A DNA stretch of 64,000 nucleotides from contig CAWFSF010000006.1 in NCBI GenBank assembly GCA_963818475.1, positions 1,216,001-1,280,000 of the forward strand, given 5' to 3'. The DNA comes from Nitrospirota bacterium. Lineage in GTDB: Bacteria; Nitrospirota; UBA9217. This document shows, piece after piece, positions 1-64,000 of this stretch. The notes beneath the pieces are model-generated. The model ran no database searches and was not told the origin of the DNA. It saw only the letters and a list, made by a program, of their open reading frames with translations. Each line of letters begins with the position of its first letter. The first letter of the stretch is position 1. The translations under genes were made by a program, and so were the position numbers.

Positions 1-150
1 GTGGGCAGTCACGGTCTTGCGCATCTTTTCGAGGGCGAGCATGAGCGCGATCTGGGATCCCAGTGCATCGCCGTCCGGACTTTTGTGTACAGAGATGAGG
101 ATCGTGTTGCAGGAATGGAGGGCTGCTATGATCGTGCGTGAATCACTCAT
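1..150 (-). CDS. nrnA: DHH-family phosphoesterase (NrnA-like), 5' part; runs off the window
   Basis: Manual translation from ATG at 150: MSDSRTIIAALHSCNTILISVHKSPDGDALGSQIAL..., the HxxPDxDAxGS motif of the DHH family; follows rbfA as usual. Confidence 0.85.
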   Translation of the reverse strand, partial: MSDSRTIIAALHSCNTILISVHKSPDGDALGSQIALMLALEKMRKTVTAH

Positions 151-523
151 CGTGCGGCTTGTTTGGATCTTTTTCTTCTTCGATCGAACGCAGCAGCTCC
201 ATGATATGTGCGCCCCGTTCAAGGGTCGGGTCGAAGCGGAACAACAGCTCCGGTACGAGGCGCAACCGCATGCGCCCGGCCAGTTCCGACCGGATAAATG
301 GAATGGCGCTCTCCAGGCCTTTTAGCGTTTCTTTTTTGCTTTTCTCGTCCCCGTAGATGCTCACGAAGACCTTGGCATTTCTCAGATCGTGCGACACCTC
401 GACGTCGGTGACCGTGACAAACCCGATGCGTGGATCCTTGATCTTCCGCATAAGGATTTCGGCGATTTCCTGCTTCATTTGGTCGCTTACGCGATCTGAT
501 CTTTTAAAGGCTGGTTTTGACAT
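143..523 (-). CDS. rbfA: Ribosome-binding factor A
   Basis: KDPRIGFVTVTDVEVSHDLRNAKVFVS...RLRLVPELLFRFD; downstream of infB. Confidence 0.97.
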   Translation of the reverse strand: MSKPAFKRSDRVSDQMKQEIAEILMRKIKDPRIGFVTVTDVEVSHDLRNAKVFVSIYGDEKSKKETLKGLESAIPFIRSELAGRMRLRLVPELLFRFDPTLERGAHIMELLRSIEEEKDPNKPHDE

Positions 524-599
524 GATAAATTCAGGAGTCGGGAATCTGAAGGTTTCTCCGTTGCTGTTTTCTTACTTTTTATTTCTTTGTGCTGCTTTT

Positions 600-887
600 T
601 CAGAATAGCTCAATGTGATGATCGAGCAGGTCTAGTTCGGGAACGGCCCGTACGATATCGAGAACATGGTCAAGCGTCTTGTTCAGATGGGTCCTGTCGT
701 TGCTGACCGCGGCAACTGCAAGAGTTGCCTTCTGCCAGAGGTCGTTGTCCTCAATCTCCGCCACCGAGACGTTGAACTTATTCCGGATCCTGTCCTTGAG
801 ACTGCGGAGCGACTGACGCTTTGTCTTCAGCGATCCACTGTCCGGGATATGCACCTCAAAGGTGCAGACGCCGATAAACATTGCCAT
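600..887 (-). CDS. DUF503 (YlxP) family protein
   Basis: SLKTKRQSLRSLKDRIRNKFNVSVAEIEDNDLWQ; between infB and rbfA. Confidence 0.9.
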   Translation of the reverse strand: MAMFIGVCTFEVHIPDSGSLKTKRQSLRSLKDRIRNKFNVSVAEIEDNDLWQKATLAVAAVSNDRTHLNKTLDHVLDIVRAVPELDLLDHHIELF

Positions 888-923
888 AGAGACACCCGGC
901 TCCGGCTTGCGGGGAAAAGAACC

Positions 924-3533
<2,610 letters not shown>

Positions 3534-3581
3534 AAACTCACATACCCCCGAAACTTCCTGAAAATAGGTGGTTATATTACT

Positions 3582-4163
3582 CTATTTTGACGCGCTTATC
3601 AAGTTTTTTAATCTATCTGTTTCATTGAAGATGGCATCGGCAAAACGGCTGTCCGTAATGCCGAGGATCCCGACCAGCTCCCGGTTGAGCAAGGCACCGA
3701 TCTCATCCTTGGTCAGGAACGCAGCCTGTCGCTTTGGTGCGGCGCCCGAGGCCATGATCTTCTCACGGGTGCCGTCAGAGAGGTCGGTGGCAAAGAGCAG
3801 CGCCTTGACCCTGCCCTTCTCCACGCCGTCATGCACCGCTGAATACCCCGATAACAACATGCCCGCCTTGGCCGCCATTACGATCAGGGATTTTACCTTC
3901 TCCGTGCTGCTGGCCAGGAGCATGGAGATGAACTCCTGCTCTGCAGGAGGGCTGGCCTTGCTGTTCAGGGACCGTGTCAGGTTCCCCTTGCCGAGAGCCT
4001 TGCGAATGCAGTCAATGCGCGGACATACATAAGCAGCCCGGCCCGGCAGTTTCTCGCGGTAATCGATCACGAACCCGGCCGGACCCGCCACGATTCGGAC
4101 GACCTCGTCCTTCTTGAACACGCCCCGGCATCCGATGCAGGTCCGTTCCGGTTGACGTTTCAT
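3582..4163 (-). CDS. YlxR (DUF448) domain fused to an L7Ae/YlxQ-like domain
   Basis: PERTCIGCR...GRAAYVCPRIDC (YlxR) followed by LIVMAAKAGMLLSG...LLFATDLS (L7Ae-like). Confidence 0.85.
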   Translation of the reverse strand: MKRQPERTCIGCRGVFKKDEVVRIVAGPAGFVIDYREKLPGRAAYVCPRIDCIRKALGKGNLTRSLNSKASPPAEQEFISMLLASSTEKVKSLIVMAAKAGMLLSGYSAVHDGVEKGRVKALLFATDLSDGTREKIMASGAAPKRQAAFLTKDEIGALLNRELVGILGITDSRFADAIFNETDRLKNLISASK

Positions 4164-4186
4164 TTTCTTCTCCGATATACCTGCCT

Positions 4187-5533
4187 TCAGTTCTTGAGCA
4201 TGGCCCGTGCAGCCATCAGAATTTTTTGCGCTGTTTTCTCACCAATGCCGGGAACAGCCAGAATATCCTCGTCCGTCATTGCGGCGACCTTTGCTATGGT
4301 GTCATACCCGGCCTGTGTTAGCTGCTCCGCGGTCTTTTTGCCGACTCCTTCGATGCCCAGTAAGGGCGATTCGGGAGACGATTCGTTGTCAGCGGCCGCG
4401 GCCGCTTCCATGCTTTCCGCAGCCTCGGTCTCTTCCGCCATCTTGCGTGTTTCCTCGACGATGGCAGCTTCGATCTCCTGCTCGCGCTCTTTCTGGCGTT
4501 CCTGGTCATACTCGGATTCGCTCAGAATATCGATCTTCCATCCGGTCAGTTTTGCGGCTAAACGGACGTTCTGGCCCTTTTTCCCGATAGCGAGCGAAAG
4601 CTGAGAATCAGCGACAACGGCAAGAGCTGAGCGGTCCTCTTCGGTAACGCCCACCTTTTCTACCACGGCAGGACTGAGCGCTTTGGCGATAAAGATGCGC
4701 GGGTCCGCCGACCAGGGGATAATATCGATCTTCTCGCCGCGAAGCTCCCGAACGACAGCCTGGACCCTCGAGCCTTTCATGCCGACGCAGGCGCCGACGG
4801 GGTCGACCTGGGACTCTTTCGAAGCAACGGCGATCTTCGTCCGGTCTCCGGCCTCGCGCACAACACCCTTCACTTCAACGATATTCTCGTATATCTCGGG
4901 GACTTCCATCTCAAAGAGGCGCGACACGAAGTCCGGATGGGCCCTTGAGAGCACCACCTGCGGCCCCTTGGAGGTGTCGCGCACTTCCATGACATAGGCC
5001 CTGACGCGGTCGCCCCTGCGGTAACTCTCTCGCGGCACCTGCTCGCGAGCAGGAAGCACCGCCTCGGTCTTTCCCAGGTCGATGTAGTAGGCGCCTTTCT
5101 CATGACGAAGGACGATGCCGTTCACCAACTGGCCGATCTTGTCGTTGAATTCCTTCAGGATCACATCGCGCTCGGCCTCGCGCACCTTCTGGACAATGAC
5201 CTGGCGGGCGGTCTGCGCTGCGATCCTGCCAAAACCGAGAAACTCGATCTGCAGAGGCACTTCACCGTCCATTTGCGCATCGGGATAGAGCGCCTGGGCA
5301 TCCTCGAGCGTGATCTCCTCATCAGGGTTCACGACCTCGGCCACGACCTTTTTGTAGGCATACATGATGATGTCGCCGCGCTTGGGGTCGATCTGAACGG
5401 CGATCCGCTGCGCGCCATGCTTTTTCTTGGCGGCACTCACGAGGGCGGATTCGACCGCCTCGATCACCATTTCCTTGGAGATGCCCTTTTCCTTGCTGAT
5501 CTGATCGATCACCTGAATTAATTCTTGACTCAT
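4187..5533 (-). CDS. nusA: Transcription termination/antitermination factor NusA
   Basis: FGRIAAQTARQVI, S1 and KH domains (VDPVGACVGMKGSRVQAV, AIGKKGQNVRLA), C-terminal HhH. Confidence 0.98.
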   Translation of the reverse strand: MSQELIQVIDQISKEKGISKEMVIEAVESALVSAAKKKHGAQRIAVQIDPKRGDIIMYAYKKVVAEVVNPDEEITLEDAQALYPDAQMDGEVPLQIEFLGFGRIAAQTARQVIVQKVREAERDVILKEFNDKIGQLVNGIVLRHEKGAYYIDLGKTEAVLPAREQVPRESYRRGDRVRAYVMEVRDTSKGPQVVLSRAHPDFVSRLFEMEVPEIYENIVEVKGVVREAGDRTKIAVASKESQVDPVGACVGMKGSRVQAVVRELRGEKIDIIPWSADPRIFIAKALSPAVVEKVGVTEEDRSALAVVADSQLSLAIGKKGQNVRLAAKLTGWKIDILSESEYDQERQKEREQEIEAAIVEETRKMAEETEAAESMEAAAAADNESSPESPLLGIEGVGKKTAEQLTQAGYDTIAKVAAMTDEDILAVPGIGEKTAQKILMAARAMLKN

Positions 5534-5645
5534 GACTCCGTCGCCTCCTGAATATATATGCAGTCCTTATCAGGCTCCTGTGAAACCAAGGCTGCACTTG
5601 CGCATCCTGTGGATGCAGAATATGGAATTCTGAAGTTCGTCGCGC

Positions 5646-6107
5646 TTATAGCTCTACTTCGAGGGATGCTTTGGTGATCGCATCCAGGGCGAATTCCATG
5701 ACCGCCCCTTCGGTGACCTCTACCCTGACCAAGCCCGCTTCGGAGATCCCCAGCAGCTTTCCCCGAAAGACTTTTTGTCCGTCTATGGGCTGATAGACCT
5801 TTATCTTGACCGTGCTGCCGGAAAACCTCGTAAAGTGCTCCGGCTTCGACAGCGTCCGATCGAGGCCGGGAGACGATACTTCGAGCTGGTAGGCATGGGT
5901 GATGATATCTTCCACATCCAGGGCTGCGCTCAGATCGCGGCTTACGGACTCGCAGTCGTTCAAGGTAACGCCGGATTCCCGGTCGATATAGATCCTCAGG
6001 AGCCACTTCGGGCCCTGACGCTGAAATTCCAGATCCCAGAGCGCAAGGCCCAGGGAGGACAGAATCGGGTCAAGGAGTTGTCGTATATGGTCAACGACGT
6101 CAGCCAT
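5646..6107 (-). CDS. rimP: Ribosome maturation factor RimP
   Basis: LLRIYID...DCESVSR...YQLEVSSPGLDR; start taken at ATG 6107 behind a GGGGG RBS. Confidence 0.96.
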   Translation of the reverse strand: MADVVDHIRQLLDPILSSLGLALWDLEFQRQGPKWLLRIYIDRESGVTLNDCESVSRDLSAALDVEDIITHAYQLEVSSPGLDRTLSKPEHFTRFSGSTVKIKVYQPIDGQKVFRGKLLGISEAGLVRVEVTEGAVMEFALDAITKASLEVEL

Positions 6108-6120
6108 TGCGTCCCCCAAA

Positions 6121-6155
6121 TAAAAAGAGTGGGCAAAAGAAATGCCCACCCTTCA
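6121..6155 (-). promoter_or_regulatory. rimP leader hairpin (terminator-like attenuator)
   Basis: Minus strand GAAGGGTGGGCATTTCTTTTGCCCACTCTTTTTA just upstream of rimP; matches the GxGTGGG...CCCACTC-U-tract pattern of rimP leaders. Confidence 0.75.
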
Positions 6156-6236
6156 GGATGTTCCCCAGAGTGATGTTGTTTTTTAACATACCGGCGCCGG
6201 GAATGCAAGGAAAAAATGGTGGAAGCAGGTATTATA

Positions 6237-8585
6237 TCAGTCAACCGAGAACGTGACCTCGCTGATCTGCCCCCCTGTTGTCTCTGCCCTGAGCCTGAAC
6301 GAACCCGTTTGCACGTTCCAATCGAGATAGTGGCGTTCACGGGTGCGGCCCAGCTCATGGCCGTTCAATGTCCAGATAACGACAGCCTGCGCAGGAGCGC
6401 CAATCGCCTCGAAGCGGAGCGTCTGATAGGTTGGCGCCAGATCGAGCGGTCTTTTGTACAACGAACCGGACGCGGGCCTGACGATATTAAAGACGGCATT
6501 TTCAGCATAGTGCGAGCTTTCTTTGGGCGCCATGGGCCGGTTGGTCTGACGCTGCCACAGTTCGTAGGCAGGAGGAAGGTCCTCGAACACGCGGTACTCT
6601 CCGGCACCCCCCTCCTGCTCCGAGTTGCGGACCAGCAGCCTGCGATGGACATCGCAGGGGGCAAGCCCGCTTTTTTCAAGATCCGGGCGCAAAAAAAGTT
6701 CGTTCACTCCATGGGGGCAATCAGGCCCGCGCTTCTTTCCCGATAGCGCGCAGACCTCGACCTCGACCAGTTCTTTCGGCTGCTCGAATTCCTGCGGCCC
6801 AGCCTTATCGTGGAGCATCAGCATTACCCGGCGAAAAAGCGGGCCTGCCCCGCTCACACCGGCAACCTGCTGCATGGGCACGCCGTTAAAGTTTCCGACC
6901 CAGACGCCGACCGTATAGTCCCGGGTATACCCGATGGTCCAGTTATCGCGGTAATTCCGCGAGGTACCTGTCTTGACAGCGCAGGGAAAGGGCATGCGAA
7001 GCACTGACTCCGGGCCGAACTCTGTTGCGCGTGCATAGGGGTCCTTCAGGATGCTCGTAACGAGATAGACCGCCTCGGGTGTGGATATACGACCCTTTGG
7101 TTCCCTTTGTACCCGCCGTCCTGGCGATGCGGCCGACAACCTCTCTGTAACCGGCACGAGTGACCCGCCCCGCGCGAGGGCCATATACGCCCTCGTCAGT
7201 TCATAGAGCGTCACCTCGCCGTCACCCAGCGCAAGCCCCACGCCATAATGTTCCGCATCAGCGGTCAGGGACGCGAACCCGAACTCGCGCAGCCGGGTCA
7301 AAACCGCATCAGGCCCCAGTTCTGCGGCAACGCGTACAGCCGGCACATTCAGTGAATTGGCGAGCGCTTCCCGGAGCCGCACGGGACCGTGAAACTGCTT
7401 ACTGTAATTCTGGGGTGAAAAATCGCCAACCGGCGTTGCGTAATGGACCTCGAGGTCCTGCAGAAGCGTGGCAGGAGTCATTCCCCGTTCAAGTGCCAGT
7501 CCGTAGATGAACGGTTTCAGCGTTGAACCAGGCTGGCGTAGCGCCTGCACGCCATCGTTCTGGCCTTCGGCTGTTATGTTGTCGAAATCCGCAGAACCTG
7601 CATAGGCAAGCACCTCGCCATTTCGGTTATCAAGTACCAGCACCGCGGCATTGGATACAACGCGGCCTTTGAGCTCGTACAAAACATCCCTGGCCTGCTG
7701 CTCCACCGCACGCTGGAGCGTGCTGTCCAAGGTCGTCCTGATCCTCGATGCCGTTCCGGGAATGGATGATAGGAGCCGCGTGATAAAATGCGGCGCAAGC
7801 CGCGGCCTTTGTGGTTGTTGAACCGTGATAACTTCCGCCTGAGCCAGCGTTTTGTCCTCGCTGGTGATAGCGCGAAGGGCCTCCATTCTTTCCAGAATAA
7901 AGGTTTGTCTGGACCTTACGAGTTCGATCTTTTTGTAGGGATCAAGCTTGGACGGCGCATTCGGGATGGCGGCAAGGAAGGAGGCCTGGGCAAGCGACAG
8001 GTCGGCAGCGGGCTTCCCAAAATAGGTGCGGGAGGCAGATTCGATCCCATAGAGCTGGTTCCCGAAAGGCAGCCTGCTGACATACTGTTCAAGAATTTCA
8101 TCCTTCGTCATTCCCGCTTCGAGACGATAGGCCAGGCGCACCTCGCGAAGTTTTTTTCCGAAAGTACGGGAGCCGGGTTCGAGCATTTTTGCGAGCTGCA
8201 GCGTAATGGTAGATGCGCCGGACCGTCGATAACGAGGAAGTGTGTTCTGAACTGCTGCGCGCGCGACAGCCCTCCAGTCCACACCGTCATGATCATAAAA
8301 TCTCCGGTCCTCTGCAGCGATCAAGGCGCTGATGAAATGAGGGGATATTTTTCTGAGCTTGACCGGATCGCTCCTGCCGTCGCGGCAGCGCACTTCCTGA
8401 AGCAGGATGCCTTTCCGGTCAGTGATCTTGAGGGAATGAAAAGGAGGGATATCCGCAGCATGGATGGGGTTGTCGCGTGCTTCGGAAAGCATGGTGCGAT
8501 AAAACGCAACTGCGGTCAGCATAATCAAGAAAATCAGTACTGCGAGCGAAGTATAAAGGGTTGTGCGATATTTATAATATGCCAT
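6237..8585 (-). CDS. pbpC: Penicillin-binding protein 1C
   Basis: Transglycosylase motifs EDRRFYDHDGVD and GASTITLQLAK; transpeptidase motifs QPGSTLKPF, SLN, KTGT; C-terminal beta domain; next to alpha-2-macroglobulin. Confidence 0.95.
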   Translation of the reverse strand: MAYYKYRTTLYTSLAVLIFLIMLTAVAFYRTMLSEARDNPIHAADIPPFHSLKITDRKGILLQEVRCRDGRSDPVKLRKISPHFISALIAAEDRRFYDHDGVDWRAVARAAVQNTLPRYRRSGASTITLQLAKMLEPGSRTFGKKLREVRLAYRLEAGMTKDEILEQYVSRLPFGNQLYGIESASRTYFGKPAADLSLAQASFLAAIPNAPSKLDPYKKIELVRSRQTFILERMEALRAITSEDKTLAQAEVITVQQPQRPRLAPHFITRLLSSIPGTASRIRTTLDSTLQRAVEQQARDVLYELKGRVVSNAAVLVLDNRNGEVLAYAGSADFDNITAEGQNDGVQALRQPGSTLKPFIYGLALERGMTPATLLQDLEVHYATPVGDFSPQNYSKQFHGPVRLREALANSLNVPAVRVAAELGPDAVLTRLREFGFASLTADAEHYGVGLALGDGEVTLYELTRAYMALARGGSLVPVTERLSAASPGRRVQREPKGRISTPEAVYLVTSILKDPYARATEFGPESVLRMPFPCAVKTGTSRNYRDNWTIGYTRDYTVGVWVGNFNGVPMQQVAGVSGAGPLFRRVMLMLHDKAGPQEFEQPKELVEVEVCALSGKKRGPDCPHGVNELFLRPDLEKSGLAPCDVHRRLLVRNSEQEGGAGEYRVFEDLPPAYELWQRQTNRPMAPKESSHYAENAVFNIVRPASGSLYKRPLDLAPTYQTLRFEAIGAPAQAVVIWTLNGHELGRTRERHYLDWNVQTGSFRLRAETTGGQISEVTFSVD

Positions 8586-8742
8586 GATCTTCTACGAAAA
8601 TCTGTGTCGCTTAGAAGCGTCTACTTCTGGCCATCTGTGGCCAACTACTGTAATATTAAATTATTTTTCTGGCTGCCCTGTTTCACTTAAGTTATCTGAT
8701 TTTAAAGAATTAGATACAATACCATGATCCTATAAAGCTTGG

Positions 8743-8845
8743 AGCCGCGAAGGCGCGAAGGTCGCGAGGAAATCCTTAAGTTCTTGAATAAGAGAAAATA
8801 ACATTTTGTTTTTGCTGTCCTCGCGTTCTTCGCGCCTTCGCGGCT
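8743..8845. repeat. Intergenic inverted repeat built from 8-9 nt CGCGAAG units
   Basis: AGCCGCGAAGGCGCGAAGGTCGCGAGGA (8743-8770) pairs with TCCTCGCGTTCTTCGCGCCTTCGCGGCT (8818-8845) at 26/28 positions; AT-rich spacer. Confidence 0.85.
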
Positions 8846-8882
8846 TCATAGTTATAAAAATATCATCAAAGCTGCTTTAGAG

Positions 8883-11800
8883 CTACGGCTCAGTTATACT
8901 GAACGTCCCCTCGGCGCCGCGGCCGAATTGCTCCGGTTCGTACATCAAGGTCGCTGTCGTACCGGGAAGTTCGAACACCCCCGGCGTTGTCGCGCGCGCC
9001 ATATACTTGTAGCGGTACACGCCGGCCGCTATCTCGTCGGCAAAGAGCTTCACCCCGTCATCATGGCGCTCCACGTGGTTAAAGGGATTGTAGTTGTACT
9101 TCCAGCCATACTCGTTCCGCTCGCTGCCCTGTTCCTCTTCGTCAGTCTCATATCTTTTTGATGTGGTCTTGAGGCTCGTATCGATCGGCTCCAGTCCTGC
9201 CGGCAGCGGGTCATCGACCACGAAGCGGTATCCGGCCTGAGGAACGATAACGGTCAGTTCAACCACTGCCACCTGCCCCAGCGGGATATCTTTTAGTGAC
9301 TCGCGTTCTATAGATGTCGATTTTGCAGCGTCAAAACGCGATATTTTACGCTCAACATAGAACCCCTCCTGCCTTGGCGGCTGCGGACCTGCGAGCTTAT
9401 AGGAATAGCGCATCGTATAATAAAGCGTACCCTTTCCTTTCTTCTGGATAGAAAGGTCGGAGGCCCCGGTCGGCAAGTCCTTTGCCTCTATGTTCCCTTC
9501 GGCCAGTTTCGTGTCATAGCCTTCGCGGTCAATCTCCATTACCTTTTTCCCTGCAAGCAGCACTGTCGCGGTATAGTCGGGTTCAACAGCCTCTTTCTTC
9601 TTGAGCACCATCAGAAGGGCGTCCAGTGCGGCGGCATTTTCGTAGGTGTATCTCCACCGTCCGTTCTTGCGTGCGTTCAGGATATACCTCGCCATTTTGG
9701 CAACAAAAGGATCATCGGGTTCTCTGAGCAGGAACAGGTCCAGCGCCTGACTGGTGTTGATCACAGGCGACGACATCCAGCTCCAGGACCCCGGCAGCTC
9801 GCCACGGTCCTCGACATGGGCTGTTGCTGCAGTGATGAACATGCTTTTTTTGATCTCGCCAAACAGGATGGCCGACTGCTCCTTCCAGGCAGGCAACTCC
9901 GACAGCAGCGCATCGAGCCTGATATGGGTATCAAAGGACAGTTCTTTTCTCCGTTTGTAATAATCCTGGTAATAGGATTCGTCGGACAGACCGATATGTT
10001 TCATGCCGCTCAGGATGTTGATCCGGTAATAGGCAATGCATCTCCATGAACAGAGGCGCATATAAGAGGGTATGTTCCTGAGCCTGTCCTTGAGGTAATT
10101 ACCGAGCTTTTCCTTCGCCTCTTTCGGCACATCGTAATGCAGTTCCTCTGCACGGGATAATATTTTTGCAATATAGGGCGAGATCCAGGGGTCCGATTCC
10201 CGGTCAGAGGCCCAGTACTTGAACCCGCCGTCCTCGTTCTGGAGCGACAGCACTTTCGCGAGGTTCGCCTTGATCACCTCGGGGATCGGCTTCGTTGCAT
10301 GAAGATCAAAGGCAAAGGTCTTCGAAAGCTCCTGCAGCTCCATGAGCGGCAAAAGCAGGCTTGCGGTCTGCTCAAGGCAGCCGTAGGGGTACGCCACCAG
10401 ATATTGCGCCCCTTCATCGAGCTGGGACAAGGCCGTGCTCGCCAGCGATACTGAGAGACCGCCTGAATCGGTCCTGATGCCGGTCGCAGGAATGTTCAGT
10501 TTTTCGAGGCTCTCCTTGTCGGTCTCGCCAACTGCCACTGTGGTCTCGGTCGGCGGCAGGTCCTGGACCGCCAGCGTAACCTGGACAGCATCGTCATGCG
10601 ACACCGTCTGTCCGCTCTTGTCCGTTCCTTCGAAATGCGAGGTAAACCTGAGCAGCGTGCTTCCCTTTGCGTTCGCCTTGTACGGGAACAGGACCTTGCG
10701 CGTTTCTCCTGCTTTCAGCTCAAGGGATGTGGTGAGCTCTTTTTCAGCACCGGCGAACGCGATCGAACCGTTCTTGTCTGGAAGCGAGGCTTTGATCGTC
10801 ACCAGTCCGCTCACCTCGCCTGACACCTGGACTGTTGCGCCTGCCTTGAAGCTGTCGCCAAGACGGGTGAACCTGGGAACAACCGGCCTGGTCACGAGTG
10901 GGAGCGATACGGTCGCCCCTGCTTTTCCGTCGCCAAAATAATCGTCTTTGGTCACGGCTACCGCCATGACCCGCCATTGCGTCAGGTTGTCAGGCAGCTT
11001 GAACATGATCGATGCCTTGCCGTCAGCATCAGTAATAAGCGAGGGATTATAATAAGCCAGATTCTGGAATACCTGACGCACCGAGACTCCCGGTGCCATC
11101 ATGTCCCCGCCTCCGCCGTCATTCCCCTTTTCCGAGAACTTCTGCTGATGCAGCAGGAACCTGCGATTGTCGCTCATGCGCACCGAAAGGCCTCGATGGG
11201 GATAGATGATCGAGACCAGGTCCGGCGGAGCATATCCCGTGAGCGCCAGGATCGCCTCGTCCACGACCATTACCACAAGCTCTCCTGATGGCACAGGTTT
11301 TCCAGTCCGGTCCTTTACCAGGAACTCCACCTTCAGTTCATCACCAGGCCTGGCGGTCTTTTTATCGGGAGCGACAGACACCTGAAGCCGCTTTTCTTCG
11401 GCAGAAACGGTAAAAGGCGCATAGCCGACCTTGAACTGATGGTCATCTTCGGGTTCCAGGCCTGAAGCGGGCGCGCCTTTTCGTACCAGTGCCACGCCGA
11501 CATAGGCGTTCGGGATCATTTCTTTGGTCACTATGAACTCGACCATCACGGCCCCGCCTTCTGCGAGCTGTTGTTTTTTGATGAAGAATTTCTCTCGCTC
11601 CACGGTAAAGAGCATTTCAGCCGCAGGATAGGGTGATTTGATCAAGGCACGGGCTGTCTCGCCCGGTACATAGCGGTCCTTGTCAAGCAGCACCTCGACG
11701 CGGTCGTATTCCGTGCCTGACCAGCCTACCATTTCGCGGCCCGTTGCATAGAAGGTCAGCCTTGCCTCGGTCCCGACATTCTCCCGGCCCTTGAACCCTG

Positions 11801-14771
11801 CCTGCACGATATAATAGCCGGCTGAAGGAGGAGTTATTGAGCAAGAGGCAAGCTTATCGCTGCTTACGATTTCGCAGGTCCCAACTTCGGTGTCTACCAT
11901 CTGGCTTTCCGTTGTTTCCTGGCCGGGCCGGATGACCCTGCGCACCGCATGCCAATCGCGTTTGATCAGCTTCACGAGAAGCGGCGTACCCAAAGCTGCC
12001 TTGCCGTCAGCGTCAACAGCAATGGCAGAAACGGAAAGCGGCTTTTTTGCTTCTCCGAACCAGTCGGCCATCTTCATGCCGATAAGGACCGGGTTAGGAA
12101 GCACGGTCGCCATGGCAGAGGCACCCACGGTCTGTTCGCTCGGGTCCTTGACCTCGATGTCGAAGCTGTAGAGCATGGGACGGGCAACGTCGTCTTTCGG
12201 CACAGCAATAGTGATCGTACCCTTGCCCTCCGGATTCAGGTCGAACGCATTGGATGCAACGTTCGCGGAAGGCGCTGCTGCCGTTCCCTCGCGGTCGATC
12301 CATTCTGGAATGCCGAAGGAAACTCCCTCCCAGCCCTCGGGCCGGAAGATAATACTCCGTCTCGTAACGTTCCAGGAAGTGCGGGAGCCTGCCATGGGCG
12401 CGCCGAAGTAGTATTCTGCTTTGACCTCGGCCTTAAGCTCCTCTCCTGCTACGACCCTCGGCCTGTCCGGCGTCACCTTCGCCTTGAAATCAGGCGCGCG
12501 GAACTGCGCCGCCTGGAAGGTCCCGCGATATTTGAGGTTCATCGTCTTGGATGAGGCAACGACCGTATAATGACCGAGTGGCTGGTTTTTTTTCAGCGGA
12601 ATACTGATATTAAAAGTGCCGTATTCGCTCACCGTCACCGGTTCGAGTTTGACTCTTGCTCCCTGCGGGTCCCGGAGCTCGACCTCGTACACAGCACCAG
12701 CCTCTTTTTTAAGGTTTCCGTAGGAGAGATAGCGCACTACACCCTTCAGCTCAACAGTCTCCCCAAGCCTGTAGATCTGGCGGTCCGAGAATATCGTGCC
12801 AGCCGGGACCGGCCGCTCCGCTTCCCATGCAGGCGTTACGCCGAAGTTCCAGACCGGGGGATTCCCGTCGCCCTGTGCCTGCAACAGGGTCCAATCCGTG
12901 CCCTTTGAAGCGATCACCGAAAGCTTCGGAGGACGGGCATCGCCGTAGGATTCACGGTCATAGGATTCATCGTCTTCGTCTCCTTCGGCAGGCATATTTT
13001 CGTTCAATACCTTGTTCGAAATGGCGCGTTTGGTGCAGCTTAGAAGTTCTTTTTCGCTCAGAGCCAGCAATCCTGATGCATCGGTCGTTCCCGAAGCGCA
13101 CGATTGCGTTTTGTTCTCCTCACGATAGATCGAGACCTTGACGCCAGACACCGGAGCACCGGTTGCAAGGCTGTTCGCCATGAGCAGGCCTTCCTTGGGA
13201 GAGATCTTGAAATGCACCCCGAGGTCGGTCCGGAATATGAGGCCTGCATGGCTGATCTCGTTGTCCTTGTGGTAATTGAAGCGCCGTGCCTCTTCAGGAG
13301 CATAAAAATTGTACAGCACCGCGCCAAAACCGTCTGCATTGAACCAGCGTTTGAGATCAACCTCATGCCGGACCGCCTTGTTCTTTTCAGGAGCTCCGGG
13401 CATTGTCGTGTAGGCGCCTGGAAACCGGTCCACTAACGAACTGATGTTATCGCCAAGATCGCCGGTCCCGAGCAGGTCCTTGGGGTTCTTAACGCCGATG
13501 ATCTTGGAATAGAGCTTTTCGACTGCCTGTACGCCCACTGGCAGAATGGGGTCCACTTTTTTTGACACCACATACAGCCCCTGGCGCGCAACGATCGCCG
13601 CCTGAAGGTTCCCGGAGCGGAAGCGGGCATCACCCGGGTTCGCGAGCTTCTGGCCGTAAATATCCCTCAGCTCCTTTTGCAGGCTGAGCTCATAGCCCGT
13701 ATCAGGAGTGAGATAGGCATTGTTGATCGGTACGATGTCCCGCTGGTACGCGGAGAAGGGGGAACCCTGGGCAGCAGGACGCGCCTCGCGCTTTTCCCGG
13801 GCTTTCGTCATCTTTTCAAAGAAACCGAGCAGTTTGTCCTTGGCCGAGGCCCACCCCCCCTCCTTCAGCACTACGTTCTTGTCCATCTCTTCCTGCGAAA
13901 CACCGTTGGTGAACACCAATTGATATGACGGCTTGAGATCGTTGTACTCATTGTCGCGCTGGGGTTCGATGCGAAGGAAGCGGAAAGGCCCGTAGGTCTT
14001 GAACCAGGCGGATAGTGCTGCCGGCGTGGTAAGATTGCCCTCCTTGCCGCGCACCCCGGCAGAGACCGTGAGCGTATATTTGGTGTCGAGTTTCAGCGAG
14101 GCCCGGGGCTTCACTGCATATCGGAACTGATGCCGTTCCATGCCGAGTTCATCCGCATCCTGCGGGTTGTTTTTTTCTGCAGAGACTTCACAGGCAACAG
14201 GCACTTCTGATGCCATGTAGCGTGCTTCCATGAGGCGGAGGTGTTCCTTAAGCGACAAAACATTCAAAGCTTGGTTCGAGATAATGAATATCTGCTGGTC
14301 AGGGACAGCATGGTCCAGCTCATTGGGAGTGATATATTCTATACGCGGGCCCGGGGTGCGGAAGGTCCAGGCAAGTTCGGTCTTGAACATGCTTCCGTCA
14401 ACGCCCTTAATGCCTTTCGTTACCCTCACCCGGTATTCGGTCGCCAGGGTCAGGTGATGGGCCGGTTCAAACACCACGGCATTGGTGCCGAGAAGACGGA
14501 AGGCACCTTCAACGCGCGGAATCAGGCTGAAATGTGAAAGCACCTCTTTTCGTGCCGGATCGTCGAGCGTGCCGATGGGGACAACCGCTTTATTGAACAG
14601 CACCTGGATCTGGACCTGTCCATCGTTCTCGCCCTCAGGGCTGTGATGGGTGATCAGAAGGTCGGATGGGCTGCCTTGCGCAAGGCAGAGATGCGGGGCT
14701 AAGAGCGTTACAAGCAGAGTAATGATAGCAATGACTCCGGGGATGCGGCGGTTCATGTGAAGCCTCCTCAA
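8883..14771 (-). CDS. Bacterial alpha-2-macroglobulin
   Basis: Thioester motif YPYGCLEQ, LPDNLTQWRVMAV, DDPLPAGLE; N-terminal signal peptide and Ig-like repeats; paired with pbpC. Confidence 0.96.
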   Translation of the reverse strand: MRRLHMNRRIPGVIAIITLLVTLLAPHLCLAQGSPSDLLITHHSPEGENDGQVQIQVLFNKAVVPIGTLDDPARKEVLSHFSLIPRVEGAFRLLGTNAVVFEPAHHLTLATEYRVRVTKGIKGVDGSMFKTELAWTFRTPGPRIEYITPNELDHAVPDQQIFIISNQALNVLSLKEHLRLMEARYMASEVPVACEVSAEKNNPQDADELGMERHQFRYAVKPRASLKLDTKYTLTVSAGVRGKEGNLTTPAALSAWFKTYGPFRFLRIEPQRDNEYNDLKPSYQLVFTNGVSQEEMDKNVVLKEGGWASAKDKLLGFFEKMTKAREKREARPAAQGSPFSAYQRDIVPINNAYLTPDTGYELSLQKELRDIYGQKLANPGDARFRSGNLQAAIVARQGLYVVSKKVDPILPVGVQAVEKLYSKIIGVKNPKDLLGTGDLGDNISSLVDRFPGAYTTMPGAPEKNKAVRHEVDLKRWFNADGFGAVLYNFYAPEEARRFNYHKDNEISHAGLIFRTDLGVHFKISPKEGLLMANSLATGAPVSGVKVSIYREENKTQSCASGTTDASGLLALSEKELLSCTKRAISNKVLNENMPAEGDEDDESYDRESYGDARPPKLSVIASKGTDWTLLQAQGDGNPPVWNFGVTPAWEAERPVPAGTIFSDRQIYRLGETVELKGVVRYLSYGNLKKEAGAVYEVELRDPQGARVKLEPVTVSEYGTFNISIPLKKNQPLGHYTVVASSKTMNLKYRGTFQAAQFRAPDFKAKVTPDRPRVVAGEELKAEVKAEYYFGAPMAGSRTSWNVTRRSIIFRPEGWEGVSFGIPEWIDREGTAAAPSANVASNAFDLNPEGKGTITIAVPKDDVARPMLYSFDIEVKDPSEQTVGASAMATVLPNPVLIGMKMADWFGEAKKPLSVSAIAVDADGKAALGTPLLVKLIKRDWHAVRRVIRPGQETTESQMVDTEVGTCEIVSSDKLASCSITPPSAGYYIVQAGFKGRENVGTEARLTFYATGREMVGWSGTEYDRVEVLLDKDRYVPGETARALIKSPYPAAEMLFTVEREKFFIKKQQLAEGGAVMVEFIVTKEMIPNAYVGVALVRKGAPASGLEPEDDHQFKVGYAPFTVSAEEKRLQVSVAPDKKTARPGDELKVEFLVKDRTGKPVPSGELVVMVVDEAILALTGYAPPDLVSIIYPHRGLSVRMSDNRRFLLHQQKFSEKGNDGGGGDMMAPGVSVRQVFQNLAYYNPSLITDADGKASIMFKLPDNLTQWRVMAVAVTKDDYFGDGKAGATVSLPLVTRPVVPRFTRLGDSFKAGATVQVSGEVSGLVTIKASLPDKNGSIAFAGAEKELTTSLELKAGETRKVLFPYKANAKGSTLLRFTSHFEGTDKSGQTVSHDDAVQVTLAVQDLPPTETTVAVGETDKESLEKLNIPATGIRTDSGGLSVSLASTALSQLDEGAQYLVAYPYGCLEQTASLLLPLMELQELSKTFAFDLHATKPIPEVIKANLAKVLSLQNEDGGFKYWASDRESDPWISPYIAKILSRAEELHYDVPKEAKEKLGNYLKDRLRNIPSYMRLCSWRCIAYYRINILSGMKHIGLSDESYYQDYYKRRKELSFDTHIRLDALLSELPAWKEQSAILFGEIKKSMFITAATAHVEDRGELPGSWSWMSSPVINTSQALDLFLLREPDDPFVAKMARYILNARKNGRWRYTYENAAALDALLMVLKKKEAVEPDYTATVLLAGKKVMEIDREGYDTKLAEGNIEAKDLPTGASDLSIQKKGKGTLYYTMRYSYKLAGPQPPRQEGFYVERKISRFDAAKSTSIERESLKDIPLGQVAVVELTVIVPQAGYRFVVDDPLPAGLEPIDTSLKTTSKRYETDEEEQGSERNEYGWKYNYNPFNHVERHDDGVKLFADEIAAGVYRYKYMARATTPGVFELPGTTATLMYEPEQFGRGAEGTFSITEP

Positions 14772-14990
14772 AGAAGCTGTAATGGGATAAGTTTGGTTCG
14801 GCAGGATTTCGATGAGGATGAGTATACACCAAGATAGCTGGAGGGTGTCAAGATTTTCGAAGCGTTGATCGGGAGAATTTCAGGAATAGGTTATGTAATT
14901 AAGTGCAACAGCGCTAGTGTGGGCGAAGCCGTGTCTTCAGGAGCTTATTTTCCGGGTATTTCTGTTCTTTCTTGAGTACGCTAGTAATCC

Positions 14991-15018
14991 TTGCATTTTC
15001 CATCAAAAAAGGTATACT
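14991..15018 (+). promoter_or_regulatory. Putative sigma70 promoter of the RRM-rpsU unit
   Basis: TTGCAT-16 bp-TATACT about 265 nt upstream of the RRM start codon. Confidence 0.55.
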
Positions 15019-15282
15019 AACCATAGAAATGAGCAAAGGGCAAGGCCCTCTCGTTTTGGAACGAAATGTCGCCCGCGCCTCATCTTCGTTAACTGACTCT
15101 TCCTGCTATCACCTTTTCTTATTTAAAAAGCGACAGCACGCCTGGTTGGCGAAAGATTCGGTTTGGAACGCGCATGCGGGTTCGCTCCCCTTGCTTGAGA
15201 ACGGCATAACCGCGGAGAAGACACATAACGCGCTGCGCGGCATTGACCGTCAGCGTGAATATGAGATCACACAGGAGGCAGC

Positions 15283-15602
15283 ATGGCAAAGAAACTATAT
15301 GTAGGGAACTTGTCGTATAACACCCAGGAGGAGGACTTACGCGAGGCATTCTCGAAGATCGGCGAGGTCCTGTCCGCAACGCTGATCATCGATCAGGCGA
15401 GCGGCAGGTCCAAGGGATTCGGTTTCGTGGAGATGGCGCAGGACGAGGACGCGGCCAAGGCGATCGCTACCCTGAACGGCACATCGTTCATGGACCGGAC
15501 CATCACGGTAAACGAGGCCAAGCCCAAGACCGAACGCTCAGGTTCGGCGGCGGCAGGGGTGATCGCGGCGGATACGGTGGAGGAGGAAGATCGTGGAGAT
15601 AA
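15283..15602 (+). CDS. RRM RNA-binding protein with Gly-rich tail (one-base frameshift near 15541)
   Basis: RNP2 LYVGNL and RNP1 KGFGFVEM; the alternative frame gives FGGGRGDRGGYGGGGRSWR* ending at TAA 15600-15602. Confidence 0.9.
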
Positions 15603-15844
15603 GAGTCCAGTCACAGAACATCGAAAAGGCCCTGCGGGACCTGAAGAAGAAGATCCAGGTGGACGGCCTTATGGGGGAAATAAAGAAGCGCCGCCATTAC
15701 GAAAAGCCGTCGGTGAAAAAGAAGAACAAGCGGCTCGAGGCAGAGAAGCGAAGACGGAAGCTCCTGAAGCGCTCACCACGGCCATCAGGTTCGGGGCCGA
15801 GGCCGGGAAGGCCGTCGCCGTCATCCGCTTCATCGCACAGCTAA
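15593..15844 (+). CDS. rpsU: 30S ribosomal protein bS21
   Basis: EIRVQSQNIEKALRDLKKK...EIKKRRHYEKPSVKK; GTG start behind GGAGGAGG. Confidence 0.92.
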   Translation: MEIRVQSQNIEKALRDLKKKIQVDGLMGEIKKRRHYEKPSVKKKNKRLEAEKRRRKLLKRSPRPSGSGPRPGRPSPSSASSHS

Positions 15845-15947
15845 ATCCGGATTTGACGCGGGAATGATCTAAGGTTCTCGCATAAGGAGGTGATGAAATT
15901 TAGCAGCCTTGCGGCACGGTGCAAAGTTATACAATGCGGATCTCTCT

Positions 15948-16073
15948 TTATTTGCCGCCCATCGTCCACTCCAGCACGAACCACGTTACTACCAGCGCCG
16001 CTATCAGGTAAACGATCTTCCTGATGTTATTCCAGGCACTGCCTTTCCGGTTCTCCCAGCTTTTCTGGCTCAT
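15948..16073 (-). CDS. Small single-pass membrane protein (41 aa, hypothetical)
   Basis: Manual translation MSQKSWENRKGSAWNNIRKIVYLIAALVVTWFVLEWTMGGK*; clear hydrophobic helix; shorter than any ORF in the track. Confidence 0.5.
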   Translation of the reverse strand: MSQKSWENRKGSAWNNIRKIVYLIAALVVTWFVLEWTMGGK

Positions 16074-16287
16074 TGCTCATGGTGCTCACTCCTGGACCTT
16101 TATATGTTCAGGTTTCTCTTGTTGCGATTGGGAAACCCGTTGCGCCCTCGTCGCCAAACCGCACATCGGAAGTATCTCAAAACACGAACAGTGCACGATA
16201 GAGATACCGCGTCATCGTCCTCTATTCCTATCTTGCGTTCCATGTGCTCCGAGCCTCCCGGCACGTTTGGGACGTTTTCGCTCATAA

Positions 16288-16328
16288 ATTATAAGGCAGG
16301 GCTCCATAGCGGAGCCCTGCCTTATAAT
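16288..16328. terminator. Strong hairpin terminator after hemB
   Basis: ATTATAAGGCAGGGCTCC-ATAGC-GGAGCCCTGCCTTATAAT, perfect 18-bp stem. Confidence 0.75.
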
Positions 16329-16354
16329 AGTACAGATGCTTTTTAATAGCTGTT

Positions 16355-17333
<979 letters not shown>

Positions 17334-17461
17334 GGTATCTCCTGAAATTAATACAAATTCTAAACTCGAAGCACGAAATCCTGAATATCTATAAGCACCA
17401 AACTTTGATTTGAATTTTACTATTATTTAGAGCTTAGCAATTCGTGCTTAGAGCTTGTCTT

Positions 17462-17845
17462 TTAGCTGCAGCCGCACCCGCCGGAACCGCACCCGCCGCT
17501 GCTCTTCTTGCTCGGCTGGGAATCTTCCCCGCCGCAGCCGCAGCTGCCGCCTGCAGGTGCACCGTTCGGAAAGCCAATGACAAAGCCTTCACCGCGCTCG
17601 TCGCTCACAAATCCGAGCTCCGCGCCTGCAAGGGCCTTCGACGTTGATGCGTCCACATAGAGCTTTGCGCCATTCTTTTCAACGACCGTATCTCCGTCAC
17701 CTGACTTGTCGTCGATCATGATCTCATAGGAAGGGCTGCAGCATCCGCCGCCGGCCGCTGTTATGCGCAGGCCGTGGTTCGGCACCCCTTCTGCATTAAG
17801 GATTTCTTTTATTTTGTCTGCTGCCAAATCTGCGATCGTGATCAT
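17462..17845 (-). CDS. HesB/IscA-family Fe-S carrier protein
   Basis: MITIADLAADKIK...LRITAAGGGCCSPSY...GGSCGCG; AAGGAG RBS before ATG 17845. Confidence 0.88.
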   Translation of the reverse strand: MITIADLAADKIKEILNAEGVPNHGLRITAAGGGCCSPSYEIMIDDKSGDGDTVVEKNGAKLYVDASTSKALAGAELGFVSDERGEGFVIGFPNGAPAGGSCGCGGEDSQPSKKSSGGCGSGGCGCS

Positions 17846-17913
17846 GCTATTCTCCTTTTTCGTCCCTTCATTCCCTTCTGGTCCAGCCATCACGGGAATA
17901 ACCAAGAGACCTG

Positions 17914-19441
17914 CTATTTTTTGTAAAATTCGACTATGGACTCGACAAAGGCCGGGATCGTATAGTCCTTCGGCATAATATCGACCTGCATGCCGTACTC
18001 TTCAGCTGTTTTTGCCGTTACCGGGCCGATACAGGCCACGTCAACGCCTGCCAGTAATGTTTTATACTCTTTTTGGCCGAGTATTTCAACAAAATTGTGG
18101 ACCGTTGAGGAGCTTGTGAACGTCACCGTCGATATCTTATGCTCAACAAAGAGCTTCCGCACTCGCTCCACATCAGCAACCGGCTTCACATTTTCATAGG
18201 CAGTTGCTACGGTTACGTCAGCGCCAAGCTCCCGAAGCTTGTCCGGGATAAGCTCCCGTGCCACTTTGGCACGCGGGTATCAGGAATCTTTTGCCTTTGA
18301 CCTTGGTACCGCCAAGCGCATCCAGCACGCCCTCTGCCTTGAATTCCGTTGGGACCAGGTCCGCCCGGAGCCCGTACTGTTCGAGCGATTCAGCTGTTTT
18401 CGGCCCCACAACGCAGATGTTCACGCCTTTCAGCATGCGCAGATCCTTGCCAAGGCTCCGGAGGCGCTCCATGAAGTACTTTACGGCATTGGCGCTGGTG
18501 AAGATCACCCAGCTATAGGATTCGATGGCCTGGATCGCGCTGTCCAGTTCATTCCAGCTCGAAGGCGGCACCACATCGATGGTCGGAAATTCTATGGTCG
18601 TGGCGCCCCGGTCGATGAGCTGCTCGGCAAAGATGCTGACCTGGTCGCGCGAGCGTGTCACGACCACCCGCTTACCGAAGAGCGGCTTGGATTCGTACCA
18701 GTTGAGTTTCTCCCGCAGCTTCACCACATCGCCGACAACGATGATCGCCGGTGGCCCGAGCTTAGCTTCTTTTACCTTCGGGATGATATCGCCGAGCGTA
18801 CCGGTCACGACGCGCTGGTCCGTCCGGGTGCCCCATTGGATAAGGGCGACCGGTGTCTCGGTTTTCCTGCCGTGCGTCAAAAGATTGTCAACGATGCTCT
18901 GAAGGTTCTTCATGCCCATGAAGAAGACCAGCGTGCCAACGCCCGTGGCGATCTTGTCCCAGTGTACCTTGGATTCAGGCTTGGTGGGGTCTTCGTGCCC
19001 GGTCACAAAAGCCACGCTCGCAGTATGGTCGCGATGGGTGAGCGGAATACCGGCATAGGTGGGAACTGCTGTTGCAGCGGTCACGCCAGGCACGACTTCG
19101 AAGGGAATGCCAGCGTCCACGAGATCTTCGGCCTCTTCGCCGCCCCTGCCGAAAATGAAAGGATCTCCGCCTTTCAACCGGGCAACGATCTTGCCTTCTT
19201 TTGCCGTGCGGACGATAAGATCGTTGATCTCTTCCTGCGGAAGCGTATGCTTGCCGCCCTGCTTACCCACGTAGACCAATTCCGCATCAGGCCTGCGGTG
19301 GTCGAGCAGCCGCTCGTTCGCGAGGTAATCGTAGATGATCACGTCGGCCTTTTTCACGCATTCGAGGCCCTTGACCGTGATCAGGCCTGGATCACCAGGC
19401 CCGGCGCCGATCAAATATACTTTTCCGATTGATTGAGTCAT
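17914..19441 (-). CDS. cobA: Uroporphyrinogen-III C-methyltransferase/synthase fusion (frameshift near 18270)
   Basis: VYLIGAGPGDPGLIT, RLKGGDPFIFGRGGEE; HemD part PLFGKRVVVTR...FTSANAV, continued in ORF 17914-18264 (TFTSSSTV, CIGPVTA). Confidence 0.93.
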
Positions 19442-19513
19442 AGTTTGATTGTTACCAGGGAGAACATTGATAGCGCTTGAGATGCAGTAAAGAAGATGGA
19501 CCAAGCGACTTTA

Positions 19514-19592
19514 ACCGCTGAGACGCCGAGACGCAGAGAAGGTCTTCATTCGTTTCGGCATGCATTTCTCAGCGTCTCTGCGTCTCTGCGGT
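19514..19592. repeat. Intergenic inverted repeat built from 8-nt CGCAGAGA units
   Basis: ACCGCTGAGACGCCGAGACGCAGAGAA (19514-19540) pairs with TTCTCAGCGTCTCTGCGTCTCTGCGGT (19566-19592). Confidence 0.85.
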
Positions 19593-19611
19593 ATAGTATG
19601 CCTTTTTTTAG

Positions 19612-20574
19612 TTAATTCTCCAGCAGGTTATTGCCGCTGAAGTCCGTATTATGGCCATATACTTCTCTCAGGATCACGTCAGCGCCCTGTTTCAGGAGCT
19701 TCTCCGCCAGGGTCACGCCGAGCTTCTCCGCCTTTTCTGCCTCGCCCTCGATCGTGTCCTTGATGATGCGCTTCCCGTCAACGCTGCCGACCAGGCCGAT
19801 GAGATGCAGCTTGCCGTTCACCATCTGACCGTAGCAGGCGATCGGCACCTGGCAGCCGCCTTCGAGCCTGCGCAGGAGTGCGCGTTCGCCCGTAACGCAG
19901 GTCCGCGTGTCCTGATGATTAAAGAAGGCGATAAGGTCGTTCAGTTCCCGGTCGTCCACCCTGCACTCGATGCCGAGCGCGCCCTGGCCGATGGCAGGCA
20001 GGCTGATTGCGGGGTCGAGGTATTCCGAAACGTTCTCGGCCAGGCCGAGACGCCGCACACCTGCCGCCGCAAGGATGATGGCGTCGAACTGCCCTTCCTT
20101 CAGCTTCCTGAGCCGCGTATCCACGTTGCCCCGGAGCTGCTCGATCTTGAAGTCGGGCCGGACGTTCATGAGCTGGGTCTGGCGCCTGAGGCTGCTCGTG
20201 CCGACCGTTGCGCCCTGCGGCAGGTCCTTGAACTTGATATTATTCCGCGTCAGAAGGGCATCGCGCGCATCTTCTCGCTTCGTGATGCAGGAAAGATGGA
20301 GTCCGTCGGGGAACAGCGTCGGCACATCCTTCATGCTGTGCACGGCGATGTCGATCTCATTGGCAAGCATGGCCTCTTCGATCTCTTTGACGAACAGCCC
20401 CTTGCCGCCGACCTGCGCCAGCGGCACGTCGAGGATCTTGTCCCCCGTGGTCTTGATCTTGGTCAGGGAAACGGTCATTCCCGGATATTTTTTTTCAAGC
20501 TCCGACTTCACCCATTCGGCCTGCCACAGCGCCAACGCGCTCGCCCGTGTACCGATCCTGATCTCTTTTCTCAA
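19612..20574 (-). CDS. hemC: Hydroxymethylbilane synthase
   Basis: IGTRASALALWQA, GKGLFVKEIE, AVHSMKDVP, GTSSLRR, LEGGCQVP. Confidence 0.98.
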   Translation of the reverse strand: MRKEIRIGTRASALALWQAEWVKSELEKKYPGMTVSLTKIKTTGDKILDVPLAQVGGKGLFVKEIEEAMLANEIDIAVHSMKDVPTLFPDGLHLSCITKREDARDALLTRNNIKFKDLPQGATVGTSSLRRQTQLMNVRPDFKIEQLRGNVDTRLRKLKEGQFDAIILAAAGVRRLGLAENVSEYLDPAISLPAIGQGALGIECRVDDRELNDLIAFFNHQDTRTCVTGERALLRRLEGGCQVPIACYGQMVNGKLHLIGLVGSVDGKRIIKDTIEGEAEKAEKLGVTLAEKLLKQGADVILREVYGHNTDFSGNNLLEN

Positions 20575-20753
20575 TGAAAGGCTCCTTTAAAAACTATTTG
20601 GTATTGCTAAACATTAACCACAGAGTTCACAGAGAAAGGCCTTACTGTTGAATCAGTTACGAACACAGTGGACTCATCCGATTCCTCTGTGGTTGCCTTC
20701 TTGCCTCTGGTTTTTATTATTTACAGTACGAAATGAGGTAGCCATTCCTGGCC

Positions 20754-22112
20754 TTACCTGCAGGTGCTCTTTGCTCCGGTTCCCTGCGGCGGGACTATGG
20801 GATCATCAGATTCCGCAGCCTTCACGTGGCCGGGCCGCTTCAGTTCCTTGTCCAGGTTGAAGAGCCTGCGCGCAACAGCGATCGTGGCATCGCCCTCGCC
20901 CGGGACGGACGCCGCCTGTTTGAGGACCACCAGCGGCGCATGGAGCAGTTTGTTCACAATGGCCTGGGACATGGCCTCAATGGCATGCTTCTGGTCGTCG
21001 GTGATGCTGCTCAGCGACGCAAGGGCCTTGTCATACTCGCGTTTCCTGACGTCCTCCACCTTCTCGCGCAGATCAACGATGGTCGGAACCGCATCCAGGG
21101 CGCGCTCCCACTGGAGGTAGGTTTCCACTTCCAGTGATATGAGCTCTTCCGCCTTGGCCGCTTCCTTTGACCTGCCCTCGGTATTGACATCGACCTTGCT
21201 TTGCAGGTCGTCGATGTCGTAGAGGTAGACGTTATCTTCCTTGTCGACATCGGGATCGATGTTCCGGGGATTGGAAATGTCGATCAGGAAGATGGGTTTG
21301 TGGCGTCGTTGCTTCAACGCCTTGGCGACCATATCGCGGTTGACCACGTATTTCGGCGCGCCGGTGGCACAGATCAGGATATCGATCATCACCATGGCGT
21401 CGGGAAAATGTTCGAATCTGATTGCGTCCCCCTTGAACTCCAGGGCAAGCTCCTCGGCGCGCTCGAAGGTGCGGTTGGCCACCATGATGTTCTTGACGCC
21501 GTTGCCAAGAAGGTGCTGCGCCGCAAGTTCCGCCATCTCACCCGCACCCAGGAGCATGACGGTCTTCCCTTCCAGTTCGCCGAAGATCTTCTTTGCCAGC
21601 TCGACCGCAGCGGTGCTGATGGATACGGCCCCTTCGGCGAGTTTGGTCTCGGTGCGGACCCGCTTTGCAACGGAGATCGCTTTTTTGATCAGTTTATTGA
21701 GGATCGTACTGGTGGTCTTGGTCTTGAGCGAGATGTCGAAGGCGTCCTTGAGCTGGCCCAGGATTTGCGCCTCGCCCACGACCATGGAATCGAGGCTCGA
21801 AGCCACGCGGAAGGTGTGACGGACGCCCTGGGCCTCGGGATAAACATAGAGCGACTGTTCCAGCGATTCCCGGCTGAGGCCGTGGTAATCCGATATGAAT
21901 TGTTTGATCCGGTCGACGCCCGAGACGCTGTCCTGGACGGACGCATAGATCTCGACGCGGTTGCAGGTTGAGACAATAAGGCTCTCCCGTACGCCTTCAT
22001 AGGTCATGAGCTTCCGCAGCGCATCGGGAAGCGTGTTCTCGGGGAAGTTGAGCTTTTCGCGCACCTCGATGGGCGCTGACTTATGGCTGAGACCGACTAC
22101 GATGATGCTCAT
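20754..22112 (-). CDS. hemA: Glutamyl-tRNA reductase
   Basis: GLSHKSAPIEVRE, STCNRVEIY, SLDSMVVGEAQILGQ, GAGEMA. Confidence 0.98.
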   Translation of the reverse strand: MSIIVVGLSHKSAPIEVREKLNFPENTLPDALRKLMTYEGVRESLIVSTCNRVEIYASVQDSVSGVDRIKQFISDYHGLSRESLEQSLYVYPEAQGVRHTFRVASSLDSMVVGEAQILGQLKDAFDISLKTKTTSTILNKLIKKAISVAKRVRTETKLAEGAVSISTAAVELAKKIFGELEGKTVMLLGAGEMAELAAQHLLGNGVKNIMVANRTFERAEELALEFKGDAIRFEHFPDAMVMIDILICATGAPKYVVNRDMVAKALKQRRHKPIFLIDISNPRNIDPDVDKEDNVYLYDIDDLQSKVDVNTEGRSKEAAKAEELISLEVETYLQWERALDAVPTIVDLREKVEDVRKREYDKALASLSSITDDQKHAIEAMSQAIVNKLLHAPLVVLKQAASVPGEGDATIAVARRLFNLDKELKRPGHVKAAESDDPIVPPQGTGAKSTCR

Positions 22113-22124
22113 TCGTGTGCCGCC

Positions 22125-22937
22125 TTAAAAAGTATGCTTTCCAACGTTTATCCGGCTGATGATAAAAAAGCTGATCAACACGAGCACGAATCCGAAGATC
22201 GTGAGAAGTGCCATTTTCTTTCCGCGCCAGCCGATCGTCCGCAGGTGCAGGAACGCCAGGTACACGACCCAGATGATGAGCGACGACGTTTCTTTCGGCG
22301 ACCAGCTCCAGTAGGTCCCCCAAGCGCTGTTCGCCCAGATTGCGCCGGTGATCATGCCGAGCGTGAACAGGGGCCAGCCGATGGTGAGCGCCTTATATCC
22401 CAAGGTGTCCATGATGTCGAGCGAAGGCAGGCGGTGAAAAATGGCGCCAAGACGCTTTGCTTTAAGCTGCCGTTCCTGCATCAGGTACATGATCGATATG
22501 ATGAAGGCAAAGGCAAAGGCCGATTCACCCAGAATGGAGAAGCTGGTATGGATGCCGAGCCAGCCGCTTTTGAGGACCGGATCGAGCTCTTTGATATCCC
22601 CCGAGAGGATGAAGGCCGGCGCCATGAGGACGAGCACCAGGGGAAGCATGAACGACCCGAGCGCGGCGATCTTGAACCGGAATTCCATGACCAGAAACAC
22701 CAGCATGATGCCCATGCCGAGGAAATTTGCCGCCTCGAAAAAACCGGTCACCGGAATGCGGCCCGATTCGGTCCATCTGAAGGAGAAGTAGGCGAGATGG
22801 AACAGAAAACCGGCGACCGCCACCCAGAGCGATTTTTCGGCCACCTGCTTGAGGTCAGGCTTGATAAAGTATGTTACGTACCCTGTTGCGGCAAGGAGGT
22901 ACGCCCCGATAGCGGCTTGAAAAAAGTAGAGGTTCAT
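22125..22937 (-). CDS. ccsA: Cytochrome c assembly protein (CcsA/ResC family)
   Basis: Multiple TM helices; Trp-rich motif GAIWANSAWGTYWSWSPKET; heads the hem operon. Confidence 0.9.
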   Translation of the reverse strand: MNLYFFQAAIGAYLLAATGYVTYFIKPDLKQVAEKSLWVAVAGFLFHLAYFSFRWTESGRIPVTGFFEAANFLGMGIMLVFLVMEFRFKIAALGSFMLPLVLVLMAPAFILSGDIKELDPVLKSGWLGIHTSFSILGESAFAFAFIISIMYLMQERQLKAKRLGAIFHRLPSLDIMDTLGYKALTIGWPLFTLGMITGAIWANSAWGTYWSWSPKETSSLIIWVVYLAFLHLRTIGWRGKKMALLTIFGFVLVLISFFIISRINVGKHTF

Positions 22938-23068
22938 TCAGGCTCTTCCCCGGTGAGGTTCCGTCACATAAAGTTGATTATAATACTTTCTAATGCCACT
23001 GAAAGTCAAGGGAAAAACAGGTTTGGATCAGGCCGCGTCCCGACAGCGGTGGTGCATACGACAGAAGA

Positions 23069-23740
23069 TCAACGTTCCTGCACCAGACTGCCCTCGACCA
23101 TCCTGAAAACCCGGTCTGCGCGAATGGCGAGCTTATCATTGTGCGTTACGATCACAAAGGTGATGCCTTGCTCACGGTTGACGCCCTGCAGAAGCTCATG
23201 CACCGCTTCGCCCGTGTGAGCATCGAGGTTCCCGGTCGGTTCATCGGCAAGGATAACATCAGGGGTAAGCAAGAGAGCACGTGCCACGGCAACGCGCTGC
23301 TGCTCGCCGCCGGACAGTTCGCCGGGGCGGTGGTGAAGCCGGGCGCCCAGCCCCACATCGGCCAGGACCGCCGATGCGGCGGCAACGGCCTTATCCCGGT
23401 CAGTGCCACGGATCAGGTCCGGCATCATGACGTTCTCGATCGCCGAAAACTCAGGAAGCAGATGATGGAATTGAAACACGAAACCGACGCGTTCGTTGCG
23501 GAAGCGCGCGACCCGGTCGTTGCTCAAGGCATACACGTCCAGATCGCCATAGATCACCCTGCCGCCGGTCGGGCGCTCCAGCCCCCCCACGATATGGAGG
23601 AACGTACTCTTCCCGACGCCCGAAGCACCCACAATGGCGATCATCTCCCCTTTGCGGATATCGAGATCGATGCCGTCCAGGACATGGAGCTCCACCTGAC
23701 CGCTTAAGAAGGTCTTGCGGAGCTGCTCGATATGGATCAA
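23069..23740 (-). CDS. lolD: Lipoprotein-releasing ABC transporter ATPase
   Basis: [37 protein letters not shown]. Confidence 0.92.
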
Positions 23741-23748
23741 AGGAGGTA

Positions 23749-23988
23749 TTATTTCTTGTCTCCCGTCGAAACAGACTCTTTCACCTTATCCACCTTCTTT
23801 TCGATCGTCGCTGCCTGCTCTTCCACCTTCTGTTTGATTGACTCTGCCTGTTCGCCTGCTCCTTCAATTTTCTTTCCAGCCGATTTCAGCAGGTCTGCGC
23901 CGCCGAACAAAATGAAAACGATCAGTGCCAGCGAGAGCAGGATCAGGATCAATAAAAATCTTTTCACGGTACCGCCTTTTTGCGCCAT
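23749..23988 (-). CDS. Small membrane-anchored coiled-coil protein (hypothetical)
   Basis: N-terminal TM helix then Lys/Glu-rich helix; fills the gap between lolC/E and lolD. Confidence 0.65.
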   Translation of the reverse strand: MAQKGGTVKRFLLILILLSLALIVFILFGGADLLKSAGKKIEGAGEQAESIKQKVEEQAATIEKKVDKVKESVSTGDKK

Positions 23989-24046
23989 TGGGTCCCTCCA
24001 GGAGCTGTAGAATTTAACTCAAAATAGAGCCGCGCCTGCTGCGGCC

Positions 24047-25279
24047 TTATTCATATCTCAACACTTCCACAGGGTCCTGCTTCGCCGCCTGCCACGACGG
24101 ATAGAGCGTCGCCAGAAAGCTGATGCCGAGCGCCGTGATTGATATGAACAGAACGTCCAGCGGCGTGATCGAAAGCGGTAAATGGCTCACCTGGTATACG
24201 TCCTTCGGCAGCGTTATCACCCCGGTCCTGGTGATGACGGCAACAGCGCCGTACCCGATGGCCGAGCCGATGGCCGTCCCCACGGACCCGATGACCAGCC
24301 CGGCGAACATGAAGATCTGCATGATGCTGCGGGAAGAAGCGCCCATGGACTTCAGGATGGCGATCTCGCGGCTTTTTTCCATGACGATCATGGTCAGGGT
24401 GCCGATGATGTTGAAGGACGCCACGATGATGATCACCACCAGGATGAGCGACATGCCGATTTTCTCGAGCTTCAGCGCCGAGAAAAAGTTCTTGTTCATC
24501 TCGACCCAGTTTCGTGTGTAGTAGGGATACCCCGCCGCGGCCTGGATGTCGCGCCCGATCTCTTCGGCATTATAGATCTCATCGACCCTGACCTGGACCC
24601 CGCTGACGCGGCCCGGCATGTCGAAGAATTTCTGCGCCTCGGGCAGCGAGATGTACACAAAGCCGGTGTTATAGTCATACATGCCCGCGTCAAAGATGCC
24701 CACCAGCTGAAATTTCCTCAGTTTTGGCACCATCCCCATGGCGGTCTCTTCGCCGACAGGGTTCACCATAGTGAGCGTATCGCCGATCGACATCCCGAAC
24801 TTGCGCGCCAGGTCTTCGCCGATCACGATGCCCGGGGTCTTTTCAGCATGCTCAAGCCCGAGCAAAGAGCCGGCGGTCATGTTCTTTTCCAGGCTCGTTA
24901 CCGTCCCTTCCTTTCGGGGATCAATGCCGCGCACGACGACCCCCTGCACGCGGTCCCGGTTGGTGAGCATGGCCTGGCTGATGATAAAGGGCGTCGTTGC
25001 CGTCACGTGCGCTACGCGGCCGATCTTTTCTTCAAGCGGCTTGATGTCTTTAACGCCGGCGCCGGAATATTCCATAACGACCACATGGGAGATGGCAGAG
25101 AGGATCTTGTCTCGGAAATACCCCTGAAAGCCCGTCATGACCGAAAGCGTGATGATGGACGTGGCAACGCCGATGACCACGCCGGCGATGGAGATGAAGG
25201 TATTGAGCGATACCGTGCCGTGCCGCTTTTTGGTCTTCAGATAGCGCAGGCTGACGAATATTTCAAAAGGGATTTTCAT
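24047..25279 (-). CDS. lolE: Lipoprotein-releasing ABC transporter permease LolC/E
   Basis: SLRYLK, LSVMTGF, VMEKSREIAILKSMGA, ATLYPSWQAA...LRYE. Confidence 0.9.
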   Translation of the reverse strand: MKIPFEIFVSLRYLKTKKRHGTVSLNTFISIAGVVIGVATSIITLSVMTGFQGYFRDKILSAISHVVVMEYSGAGVKDIKPLEEKIGRVAHVTATTPFIISQAMLTNRDRVQGVVVRGIDPRKEGTVTSLEKNMTAGSLLGLEHAEKTPGIVIGEDLARKFGMSIGDTLTMVNPVGEETAMGMVPKLRKFQLVGIFDAGMYDYNTGFVYISLPEAQKFFDMPGRVSGVQVRVDEIYNAEEIGRDIQAAAGYPYYTRNWVEMNKNFFSALKLEKIGMSLILVVIIIVASFNIIGTLTMIVMEKSREIAILKSMGASSRSIMQIFMFAGLVIGSVGTAIGSAIGYGAVAVITRTGVITLPKDVYQVSHLPLSITPLDVLFISITALGISFLATLYPSWQAAKQDPVEVLRYE

Positions 25280-25338
25280 AGTAGATTATCGTAACCACCA
25301 AAGTTCACAAATAATTACGAATAAAGCGGTCGGCAAAC

Positions 25339-25369
25339 ATTCCGCAATCCGCAATCCGAAATCCGCAAT
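25339..25369. repeat. Heptamer tandem repeat (ATCCGCA type)
   Basis: ATTCCGCAATCCGCAATCCGAAATCCGCAAT immediately after the lysS stop; related reverse-complement copy at about 53881-53907 after polA. Confidence 0.8.
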
Positions 25370-25370
25370 G

Positions 25371-26849
25371 CTACTTTTCCTTCTTCATCTGCGGGAAAAG
25401 TATCACGTCGCGGATCGAGTTCGACCCGGTCAGCAGCATCACCAACCGGTCAATGCCAATGCCTTCGCCTGCAGCAGGCGGCATGCCGTGCTCAAGGGCG
25501 CGGATAAAGTCCTCATCCATCTGGTGAGCCTCATCGTCGCCTGCCTCCCGTTCGTTCACCTGGTTGAGGAAGCGGTTCTTCTGGTCGACCGGATCATTCA
25601 GCTCGGAAAACGCGTTGGCAAGCTCCCTGCCGACCACGAACAGCTCGAAGCGTTCCACAAAGGCCGGATCGTCCACGCGTTTTTTCGAAAGCGGCGAGAT
25701 GTCCGTGGGGTAGTCGGTAACAAAGGTCGGCTGGATGAGCTTCGGCTCGACCAGGGCCTCGAATATCTCGTTCAGCAGTTTGCCCAGCGGCTCCCCTCCC
25801 GTGATCTTCGCGCCAAGCTTTTTGGCATACTCGCGCGCTTTATCTACGTCGGTCAGGACCTCCGGCGGTACGCCGGCCTCGCGGAGCGTGTCGAGATAGG
25901 TGATCCGTTTCCAGGGAGCTGCCAGGCTGATCTTGTGCCCTTCCGATTCGACCTCGGTCGTGCCGAGGACCTCCATCGCCACCGAGCTGATCATCTGCTC
26001 GGTCAGGTCCATGAGGTCCTGGTAATCGGCGTAGGCGGTATAGAACTCGAGCATGGTGAACTCGGGATTGTGGCGCGTCGAGATACCCTCGTTTCGAAAA
26101 TTCCTGTTGATCTCGTACACGCGCTCGAAACCGCCCACCAGCAGCCGTTTGAGGTACAGTTCAGGCGCGATCCGGAGAAAGAGGTCCATGTCGAGCGCAT
26201 TGTGATGAGTTTTGAAAGGCCTGGCAGTCGCCCCGCCGGGAATGGACTGCATCATCGGCGTTTCCACCTCCAGGTATCCCCTGCTGTTCAGGTACTGGCG
26301 GATGGCCTGCACGATCCTGGTCCTGAGGACAAAGACCTTTTTCACCTCGGGATTGACGATGAGGTCGACATAACGCTGCCGGTAACGGATCTCCACATCG
26401 GTCAAGCCGTGCCATTTTTCAGGAAGCGGACGCAGTGATTTGGCGAGCAGCGTGAATTTCTCCACATCGATCGTCAGTTCGTTCGTTTTCGTGCGGAACA
26501 GGAAACCCGTGATGCCGATGAAGTCACCGATATCGAGCTTTTTAAAAAGAGCATGCAGGTCATCGCCAATGGTATTCTTCTGAACGTACAGCTGGATCCT
26601 GCCCGTGCCGTCCTGGATATGGCAGAAGGCTGCCTTGCCGAAGCTCCTGAGCGCAACAAGCCGGCCCGCCAGAGAGACCGTGACCCTGTTCGCTTCAAGC
26701 TCCTCCTTGGACGTCGCACCGTAGGTCTCTTCGAGAAGCAGCGCCTTCGAGGTCGTTTCGAACTTGCCGGCGTAAGGCTGTATGCCCATCTCGCTGATCT
26801 CAGCAAGTTTCTTGAACCGCTGCTGGATCAGGTCGTTGTAGTCTTCCAT
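25371..26849 (-). CDS. lysS: Lysine--tRNA ligase (class II)
   Basis: PLPEKWHGL, YRQRYVDLI, FRNEGISTRHNPEFTMLE, GIGIDRLVMLLT. Confidence 0.99.
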   Translation of the reverse strand: MEDYNDLIQQRFKKLAEISEMGIQPYAGKFETTSKALLLEETYGATSKEELEANRVTVSLAGRLVALRSFGKAAFCHIQDGTGRIQLYVQKNTIGDDLHALFKKLDIGDFIGITGFLFRTKTNELTIDVEKFTLLAKSLRPLPEKWHGLTDVEIRYRQRYVDLIVNPEVKKVFVLRTRIVQAIRQYLNSRGYLEVETPMMQSIPGGATARPFKTHHNALDMDLFLRIAPELYLKRLLVGGFERVYEINRNFRNEGISTRHNPEFTMLEFYTAYADYQDLMDLTEQMISSVAMEVLGTTEVESEGHKISLAAPWKRITYLDTLREAGVPPEVLTDVDKAREYAKKLGAKITGGEPLGKLLNEIFEALVEPKLIQPTFVTDYPTDISPLSKKRVDDPAFVERFELFVVGRELANAFSELNDPVDQKNRFLNQVNEREAGDDEAHQMDEDFIRALEHGMPPAAGEGIGIDRLVMLLTGSNSIRDVILFPQMKKEK

Positions 26850-26903
26850 CGATGTTTCCTTTCATCCTTAAAACGCATATATATCCTGCAAGAAGAACAG
26901 GTT

Positions 26904-27787
26904 CTAACCCGCCAGCATGGCCAGCACTTCAAGATACTTCTCGCTCGTTCTTTCTTACGACGTCATCAGGAAGTGTCGGCGCGGGCGGCCGCTGGTCCCA
27001 TTTGAGCGACAGCAGATAGTCCCGGACGAATTGCTTGTCAAAGCTCTTTTGCACAACGCCTTCCCGGTAATCGGCCTTGGGCCAGAACCGTGACGAGTCA
27101 GGAGTGAGCACCTCATCGATCAGGATGACCTCATTGTTATAAATGCCGAACTCGAATTTGGTATCGGCAATAATGATCCCCTTGGCCTCGGCAAGAGCGC
27201 AGGCACGGCTGTAGACCCCCAGCGTATACTGTTTTATCTTCTTGGCAACGTCCTGCCCCACGAGCTTCACCACGGTTGCAAAATCGATGTTTTCATCATG
27301 TTCGCCGACCTCGGCTTTCGTCGAAGGAGTGAATATTGGCTCAGGCAGCCGTGATGCCTCGGTCAGGCCTGCGGGAAGCTTGATGCCGCTGACGGAGCCG
27401 GACACCCGGTACTCTTTCAGCCCTGATCCGGTCAAATACCCCCTGACAATGCACTCCACGGGAAGCGGCCGGGATTTCTTGACGAGCATGCTTCTTCCTT
27501 CGAGGATGGCGGCGTGGGGCCTGCACACAGCCGGATATTCGCGTACGTCCGTGGATATCAGGTGATTGGGAACGATCGCTTCCGTCTGGGCGAACCAGAA
27601 TTTGGATATCTGGGTGAGCACACGCCCTTTTTCGGGAACCGCGTTCGGGAGTACGACATCGAAGGCCGAGATCCTGTCCGTGGCCACGATCAACAGCGTG
27701 TCGCCCAGGTCATAGATATCGCGCACTTTTCCGCGTTTCGGCGGTCGTAGTCCGGCTAAGATCAGTCTCCAGTACCAGTGGCGTCAT
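26904..27787 (-). CDS. purC: SAICAR synthase (frameshifts near both ends)
   Basis: [44 protein letters not shown]; termini recovered manually in adjacent frames. Confidence 0.93.
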
Positions 27788-27789
27788 CG

Positions 27790-29103
27790 TCAGGTTCCTT
27801 TCTCTTGGTTCTCCGGGGCATACTTGAGCACCCGTATTCGGGCGATCCTGTTCTTCCGAAGCCGGAGGACGGTGAACTGCAGATTATCATACCGAACCTG
27901 GTCGCCCTCCACCGGCAGCTTGCCGAAAAGGCCGAGCACAAAACCGCCTACGGTCTCAAATTCGTCTTCCGGCAGCGTGACTCCTAGTGTCTCGTTCAGT
28001 TTGCCGATATCGGTCCTGCCTTCGACGATATAGCGGTTCGCCGCAACCTCGTCGATCTCGCGGAGTTCAGCTCCTTGTTCATCGCGGACATCCCCGACGA
28101 GCTCCTCGATAAGGTCTTCCATCGTAACCAGACCGTCGGTCCCGCCGTATTCGTCTCCTACCAGAACCAGGTGGATGCGCCGCTCGCGCATTTCCCTGAG
28201 CAGCACGCTCACGTTCTTGTTCGGCGGAACAATATAGGGCTTGCGCAGAACGCTTTCAACCTGGAACGGCTGCTTTGACAGATGGAGCGGCAGAAGGTCA
28301 TTAAGATATACCACACCGATGATGTTATCGATGGTCTCGGCATAGACCGGCAGGCGCGAGAACCCATTTTCGTTCATGGTCCGGAGGATGGTGTCGATAT
28401 CGGTTGCAGCTTCGACAGCAATGATCTCGATCCGGGGGACCATCACTTCCTTCACGACCGTGTCGGTGAAACGGAACACGCTGTGGATCAGGTCTTCTTC
28501 GGACGTTTCGAATATTCCGCTCTTGCGCCCCTCCCGGATAAGGAACTTGACCTCATCCTCGGATACATAAGACGGCTCCCGCTCGCCCGGTGAAGTGAAC
28601 AGGCCGAGCACAAAATTATTTGAAAGCGTAAGGATCCTCAGAACCCAGTGAAACAACCGGGAAAGAATTTCTATTGGCCCGGAGGTGGCCGATGCGATCT
28701 TTTCAGAATACCGGATCGCCAAAGACTTGGGCACCAGCTCGCCGAACACAAGGGTAAAATAGGTTATCAAGCTTACCACGATCCCGACAGCCAGCGGTTC
28801 AGCGGCCTTTTGCACGAATTCGAGCGGGACGGCGGCAAAAACGGGCTTTATTCGCTCAATAGCGATCACGCCGCCCAGGGTGGCAGCCAGCGTCCCGATA
28901 AGGGTTACGCCGATCTGGACCGTAGCGAGGAACCGTTCCGGCTCCTCCTGAAGCTTCTGGATCCTCCGTGCTATGGGGTTGCCGCTTTTGACGAGGTGCC
29001 GGACGCGGCTCCTGCGCAATGAGATCAGGGATATTTCAGCCGCTGAAAAATAACCGTTGAGCAGGATCAGGAGAAAAATCAATGAAAGTTCAAGAAACAG
29101 CAT
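27790..29103 (-). CDS. HlyC/CorC (CNNM) family protein with DUF21, CBS and CorC domains
   Basis: NGYFSAAEISL, FGELVPKSLA, VKEVMVPR, DEYGGTDGLVTMEDLIEELVG. Confidence 0.92.
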   Translation of the reverse strand: MLFLELSLIFLLILLNGYFSAAEISLISLRRSRVRHLVKSGNPIARRIQKLQEEPERFLATVQIGVTLIGTLAATLGGVIAIERIKPVFAAVPLEFVQKAAEPLAVGIVVSLITYFTLVFGELVPKSLAIRYSEKIASATSGPIEILSRLFHWVLRILTLSNNFVLGLFTSPGEREPSYVSEDEVKFLIREGRKSGIFETSEEDLIHSVFRFTDTVVKEVMVPRIEIIAVEAATDIDTILRTMNENGFSRLPVYAETIDNIIGVVYLNDLLPLHLSKQPFQVESVLRKPYIVPPNKNVSVLLREMRERRIHLVLVGDEYGGTDGLVTMEDLIEELVGDVRDEQGAELREIDEVAANRYIVEGRTDIGKLNETLGVTLPEDEFETVGGFVLGLFGKLPVEGDQVRYDNLQFTVLRLRKNRIARIRVLKYAPENQEKGT

Positions 29104-29143
29104 AATTGGTCAAGGTAAAGAGCGTGCAGAGAGCGCAGGCGCT

Positions 29144-30613
29144 TTAAAATCCATATTCCTTCCAGCGTGCTTCAACCTTCTGCTGGACCTGCGGGTCCAT
29201 TTTTATCTCATCGGGCCAGGACCGGGTAAACCCTTCGCCCGGGCCCTTGCGCGTTGCATCGATCCCCATCTTGCCGCCGAAGCCGATCTGCGGGCAGGAG
29301 TGATCAAGGATGTCGAGCGGGCCGTCGGTAATGACCACGTCCCGCTGCGGGTCCACATGGTTCATGACCTTCCAGGTCACTTCTGAATAGTCGTGAATGT
29401 TCACATCCTCATCGCAAACGATCACGAATTTGGAGAGCATGAGCATTCCCGTGCCCCATATCGTGTGGATCACCTTCTTGCCGTGTCCGGCATATCGTTT
29501 TCTGATCTTGACGATCACGTTGTTGTGGAACACCCCTTCGACGGGCATGTCCATATCGAGGATATCGGGCGCCACCATCTGCAGGAGCGGCAAGAAGATC
29601 CGCTCCGTTGCCTTGCCGATATACGCATCTTCCTGGGGAGGGCGGCCGACCAGCGTTGCAGGATAGATGGCGTCTTTCCGGTGGGTGATCGCCGTTACAT
29701 GGAAAACGGGATATTCGTCCGCTTCAGAGTAATAGCCGGTATGGTCGCCGAAAGGCCCCTCGATCCGGCGTTCCCGGGGTTCCACGTAGCCTTCGAGCAC
29801 GAACTCCGCCTCAGCCGGCACCCGCAGGTCGATCGTTTTGCACTGCACGACCTCGAGGGGCTGTTTTCGCAAAAAACCGGCAAAGATGAACTCGCCTATG
29901 GCCGGCGGCAGCGGCGCTGTCGACGCATAGATGATCGAGGGATCGCCGCCAAGGGCGACGGCCACCTCCATGCGCTTGCCCGCGGCCTCATACTGCTGGT
30001 AGTGACGCGCCCCGTCCTTATGCTTATGCCAGTGCATACCGGTCGTCCGACGGTCGAAGACCTGCAGGCGGTACATGCCCACATTGGTGATCCTGGTGGC
30101 AGCATCGAGCGTGCAGACCATGGGAAGCGTTATGAACCGCCCGCCGTCAGCCGGCCAGCACTTGAGCACCGGAATGCGCGTCAGGTCGACCTGATCGCCG
30201 GTCAGCACCACTTCCTGGCAGGGGGCCTTTTTGACGGTCTTGGGGAAAAATCCGGACAGTTCGGCAAGTTTGGGCAGCATCTGGATCTTATCCATGATGC
30301 CGGCGCCGGGACCGGGAAAGAGATTGATCGGATCGACGATGTCCTTGATGCGCTGACCGACCTCGTCCAGGCTCCCGACCTCAAGCCCGAGGCACATCCG
30401 CTTCATGGACCCGAAAGCGTTCGTGAGCACCGGAAAGGGCGAACCCTTGACCCGTTCAAAGAACAGCGCCTTGTTCCGGCTCCCCTTTTCCTTCGATACC
30501 CGGTCCGTTATTTCGGCGATCTCAAGCTCGGCGTCAACCTCGGCCTTGATCCTGATCAGTTCGCCGTTTTTTTCAAGCGCAGCTATGAAATCCCGCAGAT
30601 TATCGTATGCCAT
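29144..30613 (-). CDS. UbiD-family decarboxylase (probably futalosine-pathway menaquinone type)
   Basis: NVGMYRLQ, EGPFGDHTGYY, GKMGIDATRK. Confidence 0.9.
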   Translation of the reverse strand: MAYDNLRDFIAALEKNGELIRIKAEVDAELEIAEITDRVSKEKGSRNKALFFERVKGSPFPVLTNAFGSMKRMCLGLEVGSLDEVGQRIKDIVDPINLFPGPGAGIMDKIQMLPKLAELSGFFPKTVKKAPCQEVVLTGDQVDLTRIPVLKCWPADGGRFITLPMVCTLDAATRITNVGMYRLQVFDRRTTGMHWHKHKDGARHYQQYEAAGKRMEVAVALGGDPSIIYASTAPLPPAIGEFIFAGFLRKQPLEVVQCKTIDLRVPAEAEFVLEGYVEPRERRIEGPFGDHTGYYSEADEYPVFHVTAITHRKDAIYPATLVGRPPQEDAYIGKATERIFLPLLQMVAPDILDMDMPVEGVFHNNVIVKIRKRYAGHGKKVIHTIWGTGMLMLSKFVIVCDEDVNIHDYSEVTWKVMNHVDPQRDVVITDGPLDILDHSCPQIGFGGKMGIDATRKGPGEGFTRSWPDEIKMDPQVQQKVEARWKEYGF

Positions 30614-30671
30614 AGAAAGTCGATTCTAGCGGAATCAGACAGGTTTTGCAATCAAAAACTCCTGCGGAACG

Positions 30672-32036
30672 CTAGGAAGATTCATACTTTTGCAGCCGGT
30701 GCCTGAATGACCTGAAGGACAGGCCCAGCAGTTTTGCCGCCTCGGTCTTTACCCCCCCCGATTTTTCCAGGGCTTTTTGAAGCAGGGTCCGTTCGGCATT
30801 TTCAAGCAGCTCTTCCATGTTCAATCCTGTATCAGGAATGTCCATGGGGATCAGTTCTGGACAAACGGTGGTCGTTTTCAGCGAGTCAGGAATGTGGTCA
30901 ACCTTTATAGTGTCCCCGGATGCCAGGATAACGAGGCGTTCGATGGTGTTTTCCAGTTCTCGGACGTTGCCGGGCCAGCGATAGCTCATGAAAAACTTCA
31001 AAGCGTCGCCGGTTATTTTTTTTGGTTCCTTGCCGGTCGACGTAAACTTGTTAAGAAAATGTTCGACCAGTACGGCAATGTCTTCCTTCCGTTCCCGAAG
31101 CGGCGGAAGATGGATCGGAATGACGTTCAGGCGGTAATAAAGGTCCTCCCGGAACGTGCCTTTCGCGACCTCGGCCTGCAGGTCCCTATTGCTTGCAGCA
31201 ATGACGCGGACATCCACCTTGATCTCAGTTGTCCCGCCGACCCGCATAAAGGTGCGCTCCTGGATCACCCGTAGCAGCTTGATCTGGAGATTCAGCGTGG
31301 TAGCGCTGATCTCGTCGAGGAAGATTGTTCCGCCGTTGGCCGCCTCAAACAAGCCCTGCTTGTTCGACGTTGCTCCCGTAAACGACCCCTTCATGTAGCC
31401 GAACAATTCGCTCTCTAACAACGTCTCCGGCAAGGCACCGCAGTTTACCGTCACGAAGGGTTTGTCCTTTCGCGCACTGCTGTAGTGAACCGCACGTGCA
31501 ACCAGTTCCTTGCCCGTCCCGCTCTCGCCGGAGATCAGCACCGTGCTTTTTGTGTCCGCCACCTGCCTGACCAGAGTGAAAACTTTCTGCATGGCCGCGC
31601 TTTTACCGACAAAATTCTCGAACCCGGCCCGCGACGCGATCTCCCGCTTAAGCAGGATGTTCTCTTTCCTCAGGTCGCGTTTTTCAAGGGCTTTTTGAAT
31701 GATGAGCTTGATCTCGTCAACTTTGAACGGCTTGGTGATGTAATCGTAGGCGCCCAGTTTCATGGCCTGAACCGCAGCATCCGTCGTGGCAAAGGCGGTA
31801 ATGACGATCACGACCGTTTCAGGCGAGACCTCCTTGATCGTCCGAAGCACCTCGATGCCGTCGATCTTTGGCATTTTGACATCAGTGATGACGAGGTCAT
31901 AGATCTCGGTGTGTATCGCCTTGAGCGCATGCTCCCCGTTCGCGGCTGCTACCACCTCATAGCCTTCTTTTTTCAGCATGATCGAGAGAAAATCGCGCAT
32001 GCCCTGTTCATCATCTATGACGAGTATCCGGTTCAT
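30672..32036 (-). CDS. pilR: Sigma54-dependent response regulator PilR
   Basis: REC domain, [32 protein letters not shown]-terminal HTH; follows pilS. Confidence 0.9.
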
Positions 32037-33754
32037 GGCTGTCCGCTCTTCTGCAATCGTTCAGGGATGGCACTGCCTGCGGGGACCTCGATCCCCGGCA
32101 ATTTGATCGTGAATGCAGTGCCTCTGCCTGTCTGGCTCTCGACTTCGATGGTGCCGCCGTGGTCTTCGACGATGCGATAGACAATGGCGAGCCCAAGGCC
32201 TGTGCCTCCGGCGGAATCCTTAGTGGTGAAAAAGGGATCGAATATTTTATCAAGGTGCTCGGGAGCGATCCCGACGCCTGTATCGGCGACAACGATCCGG
32301 TACCAGGTTTCGTCATCCTTCCCCGGCATAGGTGACGCGCTTAGGGTGATCTCGCCTTGATCCGGGATCGCCTGACAGGCATTGATCAGCAGGTTCCAAA
32401 ATATCTGCCTGAGCCGCTGGGGATCGCCCTTGACCGCAGCATCGGCTTCGACAGTGCAGGTGATCGTGATCCCGTCCCGGTAGTCACGGCTGTTCTTGAG
32501 AAGCATCACTGTTTCGTTGAAAAGATCGGTAAGCAATACAGCGCTGGCATTGCCGACCGCCGGTGCGGCGGACAGATCGGCCTGCGGCCTGGCATATTCC
32601 AGGAACTCGGTAATGATGGTATTCAGCCGGTCGGTTTCGCTCAGGACAATATCCATGAGCTGTTTATTGTCTCCTTGCAGGTCAAGCTCACCCTGGAGCA
32701 CCTGAATGGAGCCGCTGATCGACCCGAGCGGGTTCCGGATCTCGTGTGCAATTCCCGCAGCCAGGCTGCCGACGGTTGCCAGGCGTTCCTGCCGGCGGAC
32801 CTGCTCTTCCATTTCCGTCATTTTTGTGATGTCCTGAAAAATGAGGATGATCCCGCGCACAACATCCTGTTCGTCCTTGAGCAGCGATGCCGTCATCCCC
32901 AATTGAACGAGGGTGCCTCCTTTTTTAACGATTTCACCGCGGAGGCGGTAGGGACGTTCTTTCAGGTTGTCGGTATGGCCAAAAAAACCTTTTATGCTCG
33001 TACCGAACACCTCCTGCAGCCTGTTCCTGATCTCGTCATGAGAATAGCCGGTAATAAATTCAGCTGCAGGGTTCCAGGAGGTGATACAGCCGGCCATGTC
33101 TGTTGTCAGGATGCCGCTTCCCACACTGCGAAGGATATGCTCCTGCAGCACCCGGAGGTCCGCAAAATCGATGTTTTTTTCATGAAGCTCCTGGCGTGTT
33201 TTCCTGAGACGATCGGAAAGATAGCCGCTCAGAAGCGCTACAGCATAAAACGAAAGAATATTGCTGAATACAAGATACAGAACCTGCAATGGGGTAAAAT
33301 TTGCGCTCTGTACAAAACCGAAGGCATTATAATACTGCATGTCGAGCATGCCGCCGTACAAAATGCTCGAGAGCGAAGCAGCAAGATAGCCGCCGCGCCG
33401 GTATAAAATGATGCTGCCGGAAATAATGACCAGATGATAGAGCGGGGAAAAAGCGCTGTCGATACCGCCGGTAATATACACCAGGATAGAAATGAGCAGG
33501 ATATCAATGGAGATCTGGAGGTAGGCAAAGAAGGCAAGATTCCTGATCTTCCGCAGAAGATACCAGTAGATGCCGGTCAGCAGATATACCAGCAGCACAA
33601 AGTAAATAAGGGATGCCGTGGGAAACGAATAGATCTTGTATCGCTGCTGAATAAAGATGAGCGTCCCCACCAGGAACGTCGTGAGGCCTATCCTGCTGGT
33701 GATCAGCCACTTGATGCGAATGAAATATTCTTCTCTTGAAAATTCCTGAGACAC
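32033..33754 (-). CDS. pilS: Sensor histidine kinase PilS
   Basis: N-terminal TM helices, PAS, AHEIRNPL, FDPFFTTK, GTGLGL; start taken at GTG 33754; follows pilC. Confidence 0.88.
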   Translation of the reverse strand: MSQEFSREEYFIRIKWLITSRIGLTTFLVGTLIFIQQRYKIYSFPTASLIYFVLLVYLLTGIYWYLLRKIRNLAFFAYLQISIDILLISILVYITGGIDSAFSPLYHLVIISGSIILYRRGGYLAASLSSILYGGMLDMQYYNAFGFVQSANFTPLQVLYLVFSNILSFYAVALLSGYLSDRLRKTRQELHEKNIDFADLRVLQEHILRSVGSGILTTDMAGCITSWNPAAEFITGYSHDEIRNRLQEVFGTSIKGFFGHTDNLKERPYRLRGEIVKKGGTLVQLGMTASLLKDEQDVVRGIILIFQDITKMTEMEEQVRRQERLATVGSLAAGIAHEIRNPLGSISGSIQVLQGELDLQGDNKQLMDIVLSETDRLNTIITEFLEYARPQADLSAAPAVGNASAVLLTDLFNETVMLLKNSRDYRDGITITCTVEADAAVKGDPQRLRQIFWNLLINACQAIPDQGEITLSASPMPGKDDETWYRIVVADTGVGIAPEHLDKIFDPFFTTKDSAGGTGLGLAIVYRIVEDHGGTIEVESQTGRGTAFTIKLPGIEVPAGSAIPERLQKSGQP

Positions 33755-33761
33755 GATAGAA

Positions 33762-34975
33762 TCAGCCTGCCGCGGAACCCATCTGGAATATGGGCATATA
33801 CATGGCAACAATAACGAAGCCGACGGTAATGCCCAGAAAGATCATCAGCATGGGTTCGAGCATGGAGGTGAGCGCTGCCACGGCGGCGTCAACCTCATCA
33901 TCATAAAAATCGGCGATCTTGTTCAGCATATTGTCGAGCGCGCCGGTGGCCTCTCCAACGGAGATCATTTGAACAACCATGGGCGGAAACACCTTTGCCT
34001 TGGAGAGCGGTTCCGCAAGCGTTTTACCTTCACTCACGGCCTGTCGGGTCGCCATGATAGCCTCTTCCACGACCTTGTTCCCCGACGTCCGCGCGACAAT
34101 GATAAGCCCCTCAAGAATAGGCACACCGCTCGTAAGCAAGGTTCCCAGGGTCCTGGTGAATTTCGCAACTGATACCCGCTGGATCAGCGAGCCCATGACA
34201 GGTATTTTCAGCGCGAATGCATCCTGCGCTCTCAACCCATTTTCCGTTTTTCTCCATTGTTTAAGCACCACAACAATGCTTACAACACCGATGAGAATTC
34301 CCAGCCCCCCCCATCCTTTCAGAAAGTTGCTGATTGCGACCACAATGCGGGTGGGCAAAGGAAGTTGCTGGCCCGATTCGGCAAAGATGTTGGCCAGCAT
34401 GGGAACGACAACCACCATCAGCAGGGAAACGACGGAAACGGCGACGAACAGGATCACGGAGGGATAGATCATTGCAGACTTTATCTGTTTTTTGATCTTG
34501 GCGAACTTTTCCATGTAGGCCGCAAGCCGCTGCAAGGATCGTGTCCAGGATACCGCCAGCTTCTCCGGCAGCCACCATGTTGCAGTAGAGGTTATCGAAG
34601 ACCTTGGGATGTTTTTTGAGCGACTCGGCGAAGGTGGCGCCGCCTTCGACATCCTGCCTCACCTGGACGACGGCCTTTGCCAGTGGCGGGACTTTCCTTT
34701 TGCTGGCCGAGAATCTCGAGGCACTGAACGAGCGGGAGGCCCGCGTCGATCATGGTGGCGAGCTGACGGGTAAAGATCACGATGTCCTTATCGGTGACCT
34801 TCGGTGCGCCGAAGGAGATGCTGATCTGCTTGGGCTTCGCCGTGACATTGATCGGCTGGATGTTCTGCTTGCGCAGAAGGGCCATCACGTCTTCCTTGCT
34901 GTTCGCGGCAAGTTCGCCCTTCTGAACAGCTCCCTGCCGTGTTTTGCCTTCCCAGGTAAATACCGTTGTTGCCAT
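33762..34975 (-). CDS. pilC: Type IV pilus platform protein PilC (frameshifted)
   Basis: FTRQLATMIDAGLPL, AGEAGGILD, FTRTLGTLLTSGVPI, AMYMPIF across three overlapping ORFs. Confidence 0.92.
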
Positions 34976-35071
34976 TTTTCACCTCATCCCGTGCAAAAAC
35001 CTTATACATATCCTTGTTGATGATTTTTATCAGGCAGCTGTGTCGTGAACGCAGTTATGTTCACGACGTCG

Positions 35072-36176
35072 TCATCGATATTCTTTTTGAACCGTCTGGG
35101 TTCCTGCCAGGCCGGACCTGCTCAGCATCTGGATGAGTTCCTCAGGATTCGAAGATCTGCCGACACAGTCTTCATAGGATATCTGCTTTTTGACATACAG
35201 GTCATAGAGCGACTGGTTCAAGGTCTGCATGCCGAACTTGGACTGCCCGGTCTGCATGATCGAATAGATCTGGTGTATTTTATCCTCCCGGATCAGGTTG
35301 CGGATCGCCGGGTTCGGGATCATGACCTCCAGTGCCACCACCCGTCCGCCGCCGATCTTCGGAACGAGTTGTTGCGATACGACCCCTTCCAGGACAAAGG
35401 ACAGCTGAGCGCGGACCTGCGACTGCTGATGCGGAGGGAACACATCGATGATACGGTTCATCGTCTGGGATGCGGAGTTCGTATGGAGCGTGGCAAAGGT
35501 GAGGTGGCCCGTTTCAGCGATGGTCAGCGCTGCTTCGATCGTTTCAAGGTCGCTCATTTCGCCGATGAGCACCACGTCGGGGTCCTGCCGGAGAATATAC
35601 TTCAGCGCATCCTTGAACGACTTGGTATCCGCGTTGACCTCGCGCTGGTTGACCAGGCATTTTTTATGCGGATGCAGGTACTCGATCGGGTCCTCGATGG
35701 TCATGATGTGTTCCTGCCGCTCGCTGTTGATCTTGTCGATCATCGACGCCAGCGTGGTCGATTTACCGCTGCCCGTGGGGCCGGTGACGAGGACCAGTCC
35801 GCGCGGCTTCTTGCAGAGGTCGGAGACAATCTCGGACAGCCCCAGTTCCTTGAATGTCTTTATTTTAAAGGGAATGGTCCGGATCGCGGCAGCGACCGCG
35901 CCCCGCTGCACGAACATATTAGCGCGAAAACGGGAGAGGTTCTTCACCCCGAACGAAAGGTCGAGTTCGCTGTTTTCCTCGAACTTATGCTTCTGGGCAT
36001 CGGTCAGGATGCTGTAGCAGAGGTCCTTGGTCTGCGGTGGCGGTCATCAGCTTCCAGTCCCGGTATGGGCTTCATCTTGCCGTCGATCCGTATGCTCGGG
36101 GCAAGCCCGTCGTAAGATGAAGGTCCGATGCGCCTTTTTCGATCATATACTTGAGCAGATCGTGCAGATTGGCCAT
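35072..36176 (-). CDS. pilT: Type IV pilus retraction ATPase PilT (frameshifted near the 5' end)
   Basis: MANLHDLL..GASDLHL, GPTGSGKST, LRQDPD, AETGHL..TLH, AIRNLIRE motif. Confidence 0.94.
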
Positions 36177-36231
36177 GTATAGAACACCTTCTCTCGGAAA
36201 ATTTATTTTATCCCCATCATCATGAATTCGC

Positions 36232-38089
36232 CTATTTATTGTCGGGGAACGTATTTTCAACGACCTCTTCAAGCGAGGTCATGCCCGCCTTGACCTTCAA
36301 CAATCCGCTCCGCGCGCAGCGTTTTCATGCCGCGAGGCGATCGCCTGTTTTTTGATATCAAAGACCGATGCGCCCTGAAGGATCAGCTCCTTGATCTCTT
36401 CCTTGATCGGCATGACCTCGTACAGCGCGACCCGGCCTTTGTACCCGGTCTTGTTGCAGATGTCGCAGCCCTCGCCCCTGTAGCTCACGATCGTCTTGCG
36501 CTTCTTCGGGATCGAATCCTGCATCAATAAAGGTCTGGGCGCGGAAGTTTTTCAGGCTTTTTGCAGTTCTGGCAGGACCTGCGCACCAGCCGCTGGGCAA
36601 CGATCAGGATGACCGCGGACGAGACCAGGAATGGCTCAACGCCCATGTTCAGCATACGGTTGATGGTGCTCGGCGCGTCATTGGTGTGGAGCGTGGTCAG
36701 CACGAGATGCCCCGTCAGTGCGGCCTTGACGCCGATCTCCGCTGTTTCATAGTCGCGGGTCTCGCCCACCATGATGATGTCCGGGTCCTGACGCAGGAAC
36801 GAACGGAGCGCAGCGGCGAAGTTCAGCCCGATCTCGTCCTTCATCTGCACCTGGTTGATGCCCATGAGGTTGAACTCGACGGGGTCTTCGGCCGTCATGA
36901 TATTCTCGGAATCCTTGTTCAGTTCGCTCAGTGCCGAATAGAGGGTCGTGGTCTTGCCGCTCCCCGTCGGGCCCGTCACCAGCACCATGCCGAAGGGCCT
37001 GTCCCAGGGCTTCCTTGAAATCCGTCAGCTGGTCCTCATCGAACCCGAGCTTGGTCATGTCGAGCTGCAGGTTCGACTTGTCCAGCAGCCGCATAACGAT
37101 CTTTTCGCCGAACAGGCGTGGGAAGCACGGAAACGCGGAAATCCATGACCTTGTTCTTGCTCATTTTCAGCTTGATACGGCCGTCCTGCGGAAGCCGGCG
37201 CTCGGCGATGTCGAGCGATGCCATGATCTTGACGCGGGAGATGATCGCGTTCCTGATCTTGAGCGGAAGCCCCATGACCGTGTTCAGCACACCGTCAAGG
37301 CGGTACCGGACCCTGAACTTCTTCTCGTAGGGTTCGATATGGATATCGCTCACGCCCATCTTGGCGGCGCGCAGCAGGATGCCGTTCACCAGTTTGACGA
37401 TCGGAGCTTCGACCTCGCCGGAAAGCTGATCCAGGCCGGCATCTTCCACGACCTCGAGTTCCTCGACGGCGCCATGCACGAGGTTGTCGAAGTCATCGAC
37501 GTCCACTTCGCCGCCGGTGTCGATATCGTCGACGAACTCCGCGGATTCGTCTTCTTTTTCATCGACGTCGTAATCCTTGGCTTCGAATGCTAAGCTTCTT
37601 TTCTTCCTTGGCCTGCGCCATGCTCTGCCGCCTGCACTTGCGGCAACAAGCGACTTGGCGCCGCCGTAATATTTCTTGATGGCCTCGACGATGGCGCCTT
37701 CGGTCGCCACCACTGCCTCGACATTGTAGCCGGTCATGAACTTGATGTCGTCGATGGCGAAGATATTGGAGGGGTCGACCATGGCGATCGTGATCGTGGC
37801 GCCGGCGCGATTGATCGGCATGATCCGGTATTTCTGGGCGACGTCGGCGGGGATGTGCTTGATGAACGGCGGGATTGATCTCGAACTTGCTCAGGTCAAC
37901 ATAAGGAACACCGTACTGCTTGCTCAGGAACGTCATGAGCTTGTCTTCCTGGACAAAGCCAAGCTTGACCAGAATGGATCCAAGCCTGCCACCTTCGCTT
38001 TTCTGGGCAGCAAGCGCTTTTTTCAGCTGATCATCAGTAATGAGACCCGACGAGACCAGCATCGCGCCGAGTCTTCCAGACATTGCCAT
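36232..38089 (-). CDS. pilB: Type IV-A pilus assembly ATPase PilB with N-terminal MshEN motif (several frameshifts)
   Basis: [52 protein letters not shown], tetra-Cys CQNC/CDIC, TGYKGR spread over successive ORFs. Confidence 0.92.
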
Positions 38090-38125
38090 GAGGTAACTCC
38101 TTTATAACTAAACTTATCAGTAGTC

Positions 38126-38154
38126 ATATTACTGTAATACGCAGGCTATGTCAA
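38126..38154 (-). promoter_or_regulatory. Putative sigma70 promoter of pilB
   Basis: TTGACA-17 bp-TAATAT on the minus strand upstream of pilB. Confidence 0.55.
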
Positions 38155-38180
38155 GACAGATGGGCACTTTTCGCGACCCG

Positions 38181-39035
38181 TCAGCGCATTGCACTGATCT
38201 GCCGGGCAAGCGCATTTTTCATGACCTGAACCGGAGCTTTCTTTCCCGTCCAGATCTCAAAAGCGATAACGCCCTGATACAGGAGCATGCCGATGCCCGA
38301 GAGCCGCCGGGCCTGGCGGTCCTTCGCAGCCTTCAAAAGGGGCGTCTCCGGCGGGTTGTACACAAGATCGCAGACAAGGTGCTTCTTTTGGATGAGCACC
38401 TTGCGCAGGGGCAAGGGATCAGCTTTTTTCAGGCCCAGCGGAGTCGCATTGATAAGACAATCGGCGCCGGCTACGGCATCGGAAAGCAGCTCTTCACCGA
38501 TGGCCTGAACGTCTGCTCCGGTCTTCTGCCTGATATCCTCCGCCAGGGCCGATGCTTTTTTCTGATCAAGGTCCATAAATACGATGGATCGGGCGCCTGC
38601 CAGCGCGAGGCTGAATCCCACGGCGCGCCCGGCCCCTCCTGAGCCGATGAACACCACCCGTTTTCCTTTGGGATTGAACCCGGCATCCTCCTTGAGCGAG
38701 CGAAGAAAACCCCTGCCGTCGGTATTATGACCTTTGAGCCGGTCGCCCAGCACTTCGATCGTGTTCACCGCCCCGATAAGCCGGGCTTCTTCTGAAAGCT
38801 CATCGAGCCAGGACATGACCGCCTGCTTGTGCGGGACCGTCACGTTCATGCCTCTGAGGTTAAGCGCACGGATGCCCCTGACAGCCGCCTCCAGTCGGTC
38901 GGGATGAACAGCAAAGGGGACGTAGCACGCGTCCATGCCGAGCCGGGCGAATGCGGCATTGTGCATGCCCGGAGAGAAACTGTGTTCAACAGGATACCCG
39001 AACAGGCCGTATATCGATGTTTTACCGGAGATCAT
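38181..39035 (-). CDS. aroE: Shikimate dehydrogenase
   Basis: HSFSPGMHN, NVTVPHK, GAVNT, NTDGRGF, DLVYNP. Confidence 0.96.
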   Translation of the reverse strand: MISGKTSIYGLFGYPVEHSFSPGMHNAAFARLGMDACYVPFAVHPDRLEAAVRGIRALNLRGMNVTVPHKQAVMSWLDELSEEARLIGAVNTIEVLGDRLKGHNTDGRGFLRSLKEDAGFNPKGKRVVFIGSGGAGRAVGFSLALAGARSIVFMDLDQKKASALAEDIRQKTGADVQAIGEELLSDAVAGADCLINATPLGLKKADPLPLRKVLIQKKHLVCDLVYNPPETPLLKAAKDRQARRLSGIGMLLYQGVIAFEIWTGKKAPVQVMKNALARQISAMR

Positions 39036-39040
39036 TATCT

Positions 39041-40324
39041 TTACCCCTTCCCGCGCAGTATATCCACCAGGTTCCTGAAGCCGGTGACGATGCGCACCGG
39101 GACGCCCAACAGGTCCTCCATCTGGTCAAGGCTCATATTGTCGAGGAAAATGTGTTCGTCGTCTTTAAGGACGTTCGCCGGGATCAGCACCAGATCGCCG
39201 AGCTTTTTACCTTTCAGGGCATGGACGATGTCGCCGCCGGTCAGCAATCCGGCAACGGTCACTGAGGGCCCGAAGAACCGGTTCTTCGCGACGACCTGAC
39301 GCAGAGTGAGCCCCTTGACGCCCTTGAGCCGTTTCAGCGCGGTTTTTAATAACGCACCGAATGAAGCGCCCGTAACCACGGTCACCTTCAGGGGCGGGAC
39401 ACTGACCGGCATCCGGGTCCGTGCAACTTCACGAAGGAACTCGGCAACCATGCCGACACCGTTCTCGATCTGCGGGAACTCTTCATAGGATGATGCTGGC
39501 GGGAACGGCGCTCCGGCTTTGATATAAAACTCATCCGACGCGAACACCAGGCGCGTACCGAACTCCTTCCGGAACCGGGCGCTGAACGTATCGATCGTGT
39601 TGAGCACGGCGCGTGCGCCGCTGCGGGTGAATAATTTAACCGGATAGAGTCCGGTCCGGTAGGCGGTCACCCCCACGGGCACGGCCGCTATGGACATGAC
39701 GGCGGGAAAAAGCTTTGCCACATCCTCGATCGTCTTCGCCAGGTGCCGGCCGTCATTCACCCCCGGGCAGGTGACGATCTGCGTGTGCATGCGGATCCCG
39801 CCGGCGGCGAGCCTTTGCATGAGCGCCATGATGTCGGGCGCCTTTCGGTTCCCCAGCATGAAGGAGCGAAGTTCAGGATCGGTGGTGTGAACAGATATGT
39901 AGAGCGGACTTAACCGCTGCCTGAAGATACGCTCCAGGTCCTCTTCGGACAGCGATCCGAGCGTAATATAATTGCCGTAGAGGAAGGAGGCGCGAAAATC
40001 GTCATCTTTGACATAGAGGCTGCGCCGGCAGTCTGGAGGCATTTGGTCGACAAAGCAGAAGATACAGTGGTTGCGGCAGCGCTTGATCGTGAGGGACGGC
40101 AGTTCAATGCCCAGATCGTCGTCAGCAGACTTTCTGATCCGGAATGACTTTACCGCACCTGACTTTTTTTTCACCTTCAGGGAGATTTGTTCATCAGCGA
40201 CGGAGAAACGGAAATCGATCACATCATTGATCGCCTCACCGTTGATCGAAACAACCTGGTCCCCCGGTCGAAGCCCGAGACCGTCAGCAATGCTGCCTGG
40301 AGCTACCCGCACGATCTCCAGCAA
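39041..40324 (-). CDS. PDZ-domain radical-SAM-like protein (DUF512)
   Basis: N-terminal PDZ; CRNHCIFCFVDQMP; YVKDDD.R.SFL.GNYITL; QIENGVG. Confidence 0.9.
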   Translation of the reverse strand: MLEIVRVAPGSIADGLGLRPGDQVVSINGEAINDVIDFRFSVADEQISLKVKKKSGAVKSFRIRKSADDDLGIELPSLTIKRCRNHCIFCFVDQMPPDCRRSLYVKDDDFRASFLYGNYITLGSLSEEDLERIFRQRLSPLYISVHTTDPELRSFMLGNRKAPDIMALMQRLAAGGIRMHTQIVTCPGVNDGRHLAKTIEDVAKLFPAVMSIAAVPVGVTAYRTGLYPVKLFTRSGARAVLNTIDTFSARFRKEFGTRLVFASDEFYIKAGAPFPPASSYEEFPQIENGVGMVAEFLREVARTRMPVSVPPLKVTVVTGASFGALLKTALKRLKGVKGLTLRQVVAKNRFFGPSVTVAGLLTGGDIVHALKGKKLGDLVLIPANVLKDDEHIFLDNMSLDQMEDLLGVPVRIVTGFRNLVDILRGKG

Positions 40325-40759
40325 TCAGGCGCTCCTTTTGGAGGAGAACATATAGTCCACATATCCGACGATCTGGATCCGTGCCTCATCAGTGACCTGC
40401 CGGAACTTGCGGATCATCAGGATCTCATCCATGCTCAATATCTTCTCAAGATAGTTGATCTGTTCTTCCGAGATCGGGAACTTGCGCTTCCCGCGCCTGA
40501 ACTTGGCTTGCGAGGGGGACAGGAAAAAACCTTTCACCTCGGCGGGCACTTTTTCCTGATGCGCCGCCAGAATGAGCATCGCCTTATCCAGGCCCAATTT
40601 GTTCGCGATCATTATCAGCGTTTTATCCTTGGGGATATGCCCTTTGTTGATCGTGACCCGCAGGAGTTCCGGACTGATCCCGAGGACCTTCGATGCATCC
40701 TTGAGATTCTTGAAGCCTTTTTTATCCAATGCCTGCCGGATCATCTCCGAAATCTTCAT
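40325..40759 (-). CDS. Putative XRE-like helix-turn-helix protein
   Basis: NLKDASKVLGISPELLR...IANKLGLD; GGAGG RBS; abuts the DUF512 gene. Confidence 0.65.
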   Translation of the reverse strand: MKISEMIRQALDKKGFKNLKDASKVLGISPELLRVTINKGHIPKDKTLIMIANKLGLDKAMLILAAHQEKVPAEVKGFFLSPSQAKFRRGKRKFPISEEQINYLEKILSMDEILMIRKFRQVTDEARIQIVGYVDYMFSSKRSA

Positions 40760-40816
40760 GTACTACCTCCGTATCTTCATTGATGCAGCTATGGCTGCAA
40801 TCGAACATAATAGGAA

Positions 40817-41342
40817 TTATGCAACGAGCTTCATGCCGCGGGAGACATACTGGACCCCCGAAGCAACGGTGACGGCCGCTGTGGTCCACTGCAGAACATG
40901 CAACAATCCCATCTCCAGGCCATAATCCACCTGGACGAGGGTAAGCGTTACGCACAACAGCTGCAGGACGGTCGTGAGCTTCCCGATGAGGGAAGGCTGG
41001 ACCGTGAAATTGTGCTGCATCAAATAAACGATGATGCTGCCGAACACGAGGATCACATCCCTGCTGATAACGATGATCGCAAGCCAGACCGGCAGCATCT
41101 TGAGCAGGACGAGCGTAACAAAGGCCGAAACAATGAGCAGTTTATCGGCCATCGGGTCCAGAAAAGCGCCCAGAGTCTGTCTTGCTCTTCATAAGCCGGG
41201 CGATCATGCCGTCAAGAGCATCGGTAATACAGGCCACAACAAAAACAGCAAGTGCCGCCTGGTAGTAACCATAGATCATCAGATTGATAAAAAATGGGAT
41301 CAGAACAACCCGAAAGAGCGTGATCGAATTGGGAAGGTTCAT
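40817..41342 (-). CDS. pgsA: CDP-diacylglycerol--glycerol-3-phosphate phosphatidyltransferase (frameshift near 41175)
   Basis: MNLPNSITLFR...TDALDGMIAR then ADKLL..., SRD, GKLTTVLQ. Confidence 0.88.
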
Positions 41343-41516
41343 CGGCACCCCTGGCCTGGAGCAATTTAAAACGCTAACCAGTTGTATAATAAACAGATTA
41401 ATTTGGGATGTCAACCTTTATCTTTTTGCTTTTTGGTTATGACACTTTTTTTAAATAATCGGCAGGAAAAATCGAGAGAGGATAGCTTGTGCAACTGAAG
41501 GGACCAAAACTTTGAA

Positions 41517-41592
<76 letters not shown>

Positions 41593-41626
41593 AAAGGAAA
41601 CGCTGTCACTATTGAACTGACGGTAG

Positions 41627-41656
41627 GTTATACATTATTTTTGCTAAGATTGTCAA
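41627..41656 (-). promoter_or_regulatory. Putative sigma70 promoter of tRNA-Thr
   Basis: TTGACA-18 bp-TATAAC on the minus strand. Confidence 0.6.
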
Positions 41657-41843
41657 GGAAATCTTGGGCCGCGGGTCTTCAGACAACGGTGAGTTCGTTG
41701 TTGGCCTCGGAATGAATGAACTGGTCATCTTTCGAGTTTTCCCCGGACGTGCAGCCGCTTATTCCTGAATACGGCTCACGCGGCAGGAACGCGTGTCTGC
41801 AAGTCGATTCTGTTCCAAGGATCGATCAATGTCAAGAAGCGTT

Positions 41844-41872
41844 AAAAAAAGGGCAGGCGAATCGCCTCCCCT
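41844..41872 (-). terminator. Hairpin plus U-tract after the toxin-antitoxin cluster
   Basis: Minus strand AGGGGAGGCGATTCGCCTGCCC-TTTTTTT; near-identical hairpin in inverted orientation at 42902-42924. Confidence 0.65.
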
Positions 41873-41905
41873 GATCCGAACATCATTTTTTCAACAAAAC
41901 CAATC

Positions 41906-41967
41906 GTAGCGCCCCCGTTTACCGGGGGCGGAATTGAATATTCGTCGCGGATAAATGCCGACGCTAC
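41906..41967. repeat. REP doublet (GTAG family, A+B variants)
   Basis: GTAGCGCCCCCGTTTACCGGGGGCG (+, 41906-41930) facing GTAGCGTCGGCATTTATCCGCGACGAA (-, 41941-41967). Confidence 0.88.
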
Positions 41968-42027
41968 AAATACATCAATTCACCTTAAGCGCCAGAAACG
42001 CCGTCTGCTGAAGAAGGTTTTTGAAAA

Positions 42028-42243
42028 TCAGAGAGAAACAGGCGTCAACATAAAGACCCGGGCTCGTTGCGCCGCGGCCTTGACGTTTCCCTCTCGCAGA
42101 GCTTCACGTATATCGTCCAATTTATAGGCATCCTCCAGCGACAGATACGGAGACCACCCCTCGTCGGAATAAATCAGATCCACGTCCACCTCTGCCACAT
42201 ACTCGCCCTCGTGCACCAGCTTCGTGATGTGTTTTTGTGTCAT
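42028..42243 (-). CDS. Small hypothetical protein, putative antitoxin partner of DUF4258-type toxins
   Basis: MTQKHITKLVHEGEYVAEVDVDL...WSPYLSLEDAYKLDDIREAL; ATGA overlap with the upstream remnant. Confidence 0.7.
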   Translation of the reverse strand: MTQKHITKLVHEGEYVAEVDVDLIYSDEGWSPYLSLEDAYKLDDIREALREGNVKAAAQRARVFMLTPVSL

Positions 42244-42299
42244 CTTTTTCTCCTCAGAAAATCCGTCTCCCATCGTTCGGGGTCCGGTCCGTACGCCGT
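42240..42299 (-). pseudogene. C-terminal remnant of a DUF4258-like toxin
   Basis: Translates TAYGPDPERWETDFLRRKR*, like the TAYxPDPxxW..DF.RR tail of DUF4258 proteins (recalled); no N-terminal part upstream. Confidence 0.6.
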
Positions 42300-42337
42300 T
42301 GCAGGGTAATCTTAATTGTATCCCGTCCGTATGGGCA

Positions 42338-42623
42338 TTAATAAACCTCGTCATGGCTACCGATTTCAATCAAATAAATATCGTCATCTCCCGCTTGTTC
42401 ATTCTTCACAAAATCAAAAATAATGCGCAAATCATATCCCGCGCTGCATGCCCAGGATCCATCGAGTTTTCCTTTAAGCTTATGCGTTTCGAGTTGCGGG
42501 GCAAACGGGTCATTCACCAAAAGCTTGAGGGATATCTTCGACATCGTGACGCACGTTGGGCTGTTTACGCATGGCCTTCTTAAATGCCCGTATAAACGTA
42601 TTACTCCGAATGAGCGTTCTCAT
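42338..42623 (-). CDS. RelE/YafQ-family mRNA interferase toxin (frameshift near 42530)
   Basis: MRTLIRSNTFIRAFKK... then LETHKLKGKLDGSWACSAGYDLRIIF...IGSHDEVY; ATGA overlap with the antitoxin. Confidence 0.85.
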
Positions 42624-42832
42624 TCGGAAAGCTCGCGCAAAAGGTCGTCAACCGAGCCTCGCTTTACCTCGCCTCGCGCATACTCCTCTCGCGCTTCCGC
42701 AATGTTTTGAGCCAGCTTCGTCCTTCGCTCCTCTATGAGTCGATGCTTGACAACTTCAATGAGGTCCTCTCTTTGTTCCTCCGGCAGAGATTCAATGATT
42801 TCAAGTGCCTCGTTAAACGTAACCGCTCTCAT
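42620..42832 (-). CDS. Antitoxin of the RelE/YafQ module
   Basis: MRAVTFNEALEIIESLPEEQREDLIE...GEVKRGSVDDLLREL; acidic, AGGAGG RBS, directly upstream of the toxin. Confidence 0.8.
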   Translation of the reverse strand: MRAVTFNEALEIIESLPEEQREDLIEVVKHRLIEERRTKLAQNIAEAREEYARGEVKRGSVDDLLRELSE

Positions 42833-42966
42833 AACAGCACCTCCTGTTGAAATACTATACAAAAGACCGCGTAATATCAAGATGATTTTCAAATACAATA
42901 CGGGGCAGGCGATTCGCCTGCCCCATATCATGAATCATTGTTAAAACGCAATCGCGATCGTAGCCG

Positions 42967-45675
42967 TCAATTCACCTTCAACGATACAAACGCTGTCTTC
43001 ACTGTGCCGTCATCGAGCGTTGCCTGGATCTGCCACGTCCCTTCGGACAGGCCGTCCGTGCCCAGATTGTAGATGTACTGGTTGTCCGTTGCGTCGTACC
43101 GGAACGTATTCCCCGTGTCCGCGCCGCCCGTAGAAGTAACGTCGATCGGATCGCCCGCGGGCTGGTCGGCAGAGAACAACTGGACCGTGATGGTTGCCGT
43201 TGCCGTGACTAGATACGTCCCGCTCGCGTCAGTGAGCTGGAACTTAACCGGTATGGTGCTCCCCAGCCTGAAGGGCCTGTCGAGGCTGACCGGCGTGAAG
43301 AAGCCGCTGAAGGCGTAGACAACGCTGTACGATGCAGAGGCAGAAGCGGTATTCCCGGCCAGGTCCGAAGCGGTCACGATGTATGTGTATACACCCACGC
43401 CGTTCGCATTTCCGCCCGAGAGCGTAGCATTCTGGCTTGCCACGCCGGAGAGATTGTCCGTTGCCGTATAACCGGGCGTCGGGGCCGCGCCGAGCGTGTA
43501 CGATGCTCCGTCGGTGATGCCGGTAATCGTTATCGCTGGCGGCGTTTTATCTATGCTCACGGATACGCTGTGCGCTGTCTCTGTGTTTCCGGCGTTATCA
43601 ACGGCATAATAGCTTACCGTATGACTGCCGTCCGTGGTCAAACTCACGGGCGCGGAGCTGCCAGCCGCCACGACCTCAGCGCCTCCGTCCACGGTGTAAT
43701 GTATCTCCTTTACGCCTGAGCCTGTGTCGGTAGCAGTCAGCGATATTGCAACGTTAGAGACGTACCAGCCGCTATTGCCGACTGTGCCGCTTATTGAATG
43801 AGTCGTGACCGGCGATTGAGTATCCGCACTGCTATAGCCTTCAAAGACCTGGATTCTGTGATTGTAAGTATCAGCTACAAACACCTTTGCATGGGAATCC
43901 ACAGCTACGCCCATGGGATCGCGGAGCTGACCGTCGCCAATGCCGTATGCTCCGATTCTCCCTAAAAACGTCCCACTGTTGCGAAATACATGTATAGAAT
44001 TATATCCGTAATCAGCTACATACACATTTCCACTTTCATCCACGGATATCCCGCTTGGTGACGCAAATAGATTATACTTATATGTTCCCCATTTTCTCAA
44101 AAAAATCCCTGTACTACTAAAAACCTGCACAGTGCCGTTTCCAATCTCTGTCACATACACATTACCAGTGCTATCTACTGCTATCCCAGCGGGATAATTA
44201 AATTGGCTATCGCCAGAACCTCGTGATCCCCATTTTCTTAGGAATGTTCCTGTATTACTGAAGACCTGTACTCTGTCGTTAACGCATTCTGTCACATACA
44301 CATTTCCACTCCCATCCACTGCTATGCCATATGGGCCAGACAACTGGCCATCGCCAGTTCCATAGGTACCCCACTTTCTCAAGAATGTTCCTGTACTGCT
44401 GAAAACTTGTACATTGTTGTCGCCGATATCTGTTACATACACATTCCCTTGTGAGTCTATGGCTATGCCATTAGGAGAACGAAACTGCCCATTACCAGTG
44501 CCAAACCCACCCCATACTCTTAAGAAGTCTCCTGTTCTGCTGAAAACCTGGATTCTATAATTCTTTGAATCAATAACATATACATTTCCGTTTACATCCA
44601 ACGCTATGCTGCGTGGATATCCAAAGAAACCAAGCCCAGATTGATATGAGTTCCATTTGCTAAGGAACACCCCTGAACTGCTGAAAACCTGCATCCTGGT
44701 GTTCCAAGAATCTGCTACATGCACATTTCCGCCGGAATCCACGGCTATACCTTGAGGATAAGAAAACTGACCATCTCCATTACCCTGTGAACCCCATTTT
44801 CTCAGGAATGTCCCAGTGTTACTAAAAACTGTTATCCTGTTGCTGGTGATATCAGGAACATACACGTTTCCGTATCTATCCACTGCTAATGCTAATGGCC
44901 AATTAAACTGACCATCGCCTGAACCAGGTGCCCCCCATTTCCGCAGGAAAGTCCCTGTGCTGTCGAAAACCTGTATTCTATTGTTGTATGTATCAGCTAC
45001 ATACACATTTCCACTTGAATCCAGTGCCAAGGCCCGAGGATTATAAAACTGACCATCGCCTGAGCCCTTTGTCCCCCATTTTCCCAAGAAGGTCCCTGTG
45101 CTGTCAAAAACCTGTATTCTATTGTTGCTGAAATCGGCCACATACACATGTCCGCTTGAATCAACTGCTATGCCGGATGGACAACTAAACTGACCATCGC
45201 CTGAGCCATATGTCCCCCATTTTCCCAAGAAGGTCCCGGTGCTGTCAAAAACCTGTATTCTACTGTTTCCGAAATCAGCCACATACACATGTCCGTTCCC
45301 ATCAAGGGCTAAACCATTTATAGACTCAAACTGACCGTTTCCTGAACCACGTGTCCCCCATTTTCTAATAAATGTCCCCGTCTTGCTAAAAACATATACG
45401 CTGGAGTTGCCGTCGAATGTATATATATTATCGGCTGAATCCATAGAGATGTCTAAGGGAGTGTAGAAATTATACTCTCCGCCCCACTTATATAGGAAAT
45501 CACCCAAAGCAGCGTGAGCGGGCAAGGCGGTGAAGAGGGTGAATAACAGAATGGTGATCGTGAGAATAAAAAATAGAATATATTTATCGTAGCGCTCTCG
45601 TTTAGCGGGAGCGATCAAGACGTGTTCGTCGGGAGTAAATCCCGACGCTACATTATGGCATGTGCTGGTCATCAT
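42967..45675 (-). CDS. Secreted NHL-repeat protein (12 repeats) with Ig-like domains and C-terminal PxKF domain
   Basis: Signal peptide ending LPAHA-A; 12 repeats of about 47 aa, GxFxxKWG..G.GDGQF..P.GIAVD..GNVYV.D..N.RIQVF; TIPVKFQL motif near the C-terminus; ATGA overlap with the upstream gene. Confidence 0.88.
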   Translation of the reverse strand: MMTSTCHNVASGFTPDEHVLIAPAKRERYDKYILFFILTITILLFTLFTALPAHAALGDFLYKWGGEYNFYTPLDISMDSADNIYTFDGNSSVYVFSKTGTFIRKWGTRGSGNGQFESINGLALDGNGHVYVADFGNSRIQVFDSTGTFLGKWGTYGSGDGQFSCPSGIAVDSSGHVYVADFSNNRIQVFDSTGTFLGKWGTKGSGDGQFYNPRALALDSSGNVYVADTYNNRIQVFDSTGTFLRKWGAPGSGDGQFNWPLALAVDRYGNVYVPDITSNRITVFSNTGTFLRKWGSQGNGDGQFSYPQGIAVDSGGNVHVADSWNTRMQVFSSSGVFLSKWNSYQSGLGFFGYPRSIALDVNGNVYVIDSKNYRIQVFSRTGDFLRVWGGFGTGNGQFRSPNGIAIDSQGNVYVTDIGDNNVQVFSSTGTFLRKWGTYGTGDGQLSGPYGIAVDGSGNVYVTECVNDRVQVFSNTGTFLRKWGSRGSGDSQFNYPAGIAVDSTGNVYVTEIGNGTVQVFSSTGIFLRKWGTYKYNLFASPSGISVDESGNVYVADYGYNSIHVFRNSGTFLGRIGAYGIGDGQLRDPMGVAVDSHAKVFVADTYNHRIQVFEGYSSADTQSPVTTHSISGTVGNSGWYVSNVAISLTATDTGSGVKEIHYTVDGGAEVVAAGSSAPVSLTTDGSHTVSYYAVDNAGNTETAHSVSVSIDKTPPAITITGITDGASYTLGAAPTPGYTATDNLSGVASQNATLSGGNANGVGVYTYIVTASDLAGNTASASASYSVVYAFSGFFTPVSLDRPFRLGSTIPVKFQLTDASGTYLVTATATITVQLFSADQPAGDPIDVTSTGGADTGNTFRYDATDNQYIYNLGTDGLSEGTWQIQATLDDGTVKTAFVSLKVN
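45589..45651. repeat. REP doublet inside the NHL gene 5' coding region
   Basis: GTAGCGCTCTCGTTTAGCGGGAGCG (+) and GTAGCGTCGGGATTTACTCCCGACGAA (-); 63 bp. Confidence 0.88.
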
Positions 45676-46087
45676 AGCGTACCCCCCTGAGCTGAAGTCG
45701 CGGGGAATTCGAGCAAATTGCCGTTGCTGTCCGTGCATGTGCCAGCCCAGAAAAGGGGTTGCTTCCTGAATTCAGATTCGTTCAGGAGCATGGGAGTCGT
45801 GATCGTGAAAGGAATCTGTACTTCTGCCTGGGGATTCGAGAGCTGCGATGTTCAAGATTATTTGCTCCGTGCTGATAACCATAAGCGGAACATTGGACAG
45901 GATGACATTGGAGATGCTGCCGGCGTTCAGCGTTCTTGACAGTGAGGTTGTAGCTGAGAGTTACCGAGTCCGTACCCATGGTGTAGCCGGTCAGGGTGTG
46001 ACTCACTGAAACCGGCGGTTCGGCCCATGCCATACTTGCTGGTATGAGCCAGCCTAAAAACAGTAATGCAGCAAATCTTTTCCTCAT
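45672..46087 (-). CDS. Small secreted beta-rich hypothetical protein (frameshift near 45925)
   Basis: MRKRFAALLFLGWLIPASMAWA-EPPVSV...; continues in another frame as SISNVILSNVPL...FWAGTCTDSNGNLLEFPATSAQGGTL*. Confidence 0.7.
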
Positions 46088-46164
46088 GTTGCCCCCTTTA
46101 AGATGCAGCATAATGATCGGGCCTTCGGCACGCGCCTGAAGTGCGCTTGCTAATTTGATGTGGG

Positions 46165-46212
46165 ATTGTAAATGATTTTTTGTGCGTTGTCACCTGTCAG
46201 AACTGACAGGTG
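46165..46212 (-). promoter_or_regulatory. Sigma70 promoter with a lux-box-like operator abutting the -35
   Basis: Palindrome CACCTGTCAG-AA-CTGACAGGTG (46191-46212); minus-strand -35 GTGACA (46193-46188), 17 bp spacer, -10 TACAAT (46170-46165). Confidence 0.7.
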
Positions 46213-46249
46213 CCTTCAGAAAATATTTTTTTCGATTAACGGCTGTTTT

Positions 46250-46362
46250 GTAGCGTCCCCCGTTTATCGGGGGCGGTAGAATCTATTGAAATTCGTCCGG
46301 GATAAACCCGGACGCTACGAAATGCAAAAAATCTGTTCGTCGGGGATGAATCCCGACGTTAT
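46250..46362. repeat. REP cluster at the 3' end of the RAYT gene
   Basis: A 46250-46275 (+); B 46292-46318 (-, GTAGCGTCCGGGTTTATCCCGGACGAA); degenerate B 46336-46362 (-). Confidence 0.88.
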
Positions 46363-46877
46363 AAATACGACTTCGTAACCTCTTCAAAGCATCTGCTGTA
46401 CGGATAATCCTCGGGGCTCGCGGCTAAACCCTTTCTCACCGGGTTGTTCAAAACGTATTGAATGATTGTTTTCAAATCCTCGCCTGCCCTGATCACATGA
46501 TCATAGGCAGATTTCTGCCAGAGTTTGCTTATGCCGAATCGCTTTCTGAACACCGCTGTTGTCCTGCCTTTGAAGATATTCAGGAACTTCGACAAAGCGA
46601 CGCCCGAATCCCCGGATGAAACGATTACATGCAGGTGGTCCGGCATGAGGCAATAACAGAGCATCTTGTATTCGAGGTCTTGTGCCGCTTTGAAAAATTC
46701 CGCAATTATCGCCTCCGCCTCGACGTCGTGCCCGAATACGGATTTTTTATCGTGAACGCAGATTATCAGATGTACGGGGTGGTCATCGGCATAATCATAA
46801 TCAGGCAAACGATTGACACGGCTCTTGCCCCAGGTTTTGTAATCTTTACCCGACGGTTTTGTCTTGGAATTATTCAT
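46359..46877 (-). mobile_element. rayT: REP-associated tyrosine (HUH, Y1) transposase RAYT
   Basis: RLPDYDY, YCLMPDHLH (HUH), FKGRT, LWQKSAYDHVIR, YVLNNPVRKGL...YPYS; REPs on both sides. Confidence 0.9.
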
Positions 46878-46881
46878 AATC

Positions 46882-47260
46882 GTAGCGCCCTCGTTTATCG
46901 GGGGCGAAAGCATTCGTCGAGATATACAGCATGAACCGTAGCGTCACCGTTTACGGGTACGACTAACACATGATCGGTGTTCGTCGTGGATAAACCCCGA
47001 CGTTATAAAATACTTTTGCGAATGGTAAAGCCAAGGCCTACTATAAGGGTATTCAATCAGGCTTACAATGCCCCGAGCGGGATAGTTTGGGGTAGTGCGG
47101 ATAATAGCAGTTAGTTGCAAAGGCAGTCATGCAGGTCAATAAAAGTCACATTCCAACGTTTCGTAATTAATATAAATAGCACGACACCTGATGTTTTGCG
47201 CCCCCGATAAACGAGGGCGCTACGTACGTAGCCTGTAGCGTCGGAGTCTATCCTCGACGA
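46882..47260. repeat. REP cluster at the 5' end of the RAYT gene
   Basis: A 46882-46906 (+) and an identical inverted copy 47199-47223; degenerate A 46938-46961; B 46980-47006 (-); B 47235-47260 (+). Confidence 0.88.
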
Positions 47261-47396
47261 TCATAATTAGAGTTCTGAAACAGATCCAGATTAATATGTC
47301 AATAAGATTTTGAGATAAGATGAATGAACAACTACGTTGTAGTTTAAAAGGGTGATAAGCAATTAAAGAGCAGTAAAACCGGGGGTGAGGATAGAG

Positions 47397-47435
47397 CTGC
47401 CCTGTCTCCGCTTACAGGCTGAAGAGACAGGGCAG
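47397..47435 (-). terminator. Hairpin downstream of the cytochrome gene
   Basis: CTGCCCTGTCTC...GAGACAGGGCAG, 12-bp stem with a large loop and no clear U-tract. Confidence 0.45.
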
Positions 47436-47463
47436 GTGTAGGACGCAAAAGGGGAAGCCTTAC

Positions 47464-49516
47464 CTATTGATGGCAGCCAGTAACCGTCTGGCAATCCACA
47501 TTTTTATTAGCCGAACCGTGAGCGTACCCCCGGGAGGCAGGTAGGCCCGATACCGATCCTGAAATAAGAGCAGGACCGTTCGCCGGCTCATACCAGTTTC
47601 TATTTAAGTGCGATGCATCGTCTCCCTGCATTACAATCATGCCTTTTCTGTTCCACCCATGCGGTGTGCGGACATGACAATTAACGCAGCGATATGCGAA
47701 TTGCGATGTTGAACTAGAGGTGCTATAGAGGTAGTGCTGCGTATGAAGGTTTGTGCCACCGGTCGTATAAAAACCAGTATTATTTGCTCCACCGCCCGTG
47801 GAATAGGTATTCGGGTCGTGGCATTGAAGGCAAAGCGTGCCGTTTGCGTCATTTGGACTAGTTTTCGGAGTGGCATATTCATCATAATACAGATACGGCA
47901 ATATGTATTTGTTTGTGGAACCGTGTGGGCCCTGAGGCCTGCTTAAGCTTTCTTTCGTGTGGCAGTCAGAACAGTACATGAGCTGGCTGCCAGTGTTCCA
48001 CCCGTTAACCATTGCACCCCAAGTATTGGTGTTGCCGGTGACAACGGGATGGAATGATCCATTAGAATTATTATTATTAAATTCTTTAGACTGGTCCGAC
48101 ATCTGTTGAGAAACTGTGAATGCATTCGGAAAAGTGCCCCCTCCCGATGCAAAATAAGAATGACATTTGAAACAGATTTCGTATTCCTTAACCGGTGTTG
48201 AACCCCAGGTCGTGCTTGATGTCGCGCCGAGTGGTTCAACCGGGCCATATGAAGTGGGTGCGGACCAACTGCCCGAAGGATATCCGCCCGATACACTTAC
48301 ATATGCAACCCCATAAAGCGCACTGGTGGTACTGATCGTGTTCGTCCCCTGCGTATGGACGCCGCTTCCGGCAGTATGAGAATTATGACAATCCGCGCAC
48401 TCTACATGCCATACAGAAGATGACCAGCCATTCTGGGTGCCGGATTTCACTTCGATGGATTTATGTTTATCGTCATAATTGCTATTATTCATATCATGGC
48501 GTGACGTACTGGACAACTCAGGTTTAATCAATCTTCGACCGGAAGGAGCATTGCTACCATGGCATGCAGCTACATTTTGCTGCCCAAATCTGTCATTATC
48601 ATTAAAGCAGCTTGCCTCTTCCTGAAACGACAGCAAGTACTTTCCAGACGTGGGATTCGGAGTTGTAGGATCAGCGGCCGTTACGCCCGACTTGTGCGGA
48701 AAGTGGCAGTTCATACATTTTACATCGCCGACATTGGGACCGTGATTGGCCGGATTGCCGCCGGCAGTGGGCGCCCCGGTCGGCGGAGCATAAGCGACAG
48801 TAGCGGCATCATGTATGCTCCCGCTGAACTCTTCTTTAAGATGGCACAGCAAACAGAGTGCCGAATTCTGATTCGATTTCGACCAGAAAGTTCCCCCACT
48901 GATTGTCATGCGGATTATGGCACGAGGTGCATTCCACATAATCAGAGCCAGCTTTGCTATACAGCTTGATTTGTGGACCGGTTTGAAGTTCAGGATCTTT
49001 ACCCGCGTCATACCGGATAGCAACCGGATGGTCATCGTTAAGATCCCTACCTATATACCCGGCAGCTGCCTGAGGCATCAAATTGGTGCCTGCAGTCCCC
49101 TCCATGGTGATTTCACCTGATTCGACCTTGTTCGGCAGGTTAACCAGGGAGCCCAGCGCAATGGTCCCGTCATGGCACGAGAGGCAGATGCTGGTATTGG
49201 CATGGGTTTTAGGATCATCAGCAGCGTAGTATAACAATCCAGCCATCACGTCGCTGGTGTAGGTGACGTAGGTCTCGAGCGAAGCAGTCTTGTTCCAAAG
49301 CTGGGCCTGGGTGTTGCCGCCGTGAGGAGTGTGGCAGAAAACGCAGATCTCTGTTGTTCCACTTGTAGCGTCAGAAATGGACTTGATGGAGCCGGTTCCG
49401 CTCGTTGAAAGGTTATGCTTTGAATTCTGGACCTTTACCGGCGCTGCATTGGTCAGCCATGCGGCCCACAGGGTCAGGAAAGAGAATAGAATAATGAATA
49501 AAACAAAACGTTTCAT
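47464..49516 (-). CDS. Secreted multiheme cytochrome c (about 683 aa, one frameshift near 48880) with OmcE-like N-terminal tetraheme domain
   Basis: Signal peptide; 10 CxxCH motifs (CVFCH, CLSCH, CTSCH, CLLCH, CMNCH, CADCH, CFKCH, CSDCH, CLQCH, CVNCH) plus CX14CH and a terminal CX5CH. Confidence 0.88.
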
Positions 49517-49549
49517 GCGATCACCTCATCGATCATGGTCCGGGGCTCC

Positions 49550-50599
49550 TCAGTTGGCTTGCTGCAGGTACTGAAACATCTGAACGCGGTAGTTGTAACT
49601 GTCCGCGACATATAAACGGTCCTTGCTGTCAAGGTAGAGCCCGGCCGGTATATCGAACTCACCGGCGCCGATGCCGTTCCGTCCGAAAATGAGGAGCAGC
49701 CGTCCGTCACGGTCGAATATCTGCACGCTGTTCCTGACGCCGTCCGATACCCAGATGTGCCCCTCACTGTCCACGGCAATGCCTTTCGGCTTTATAAATG
49801 ACCCGATGGCCGTGCCGGTACTGCCGAATCCGGTCAGGTGCTTTCCCGTCTTATCGAATATCTGCACGCGGAAATTAAGCGCATCCATGACATAGAGGTC
49901 GCCGGCCTTGTCGACCGCAATATGGGTCGGGTAGTTGAACTCACCGCTCCCGGTTCCCCTTTTGCCGAAGGAGCCGGTCTTTTTTCCTTCGAGGTCATAG
50001 ATGTCGACGCGATGTCCCGTGGTATCCACGACGTAGAGCAGCTTTTCCTTTTTATTGATCGCAATGCCCGTAGGCCTGAGCATGCTGTCATCGCCGATGA
50101 TACGTTTGTTCTTTCTGCCGCTGTACACGAAGACCCTGCGCAGCGCTGAATCAGTAATATAGAGCAGGCCATCGGCGTCCAGTGCCGCGCCGATGGGAGA
50201 AGCAAGCGGCCCCATTTTGGTCATGTTGAACTTGTCGTATTTCTTTTTCTCAAAATCAAAGAAATGGATGCATGCCCCGCCCCAGTCAGCGACATAAACC
50301 TTGCCCTCACCGTCGGCCACCAGGCCGTGAGGCGACACGATGCGGTCAACCGTATCCTCGCCGGCGATGAATTCCCACACCCGGGCAAAAAATCCCTTCT
50401 TAATACCGAGGTCCTGGGGTGTTATGATCGTTCTGATGAATTGTACACGGGGCTTTTCAGGTGCGAGTGGCCACACCCACGGCTGGGCTGATGCCTGCGG
50501 CTGGGAATTGACAGCGCCCTGAACGGGCAATGCCGGGGAGACGATCGCGAACGCAAGAGCAAGAGCACATGCGGTTATGAAGAGCTGATATTTTTTCAT
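49550..50599 (-). CDS. Secreted NHL six-bladed beta-propeller protein
   Basis: Signal peptide, WVWPLAPEKPRVQF, NHL repeats (GEFNYPTHIAVD, FIKPKGIAVDSEGHI, VADSYNYRVQMF). Confidence 0.88.
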   Translation of the reverse strand: MKKYQLFITACALALAFAIVSPALPVQGAVNSQPQASAQPWVWPLAPEKPRVQFIRTIITPQDLGIKKGFFARVWEFIAGEDTVDRIVSPHGLVADGEGKVYVADWGGACIHFFDFEKKKYDKFNMTKMGPLASPIGAALDADGLLYITDSALRRVFVYSGRKNKRIIGDDSMLRPTGIAINKKEKLLYVVDTTGHRVDIYDLEGKKTGSFGKRGTGSGEFNYPTHIAVDKAGDLYVMDALNFRVQIFDKTGKHLTGFGSTGTAIGSFIKPKGIAVDSEGHIWVSDGVRNSVQIFDRDGRLLLIFGRNGIGAGEFDIPAGLYLDSKDRLYVADSYNYRVQMFQYLQQAN

Positions 50600-50639
50600 G
50601 ACCGGATGCGGACAGTTATAACATTCCTTCCCCGTGAAG

Positions 50640-50945
50640 TCAACCCAGAAGCGCAGTGGGGTGCTGCGATCCTTCCTCATGCTGATGGCGGGGATGATTA
50701 GGATTCTCCAGGACCCGGTCGATCGCTTCCACCACGGCTGACTCCACCATCACCCAGGGAGAACCGACTTCCCCGTCGTGGTCGATCTCGACATAGTAGT
50801 GAGGGGGAAGGTAGTTCAGCGCGATCGCCGCTATATCGTTCACGCAGCGCGGGCAACCGCAGACATTCTTATAGCGCTCATTAAGATATTTGCCCATCAC
50901 GGCAACTACGCGCTCATAATTTGCATTTGTTACTTTACAGTCCAT
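50640..50945 (-). CDS. ComFB-family protein (putative cyclic-dinucleotide receptor)
   Basis: N..E..V, CGCPRC..DIAAIALNYLPPHY, A...V..NP.H family motifs. Confidence 0.85.
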   Translation of the reverse strand: MDCKVTNANYERVVAVMGKYLNERYKNVCGCPRCVNDIAAIALNYLPPHYYVEIDHDGEVGSPWVMVESAVVEAIDRVLENPNHPRHQHEEGSQHPTALLG

Positions 50946-50983
50946 TGATCACCCAGTAATAAAATTTTTCTACTGAATTAATT

Positions 50984-51000
50984 TGCAATAAACATACCAA
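50984..51000 (-). promoter_or_regulatory. Sigma54 (-24/-12) promoter
   Basis: TTGGTATGTTTATTGCA (GG-N10-GC) about 40 nt upstream of the ComFB start. Confidence 0.72.
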
Positions 51001-51025
51001 GCTTGCATCGGTTTTTTTCTTTATA

Positions 51026-51038
51026 TATCAATGAATTG
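51026..51038 (+). promoter_or_regulatory. IHF-binding site
   Basis: TATCAATGAATTG matches WATCAANNNNTTR, with a T-tract 5' of it, just upstream of the sigma54 site. Confidence 0.6.
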
Positions 51039-51197
51039 AATGACATATTCATAGAACTGTAAACTCTTATTTTGAGCGATTATGAGCATTGAGCGAAAAC
51101 CACCATTTTATAAATAATTCATACTAGTGAATCAACCCCGATAAGCTACTTTGATAACCATTGTGTTTGTCCATAACTTAGGCTATACTTTCTCGCT

Positions 51198-53879
51198 ATG
51201 ATCCCGAATACGGAAAAAAACAAGCTGTATATTATTGACGGCAACTCTTATATTTACCGGGCCTATTACGCCATCCGGGGTCTGACTACTTCCACAGGGC
51301 TCCCTACGAACGCGGTGTTCGGTTTTGCCAATATGCTGCTCAAGGTCATCAAGGACAGAGCTCCCGACCTTCTCGCGATCGCCTTTGATCCCAAAGGTCC
51401 CACCCGCCGTCACCGCGAATATGCCGAGTACAAGGCGCACCGGCCCCCCATGCCCCGCGACCTTGTCCCGCAGATACCGTATATCCATAAGCTTGTCGAA
51501 GCCTTTCGCATCCCGGTCTTCATGCAGGAGGGGCAGGAAGCGGACGATGTCATCGCCACGCTGGCGCGCAGGGCGGAAGCTGACGGATTGGACGTGACCA
51601 TCGTCACCGGAGACAAGGATATCCTCCAGCTCGTCGGGCCGCGCATCAGGGTGTACGACACTCTGAAGGAGAAGATCTATGAACCGCAGGATGTCCAGGA
51701 GCGGTTCGGCGTCCCGCCCGCGGCAGTGATCGAGATCCTCGGCCTCATGGGAGACGCATCGGACAATATCCCCGGCGTGCCAGGCATCGGTGAAAAGACC
51801 GCCCAGACGCTGATGAAGCAGTACGGTTCCATCGAGAACCTGCTCTCCCATCTTGACGAGATCACACGGCCCAAGCTCAGGCAGTCCCTTACGGAGAACG
51901 CGCATCTGGCGCGCCTGAGCCGCGAGCTGGCCCGTCTCCACACCGATATACCGCTCGATGTTTCCTACGAAGCGCTCAGCCCGCAGGAGCCTGACAATCA
52001 GGCACTGCTGGGCCTCCTGCAGGAACTGGAGTTCCCCTCCCTGCTCAAGTACGTTGTGCAGGAACCAGCGCAGGAGGCTGATTACCAGACCATTCTTGAC
52101 GAAACAGCCTTTCAGCGCCTCTTGACCGTGCTCTCGGCGTCAAAAGAGTTCTCCTTCGATACAGAGACCACTTCTCTTTCTCCCATGGAGGCGGATCTCG
52201 TCGGCATCTCCTTTGCGGTGGAGCCCTGGCAGGCATACTATATACCGCTGGGCCATGTCTGCCTGGGGACGCCGCGCCAGCTCGGCCTTGAATACGTGCT
52301 GAAACAACTGAAGCCCATCATGGAAGACTCCGGGATCCTGAAGATCGGCCAGAACATCAAATACGACATTCTCGTGCTCGGTCATTACGGCATTGCTGTC
52401 CAGGGCATTTCATTTGACACCATGATCGCCTCGTACCTGCTGAATCCGGGAAAAACGTCCCACGGCCTTGATGCAATAGCGCTGGAATATCTGAACTACA
52501 AGACCACGACCTATCAGGAGGTCACGGGTTCCGGGAAAAAGCAGATCGGGTTTTGTGAAGTTGACATCAAGACCGCAACCCGCTACTCGGGAGAAGACGC
52601 AGATATCACGCTGCAGCTCAAGCAGAAGCTCTCGCCCATGCTGCAGGAGCAGAACCTTGACACCCTGTTCAGGGACATGGAAATGCCGCTCATGCAGGTG
52701 CTGGCTGAGATGGAGCGGGCCGGCGTAAAGGTCGATGCGGCGCTCCTGGGGACCATGTCGAAGCAGCTCGCACAGAAGATGGAGGCTGTAGAAAAGACGA
52801 TCTATGAACTGGCCGGTGAATCGTTCAACATAAACTCGACGAAACAGCTTGCCGAGATCCTGTTCGTGAAGCTCGGGCTCTCTCCGGTCAAACGGACCAA
52901 GACCGGCTTTTCGACCAATGTGGACGTGCTCGAGGAACTGGCTCACGCACACAGCCTGCCGGCGGAGATCCTTGCGTACCGGAGCCTGTCGAAGCTGAAA
53001 TCGACCTATGTCGACGCGCTGCCGGCCATGATCAACCCCAGGACCGGGCGGCTGCATACGTCGCTGAATCAGACCGTCACGGCAACCGGCAGATTGTCAA
53101 GCAGCGATCCTAATCTCCAGAACATCCCGATCCGGACCGAGATCGGCAGGCAGATCAGAAAGGCCTTTATCGCGGAACAGGGCTGCAGCCTGCTCTCCGC
53201 CGATTATTCGCAGATCGAGCTGCGCATCCTCGCCCACATGAGCGGCGACGACGCCCTCATCGCGCACCTTCATCGCCAATGAGGATGTGCACACCCGAAC
53301 GGCCGCCGAGATCTTCGGCCTGCCTGCCGAAGAGATCACCCCGGAAATGCGGCGCAAGGCAAAAGCGGTCAACTTCGGCATCATTTACGGCATCTCCGCC
53401 TTTGGACTTGCGCAGGACATCGGCGTCTCGAATGCCGAGGCAAAACGCTATATCGACAGCTACTTTGCCCGATATCCCGGGGTCCGGGAGTTCCTCGACA
53501 AGACCATCGACCAGGCAAAAACGACCGGTTTTGTCACCACGCTGTTCGAGAGGCGGCGCTTCATTCCCGAACTGTCGTCATCCGCGGCGGCCGTGCGCAG
53601 CTTCGGTGAGCGTATGGCCGTCAACACGCCCGATCCAGGGCACCGCGGCAGACCTCATTAAGCTCGCCATGATCCGGATCAGCGGAAAGCTCAAGAGCAA
53701 AGGCCTGGCCTCAAGGATGATCCTTCAGGTCCATGACGAACTGGTCTTCGAGATCCCGGACAGCGAGATCGAGATCATGAAGCAGTTCGTACAAGGAGGA
53801 AATGGAAGGCGTGGTCAAGCTGTCGGTCCCGATATTGGTGGACCTGGGCGTGGGCAAGAATTGGGATGAGGCCCATTAG
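51198..53879 (+). CDS. polA: DNA polymerase I (frameshifts in the C-terminal part)
   Basis: IDGNSYIYRAYYA, EADDVIATL, GDASDNIPGVPGIGEKTA, FDTETT, TGRLSSSDPNLQNIP, ADYSQIELR, AKAVNFGIIYG, LQVHDELVFE. Confidence 0.97.
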
Positions 53880-53968
53880 AGCAATGCGGAATGGGGATTG
53901 CGGAATTAGGGCAGCAGACCAGTCAACCGCTTTTATTGCGCACATCTTCCTTAAAATACGATTACCTT

Positions 53969-56900
53969 CTATTTAAACTCAAACCGAAACTTCACGTCGC
54001 CGCCGATCGTGCCCAGTTCATTCTGCTCACCGACCAGGGAAAAATGCTTATCCAGAACATACTCGATGCGGAATACCGTATCGGGCGTCGTCGTGCCGAC
54101 GTTCGATGAGTACGTAAAATAGAGTCTGTCCTGAACAAGCTCTTTGCCCACCGTTACCCGCGGCACTGACGTGTCTTTGCTCAAGTAAGGGTCTACCTGG
54201 AATCGGTCAAGACCGGTAAGGCTCCGGGCTCTCCTTTCGAAGATGTCCTGGAACTGGCCGGTAGCGAACGAGGCCGCTTCGCTCATGCCGACCTCCGCAC
54301 CCTTCCCTTTAAGATCAGCGCTTGTTTTCCCAAGGGCGAGCATGCTCAGGACATCCGTTTCGGACAAAGGCGGATCGGAAAAGAAGGTCACGACAGCCCG
54401 GTCCGCAGGTCCGGAGACCGTCATCCGGATAAGGTATTCCCGGATCCGCGTTTCCGCCTGAATGTCGAGAATCGGGTTGATCCGGTTCGGGTCCACAAAA
54501 TCCACTGAAGCATGCTGGATCTTAAAATCGTTCCGCCTGAAGTAGGCCACGCCGGTCCGGGCCTCAAGCCGCCCGAGCAGCTGCGGCTGGCCGGCTGTGC
54601 CGCGGATGAACGTATCCACCTCGATCGGTATCTTTGCAAGGTTGTTCTGGATCAGGATATTGTCCTTTCCGTGAAAGCGGATGTTCAACTGCGTCTCGCC
54701 GATCCAGCCGATCTCCGTTTTCCTTCTTTGTGAAAAACCTTTGAACGTCTCCAGGAGCATGCTTTTCCACTCAACCCGCTTTTCATAGAGCGCGCGTTTG
54801 ATAAGGACATCGCCCGAGAGGTTTTGTTCTGCAGCGTCACCGTCATAATACAGCTCACCGGACAACGTGGAGACGAGGCCGGGAGGATAACGCACCGTCA
54901 CGTTGTCAAAAGCCACGCGGTCGAGAACTCTTCCGGGGCAAATCGCTCAAGCTGCACCCGGCCTGAGAGTTTCATTCCGCCGCCGCCGACATTGCCGGCG
55001 AGGGAGTCAACAACGATCCGTTCCCGGTTGATAGTCAATAGTGCCGTTCAAAGCGCTGAATTTCTGCGGGACATCTTTTATTTTGATCTCGCCGTTCTCA
55101 AGGCGCAGTTCTCCGGCGATCTCAGGATCATCCCAGGACCCTCTCACCGTAAGCTTTACGTCTGCATTACCGTCACCATGTTCGACTTCACGGTAGAACA
55201 GCCTCAGCAGTGAAAGATTCGCCTTTCCGGCGCACGCGAGATCGTAGTCCTTCTTGATCCGCAAACTGCCGGTGACGGCCATACGGGTACCCGTTCCGGT
55301 GAAGCTGAGCGCTTTGACCAGGAGTTTGCCGGCTTCCATGTTTATGACCGCGTCGCCCTCGTTCTCAAGCCGATAATCGCCCAGGGCAAAACTGAGTTGC
55401 TGAAACACAGCTGATCCGGAAAGTAAAGGAGATGTCCCCCTGCCCTGCGCGGCCACTCTTCCGTCGGCAACGATCTTCACCCGCGAGAGCGCCTCGCTGC
55501 CCGGCGGTATAATGAGCGGCGCAATATCCGCGGACCGCAGGTCGGCGCTGGCGCTCCAGGCATAAGGCGGCCGCAGGTCCATGCTGCCGGCCAGCCGCGT
55601 CTTGTTCGCAGGCAAGTCCGCTTCAACGGTCATCATACCGGCATCGATACCGAGCGTTGCTTTACAGGCTCCCATGCTGACCTGACGATACCGGAGATCG
55701 TCGAGCGTCAACGTCGATTTCAGCTGCAGAGCTGAGAATGGTCCGCTCGAATTGATCTCGAGATTGAAGGGTCCGGACAGGGATATGCCGGAAAGATGGT
55801 CCACGTCCGAAAGGTTCACCCCCCTGCTCGTTAACTGGGCTGCGTAGGTGCGGTTAAACCCGATCCAGCCGTTTCCCTCCACCACTCCCCCTCCCTTGTG
55901 CACCACGACCTGCGGGAACGAGACCCGTTCAGGAGTGAGTGCGACCGTGAGGGAACCTTTTGAGAAAGACTCGCCGTACGCGGAGCCGGGCCCGACGTTC
56001 AGCGTCGCATTGCCGTCGAAGTCCTTGCTCGTGCCGATGAACGTGATCTCGCCGGTCGCTGAAAGCTGGAGCGGCAGGGGCCGGTAAAATAACGAAACAA
56101 CGCTCGCGACATCCGAGCGTACCACATTCAGACGCGCTGCGTAAAAGATGTTCTCGCGGCTGAAATCGATTGATCCATCCAGTATATACCGCGACCCCAG
56201 TTGATGAATATCCACGCTGGAAAACGATAATTTTTTATCGCGAAACTGCATTTTGCCGGCAGCATCATGGAACAGAATGTCTTTAATAGTGACCGGGCCG
56301 GCCGAAAGGCTGCCGTCAAACACGGGTGAGAACAGTTCGCCGGTCAACCTGCCATGAAGCGCTGCTGTTCCTTCCAGAGATACTCCGGTGAGGAAGGAAA
56401 GTGTCCTGCTCTTGCCGTTGGACTCGAAGCTGAGCTCGGCGTTATACCCTTTTGCGCCATCGATACTGCCTGTTGCGCGGGCAACGAGGTCGCCGGCGAT
56501 GATCTCCAGCTTTTTTATGTCGAAATTCGGCGCACGATGATCGAGAATCGCCGTAACGCTGTCAACGACCATGCTGGTCCGGGCCCTGGCGATCTTCCAC
56601 TGCTTACCGGTCAGGCTCAGCAGATTGTTGCGGTACGAGAACGTCAGGCCTGCCTCCTGCACCGTGAACGTTTTATAGGGAATATTGTACAGCGTGACGG
56701 CGCCGTCAACGACAGGCTCTGTCATCCGGCCCTTTGCCGAGACCGCCAGGTCGATAAGCGGACGCAGTCCTTTTGACGTTTTTTTGTTCAGCAGTGCTGA
56801 GAAACGGCCAAGCGTCTTCTGTCCGAAACGGCCTTTCATCGTCAGGTCCAGGCTGCCATCGGGCACTGTCCCCATGCTGCCGGAAGCCGTGATCTTCCCA

Positions 56901-57593
56901 TCGGGGGCAAGGAGCTCAAGGCTGGTGAGCGTCAGCTTGTCGTTGCCGTACTCCGCCCTGCCGCGGAGATCGAAGATTAGTGCCGGTTGTGCTTTCGCGG
57001 CGATTCGGACCGATGCGCTTTGCACCGACATCCTGATATTGTTTGCCGGCGTCTTGAATCGGACGTTCATGCTGAGGCCGGAGACCGAAAGGGTCGTTTC
57101 CGACGCTTCGTCCAGAAAATCGATGGTGCCGCGGTGGATCCTGATCGTACCGGGATCAACGGTAAAACGGGAGGGTCCTTTCTTCTGGCGCTCCCCTGCG
57201 GCAGTCTTGATGCGGTCGGCCATTTGCATCAAGGATAGGTCGCCGGTCGTATTTCGGGTTGAACGGATGTGCGGTTCCAACAAGGTTATCGTAGGCAGGC
57301 TGATCCGTTTCAGCACCAGCGGAAAAGGATTGATATACACCCGTAACTTTCGGACCTGAACCGCATCGATGCCGCTCGCGTCGGGAACGAAGACATCCCT
57401 CACCTCGATATAGAGCGGGACCGCATTGGCCTTGATCATGCCGATACGGGCAACGGGACCAAGCATCTCCTGCAAAGGGGAAAGGATGTACGGCCGGAGG
57501 CGTGCGGAAAAAGCGTCGCTTTGGACGTAATAGTCGAGCGCTATGACAAGCATGGCGAGTAGCAGCACTATCATGGAAGAGTCGTTTTTTCAT
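53969..57593 (-). CDS. tamB: Translocation and assembly module TamB/AsmA-like protein (frameshifted)
   Basis: N-terminal TM anchor, long beta-rich repeats, DUF490-like C-terminus (NPILDIQAET, SDPPLSETDVLSML, GGDVKFRFEFK). Confidence 0.82.
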
Positions 57594-57720
57594 AAAAAGC
57601 CGTATCTATTCAACACATCTGAAACCAGAAGAGTCGCACCGGAGAAAAAACCTTTTTATCCGCAGATTTCGCAGTTGACGCAGATTTTAAAACGACACAA
57701 TCAGGTACGATTGATTTAGC

Positions 57721-57872
57721 TTCAGAAACCCGAAGAAGAACCTTTTAGGAGAAATGGAGAAGGATGGTGAAATGGGGATTAGCTCTTATTAATAAGGCAA
57801 TTACCCCTTTTCTCCCAACTTCCCCCTTTCTCCTCCGAAGAGGTTCTTGCTCTTCGATTTCGGTTTTATGAA
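57721..57872. repeat. Long imperfect intergenic palindrome with purine-rich short-period arms
   Basis: AGGAGAAATGGAGAAGGATGGTGAAATGGGGAT...CTTATTAATAAG...CCCCTTTTCTCCCAACTTCCCCCTTTCTCCT. Confidence 0.7.
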
Positions 57873-57893
57873 CTTTTCAATTTCAATGCGAAG

Positions 57894-60464
57894 CTAGCCC
57901 AGGACCTTCAGGAGCTCTCCTTTGATCCTCCTGAGACGGACGTCGTCAGTGACCTTCCTCCTCAGCAGATCGGTCACGTAGAAGGAATCCATGACCCGCA
58001 CACCCTCGGTCACGATCTTCGCCGATGCGATGTCCAGATTAAGGTCGTACAATGCTTTGGTCACGCGATAGAGCAAGCCGACCCTGTCCCGTGCCGTGAT
58101 ATCGATGATCGAGAATGCGTCTGAAGAATCATTGTCGAATTCCACTAAAGGCGTGACCATTGCCGGAGCCGCACTGACCGGCACGGAGCTCCCGGGTTCA
58201 GGCAGACGGCTCTCGTTCATCAAGACCGCCCGGAGCGTTCTGCAGACACTCTCCCATGCATCGTCATAGGTACAGATCGTACCGTCAGGATCGGTCACCT
58301 GGAAGGTGTCTATCATGACGCCGCTCTTTGTGGTATAGACCTGGGCCCGAAGAATACTGAGGTTCTTCGACGCGATCGTACCCGCGGTCCGGTAGAACAT
58401 GCCGTAAGCATCATAGGCGCACACCGTAAGCTCTGTAAAGCCCTTTTCCGGATAATGGCGATACTGGATGAGGAGCTTTTCTTCCGGCAAACGCCGCATC
58501 ATGCCCATATGGTCCAGGACCCGGGAGACCGGCGTATACAGCAGATACTGGTCCGGCATGACTGACAGGAACTCATCGATCTCCCGGGTCGAAAATAATT
58601 CGCTCGCGGCGGACCTGTATGCGTGACGACGCCGCGATCACCCGGGCATGTTCTTCCTCACCAACAGGAGCGCCTCGTTCGAGGTACTTGACCGTTCTGA
58701 GGTAGAGGTCCTGGAGCAGGACCGCCTTCCATTGTGTCCAGGCCGTCGGGTTGACCGCGGAAATGTCGGCATAGGTCAGCAGGTAGAGCAGGGAAAGGTT
58801 CTCCTGGTCCGCCACAACATGCGCGAAATCGGCAATGACCTTCCGGTCCGTCAGCTCCCGCCGCTGCGACAGGTTCGACATGATCAGATGGTTCCTGATG
58901 AGAAAAAGGATCCGTTCACGGTCCTCTCCCTCCACCGCCATCCGTGCAAGGATCGCTTCGGCGATCTTCTCCCCCCGCAGTTCATGGTCTGTACGGTATG
59001 CTTTTCCCAGGTCATGGAGCAGCACCGCCAGTATCAGGACCCACCGTTTCTTCAGTCCCTTGAACGCTTCGGACAGTGTCGTCAGGGCGGGGAAATTCCC
59101 CGACCAGAGGTTCTGGAGGTTGCGGATCGCGAGCAGGATATGCTCGTCGACCGTGTATTTATGGTAATAATCATGCCGCGCCAGCGCCTGGATGGCGCGG
59201 AACTCCGGCAGATATCTGCCGAGGAACCGAAGGTCCTTCATGAGCGTCAGCGTTTCGGAAAGGTTGTCCGGATTGTTCAGGATGGAGATAAAGGCCCGCG
59301 ACGCAGCTGCCGATGTTCTGACGCGGTCATCGATCCTGCATGAGCTGATCAGGGTCCTGAGCCGGTCGGACAGCACCGCATGGCGCGACTGGGCGAGCTC
59401 AAATGCCGTCATGATCAGCGAGGGATCGTCCTGACAGGAACTGTCCGGCGAAGGCACGAGCGTCCTGCCGATGAGCGAGAACGGGCCGAGCGACAATGTT
59501 CGCTCGAACCAGCGGGTGCGCGGTTTCCGCAGCACGGCTTCGGAGACGATATTCGAGAACTCCCGGATATTCCTGGCGTGCAGAAAATAGGATTTCATGA
59601 ACCGTTCAACAGCCAGCAGGTGCGTTGAATCGCGGTAATGAAAATCCCGGGCCGTGCGCTCCTGGAGGTCGAAGGTAAGGTGGTCGTTCTTGCGGCCCGA
59701 GAGATAGTGGAGCTCGTTCCGCACCCGCCATAGGAAGTTGCGGGAGCGGAGAAAAACAGCGTACTGCCCTGCCGTCAGGACCCCCTCGCGCACCAGATCG
59801 GCAAGTGACGCGATCCGGTAGTGCGCAAAAGCGATCCAGAAAGCGGTATGAAAATCCCTGAGCCCCCCGGCCCCTTCCTTGATGTTCGGTTCCCGCAAGT
59901 AGATGGAGCCGCCGTATTTCAGGCGGGTGGCAATGCGCTCAGCCACCTTTTCATTGATGTACGCGGCGGCCCGCCAGTGGAAGACGTCGCTTTGCATGGC
60001 CGAGAGAAAGGAGGCATAGAGCGCCGGTTCGCCGGCGATCAGGCGGGATTCTATCAGGGAGGTCCGGATCTTGCTGTCCTGCCGGGCAAGGTCAACGCAT
60101 TCCTTGACCGTGCGCACGCTGTACGCAATGTCCATGCCCGCATCCCAGAGCATGTAGAGCAGTTCCGTGGAGCACTGACGATCGGCATCGTCCCGGCACA
60201 GGAACATGATATCGATGTCGGAATGGGGGTTCAGTTCTCCCCTGCCGTATCCTCCGATGGCGATGAGCGCGGGCATCGAGGGCTGAGAAAGCCGGCCGTG
60301 CGCCTGCGGAGCACCCTGTCGATCAGGCCGGTCCGCCGCTGGACCACCTCGCTGCCATCGGCGCCGGAAAAATGCGCTGTCCTGATGACGGTTTCCTCTT
60401 CATCGAGCAGGGCCTTGATCCCGCCGTCAAGCGTGTGAGCCGGTGTTTGATCCAATTTCTTCAC
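57894..60464 (-). CDS. glnD: PII uridylyltransferase/uridylyl-removing enzyme (two frameshifts)
   Basis: AIGGYGRGELNPHSDIDI, EPNIKEGAGGLRD, HKYTVDEH, LLHDLGK (HD domain), two ACT domains (DRVGLLY). Confidence 0.95.
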
Positions 60465-60525
60465 GATGGGGTATTACCGCGAATCTCCACGAGAAGGCCG
60501 TGGACCCTTCGCGCCAGACAACAGG

Positions 60526-60936
60526 TCATTTAAACGCTACGGATTTGATCTCGTCCATGGCCAGCATGAAACTGCCGAACCCTGCATCGCCGTAACAGCG
60601 GGCATCGGCGTCAACGTCAACCGTGGTCTCGCTGCCGTCCTTGAGGTGAACGGTCACGCGCACTTTCCGGTCTCGCTTCTCCCCTACGGTGAATTCCTTG
60701 ATCTTGTCGAAGGGGATCACCACCTGGGCCATGCCCATCGAACCGTCCAGATGGATCCGTCCTTCCCAGCTGAACTTTTCACCCTCGATCTTGTTGCCCG
60801 ATGCATCGGTGACCAGTACGGCAAAGTTCTTTTCCACCCGCGGCGACCGTTCAAAGCCACTGCCTTTTCCGCCCATGGCCATGAGCAGCAGTGCCAGGGT
60901 CGCCAGCAGAACGAGGGAACCAACACGTTTCATCAT
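60526..60936 (-). CDS. Exported hypothetical protein
   Basis: N-terminal signal or anchor then beta-rich domain; AAGGAG RBS. Confidence 0.7.
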   Translation of the reverse strand: MMKRVGSLVLLATLALLLMAMGGKGSGFERSPRVEKNFAVLVTDASGNKIEGEKFSWEGRIHLDGSMGMAQVVIPFDKIKEFTVGEKRDRKVRVTVHLKDGSETTVDVDADARCYGDAGFGSFMLAMDEIKSVAFK

Positions 60937-61114
60937 CGAGAAGCTCCTTTCAAGTGCATATCAGGAAACAATGCAGCCGCTGCACAGTGCGGAGCGGCCT
61001 CACGTAACGCTGTTTTTCTAAGGTACCATAATGACCGAATGCTTTCAAGAAAAAAGCTTGCAAAGGCCGGTTGCGTTGTGTAAGTTTAGGGGGCATTCAT
61101 AGAGGAGGAACACC

Positions 61115-61888
61115 GTGGACAACACGTTTTCACAACTGGTGGATCTCATGGCGCAGCTCCGCGGCCCCGACGGCTGTCCCTGGGACCGGAAACAGACGCC
61201 GGAGTCGCTCAAGCCGTTCCTGATCGAGGAATGCTACGAGGTCATCGATGCTATTGAGGAAGGCTCTCCGGACAAGGTCAGGGACGAACTGGGAGACCTG
61301 CTGTTCCAGATCGTCTTCCACGCGCGCATCGCCGAGGAGCAGGGCCAGTTCACCATCCAGGACGTCATCACGGCCATTCATGAGAAGATGACCAGGCGGC
61401 ATCCCCATGTGTTCGGCGACGAAAAGCTTTCCACGGACAAGGAAGTGCTTGCGAACTGGGAGGAGATCAAGAAAAAGGAAAAAGGGCATGAGGACCGGAA
61501 GTCCATCCTCGAAGGAGTGCCGAAGGAGCTGCCCTCGCTGCTGCGCGCCCACCGGCTCCAGGAGCGGGCGGCGCGAGTGGGTTTCGACTGGAACCATTTG
61601 AACGAGGCGCTGCCCAAGCTCGACGAGGAGATAGCCGAGTTCAAGGAGTCGCTCAAGACGGAGGACGCCGCGAAGATCGAGGAGGAACTGGGCGACGTCT
61701 TCTTCACGCTCGTGAACGTCTCCCGGTTCCTCGGCGTTAATCCCGAAGAGGCGCTCCGGAAGACCATCGGCAAGTTCATCCACCGGTTCCGGTATATCGA
61801 GGAGCAGGCCGCGGATGCGGGAAGGTCGCTGAAGGATATGACGCTGGATGAGATGGAAGAGCTCTGGCAGGAGGCGAAGAACAAATAA
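61115..61888 (+). CDS. mazG: Nucleoside triphosphate pyrophosphohydrolase MazG
   Basis: LRGPDGCPWDRKQT, ELGDLLFQ, RRHPHVF, GFDW, EELGDVFF. Confidence 0.97.
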   Translation: MDNTFSQLVDLMAQLRGPDGCPWDRKQTPESLKPFLIEECYEVIDAIEEGSPDKVRDELGDLLFQIVFHARIAEEQGQFTIQDVITAIHEKMTRRHPHVFGDEKLSTDKEVLANWEEIKKKEKGHEDRKSILEGVPKELPSLLRAHRLQERAARVGFDWNHLNEALPKLDEEIAEFKESLKTEDAAKIEEELGDVFFTLVNVSRFLGVNPEEALRKTIGKFIHRFRYIEEQAADAGRSLKDMTLDEMEELWQEAKNK

Positions 61889-61920
61889 AAAAAGCGAGGG
61901 AACCTCTCGGCCCCCCTCGC
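61887..61920 (-). terminator. Terminator between convergent genes
   Basis: GCGAGGG...CCCTCGC stem followed by a T-tract on the minus strand. Confidence 0.55.
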
Positions 61921-61991
61921 GCGTTGTAACTTCCCGCCTGTATCCCTATCCTATGCCGCCCATTCCGGCCAAAGCTACACAGAGCTTCCTA

Positions 61992-64000
61992 CTATTTAGT
62001 TATGCTCAAACTGTAGGACCCGTACTTTCCTGCTGATTTCGGTCTATTGGAAGATGGGCTTATCTTTACATAGTACGTTCCATCGCCTGGCGCTGTCCAA
62101 ACAATCCTCGATGCCAAGTTCGTGGTGTTATTGAGTGGCGCATCCAGCCATCCATAGTAGTTATAACAGTCATAGTTTTGTAACCCCGAGCAGCTACTGT
62201 CGCCATTTCCTGCTACCCAGGTAGTCGTGTTCGTATTGTCACTGGTCGTTGAACCTATTTGGATCTCAGTGCCGACATTGTCGCAGAGGGTCAGATATGT
62301 ATCTGCCCCATTCAATAGATTGTTCGTCGTGATGGTATAAGTCGCCCCGTTCGATGCAGTGAACATGACATAATCCTTATCAGAGTCTGGCCAAGCGGCA
62401 GATGAATATAGTCTGCGATTTTGGGCTGAGCCATTGACCGTAAAGGTCTGCGCCGTGCTGATGAGATCATCTGTTTCATATGGATCATTGCTGTAATAGA
62501 TGAGTCTATTGGTATAAATAGACGCTGCAGGATCTCCAAAGAGATCTTTCCACCTGTCGTAAAAGAGCTCCAGATTGACCGGCTCTGTTGCCAATGGTGG
62601 CGAAGTCTTGAACCCGGCGATCACATCCCAGATATTTTGCATGCCGTAATTACCCGTTCCGGTCAAGTGGTTCCAGAGGACATTTGCGACCGCTACCTCG
62701 TTGGTTGAGTATATGCAGTCGCCATAGCAATAAGGGGATCCTGCTCCCTCTGGGGCTGCAACATCCACAATGAGGTATGCCTCTCCGCTCACCGTGTCGA
62801 CGTACTGCGACAGCGGCATTCCCGCCTTCGACGATATAAGGGAGGGATCGGCGCTGTTCAGCCAGAATTTAACAGCTCCCTGGAAGAAATTGCCCCACCC
62901 TTCGCTCCAGGTCAGGCGCATGTCAAGGTCGTTCGCGTTCAGATAATGCGGTCCGCCCTTCGAATCATCCTTGGAAAAATTAAATGTCGTAAAATGCCCG
63001 AACTCATGGAACAGAACGTCATCATCAAACTCGTCAGTATCCCCGGAGCTGAAGGGATCGCTCAGCACATAAATGCCGACCCCGCCGGGGCAATAGGTTG
63101 CTCCATAATCGTCGCAAAAGTAGGTCCCATTGGAGACGTCATTTTCCCAGAAGGCATTGAGCGATAGCGTATTCAGAACGGGTGATCCTGCAGCGTATAC
63201 ATTCAGGAATTCAAACCCGCTGGTCATGACGTCAAGGATGTTGAATGCGCCGTCCGCCTGGCTGGTGACGGGGATCGACAGGTCGATCGACGTATTCCCG
63301 GAAAGTGTGAAATTGCTGGTCTTTACCGAGAAGATCTTGTCGCTCCAGTTTTTGACGTTCATTTGCTGCGAGCCCGCGGGCGTCGCTGAGGACATCACCC
63401 GCACAAACATGTTCGTATTGATGTAGGTCGAAGGAATCGAGAAGGAATAGGAACCGTCGGAATTCGTCGCAGACGAAGCGATGCTAGTGGATGTCGACGC
63501 ACTGACCATTTCTATATCGGCAAGACGCACCGCTTTAAAGGTCGTTTTCCCGGTAAATCCATCGGTACGATCATATTCCTTGTCCTCGTAGGCCACCTTG
63601 CCGCTGACGGTCACCGACACCGGCGTGTCCGATGTAGGGGTCGCGGACGTCACCGGTGACGCAGGCCCCAGGCCGAAGGAATTCACGCCCTTCATGACAT
63701 AATAATAAGTCGTGCCATTCAACACCGCGCTGTCGACATAGCTGGTCGTCGTTCCCGATATCCCCGTAACAAGCGTCGTGGTCACCGTTGAAACCGTGTC
63801 CCGGTAGAGGTTGTAGGACGTGGCCTCATTCACCGCTGTCCAGTTCAAGTTCACGTGCGGCGTGTTTGTGCCGCTCGACGCCATGGCCATGACCGTGGCG
63901 GGCTGTGACGGAACCGCGATCTTCGCCGATATTTCGGCGGACGCCGGACCTTCAAGACCGGAGCTATTTACACCGGTCACAATATAGTAAAATGCGGAAT
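61992..64000 (-). CDS. Secreted FN3-repeat protein with zincin-like HExxH domain and PPC-like C-terminus (5' end outside the window)
   Basis: FN3 (LNWTAVNEATSYNLYR, YYYVMKGVN), DDVLFHEFGH...TWSEGWG, DKDYVMFTA...DTYLTL; frame stays open to the window edge. Confidence 0.75.
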   Translation of the reverse strand, partial: SAFYYIVTGVNSSGLEGPASAEISAKIAVPSQPATVMAMASSGTNTPHVNLNWTAVNEATSYNLYRDTVSTVTTTLVTGISGTTTSYVDSAVLNGTTYYYVMKGVNSFGLGPASPVTSATPTSDTPVSVTVSGKVAYEDKEYDRTDGFTGKTTFKAVRLADIEMVSASTSTSIASSATNSDGSYSFSIPSTYINTNMFVRVMSSATPAGSQQMNVKNWSDKIFSVKTSNFTLSGNTSIDLSIPVTSQADGAFNILDVMTSGFEFLNVYAAGSPVLNTLSLNAFWENDVSNGTYFCDDYGATYCPGGVGIYVLSDPFSSGDTDEFDDDVLFHEFGHFTTFNFSKDDSKGGPHYLNANDLDMRLTWSEGWGNFFQGAVKFWLNSADPSLISSKAGMPLSQYVDTVSGEAYLIVDVAAPEGAGSPYCYGDCIYSTNEVAVANVLWNHLTGTGNYGMQNIWDVIAGFKTSPPLATEPVNLELFYDRWKDLFGDPAASIYTNRLIYYSNDPYETDDLISTAQTFTVNGSAQNRRLYSSAAWPDSDKDYVMFTASNGATYTITTNNLLNGADTYLTLCDNVGTEIQIGSTTSDNTNTTTWVAGNGDSSCSGLQNYDCYNYYGWLDAPLNNTTNLASRIVWTAPGDGTYYVKISPSSNRPKSAGKYGSYSLSITK

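What the first reader, a model, noticed from the sequence alone, without database searches (positions are those of the whole stretch)
47464..49516. OmcE-like nanowire domain fused to an extension carrying up to 8 more hemes
Seen: joining the two ORFs across one extra base near 48880 gives a ~683-aa secreted protein with 10 CxxCH, one CX14CH and one terminal CX5CH. The first ~230 aa read SKHNLS..TTEICVFCHTPH...LWN...SICLSCHDG...IGRDLNDDHPV...VECTSCHNPHDN..NFL...SALCLLCH. Established (recalled, not searched): Geobacter OmcE, a filament-forming tetraheme cytochrome, has the same motif order (KHDLS, QICVFCHTPH, LWN, CMSCHDG, DLSNDHPV, LECGSCH..HDN..PFL, KLCLGCH) and ends at heme 4; a CX14CH site is known from OmcZ. 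Inference: an OmcE-type polymerising unit with a ~450-aa multiheme appendage, possibly a branched, capping or anchoring nanowire subunit, outside the Geobacteraceae.
Basis: partly seen in the sequence, partly recalled or inferred. Interest (0 to 1): 0.82.

Follow-up and report, generated by a model that had tools for sequence, protein, structure and literature searches.

The report
Twelve-haem OmcE-headed cytochrome, split by indel
This is one gene for a secreted twelve-haem electron-carrying protein whose front end is a true relative of the Geobacter OmcE "nanowire" subunit; it belongs to a widespread but unstudied family and may link such wires to the cell.

Summary
The two minus-strand ORFs are one gene. 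Dropping one base of an A-run (+ strand T-run 48877-48879) gives 683 aa with 10 CxxCH, one CX14CH and a terminal CX5CH. The break is probably an assembly error, because polA 2 kb away changes frame three times. No reads cover the site.

The N-terminal domain is a real OmcE homologue: PDB 7tfs E 5.5e-20, and Z 13.4 at rmsd 2.4 Å for an orthologue's model. The 450-aa extension starts directly after haem 4. It most resembles MtrA, the decahaem wire that sits inside the MtrB barrel (Z 8.0 and 7.7).

The fusion is not a one-off. Relatives occur in at least 15 phyla. An NHL propeller gene lies directly upstream in 57 of 73 loci. The gene often sits in the published OmcE nanowire cluster type.

My best reading is a terminal, non-repeating conduit or adaptor piece, not an internal filament subunit. 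Polymerisation, location and NHL binding were not tested. Earlier notes of this scan recorded OmcE-type clusters in other genomes. New member of a known kind.

The parts
47464..49516 (-). Whole gene for the 683-aa, 12-haem c-type cytochrome, read in two frames in this assembly. The stop codon is at 47464-47466.
48877..48879 (-). Run of three A on the coding strand that holds the one extra base. This is where the frame changes.
   Evidence: Homologues read NFLVESNQNS across it.
49445..49516 (-). Probable Sec signal peptide (residues 1-24, MKRFVLFIILFSFLTLWAAWLTNA). It has no lipobox Cys.
   Evidence: Read by eye. It aligns with the signal-peptide part of the OmcE precursor. No signal-peptide program was available.
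48835..49444 (-). OmcE-homologous tetrahaem domain: KHNLS, CVFCHTPH, LWN, CLSCHDG, DDHPV, CTSCHNPHDN, then (after the frame change) CLLCHLK.
47467..48834 (-). Eight-haem extension (haems 5-12): CMNCH, CX14CH, CADCH, CFKCH, CSDCH, CLQCH, CVNCH and a terminal CX5CH. Its best structural match is MtrA.
49550..50680 (-). NHL-repeat beta-propeller gene directly upstream (376-aa ORF). The likely start is the internal MKKYQ... with a signal peptide. It is the conserved operon partner.
50640..50945 (-). ComFB-family gene, upstream neighbour. It is conserved in the Nitrospirota synteny, but it is not known to belong to the system.
42967..45738 (-). Second, 923-aa NHL-repeat / Big_13 protein downstream. 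It is absent from this position in the relatives.
46359..46913 (-). IS200-like Y1 transposase between the cytochrome gene and the 923-aa NHL gene. It is part of an insertion relative to the relatives' synteny.

Best explanation
The locus is one gene, shown split by an assembly indel. It encodes a secreted, roughly 683-aa cytochrome with twelve covalently bound, probably bis-His haems.

The first four haems sit in a domain homologous to the OmcE nanowire subunit. The chain does not stop at haem 4 as OmcE does. It runs on in line into an eight-haem, MtrA-like wire, so the protein is a single continuous twelve-haem chain.

It is made together with a dedicated NHL beta-propeller. It is the counterpart of the large multihaem cytochrome found in OmcE-nanowire gene clusters of other phyla.

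Most likely mechanism (inferred). It is a fixed, non-repeating piece of an envelope electron conduit. The MtrA-like tail carries electrons along or across the outer envelope. The OmcE-like head keeps one free OmcE-type face, on the haem-1 / N-terminal His side. Through that face it could couple to the free-standing OmcE-like subunits encoded elsewhere in this genome.

Shown here: gene unity, haem sites, OmcE homology and fold, pairing with NHL, family spread. Predicted only: the in-line geometry. Inferred only: location, partners and direction of electron flow.
For: One gene:
- Homologues are single proteins. 72 of the first 82 rows are 640-738 aa.
- All 7 close Nitrospirota loci have one ORF of 663-716 aa.
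- polA nearby has three frame changes.

OmcE head:
- phmmer against 7tfs_A gives E 5.5e-20, and 3.6e-19 against 9yuq_N.
- The profile comparison with 50 free-standing OmcE-like proteins gives E 6e-71 and 6e-73.
- The model of orthologue P0241 has pLDDT 82.9 and pTM 0.83.
- Foldseek matches it to 7tfs at E 1.6e-10 with TM 0.71. VIA gives Z 13.4 at rmsd 2.4 Å.

In-line, MtrA-like tail:
- MtrA (6r2q_A) is the top match of the window's own C-part model: Z 8.0, rmsd 4.5 Å, 202 residues, 28% identity; the next row is Z 5.0.
- In the full-length model MtrA aligns as one body from residue 164, inside the OmcE-like domain, to 651: Z 7.7, rmsd 3.9 Å, 216 residues.

Haem chemistry: in 75 of 75 rows there are 12 proximal His and exactly 12 further invariant His.

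Context:
- An NHL ORF lies directly upstream in 57 of 73 loci, commonly with a 4-base overlap.
- The Desulforhopalus isolate locus L019 reads 10-haem / OmcE-like 212 aa / NHL / 5-haem-size cytochrome / 674-aa protein without a Pfam family / NHL / fusion.
- That 674-aa family is present in 44 of 79 loci.
- This gene set matches the published OmcE cluster: two multihaem cytochromes, two propellers, OmcE and a large barrel (PMC13712944, section 8).
- This genome has free-standing OmcE-like genes, each followed by an NHL gene. One of them also has a PPIase and a partial match to the 674-aa family.

Origin: all 95 fusion N-domains lie on one side of one branch.
Against: - No localisation, binding or polymer test was run. 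The one complex job (NHL with the OmcE-like head) could not be queued.
- The MtrA match is borderline. The tool itself says that Z of about 8 can be a common arrangement. The DmsE/MtrA family model scores 27 bits against a cut-off of 192. Foldseek gave nothing at E <= 0.001 for the extension.
- In the Nitrospirota clade the NHL-cytochrome pair sits among housekeeping genes (TamB-like, polA, ComFB, DUF512, shikimate dehydrogenase). No 674-aa family gene lies within 8 kb. The free-standing OmcE-like genes are about 870 kb away.
- The full-length model is of an orthologue about 50% identical, not of the window's protein. It holds no haems.
- The branch that unites all fusions has SH-aLRT 81 only, and the careful tree search did not finish.
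Confidence: 0.5

Rival explanations
1. It is itself a nanowire subunit with a 12-haem repeat. The N-terminal KH histidine of one molecule would ligate an unsatisfied haem at the C-terminal end of the next, as in OmcE but with a three-times longer unit.
For: - The free-standing family has 4 + 4.
- The N-terminal KH His is invariant.
- The chain ends 0-1 residues after the last haem His in 50 of 75 rows. The free-standing OmcE-like consensus likewise ends 2 residues after its last haem His.
- OmcE filaments use one His from the neighbouring subunit (passages of PMC9473688 and PMC13712944).
Against: - Nothing was tested.
- Many distant members carry a further tail with another His after the last haem motif (...CHGxxHxxxxY). 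That could satisfy the last haem within the same chain.
- Which OmcE His acts across subunits could not be read, because the OmcE paper is not held.
- No filament with such a subunit appears in the papers I read.
Confidence: 0.15
2. It is a monomeric periplasmic or surface multihaem electron carrier that merely shares ancestry with OmcE and has no physical link to any filament. The NHL protein would be a folding or partner protein.
For: - In the Nitrospirota clade the pair stands alone among housekeeping genes.
- The NHL partner has a plain signal peptide and no clear lipobox (by eye).
- The extension core also ends many unrelated large multihaem proteins of 350-2677 aa, so it is a general module.
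- One cytochrome beside omcE in G. sulfurreducens (GSU0616) was predicted periplasmic, and its loss raised metal reduction (passages of PMC1829397). I did not show that GSU0616 is the homologue.
Against: - In 44 of 79 loci the gene lies in a cluster with the 674-aa candidate barrel family. In 17 of 73 loci a free-standing OmcE-like gene lies in the same locus.
- All eight OmcE His positions and the OmcE fold are kept over deep divergence.
Confidence: 0.2
3. The frameshift is real and the gene is a recent pseudogene in this strain.
For: No read or contig of the same organism covers the site, so the extra base is not disproved.
Against: - polA, an essential gene 2 kb away, shows three frame changes in 540 bases.
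- Both halves keep every conserved Cys and His and show no other defect.
- The break is a single base in a homopolymer.
Confidence: 0.1

Closest known systems
OmcE, the tetrahaem nanowire subunit of Geobacter sulfurreducens (PDB 7TFS), and the Desulfuromonas soudanensis OmcE homologue that PMC13712944 describes (PDB 9YUQ appears to be it; the equation is mine)
   Same: - Homologous over the whole OmcE chain.
- Same order of four CxxCH motifs and four further His.
- Same fold.
- An NHL propeller gene stands beside it.
   Different: - OmcE ends just after haem 4; this protein goes on for about 450 aa with eight more haems.
- The haem-4 side is therefore occupied by its own chain.
- Filament formation has not been shown.
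MtrA, the decahaem cytochrome inside the MtrB barrel of Shewanella (PDB 6R2Q chain A)
   Same: - Best structural match of the extension (Z 8.0 and 7.7; 26-28% identity over 202-216 aligned residues).
- Both are a long single file of haems with little secondary structure.
   Different: - No significant sequence-family match (TIGR03508 scores 27 bits against a cut-off of 192).
- Twelve haems, not ten.
- No MtrB-type barrel gene lies beside it in this window.
- Z of about 8 is borderline.
The omcE gene cluster of Desulfuromonadia as described in mBio 2026 (PMC13712944, section 8): two multihaem cytochromes, two beta-propeller lipoproteins, OmcE, a large beta-barrel
   Same: - Relatives of this gene occupy the large-cytochrome position of clusters with this make-up in L019, L025 and many others.
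- The adjacent NHL gene corresponds to one of the two propellers.
   Different: - Here only the NHL-cytochrome pair is present. The OmcE-like, second NHL, PPIase and partial candidate-barrel genes lie about 870 kb away.
- In the sections and passages I read, the paper does not say that a cluster cytochrome has an OmcE-like head.
Five-haem OmcE-like proteins noted by PSI-BLAST in PMC13712944, section 9
   Same: OmcE-like core with extra haem sites, in uncultured bacteria of many phyla.
   Different: Those keep OmcE's length and add one solvent-exposed haem. This protein is three times as long and adds eight haems in line.

Membership tests
OmcE family (tetrahaem nanowire subunit) | Significant sequence similarity over the whole OmcE chain | tested here: met
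   phmmer against 7tfs_A gives E 5.5e-20, with 15-211 aligned to 12-216 of 232. The profile comparison with 50 free-standing OmcE-like proteins gives E 6e-71.
OmcE family (tetrahaem nanowire subunit) | Four CxxCH motifs and four further haem-ligand His, in the OmcE order | tested here: met
   KH, CxxCHxPH, CxSCHDG, DHP, CxSCHxxH and CxxCH are all present and invariant in 75 of 75 relatives. The fourth CxxCH lies after the frame change.
OmcE family (tetrahaem nanowire subunit) | OmcE fold | tested here: met
   Model of orthologue P0241: 7tfs_A at Z 13.4, rmsd 2.4 Å, 182 of 202 residues; Foldseek E 1.6e-10. This was not done on the window's own N-terminal part.
OmcE family (tetrahaem nanowire subunit) | Chain ends just after haem 4, leaving that end free for the next subunit | tested here: not met
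   The chain continues for about 450 aa. The free-standing family's consensus ends 2 residues after its last haem His.
OmcE family (tetrahaem nanowire subunit) | Polymerises into a filament, with one haem ligated by a His of the neighbouring subunit | not testable with these tools
   It needs haem-loaded oligomer models or cryo-EM. No complex job ran.
OmcE-cluster large cytochrome (OmcE-like head plus multihaem tail; unnamed family) | OmcE-like N-domain followed by more than 200 aa holding 6-8 further haem sites, with an NHL propeller gene directly upstream | tested here: met
   The window has both features. The same holds in 57 of 73 loci. The window falls inside the fusion side of the tree, in a Nitrospirota clade of 29 rows with SH-aLRT 98.
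OmcE-cluster large cytochrome (OmcE-like head plus multihaem tail; unnamed family) | Lies in a cluster with free-standing OmcE, a second propeller, a small multihaem cytochrome and the 674-aa candidate barrel | tested here: not met
   None of these lies within the window beside the gene. No ORF of the 674-aa family is found in L004-L011. The own genome has only a partial hit, at C6:393275-393940.
MtrA/DmsE decahaem family (TIGR03508) | Reaches the curated family score | tested here: not met
   27.2 bits for the C-part and 25.4 bits for the N-part, against a cut-off of 192.2.
MtrA/DmsE decahaem family (TIGR03508) | MtrA-like fold of a single-file haem wire | tested here: inconclusive
   6r2q_A at Z 8.0 and 7.7. 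It is the top or second row, but at the level the tool calls borderline. Foldseek gave E 3.
Paired_CXXCH_1 (PF09699) multihaem superfamily | Reaches Pfam's gathering score | tested here: met
   40.2 bits for the N-part and 51.5 bits for the C-part, against a cut-off of 20.6.

The most novel reading that the evidence does not exclude
This family may be the missing base or anchor of OmcE-type cytochrome nanowires. Its MtrA-like eight-haem tail would sit in or on the cluster's large outer-membrane protein and take electrons from the periplasm. Its OmcE-like head would present one genuine OmcE interface on which free OmcE subunits start or end a filament. The paired NHL propeller would hold that interface until assembly. 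The 2026 mBio paper on OmcE bundles states that no anchor or tip candidate appears to be encoded in the OmcE operons (Discussion). This protein would fill that gap.
Probability: 0.25. Interest if true: 0.8.

Novelty: new member of a known kind. Interest (0 to 1): 0.5.

Why it matters
How cytochrome nanowires are anchored, started, ended and electrically joined to the cell is an open question. The OmcE-bundle paper says so in its Discussion (PMC13712944), and so does a 2025 review (PMC12307469, passages).

A conserved cluster protein that carries a true OmcE domain fused in line to an MtrA-like wire is a concrete candidate for that junction. It could be tested by deletion in cultured carriers.

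For this window alone the result is more modest. It is an ordinary member of that family, in a Nitrospirota genome that also has free-standing OmcE-like genes, and the apparent two-ORF structure is an assembly artefact.

Tried and rejected
1. 'Three tandem OmcE modules' (12 = 3 x 4 haems).
   - First comparisons gave weak, collinear matches of the extension's two halves to the OmcE profile (E 4.9e-6 and 1.7e-4).
   - The control showed that the same halves match unrelated cluster cytochromes as well or better. Against alignments of 18 five-haem, 12 eight-haem and 9 thirteen-haem proteins the E-values were 4e-8 to 3.5e-15, against about 5e-6 for OmcE.
   - 7tfs aligns to the extension only at Z 2.7, and out of register.
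   - Rejected: this is generic paired-CxxCH likeness.

2. Reads. One search found 4 runs, of which 2 hold small shares. Laid on the stretch, they give only relatives' contigs at under 99% likeness, and none lies over 48877-48879. No RNA holder was listed.

3. Complex prediction of the NHL propeller with the OmcE-like head and four haems. Binding is untested.

4. PDB sequence search with the extension: no hit at E <= 10. Foldseek with the extension model: nothing at E <= 0.001.

5. The L019 674-aa protein used as a single query against this genome gave no hit. A profile of 31 sequences found one partial hit. The ESM Atlas gave only 'hypothetical protein' clusters and a weak Porin_4 lead at 0.89. 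That it is a barrel rests on the paper's description of the cluster, not on a test here.

6. The promoter and terminator scan found nothing above the shuffled expectation.

7. Papers.
   - The OmcE structure paper (PMC9357133) and Baquero et al. 2023 (PMC10330847) are not held. I therefore could not read which OmcE His acts across subunits. I saw no supplements.
   - Searches for a prior description of this architecture: omce, filament, tetrahaem; omce-like, cytochrome nanowires, nhl repeat; 3 papers; omce, nitrospirota, multiheme; 3 papers.
   - None of the passages I read describes a roughly 690-aa, 12-haem protein with an OmcE head.

8. Earlier notes for this genome near the site: none.
Full report
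**What is in the sequence.**

On the minus strand, 48836..49516 encodes 226 aa. These begin with a signal-peptide-like stretch and carry KHNLS, CVFCHTPH, LWN, CLSCHDG, DDHPV and CTSCHNPHDN. A second frame runs on to 47464.

Aligned with full-length homologues, frame 1 is colinear up to ...NFLVE. Frame 2 is colinear from SNQNSALCLLCH... The closest homologue reads NFLVESNQNSALCLRCH without a break. The misfit is a single extra A in GTC-GAA-A-TCG, which is the + strand T-run at 48877-48879.

Read across the break, the protein has 213 + 470 = 683 aa. It has 10 CxxCH, one CX14CH and a C-terminal CX5CH followed by one residue.

**Is the break real?**

Homologues are single proteins. 72 of the first 82 rows are 640-738 aa. 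All seven close Nitrospirota loci have one ORF of 663-716 aa.

In the same window polA changes frame three times within 540 bases (frames 3, 1, 2, 3). It is one ORF of 904-958 aa in five of the six relatives' loci that hold it whole; L007's is split as well. A TamB-like gene is also cut in two. The genome is 4.66 Mb in 7 contigs.

I therefore take the break for an assembly indel. This is not proven. The public runs that share words with the stretch hold only relatives' contigs, and none crosses the site.

**The N-terminal domain.**

- phmmer against all PDB chains finds OmcE (7tfs_A) at E 5.5e-20, over residues 15-211 against 12-216 of 232. It finds 9yuq_N, a 218-aa 'putative multiheme cytochrome c', at E 3.6e-19. 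I take 9yuq to be the D. soudanensis OmcE bundle of PMC13712944; that equation is mine.
- A profile of 50 free-standing proteins of about 222 aa matches the domain at E 6e-71 and 6e-73.
- Such free-standing proteins are very common: 6708 of the 8000 scored candidates reach E <= 0.001, in many phyla.
- An AlphaFold2 model of the intact orthologue from locus L004 (P0241, 702 aa, about 50% identical) has pLDDT 82.9 and pTM 0.83.
- Its residues 36-249 superpose on 7tfs_A at Z 13.4, rmsd 2.4 Å, 182 of 202 residues and 40% identity. Foldseek gives E 1.6e-10.

Homology to OmcE is established.

**The extension.**

It starts directly after the fourth haem motif. The consensus of the free-standing family ends there, CxRCHxK.

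It has no PDB relative by sequence. The only Pfam family it reaches is Paired_CXXCH_1.

The model of the window's own C-part has pLDDT 72.8 and pTM 0.78. It matches MtrA of the Mtr complex best: 6r2q_A at Z 8.0, rmsd 4.5 Å, 202 residues and 28% identity, with the next row at Z 5.0. Foldseek alone finds nothing significant.

In the full-length model MtrA aligns as one body from residue 164, inside the OmcE-like domain, to residue 651: Z 7.7, rmsd 3.9 Å, 216 residues. Together with the pTM of 0.83, this suggests one continuous file of twelve haems, with the extension running on in line from haem 4. The Z values sit at the level the tool calls borderline, so I treat 'MtrA-like' as a likeness and not as membership. 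The DmsE/MtrA family model scores far below its cut-off.

My own idea that the extension is two more degenerate OmcE units failed its control.

**Haem ligands.**

In an alignment of 75 relatives that includes distant phyla, all 12 proximal His are invariant. Exactly 12 other His are invariant too. The haem-6 site is CX12-22CH in 62 rows, CX2CH in 9 and CX3-4CH in 4. The last site is CX5CH in 53 rows and CX3CH in 10.

The protein thus has the same ligand budget as OmcE (two His per haem). OmcE is nevertheless a polymer, because one His acts on the neighbour (passages). The count cannot decide between ligation within the chain and ligation across chains.

**Family and context.**

- Full-length relatives at 41% identity or more are Nitrospirota MAGs. 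Relatives at about 30% identity occur in Elusimicrobiota, Calditrichota, Planctomycetota, Thermodesulfobacteriota, Myxococcota, Acidobacteriota, Pseudomonadota, Bacteroidota, Verrucomicrobiota, Aquificota, Campylobacterota and others.
- By my rule, 73 of 79 loci hold a fusion ORF.
- 57 of those 73 have an NHL propeller ORF directly upstream on the same strand, commonly overlapping by four bases.
- 17 of the 73 also hold a free-standing OmcE-like gene.
- In the Desulforhopalus isolate (L019) the order is: 10-haem, OmcE-like (212 aa), NHL, small multihaem cytochrome, a 674-aa protein without a Pfam family, NHL, fusion (582 aa), 13-haem.
- The 674-aa family is found in 44 of 79 loci, including the Desulfuromonas locus L025 directly upstream of NHL and fusion.
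- This make-up is that of the omcE cluster described for Desulfuromonadia: two multihaem cytochromes, two propeller lipoproteins, OmcE and a large barrel (PMC13712944, section 8).

A quick maximum-likelihood tree was built of 142 OmcE-like domains (95 fusion, 47 free-standing). To save time I left out every second row of A3 and two of every three rows of A2. I also dropped ORFs with 40-200 residues after the domain. The tree puts all fusions on one side of one branch (SH-aLRT 81), and the window lies in a Nitrospirota clade of 29 rows (SH-aLRT 98). The careful search did not finish.

**This genome.**

Around the window's gene the synteny TamB-like / polA / ComFB / NHL / cytochrome / ... / DUF512 radical-SAM / shikimate dehydrogenase is shared in full with four Nitrospirota loci (L004, L005, L008, L011). 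The NHL-cytochrome pair is seen in six of the seven loci compared. No 674-aa family gene lies in those loci.

In this window an IS200-like transposase, a 109-aa ORF and a 923-aa NHL/Big_13 protein are inserted after the cytochrome gene.

About 870 kb away the genome has a free-standing OmcE-like gene (222 aa). It is followed by an NHL gene, a SurA-like PPIase and an ORF that matches positions 40-195 of the 657-position profile of the 674-aa family. A second OmcE-like gene (259 aa) is followed by an NHL/FG-GAP protein and an ORF of 2789 aa with 48 CxxCH. The parts of an OmcE-type system therefore seem to be present but scattered.

**How it most likely works.**

Because the chain continues in line from haem 4, the face that OmcE uses to meet the next subunit is taken by the protein's own extension. 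An OmcE-type contact is possible only at the haem-1 / N-terminal side. The protein therefore cannot be an internal subunit of an OmcE-type filament. It can be a terminal piece, or it can polymerise through a different contact, C-terminal end to N-terminal end.

Three things bear on the choice:
- the likeness of the tail to MtrA;
- the linkage to the candidate barrel family in other phyla;
- the fact that the extension core also ends many other large multihaem proteins of 350-2677 aa (838 relatives at E <= 0.001, 398 at <= 1e-10, 42 at <= 1e-30).

I favour a fixed conduit or adaptor whose tail is the conserved envelope part and whose head is the OmcE-compatible part (confidence 0.5). A self-polymerising 12-haem wire gets 0.15, a monomeric carrier unrelated to filaments 0.2, and a true pseudogene 0.1.

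That MtrA lies with its N-terminus in the periplasm and its last haem at the cell surface is my recollection and comes from no call. If the likeness extends to orientation, the OmcE-like head would face inward. This shows how open the geometry is.

**Comparison with what is in print.**

The mBio 2026 paper (sections 8, 9 and 12 read in full, plus passages) notes five-haem OmcE-like proteins of similar length. It discusses the need for an anchor or tip protein and says no such candidate appears to be encoded in the OmcE operons. In what I read it does not mention an OmcE-like head on a cluster cytochrome.

My three searches turned up no description of this architecture. The OmcE and Baquero papers and all supplements were out of reach, so I cannot say that it is unreported.

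Earlier notes of this scan record OmcE-type clusters in at least 24 other genomes. They include 10- and 11-haem OmcE relatives in an Omnitrophota genome and a Nitrospirota cluster. They agree with this reading and were seen after I had formed it.

**Verdict.**

The gene is an ordinary, probably intact member of a widespread and uncharacterised family that belongs to the known OmcE-cluster kind. The most interesting lead is the family-level hypothesis that it is the junction between cell and nanowire.

Noticed in passing
window 51198-53876 (+): polA is read in four pieces (frames 3, 1, 2, 3), with changes near 53262, 53635 and 53797. It is a single ORF of 904-958 aa in five of the six relatives' loci that hold it whole. 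The first site is not a simple homopolymer. This points to frequent indel errors in the assembly.
   Followed up: partly
window 53969-57574 (-): A TamB-like gene is split into ORFs of 855 and 315 aa. A relative's 1151-aa protein aligns through the junction in one frame, so this is probably an in-frame stop or a compensated pair of indels.
   Followed up: no
window 42967-46913 (-): An IS200-like Y1 transposase, a 109-aa ORF and a 923-aa NHL-repeat/Big_13 protein lie between the cytochrome gene and the conserved downstream genes. They are absent from that place in the Nitrospirota relatives.
   Followed up: partly
window 47397-47435: A 12-base perfect inverted repeat (ctgccctgtctc ... gagacagggcag) lies just downstream of the cytochrome stop codon. 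I saw it by eye. The terminator scan did not call it, because no T-run follows.
   Followed up: no
L084:9054-17423 (own genome C6:414054-422423): An ORF of 2789 aa with 48 CxxCH motifs lies directly after a 259-aa OmcE-like tetrahaem gene and a 939-aa NHL/FG-GAP/BACON protein. It is a giant multihaem cytochrome in an OmcE-like setting.
   Followed up: no
L083:6812-12221 (own genome C6:389811-395220): A free-standing OmcE-like gene (222 aa) is followed by an NHL propeller, a SurA-like PPIase and two ORFs without a Pfam family. The first of these matches the N-terminal part of the 674-aa candidate barrel family. The set is preceded by two TPR proteins and a 1246-aa CARDB/BACON protein.
   Followed up: partly
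proteins P0252, P0257, P0260, P0267, P0272, P0354: The core of the extension (query residues about 115-435) recurs at the extreme C-terminus of very large proteins of 1969-2677 aa. It seems to be a module that ends many multihaem proteins.
   Followed up: no
L007 (Nitrospirota MAG), 3582-6261: This relative's polA is also split into two ORFs (563 and 364 aa), so some of the public MAGs used for comparison carry indel errors too.
   Followed up: no
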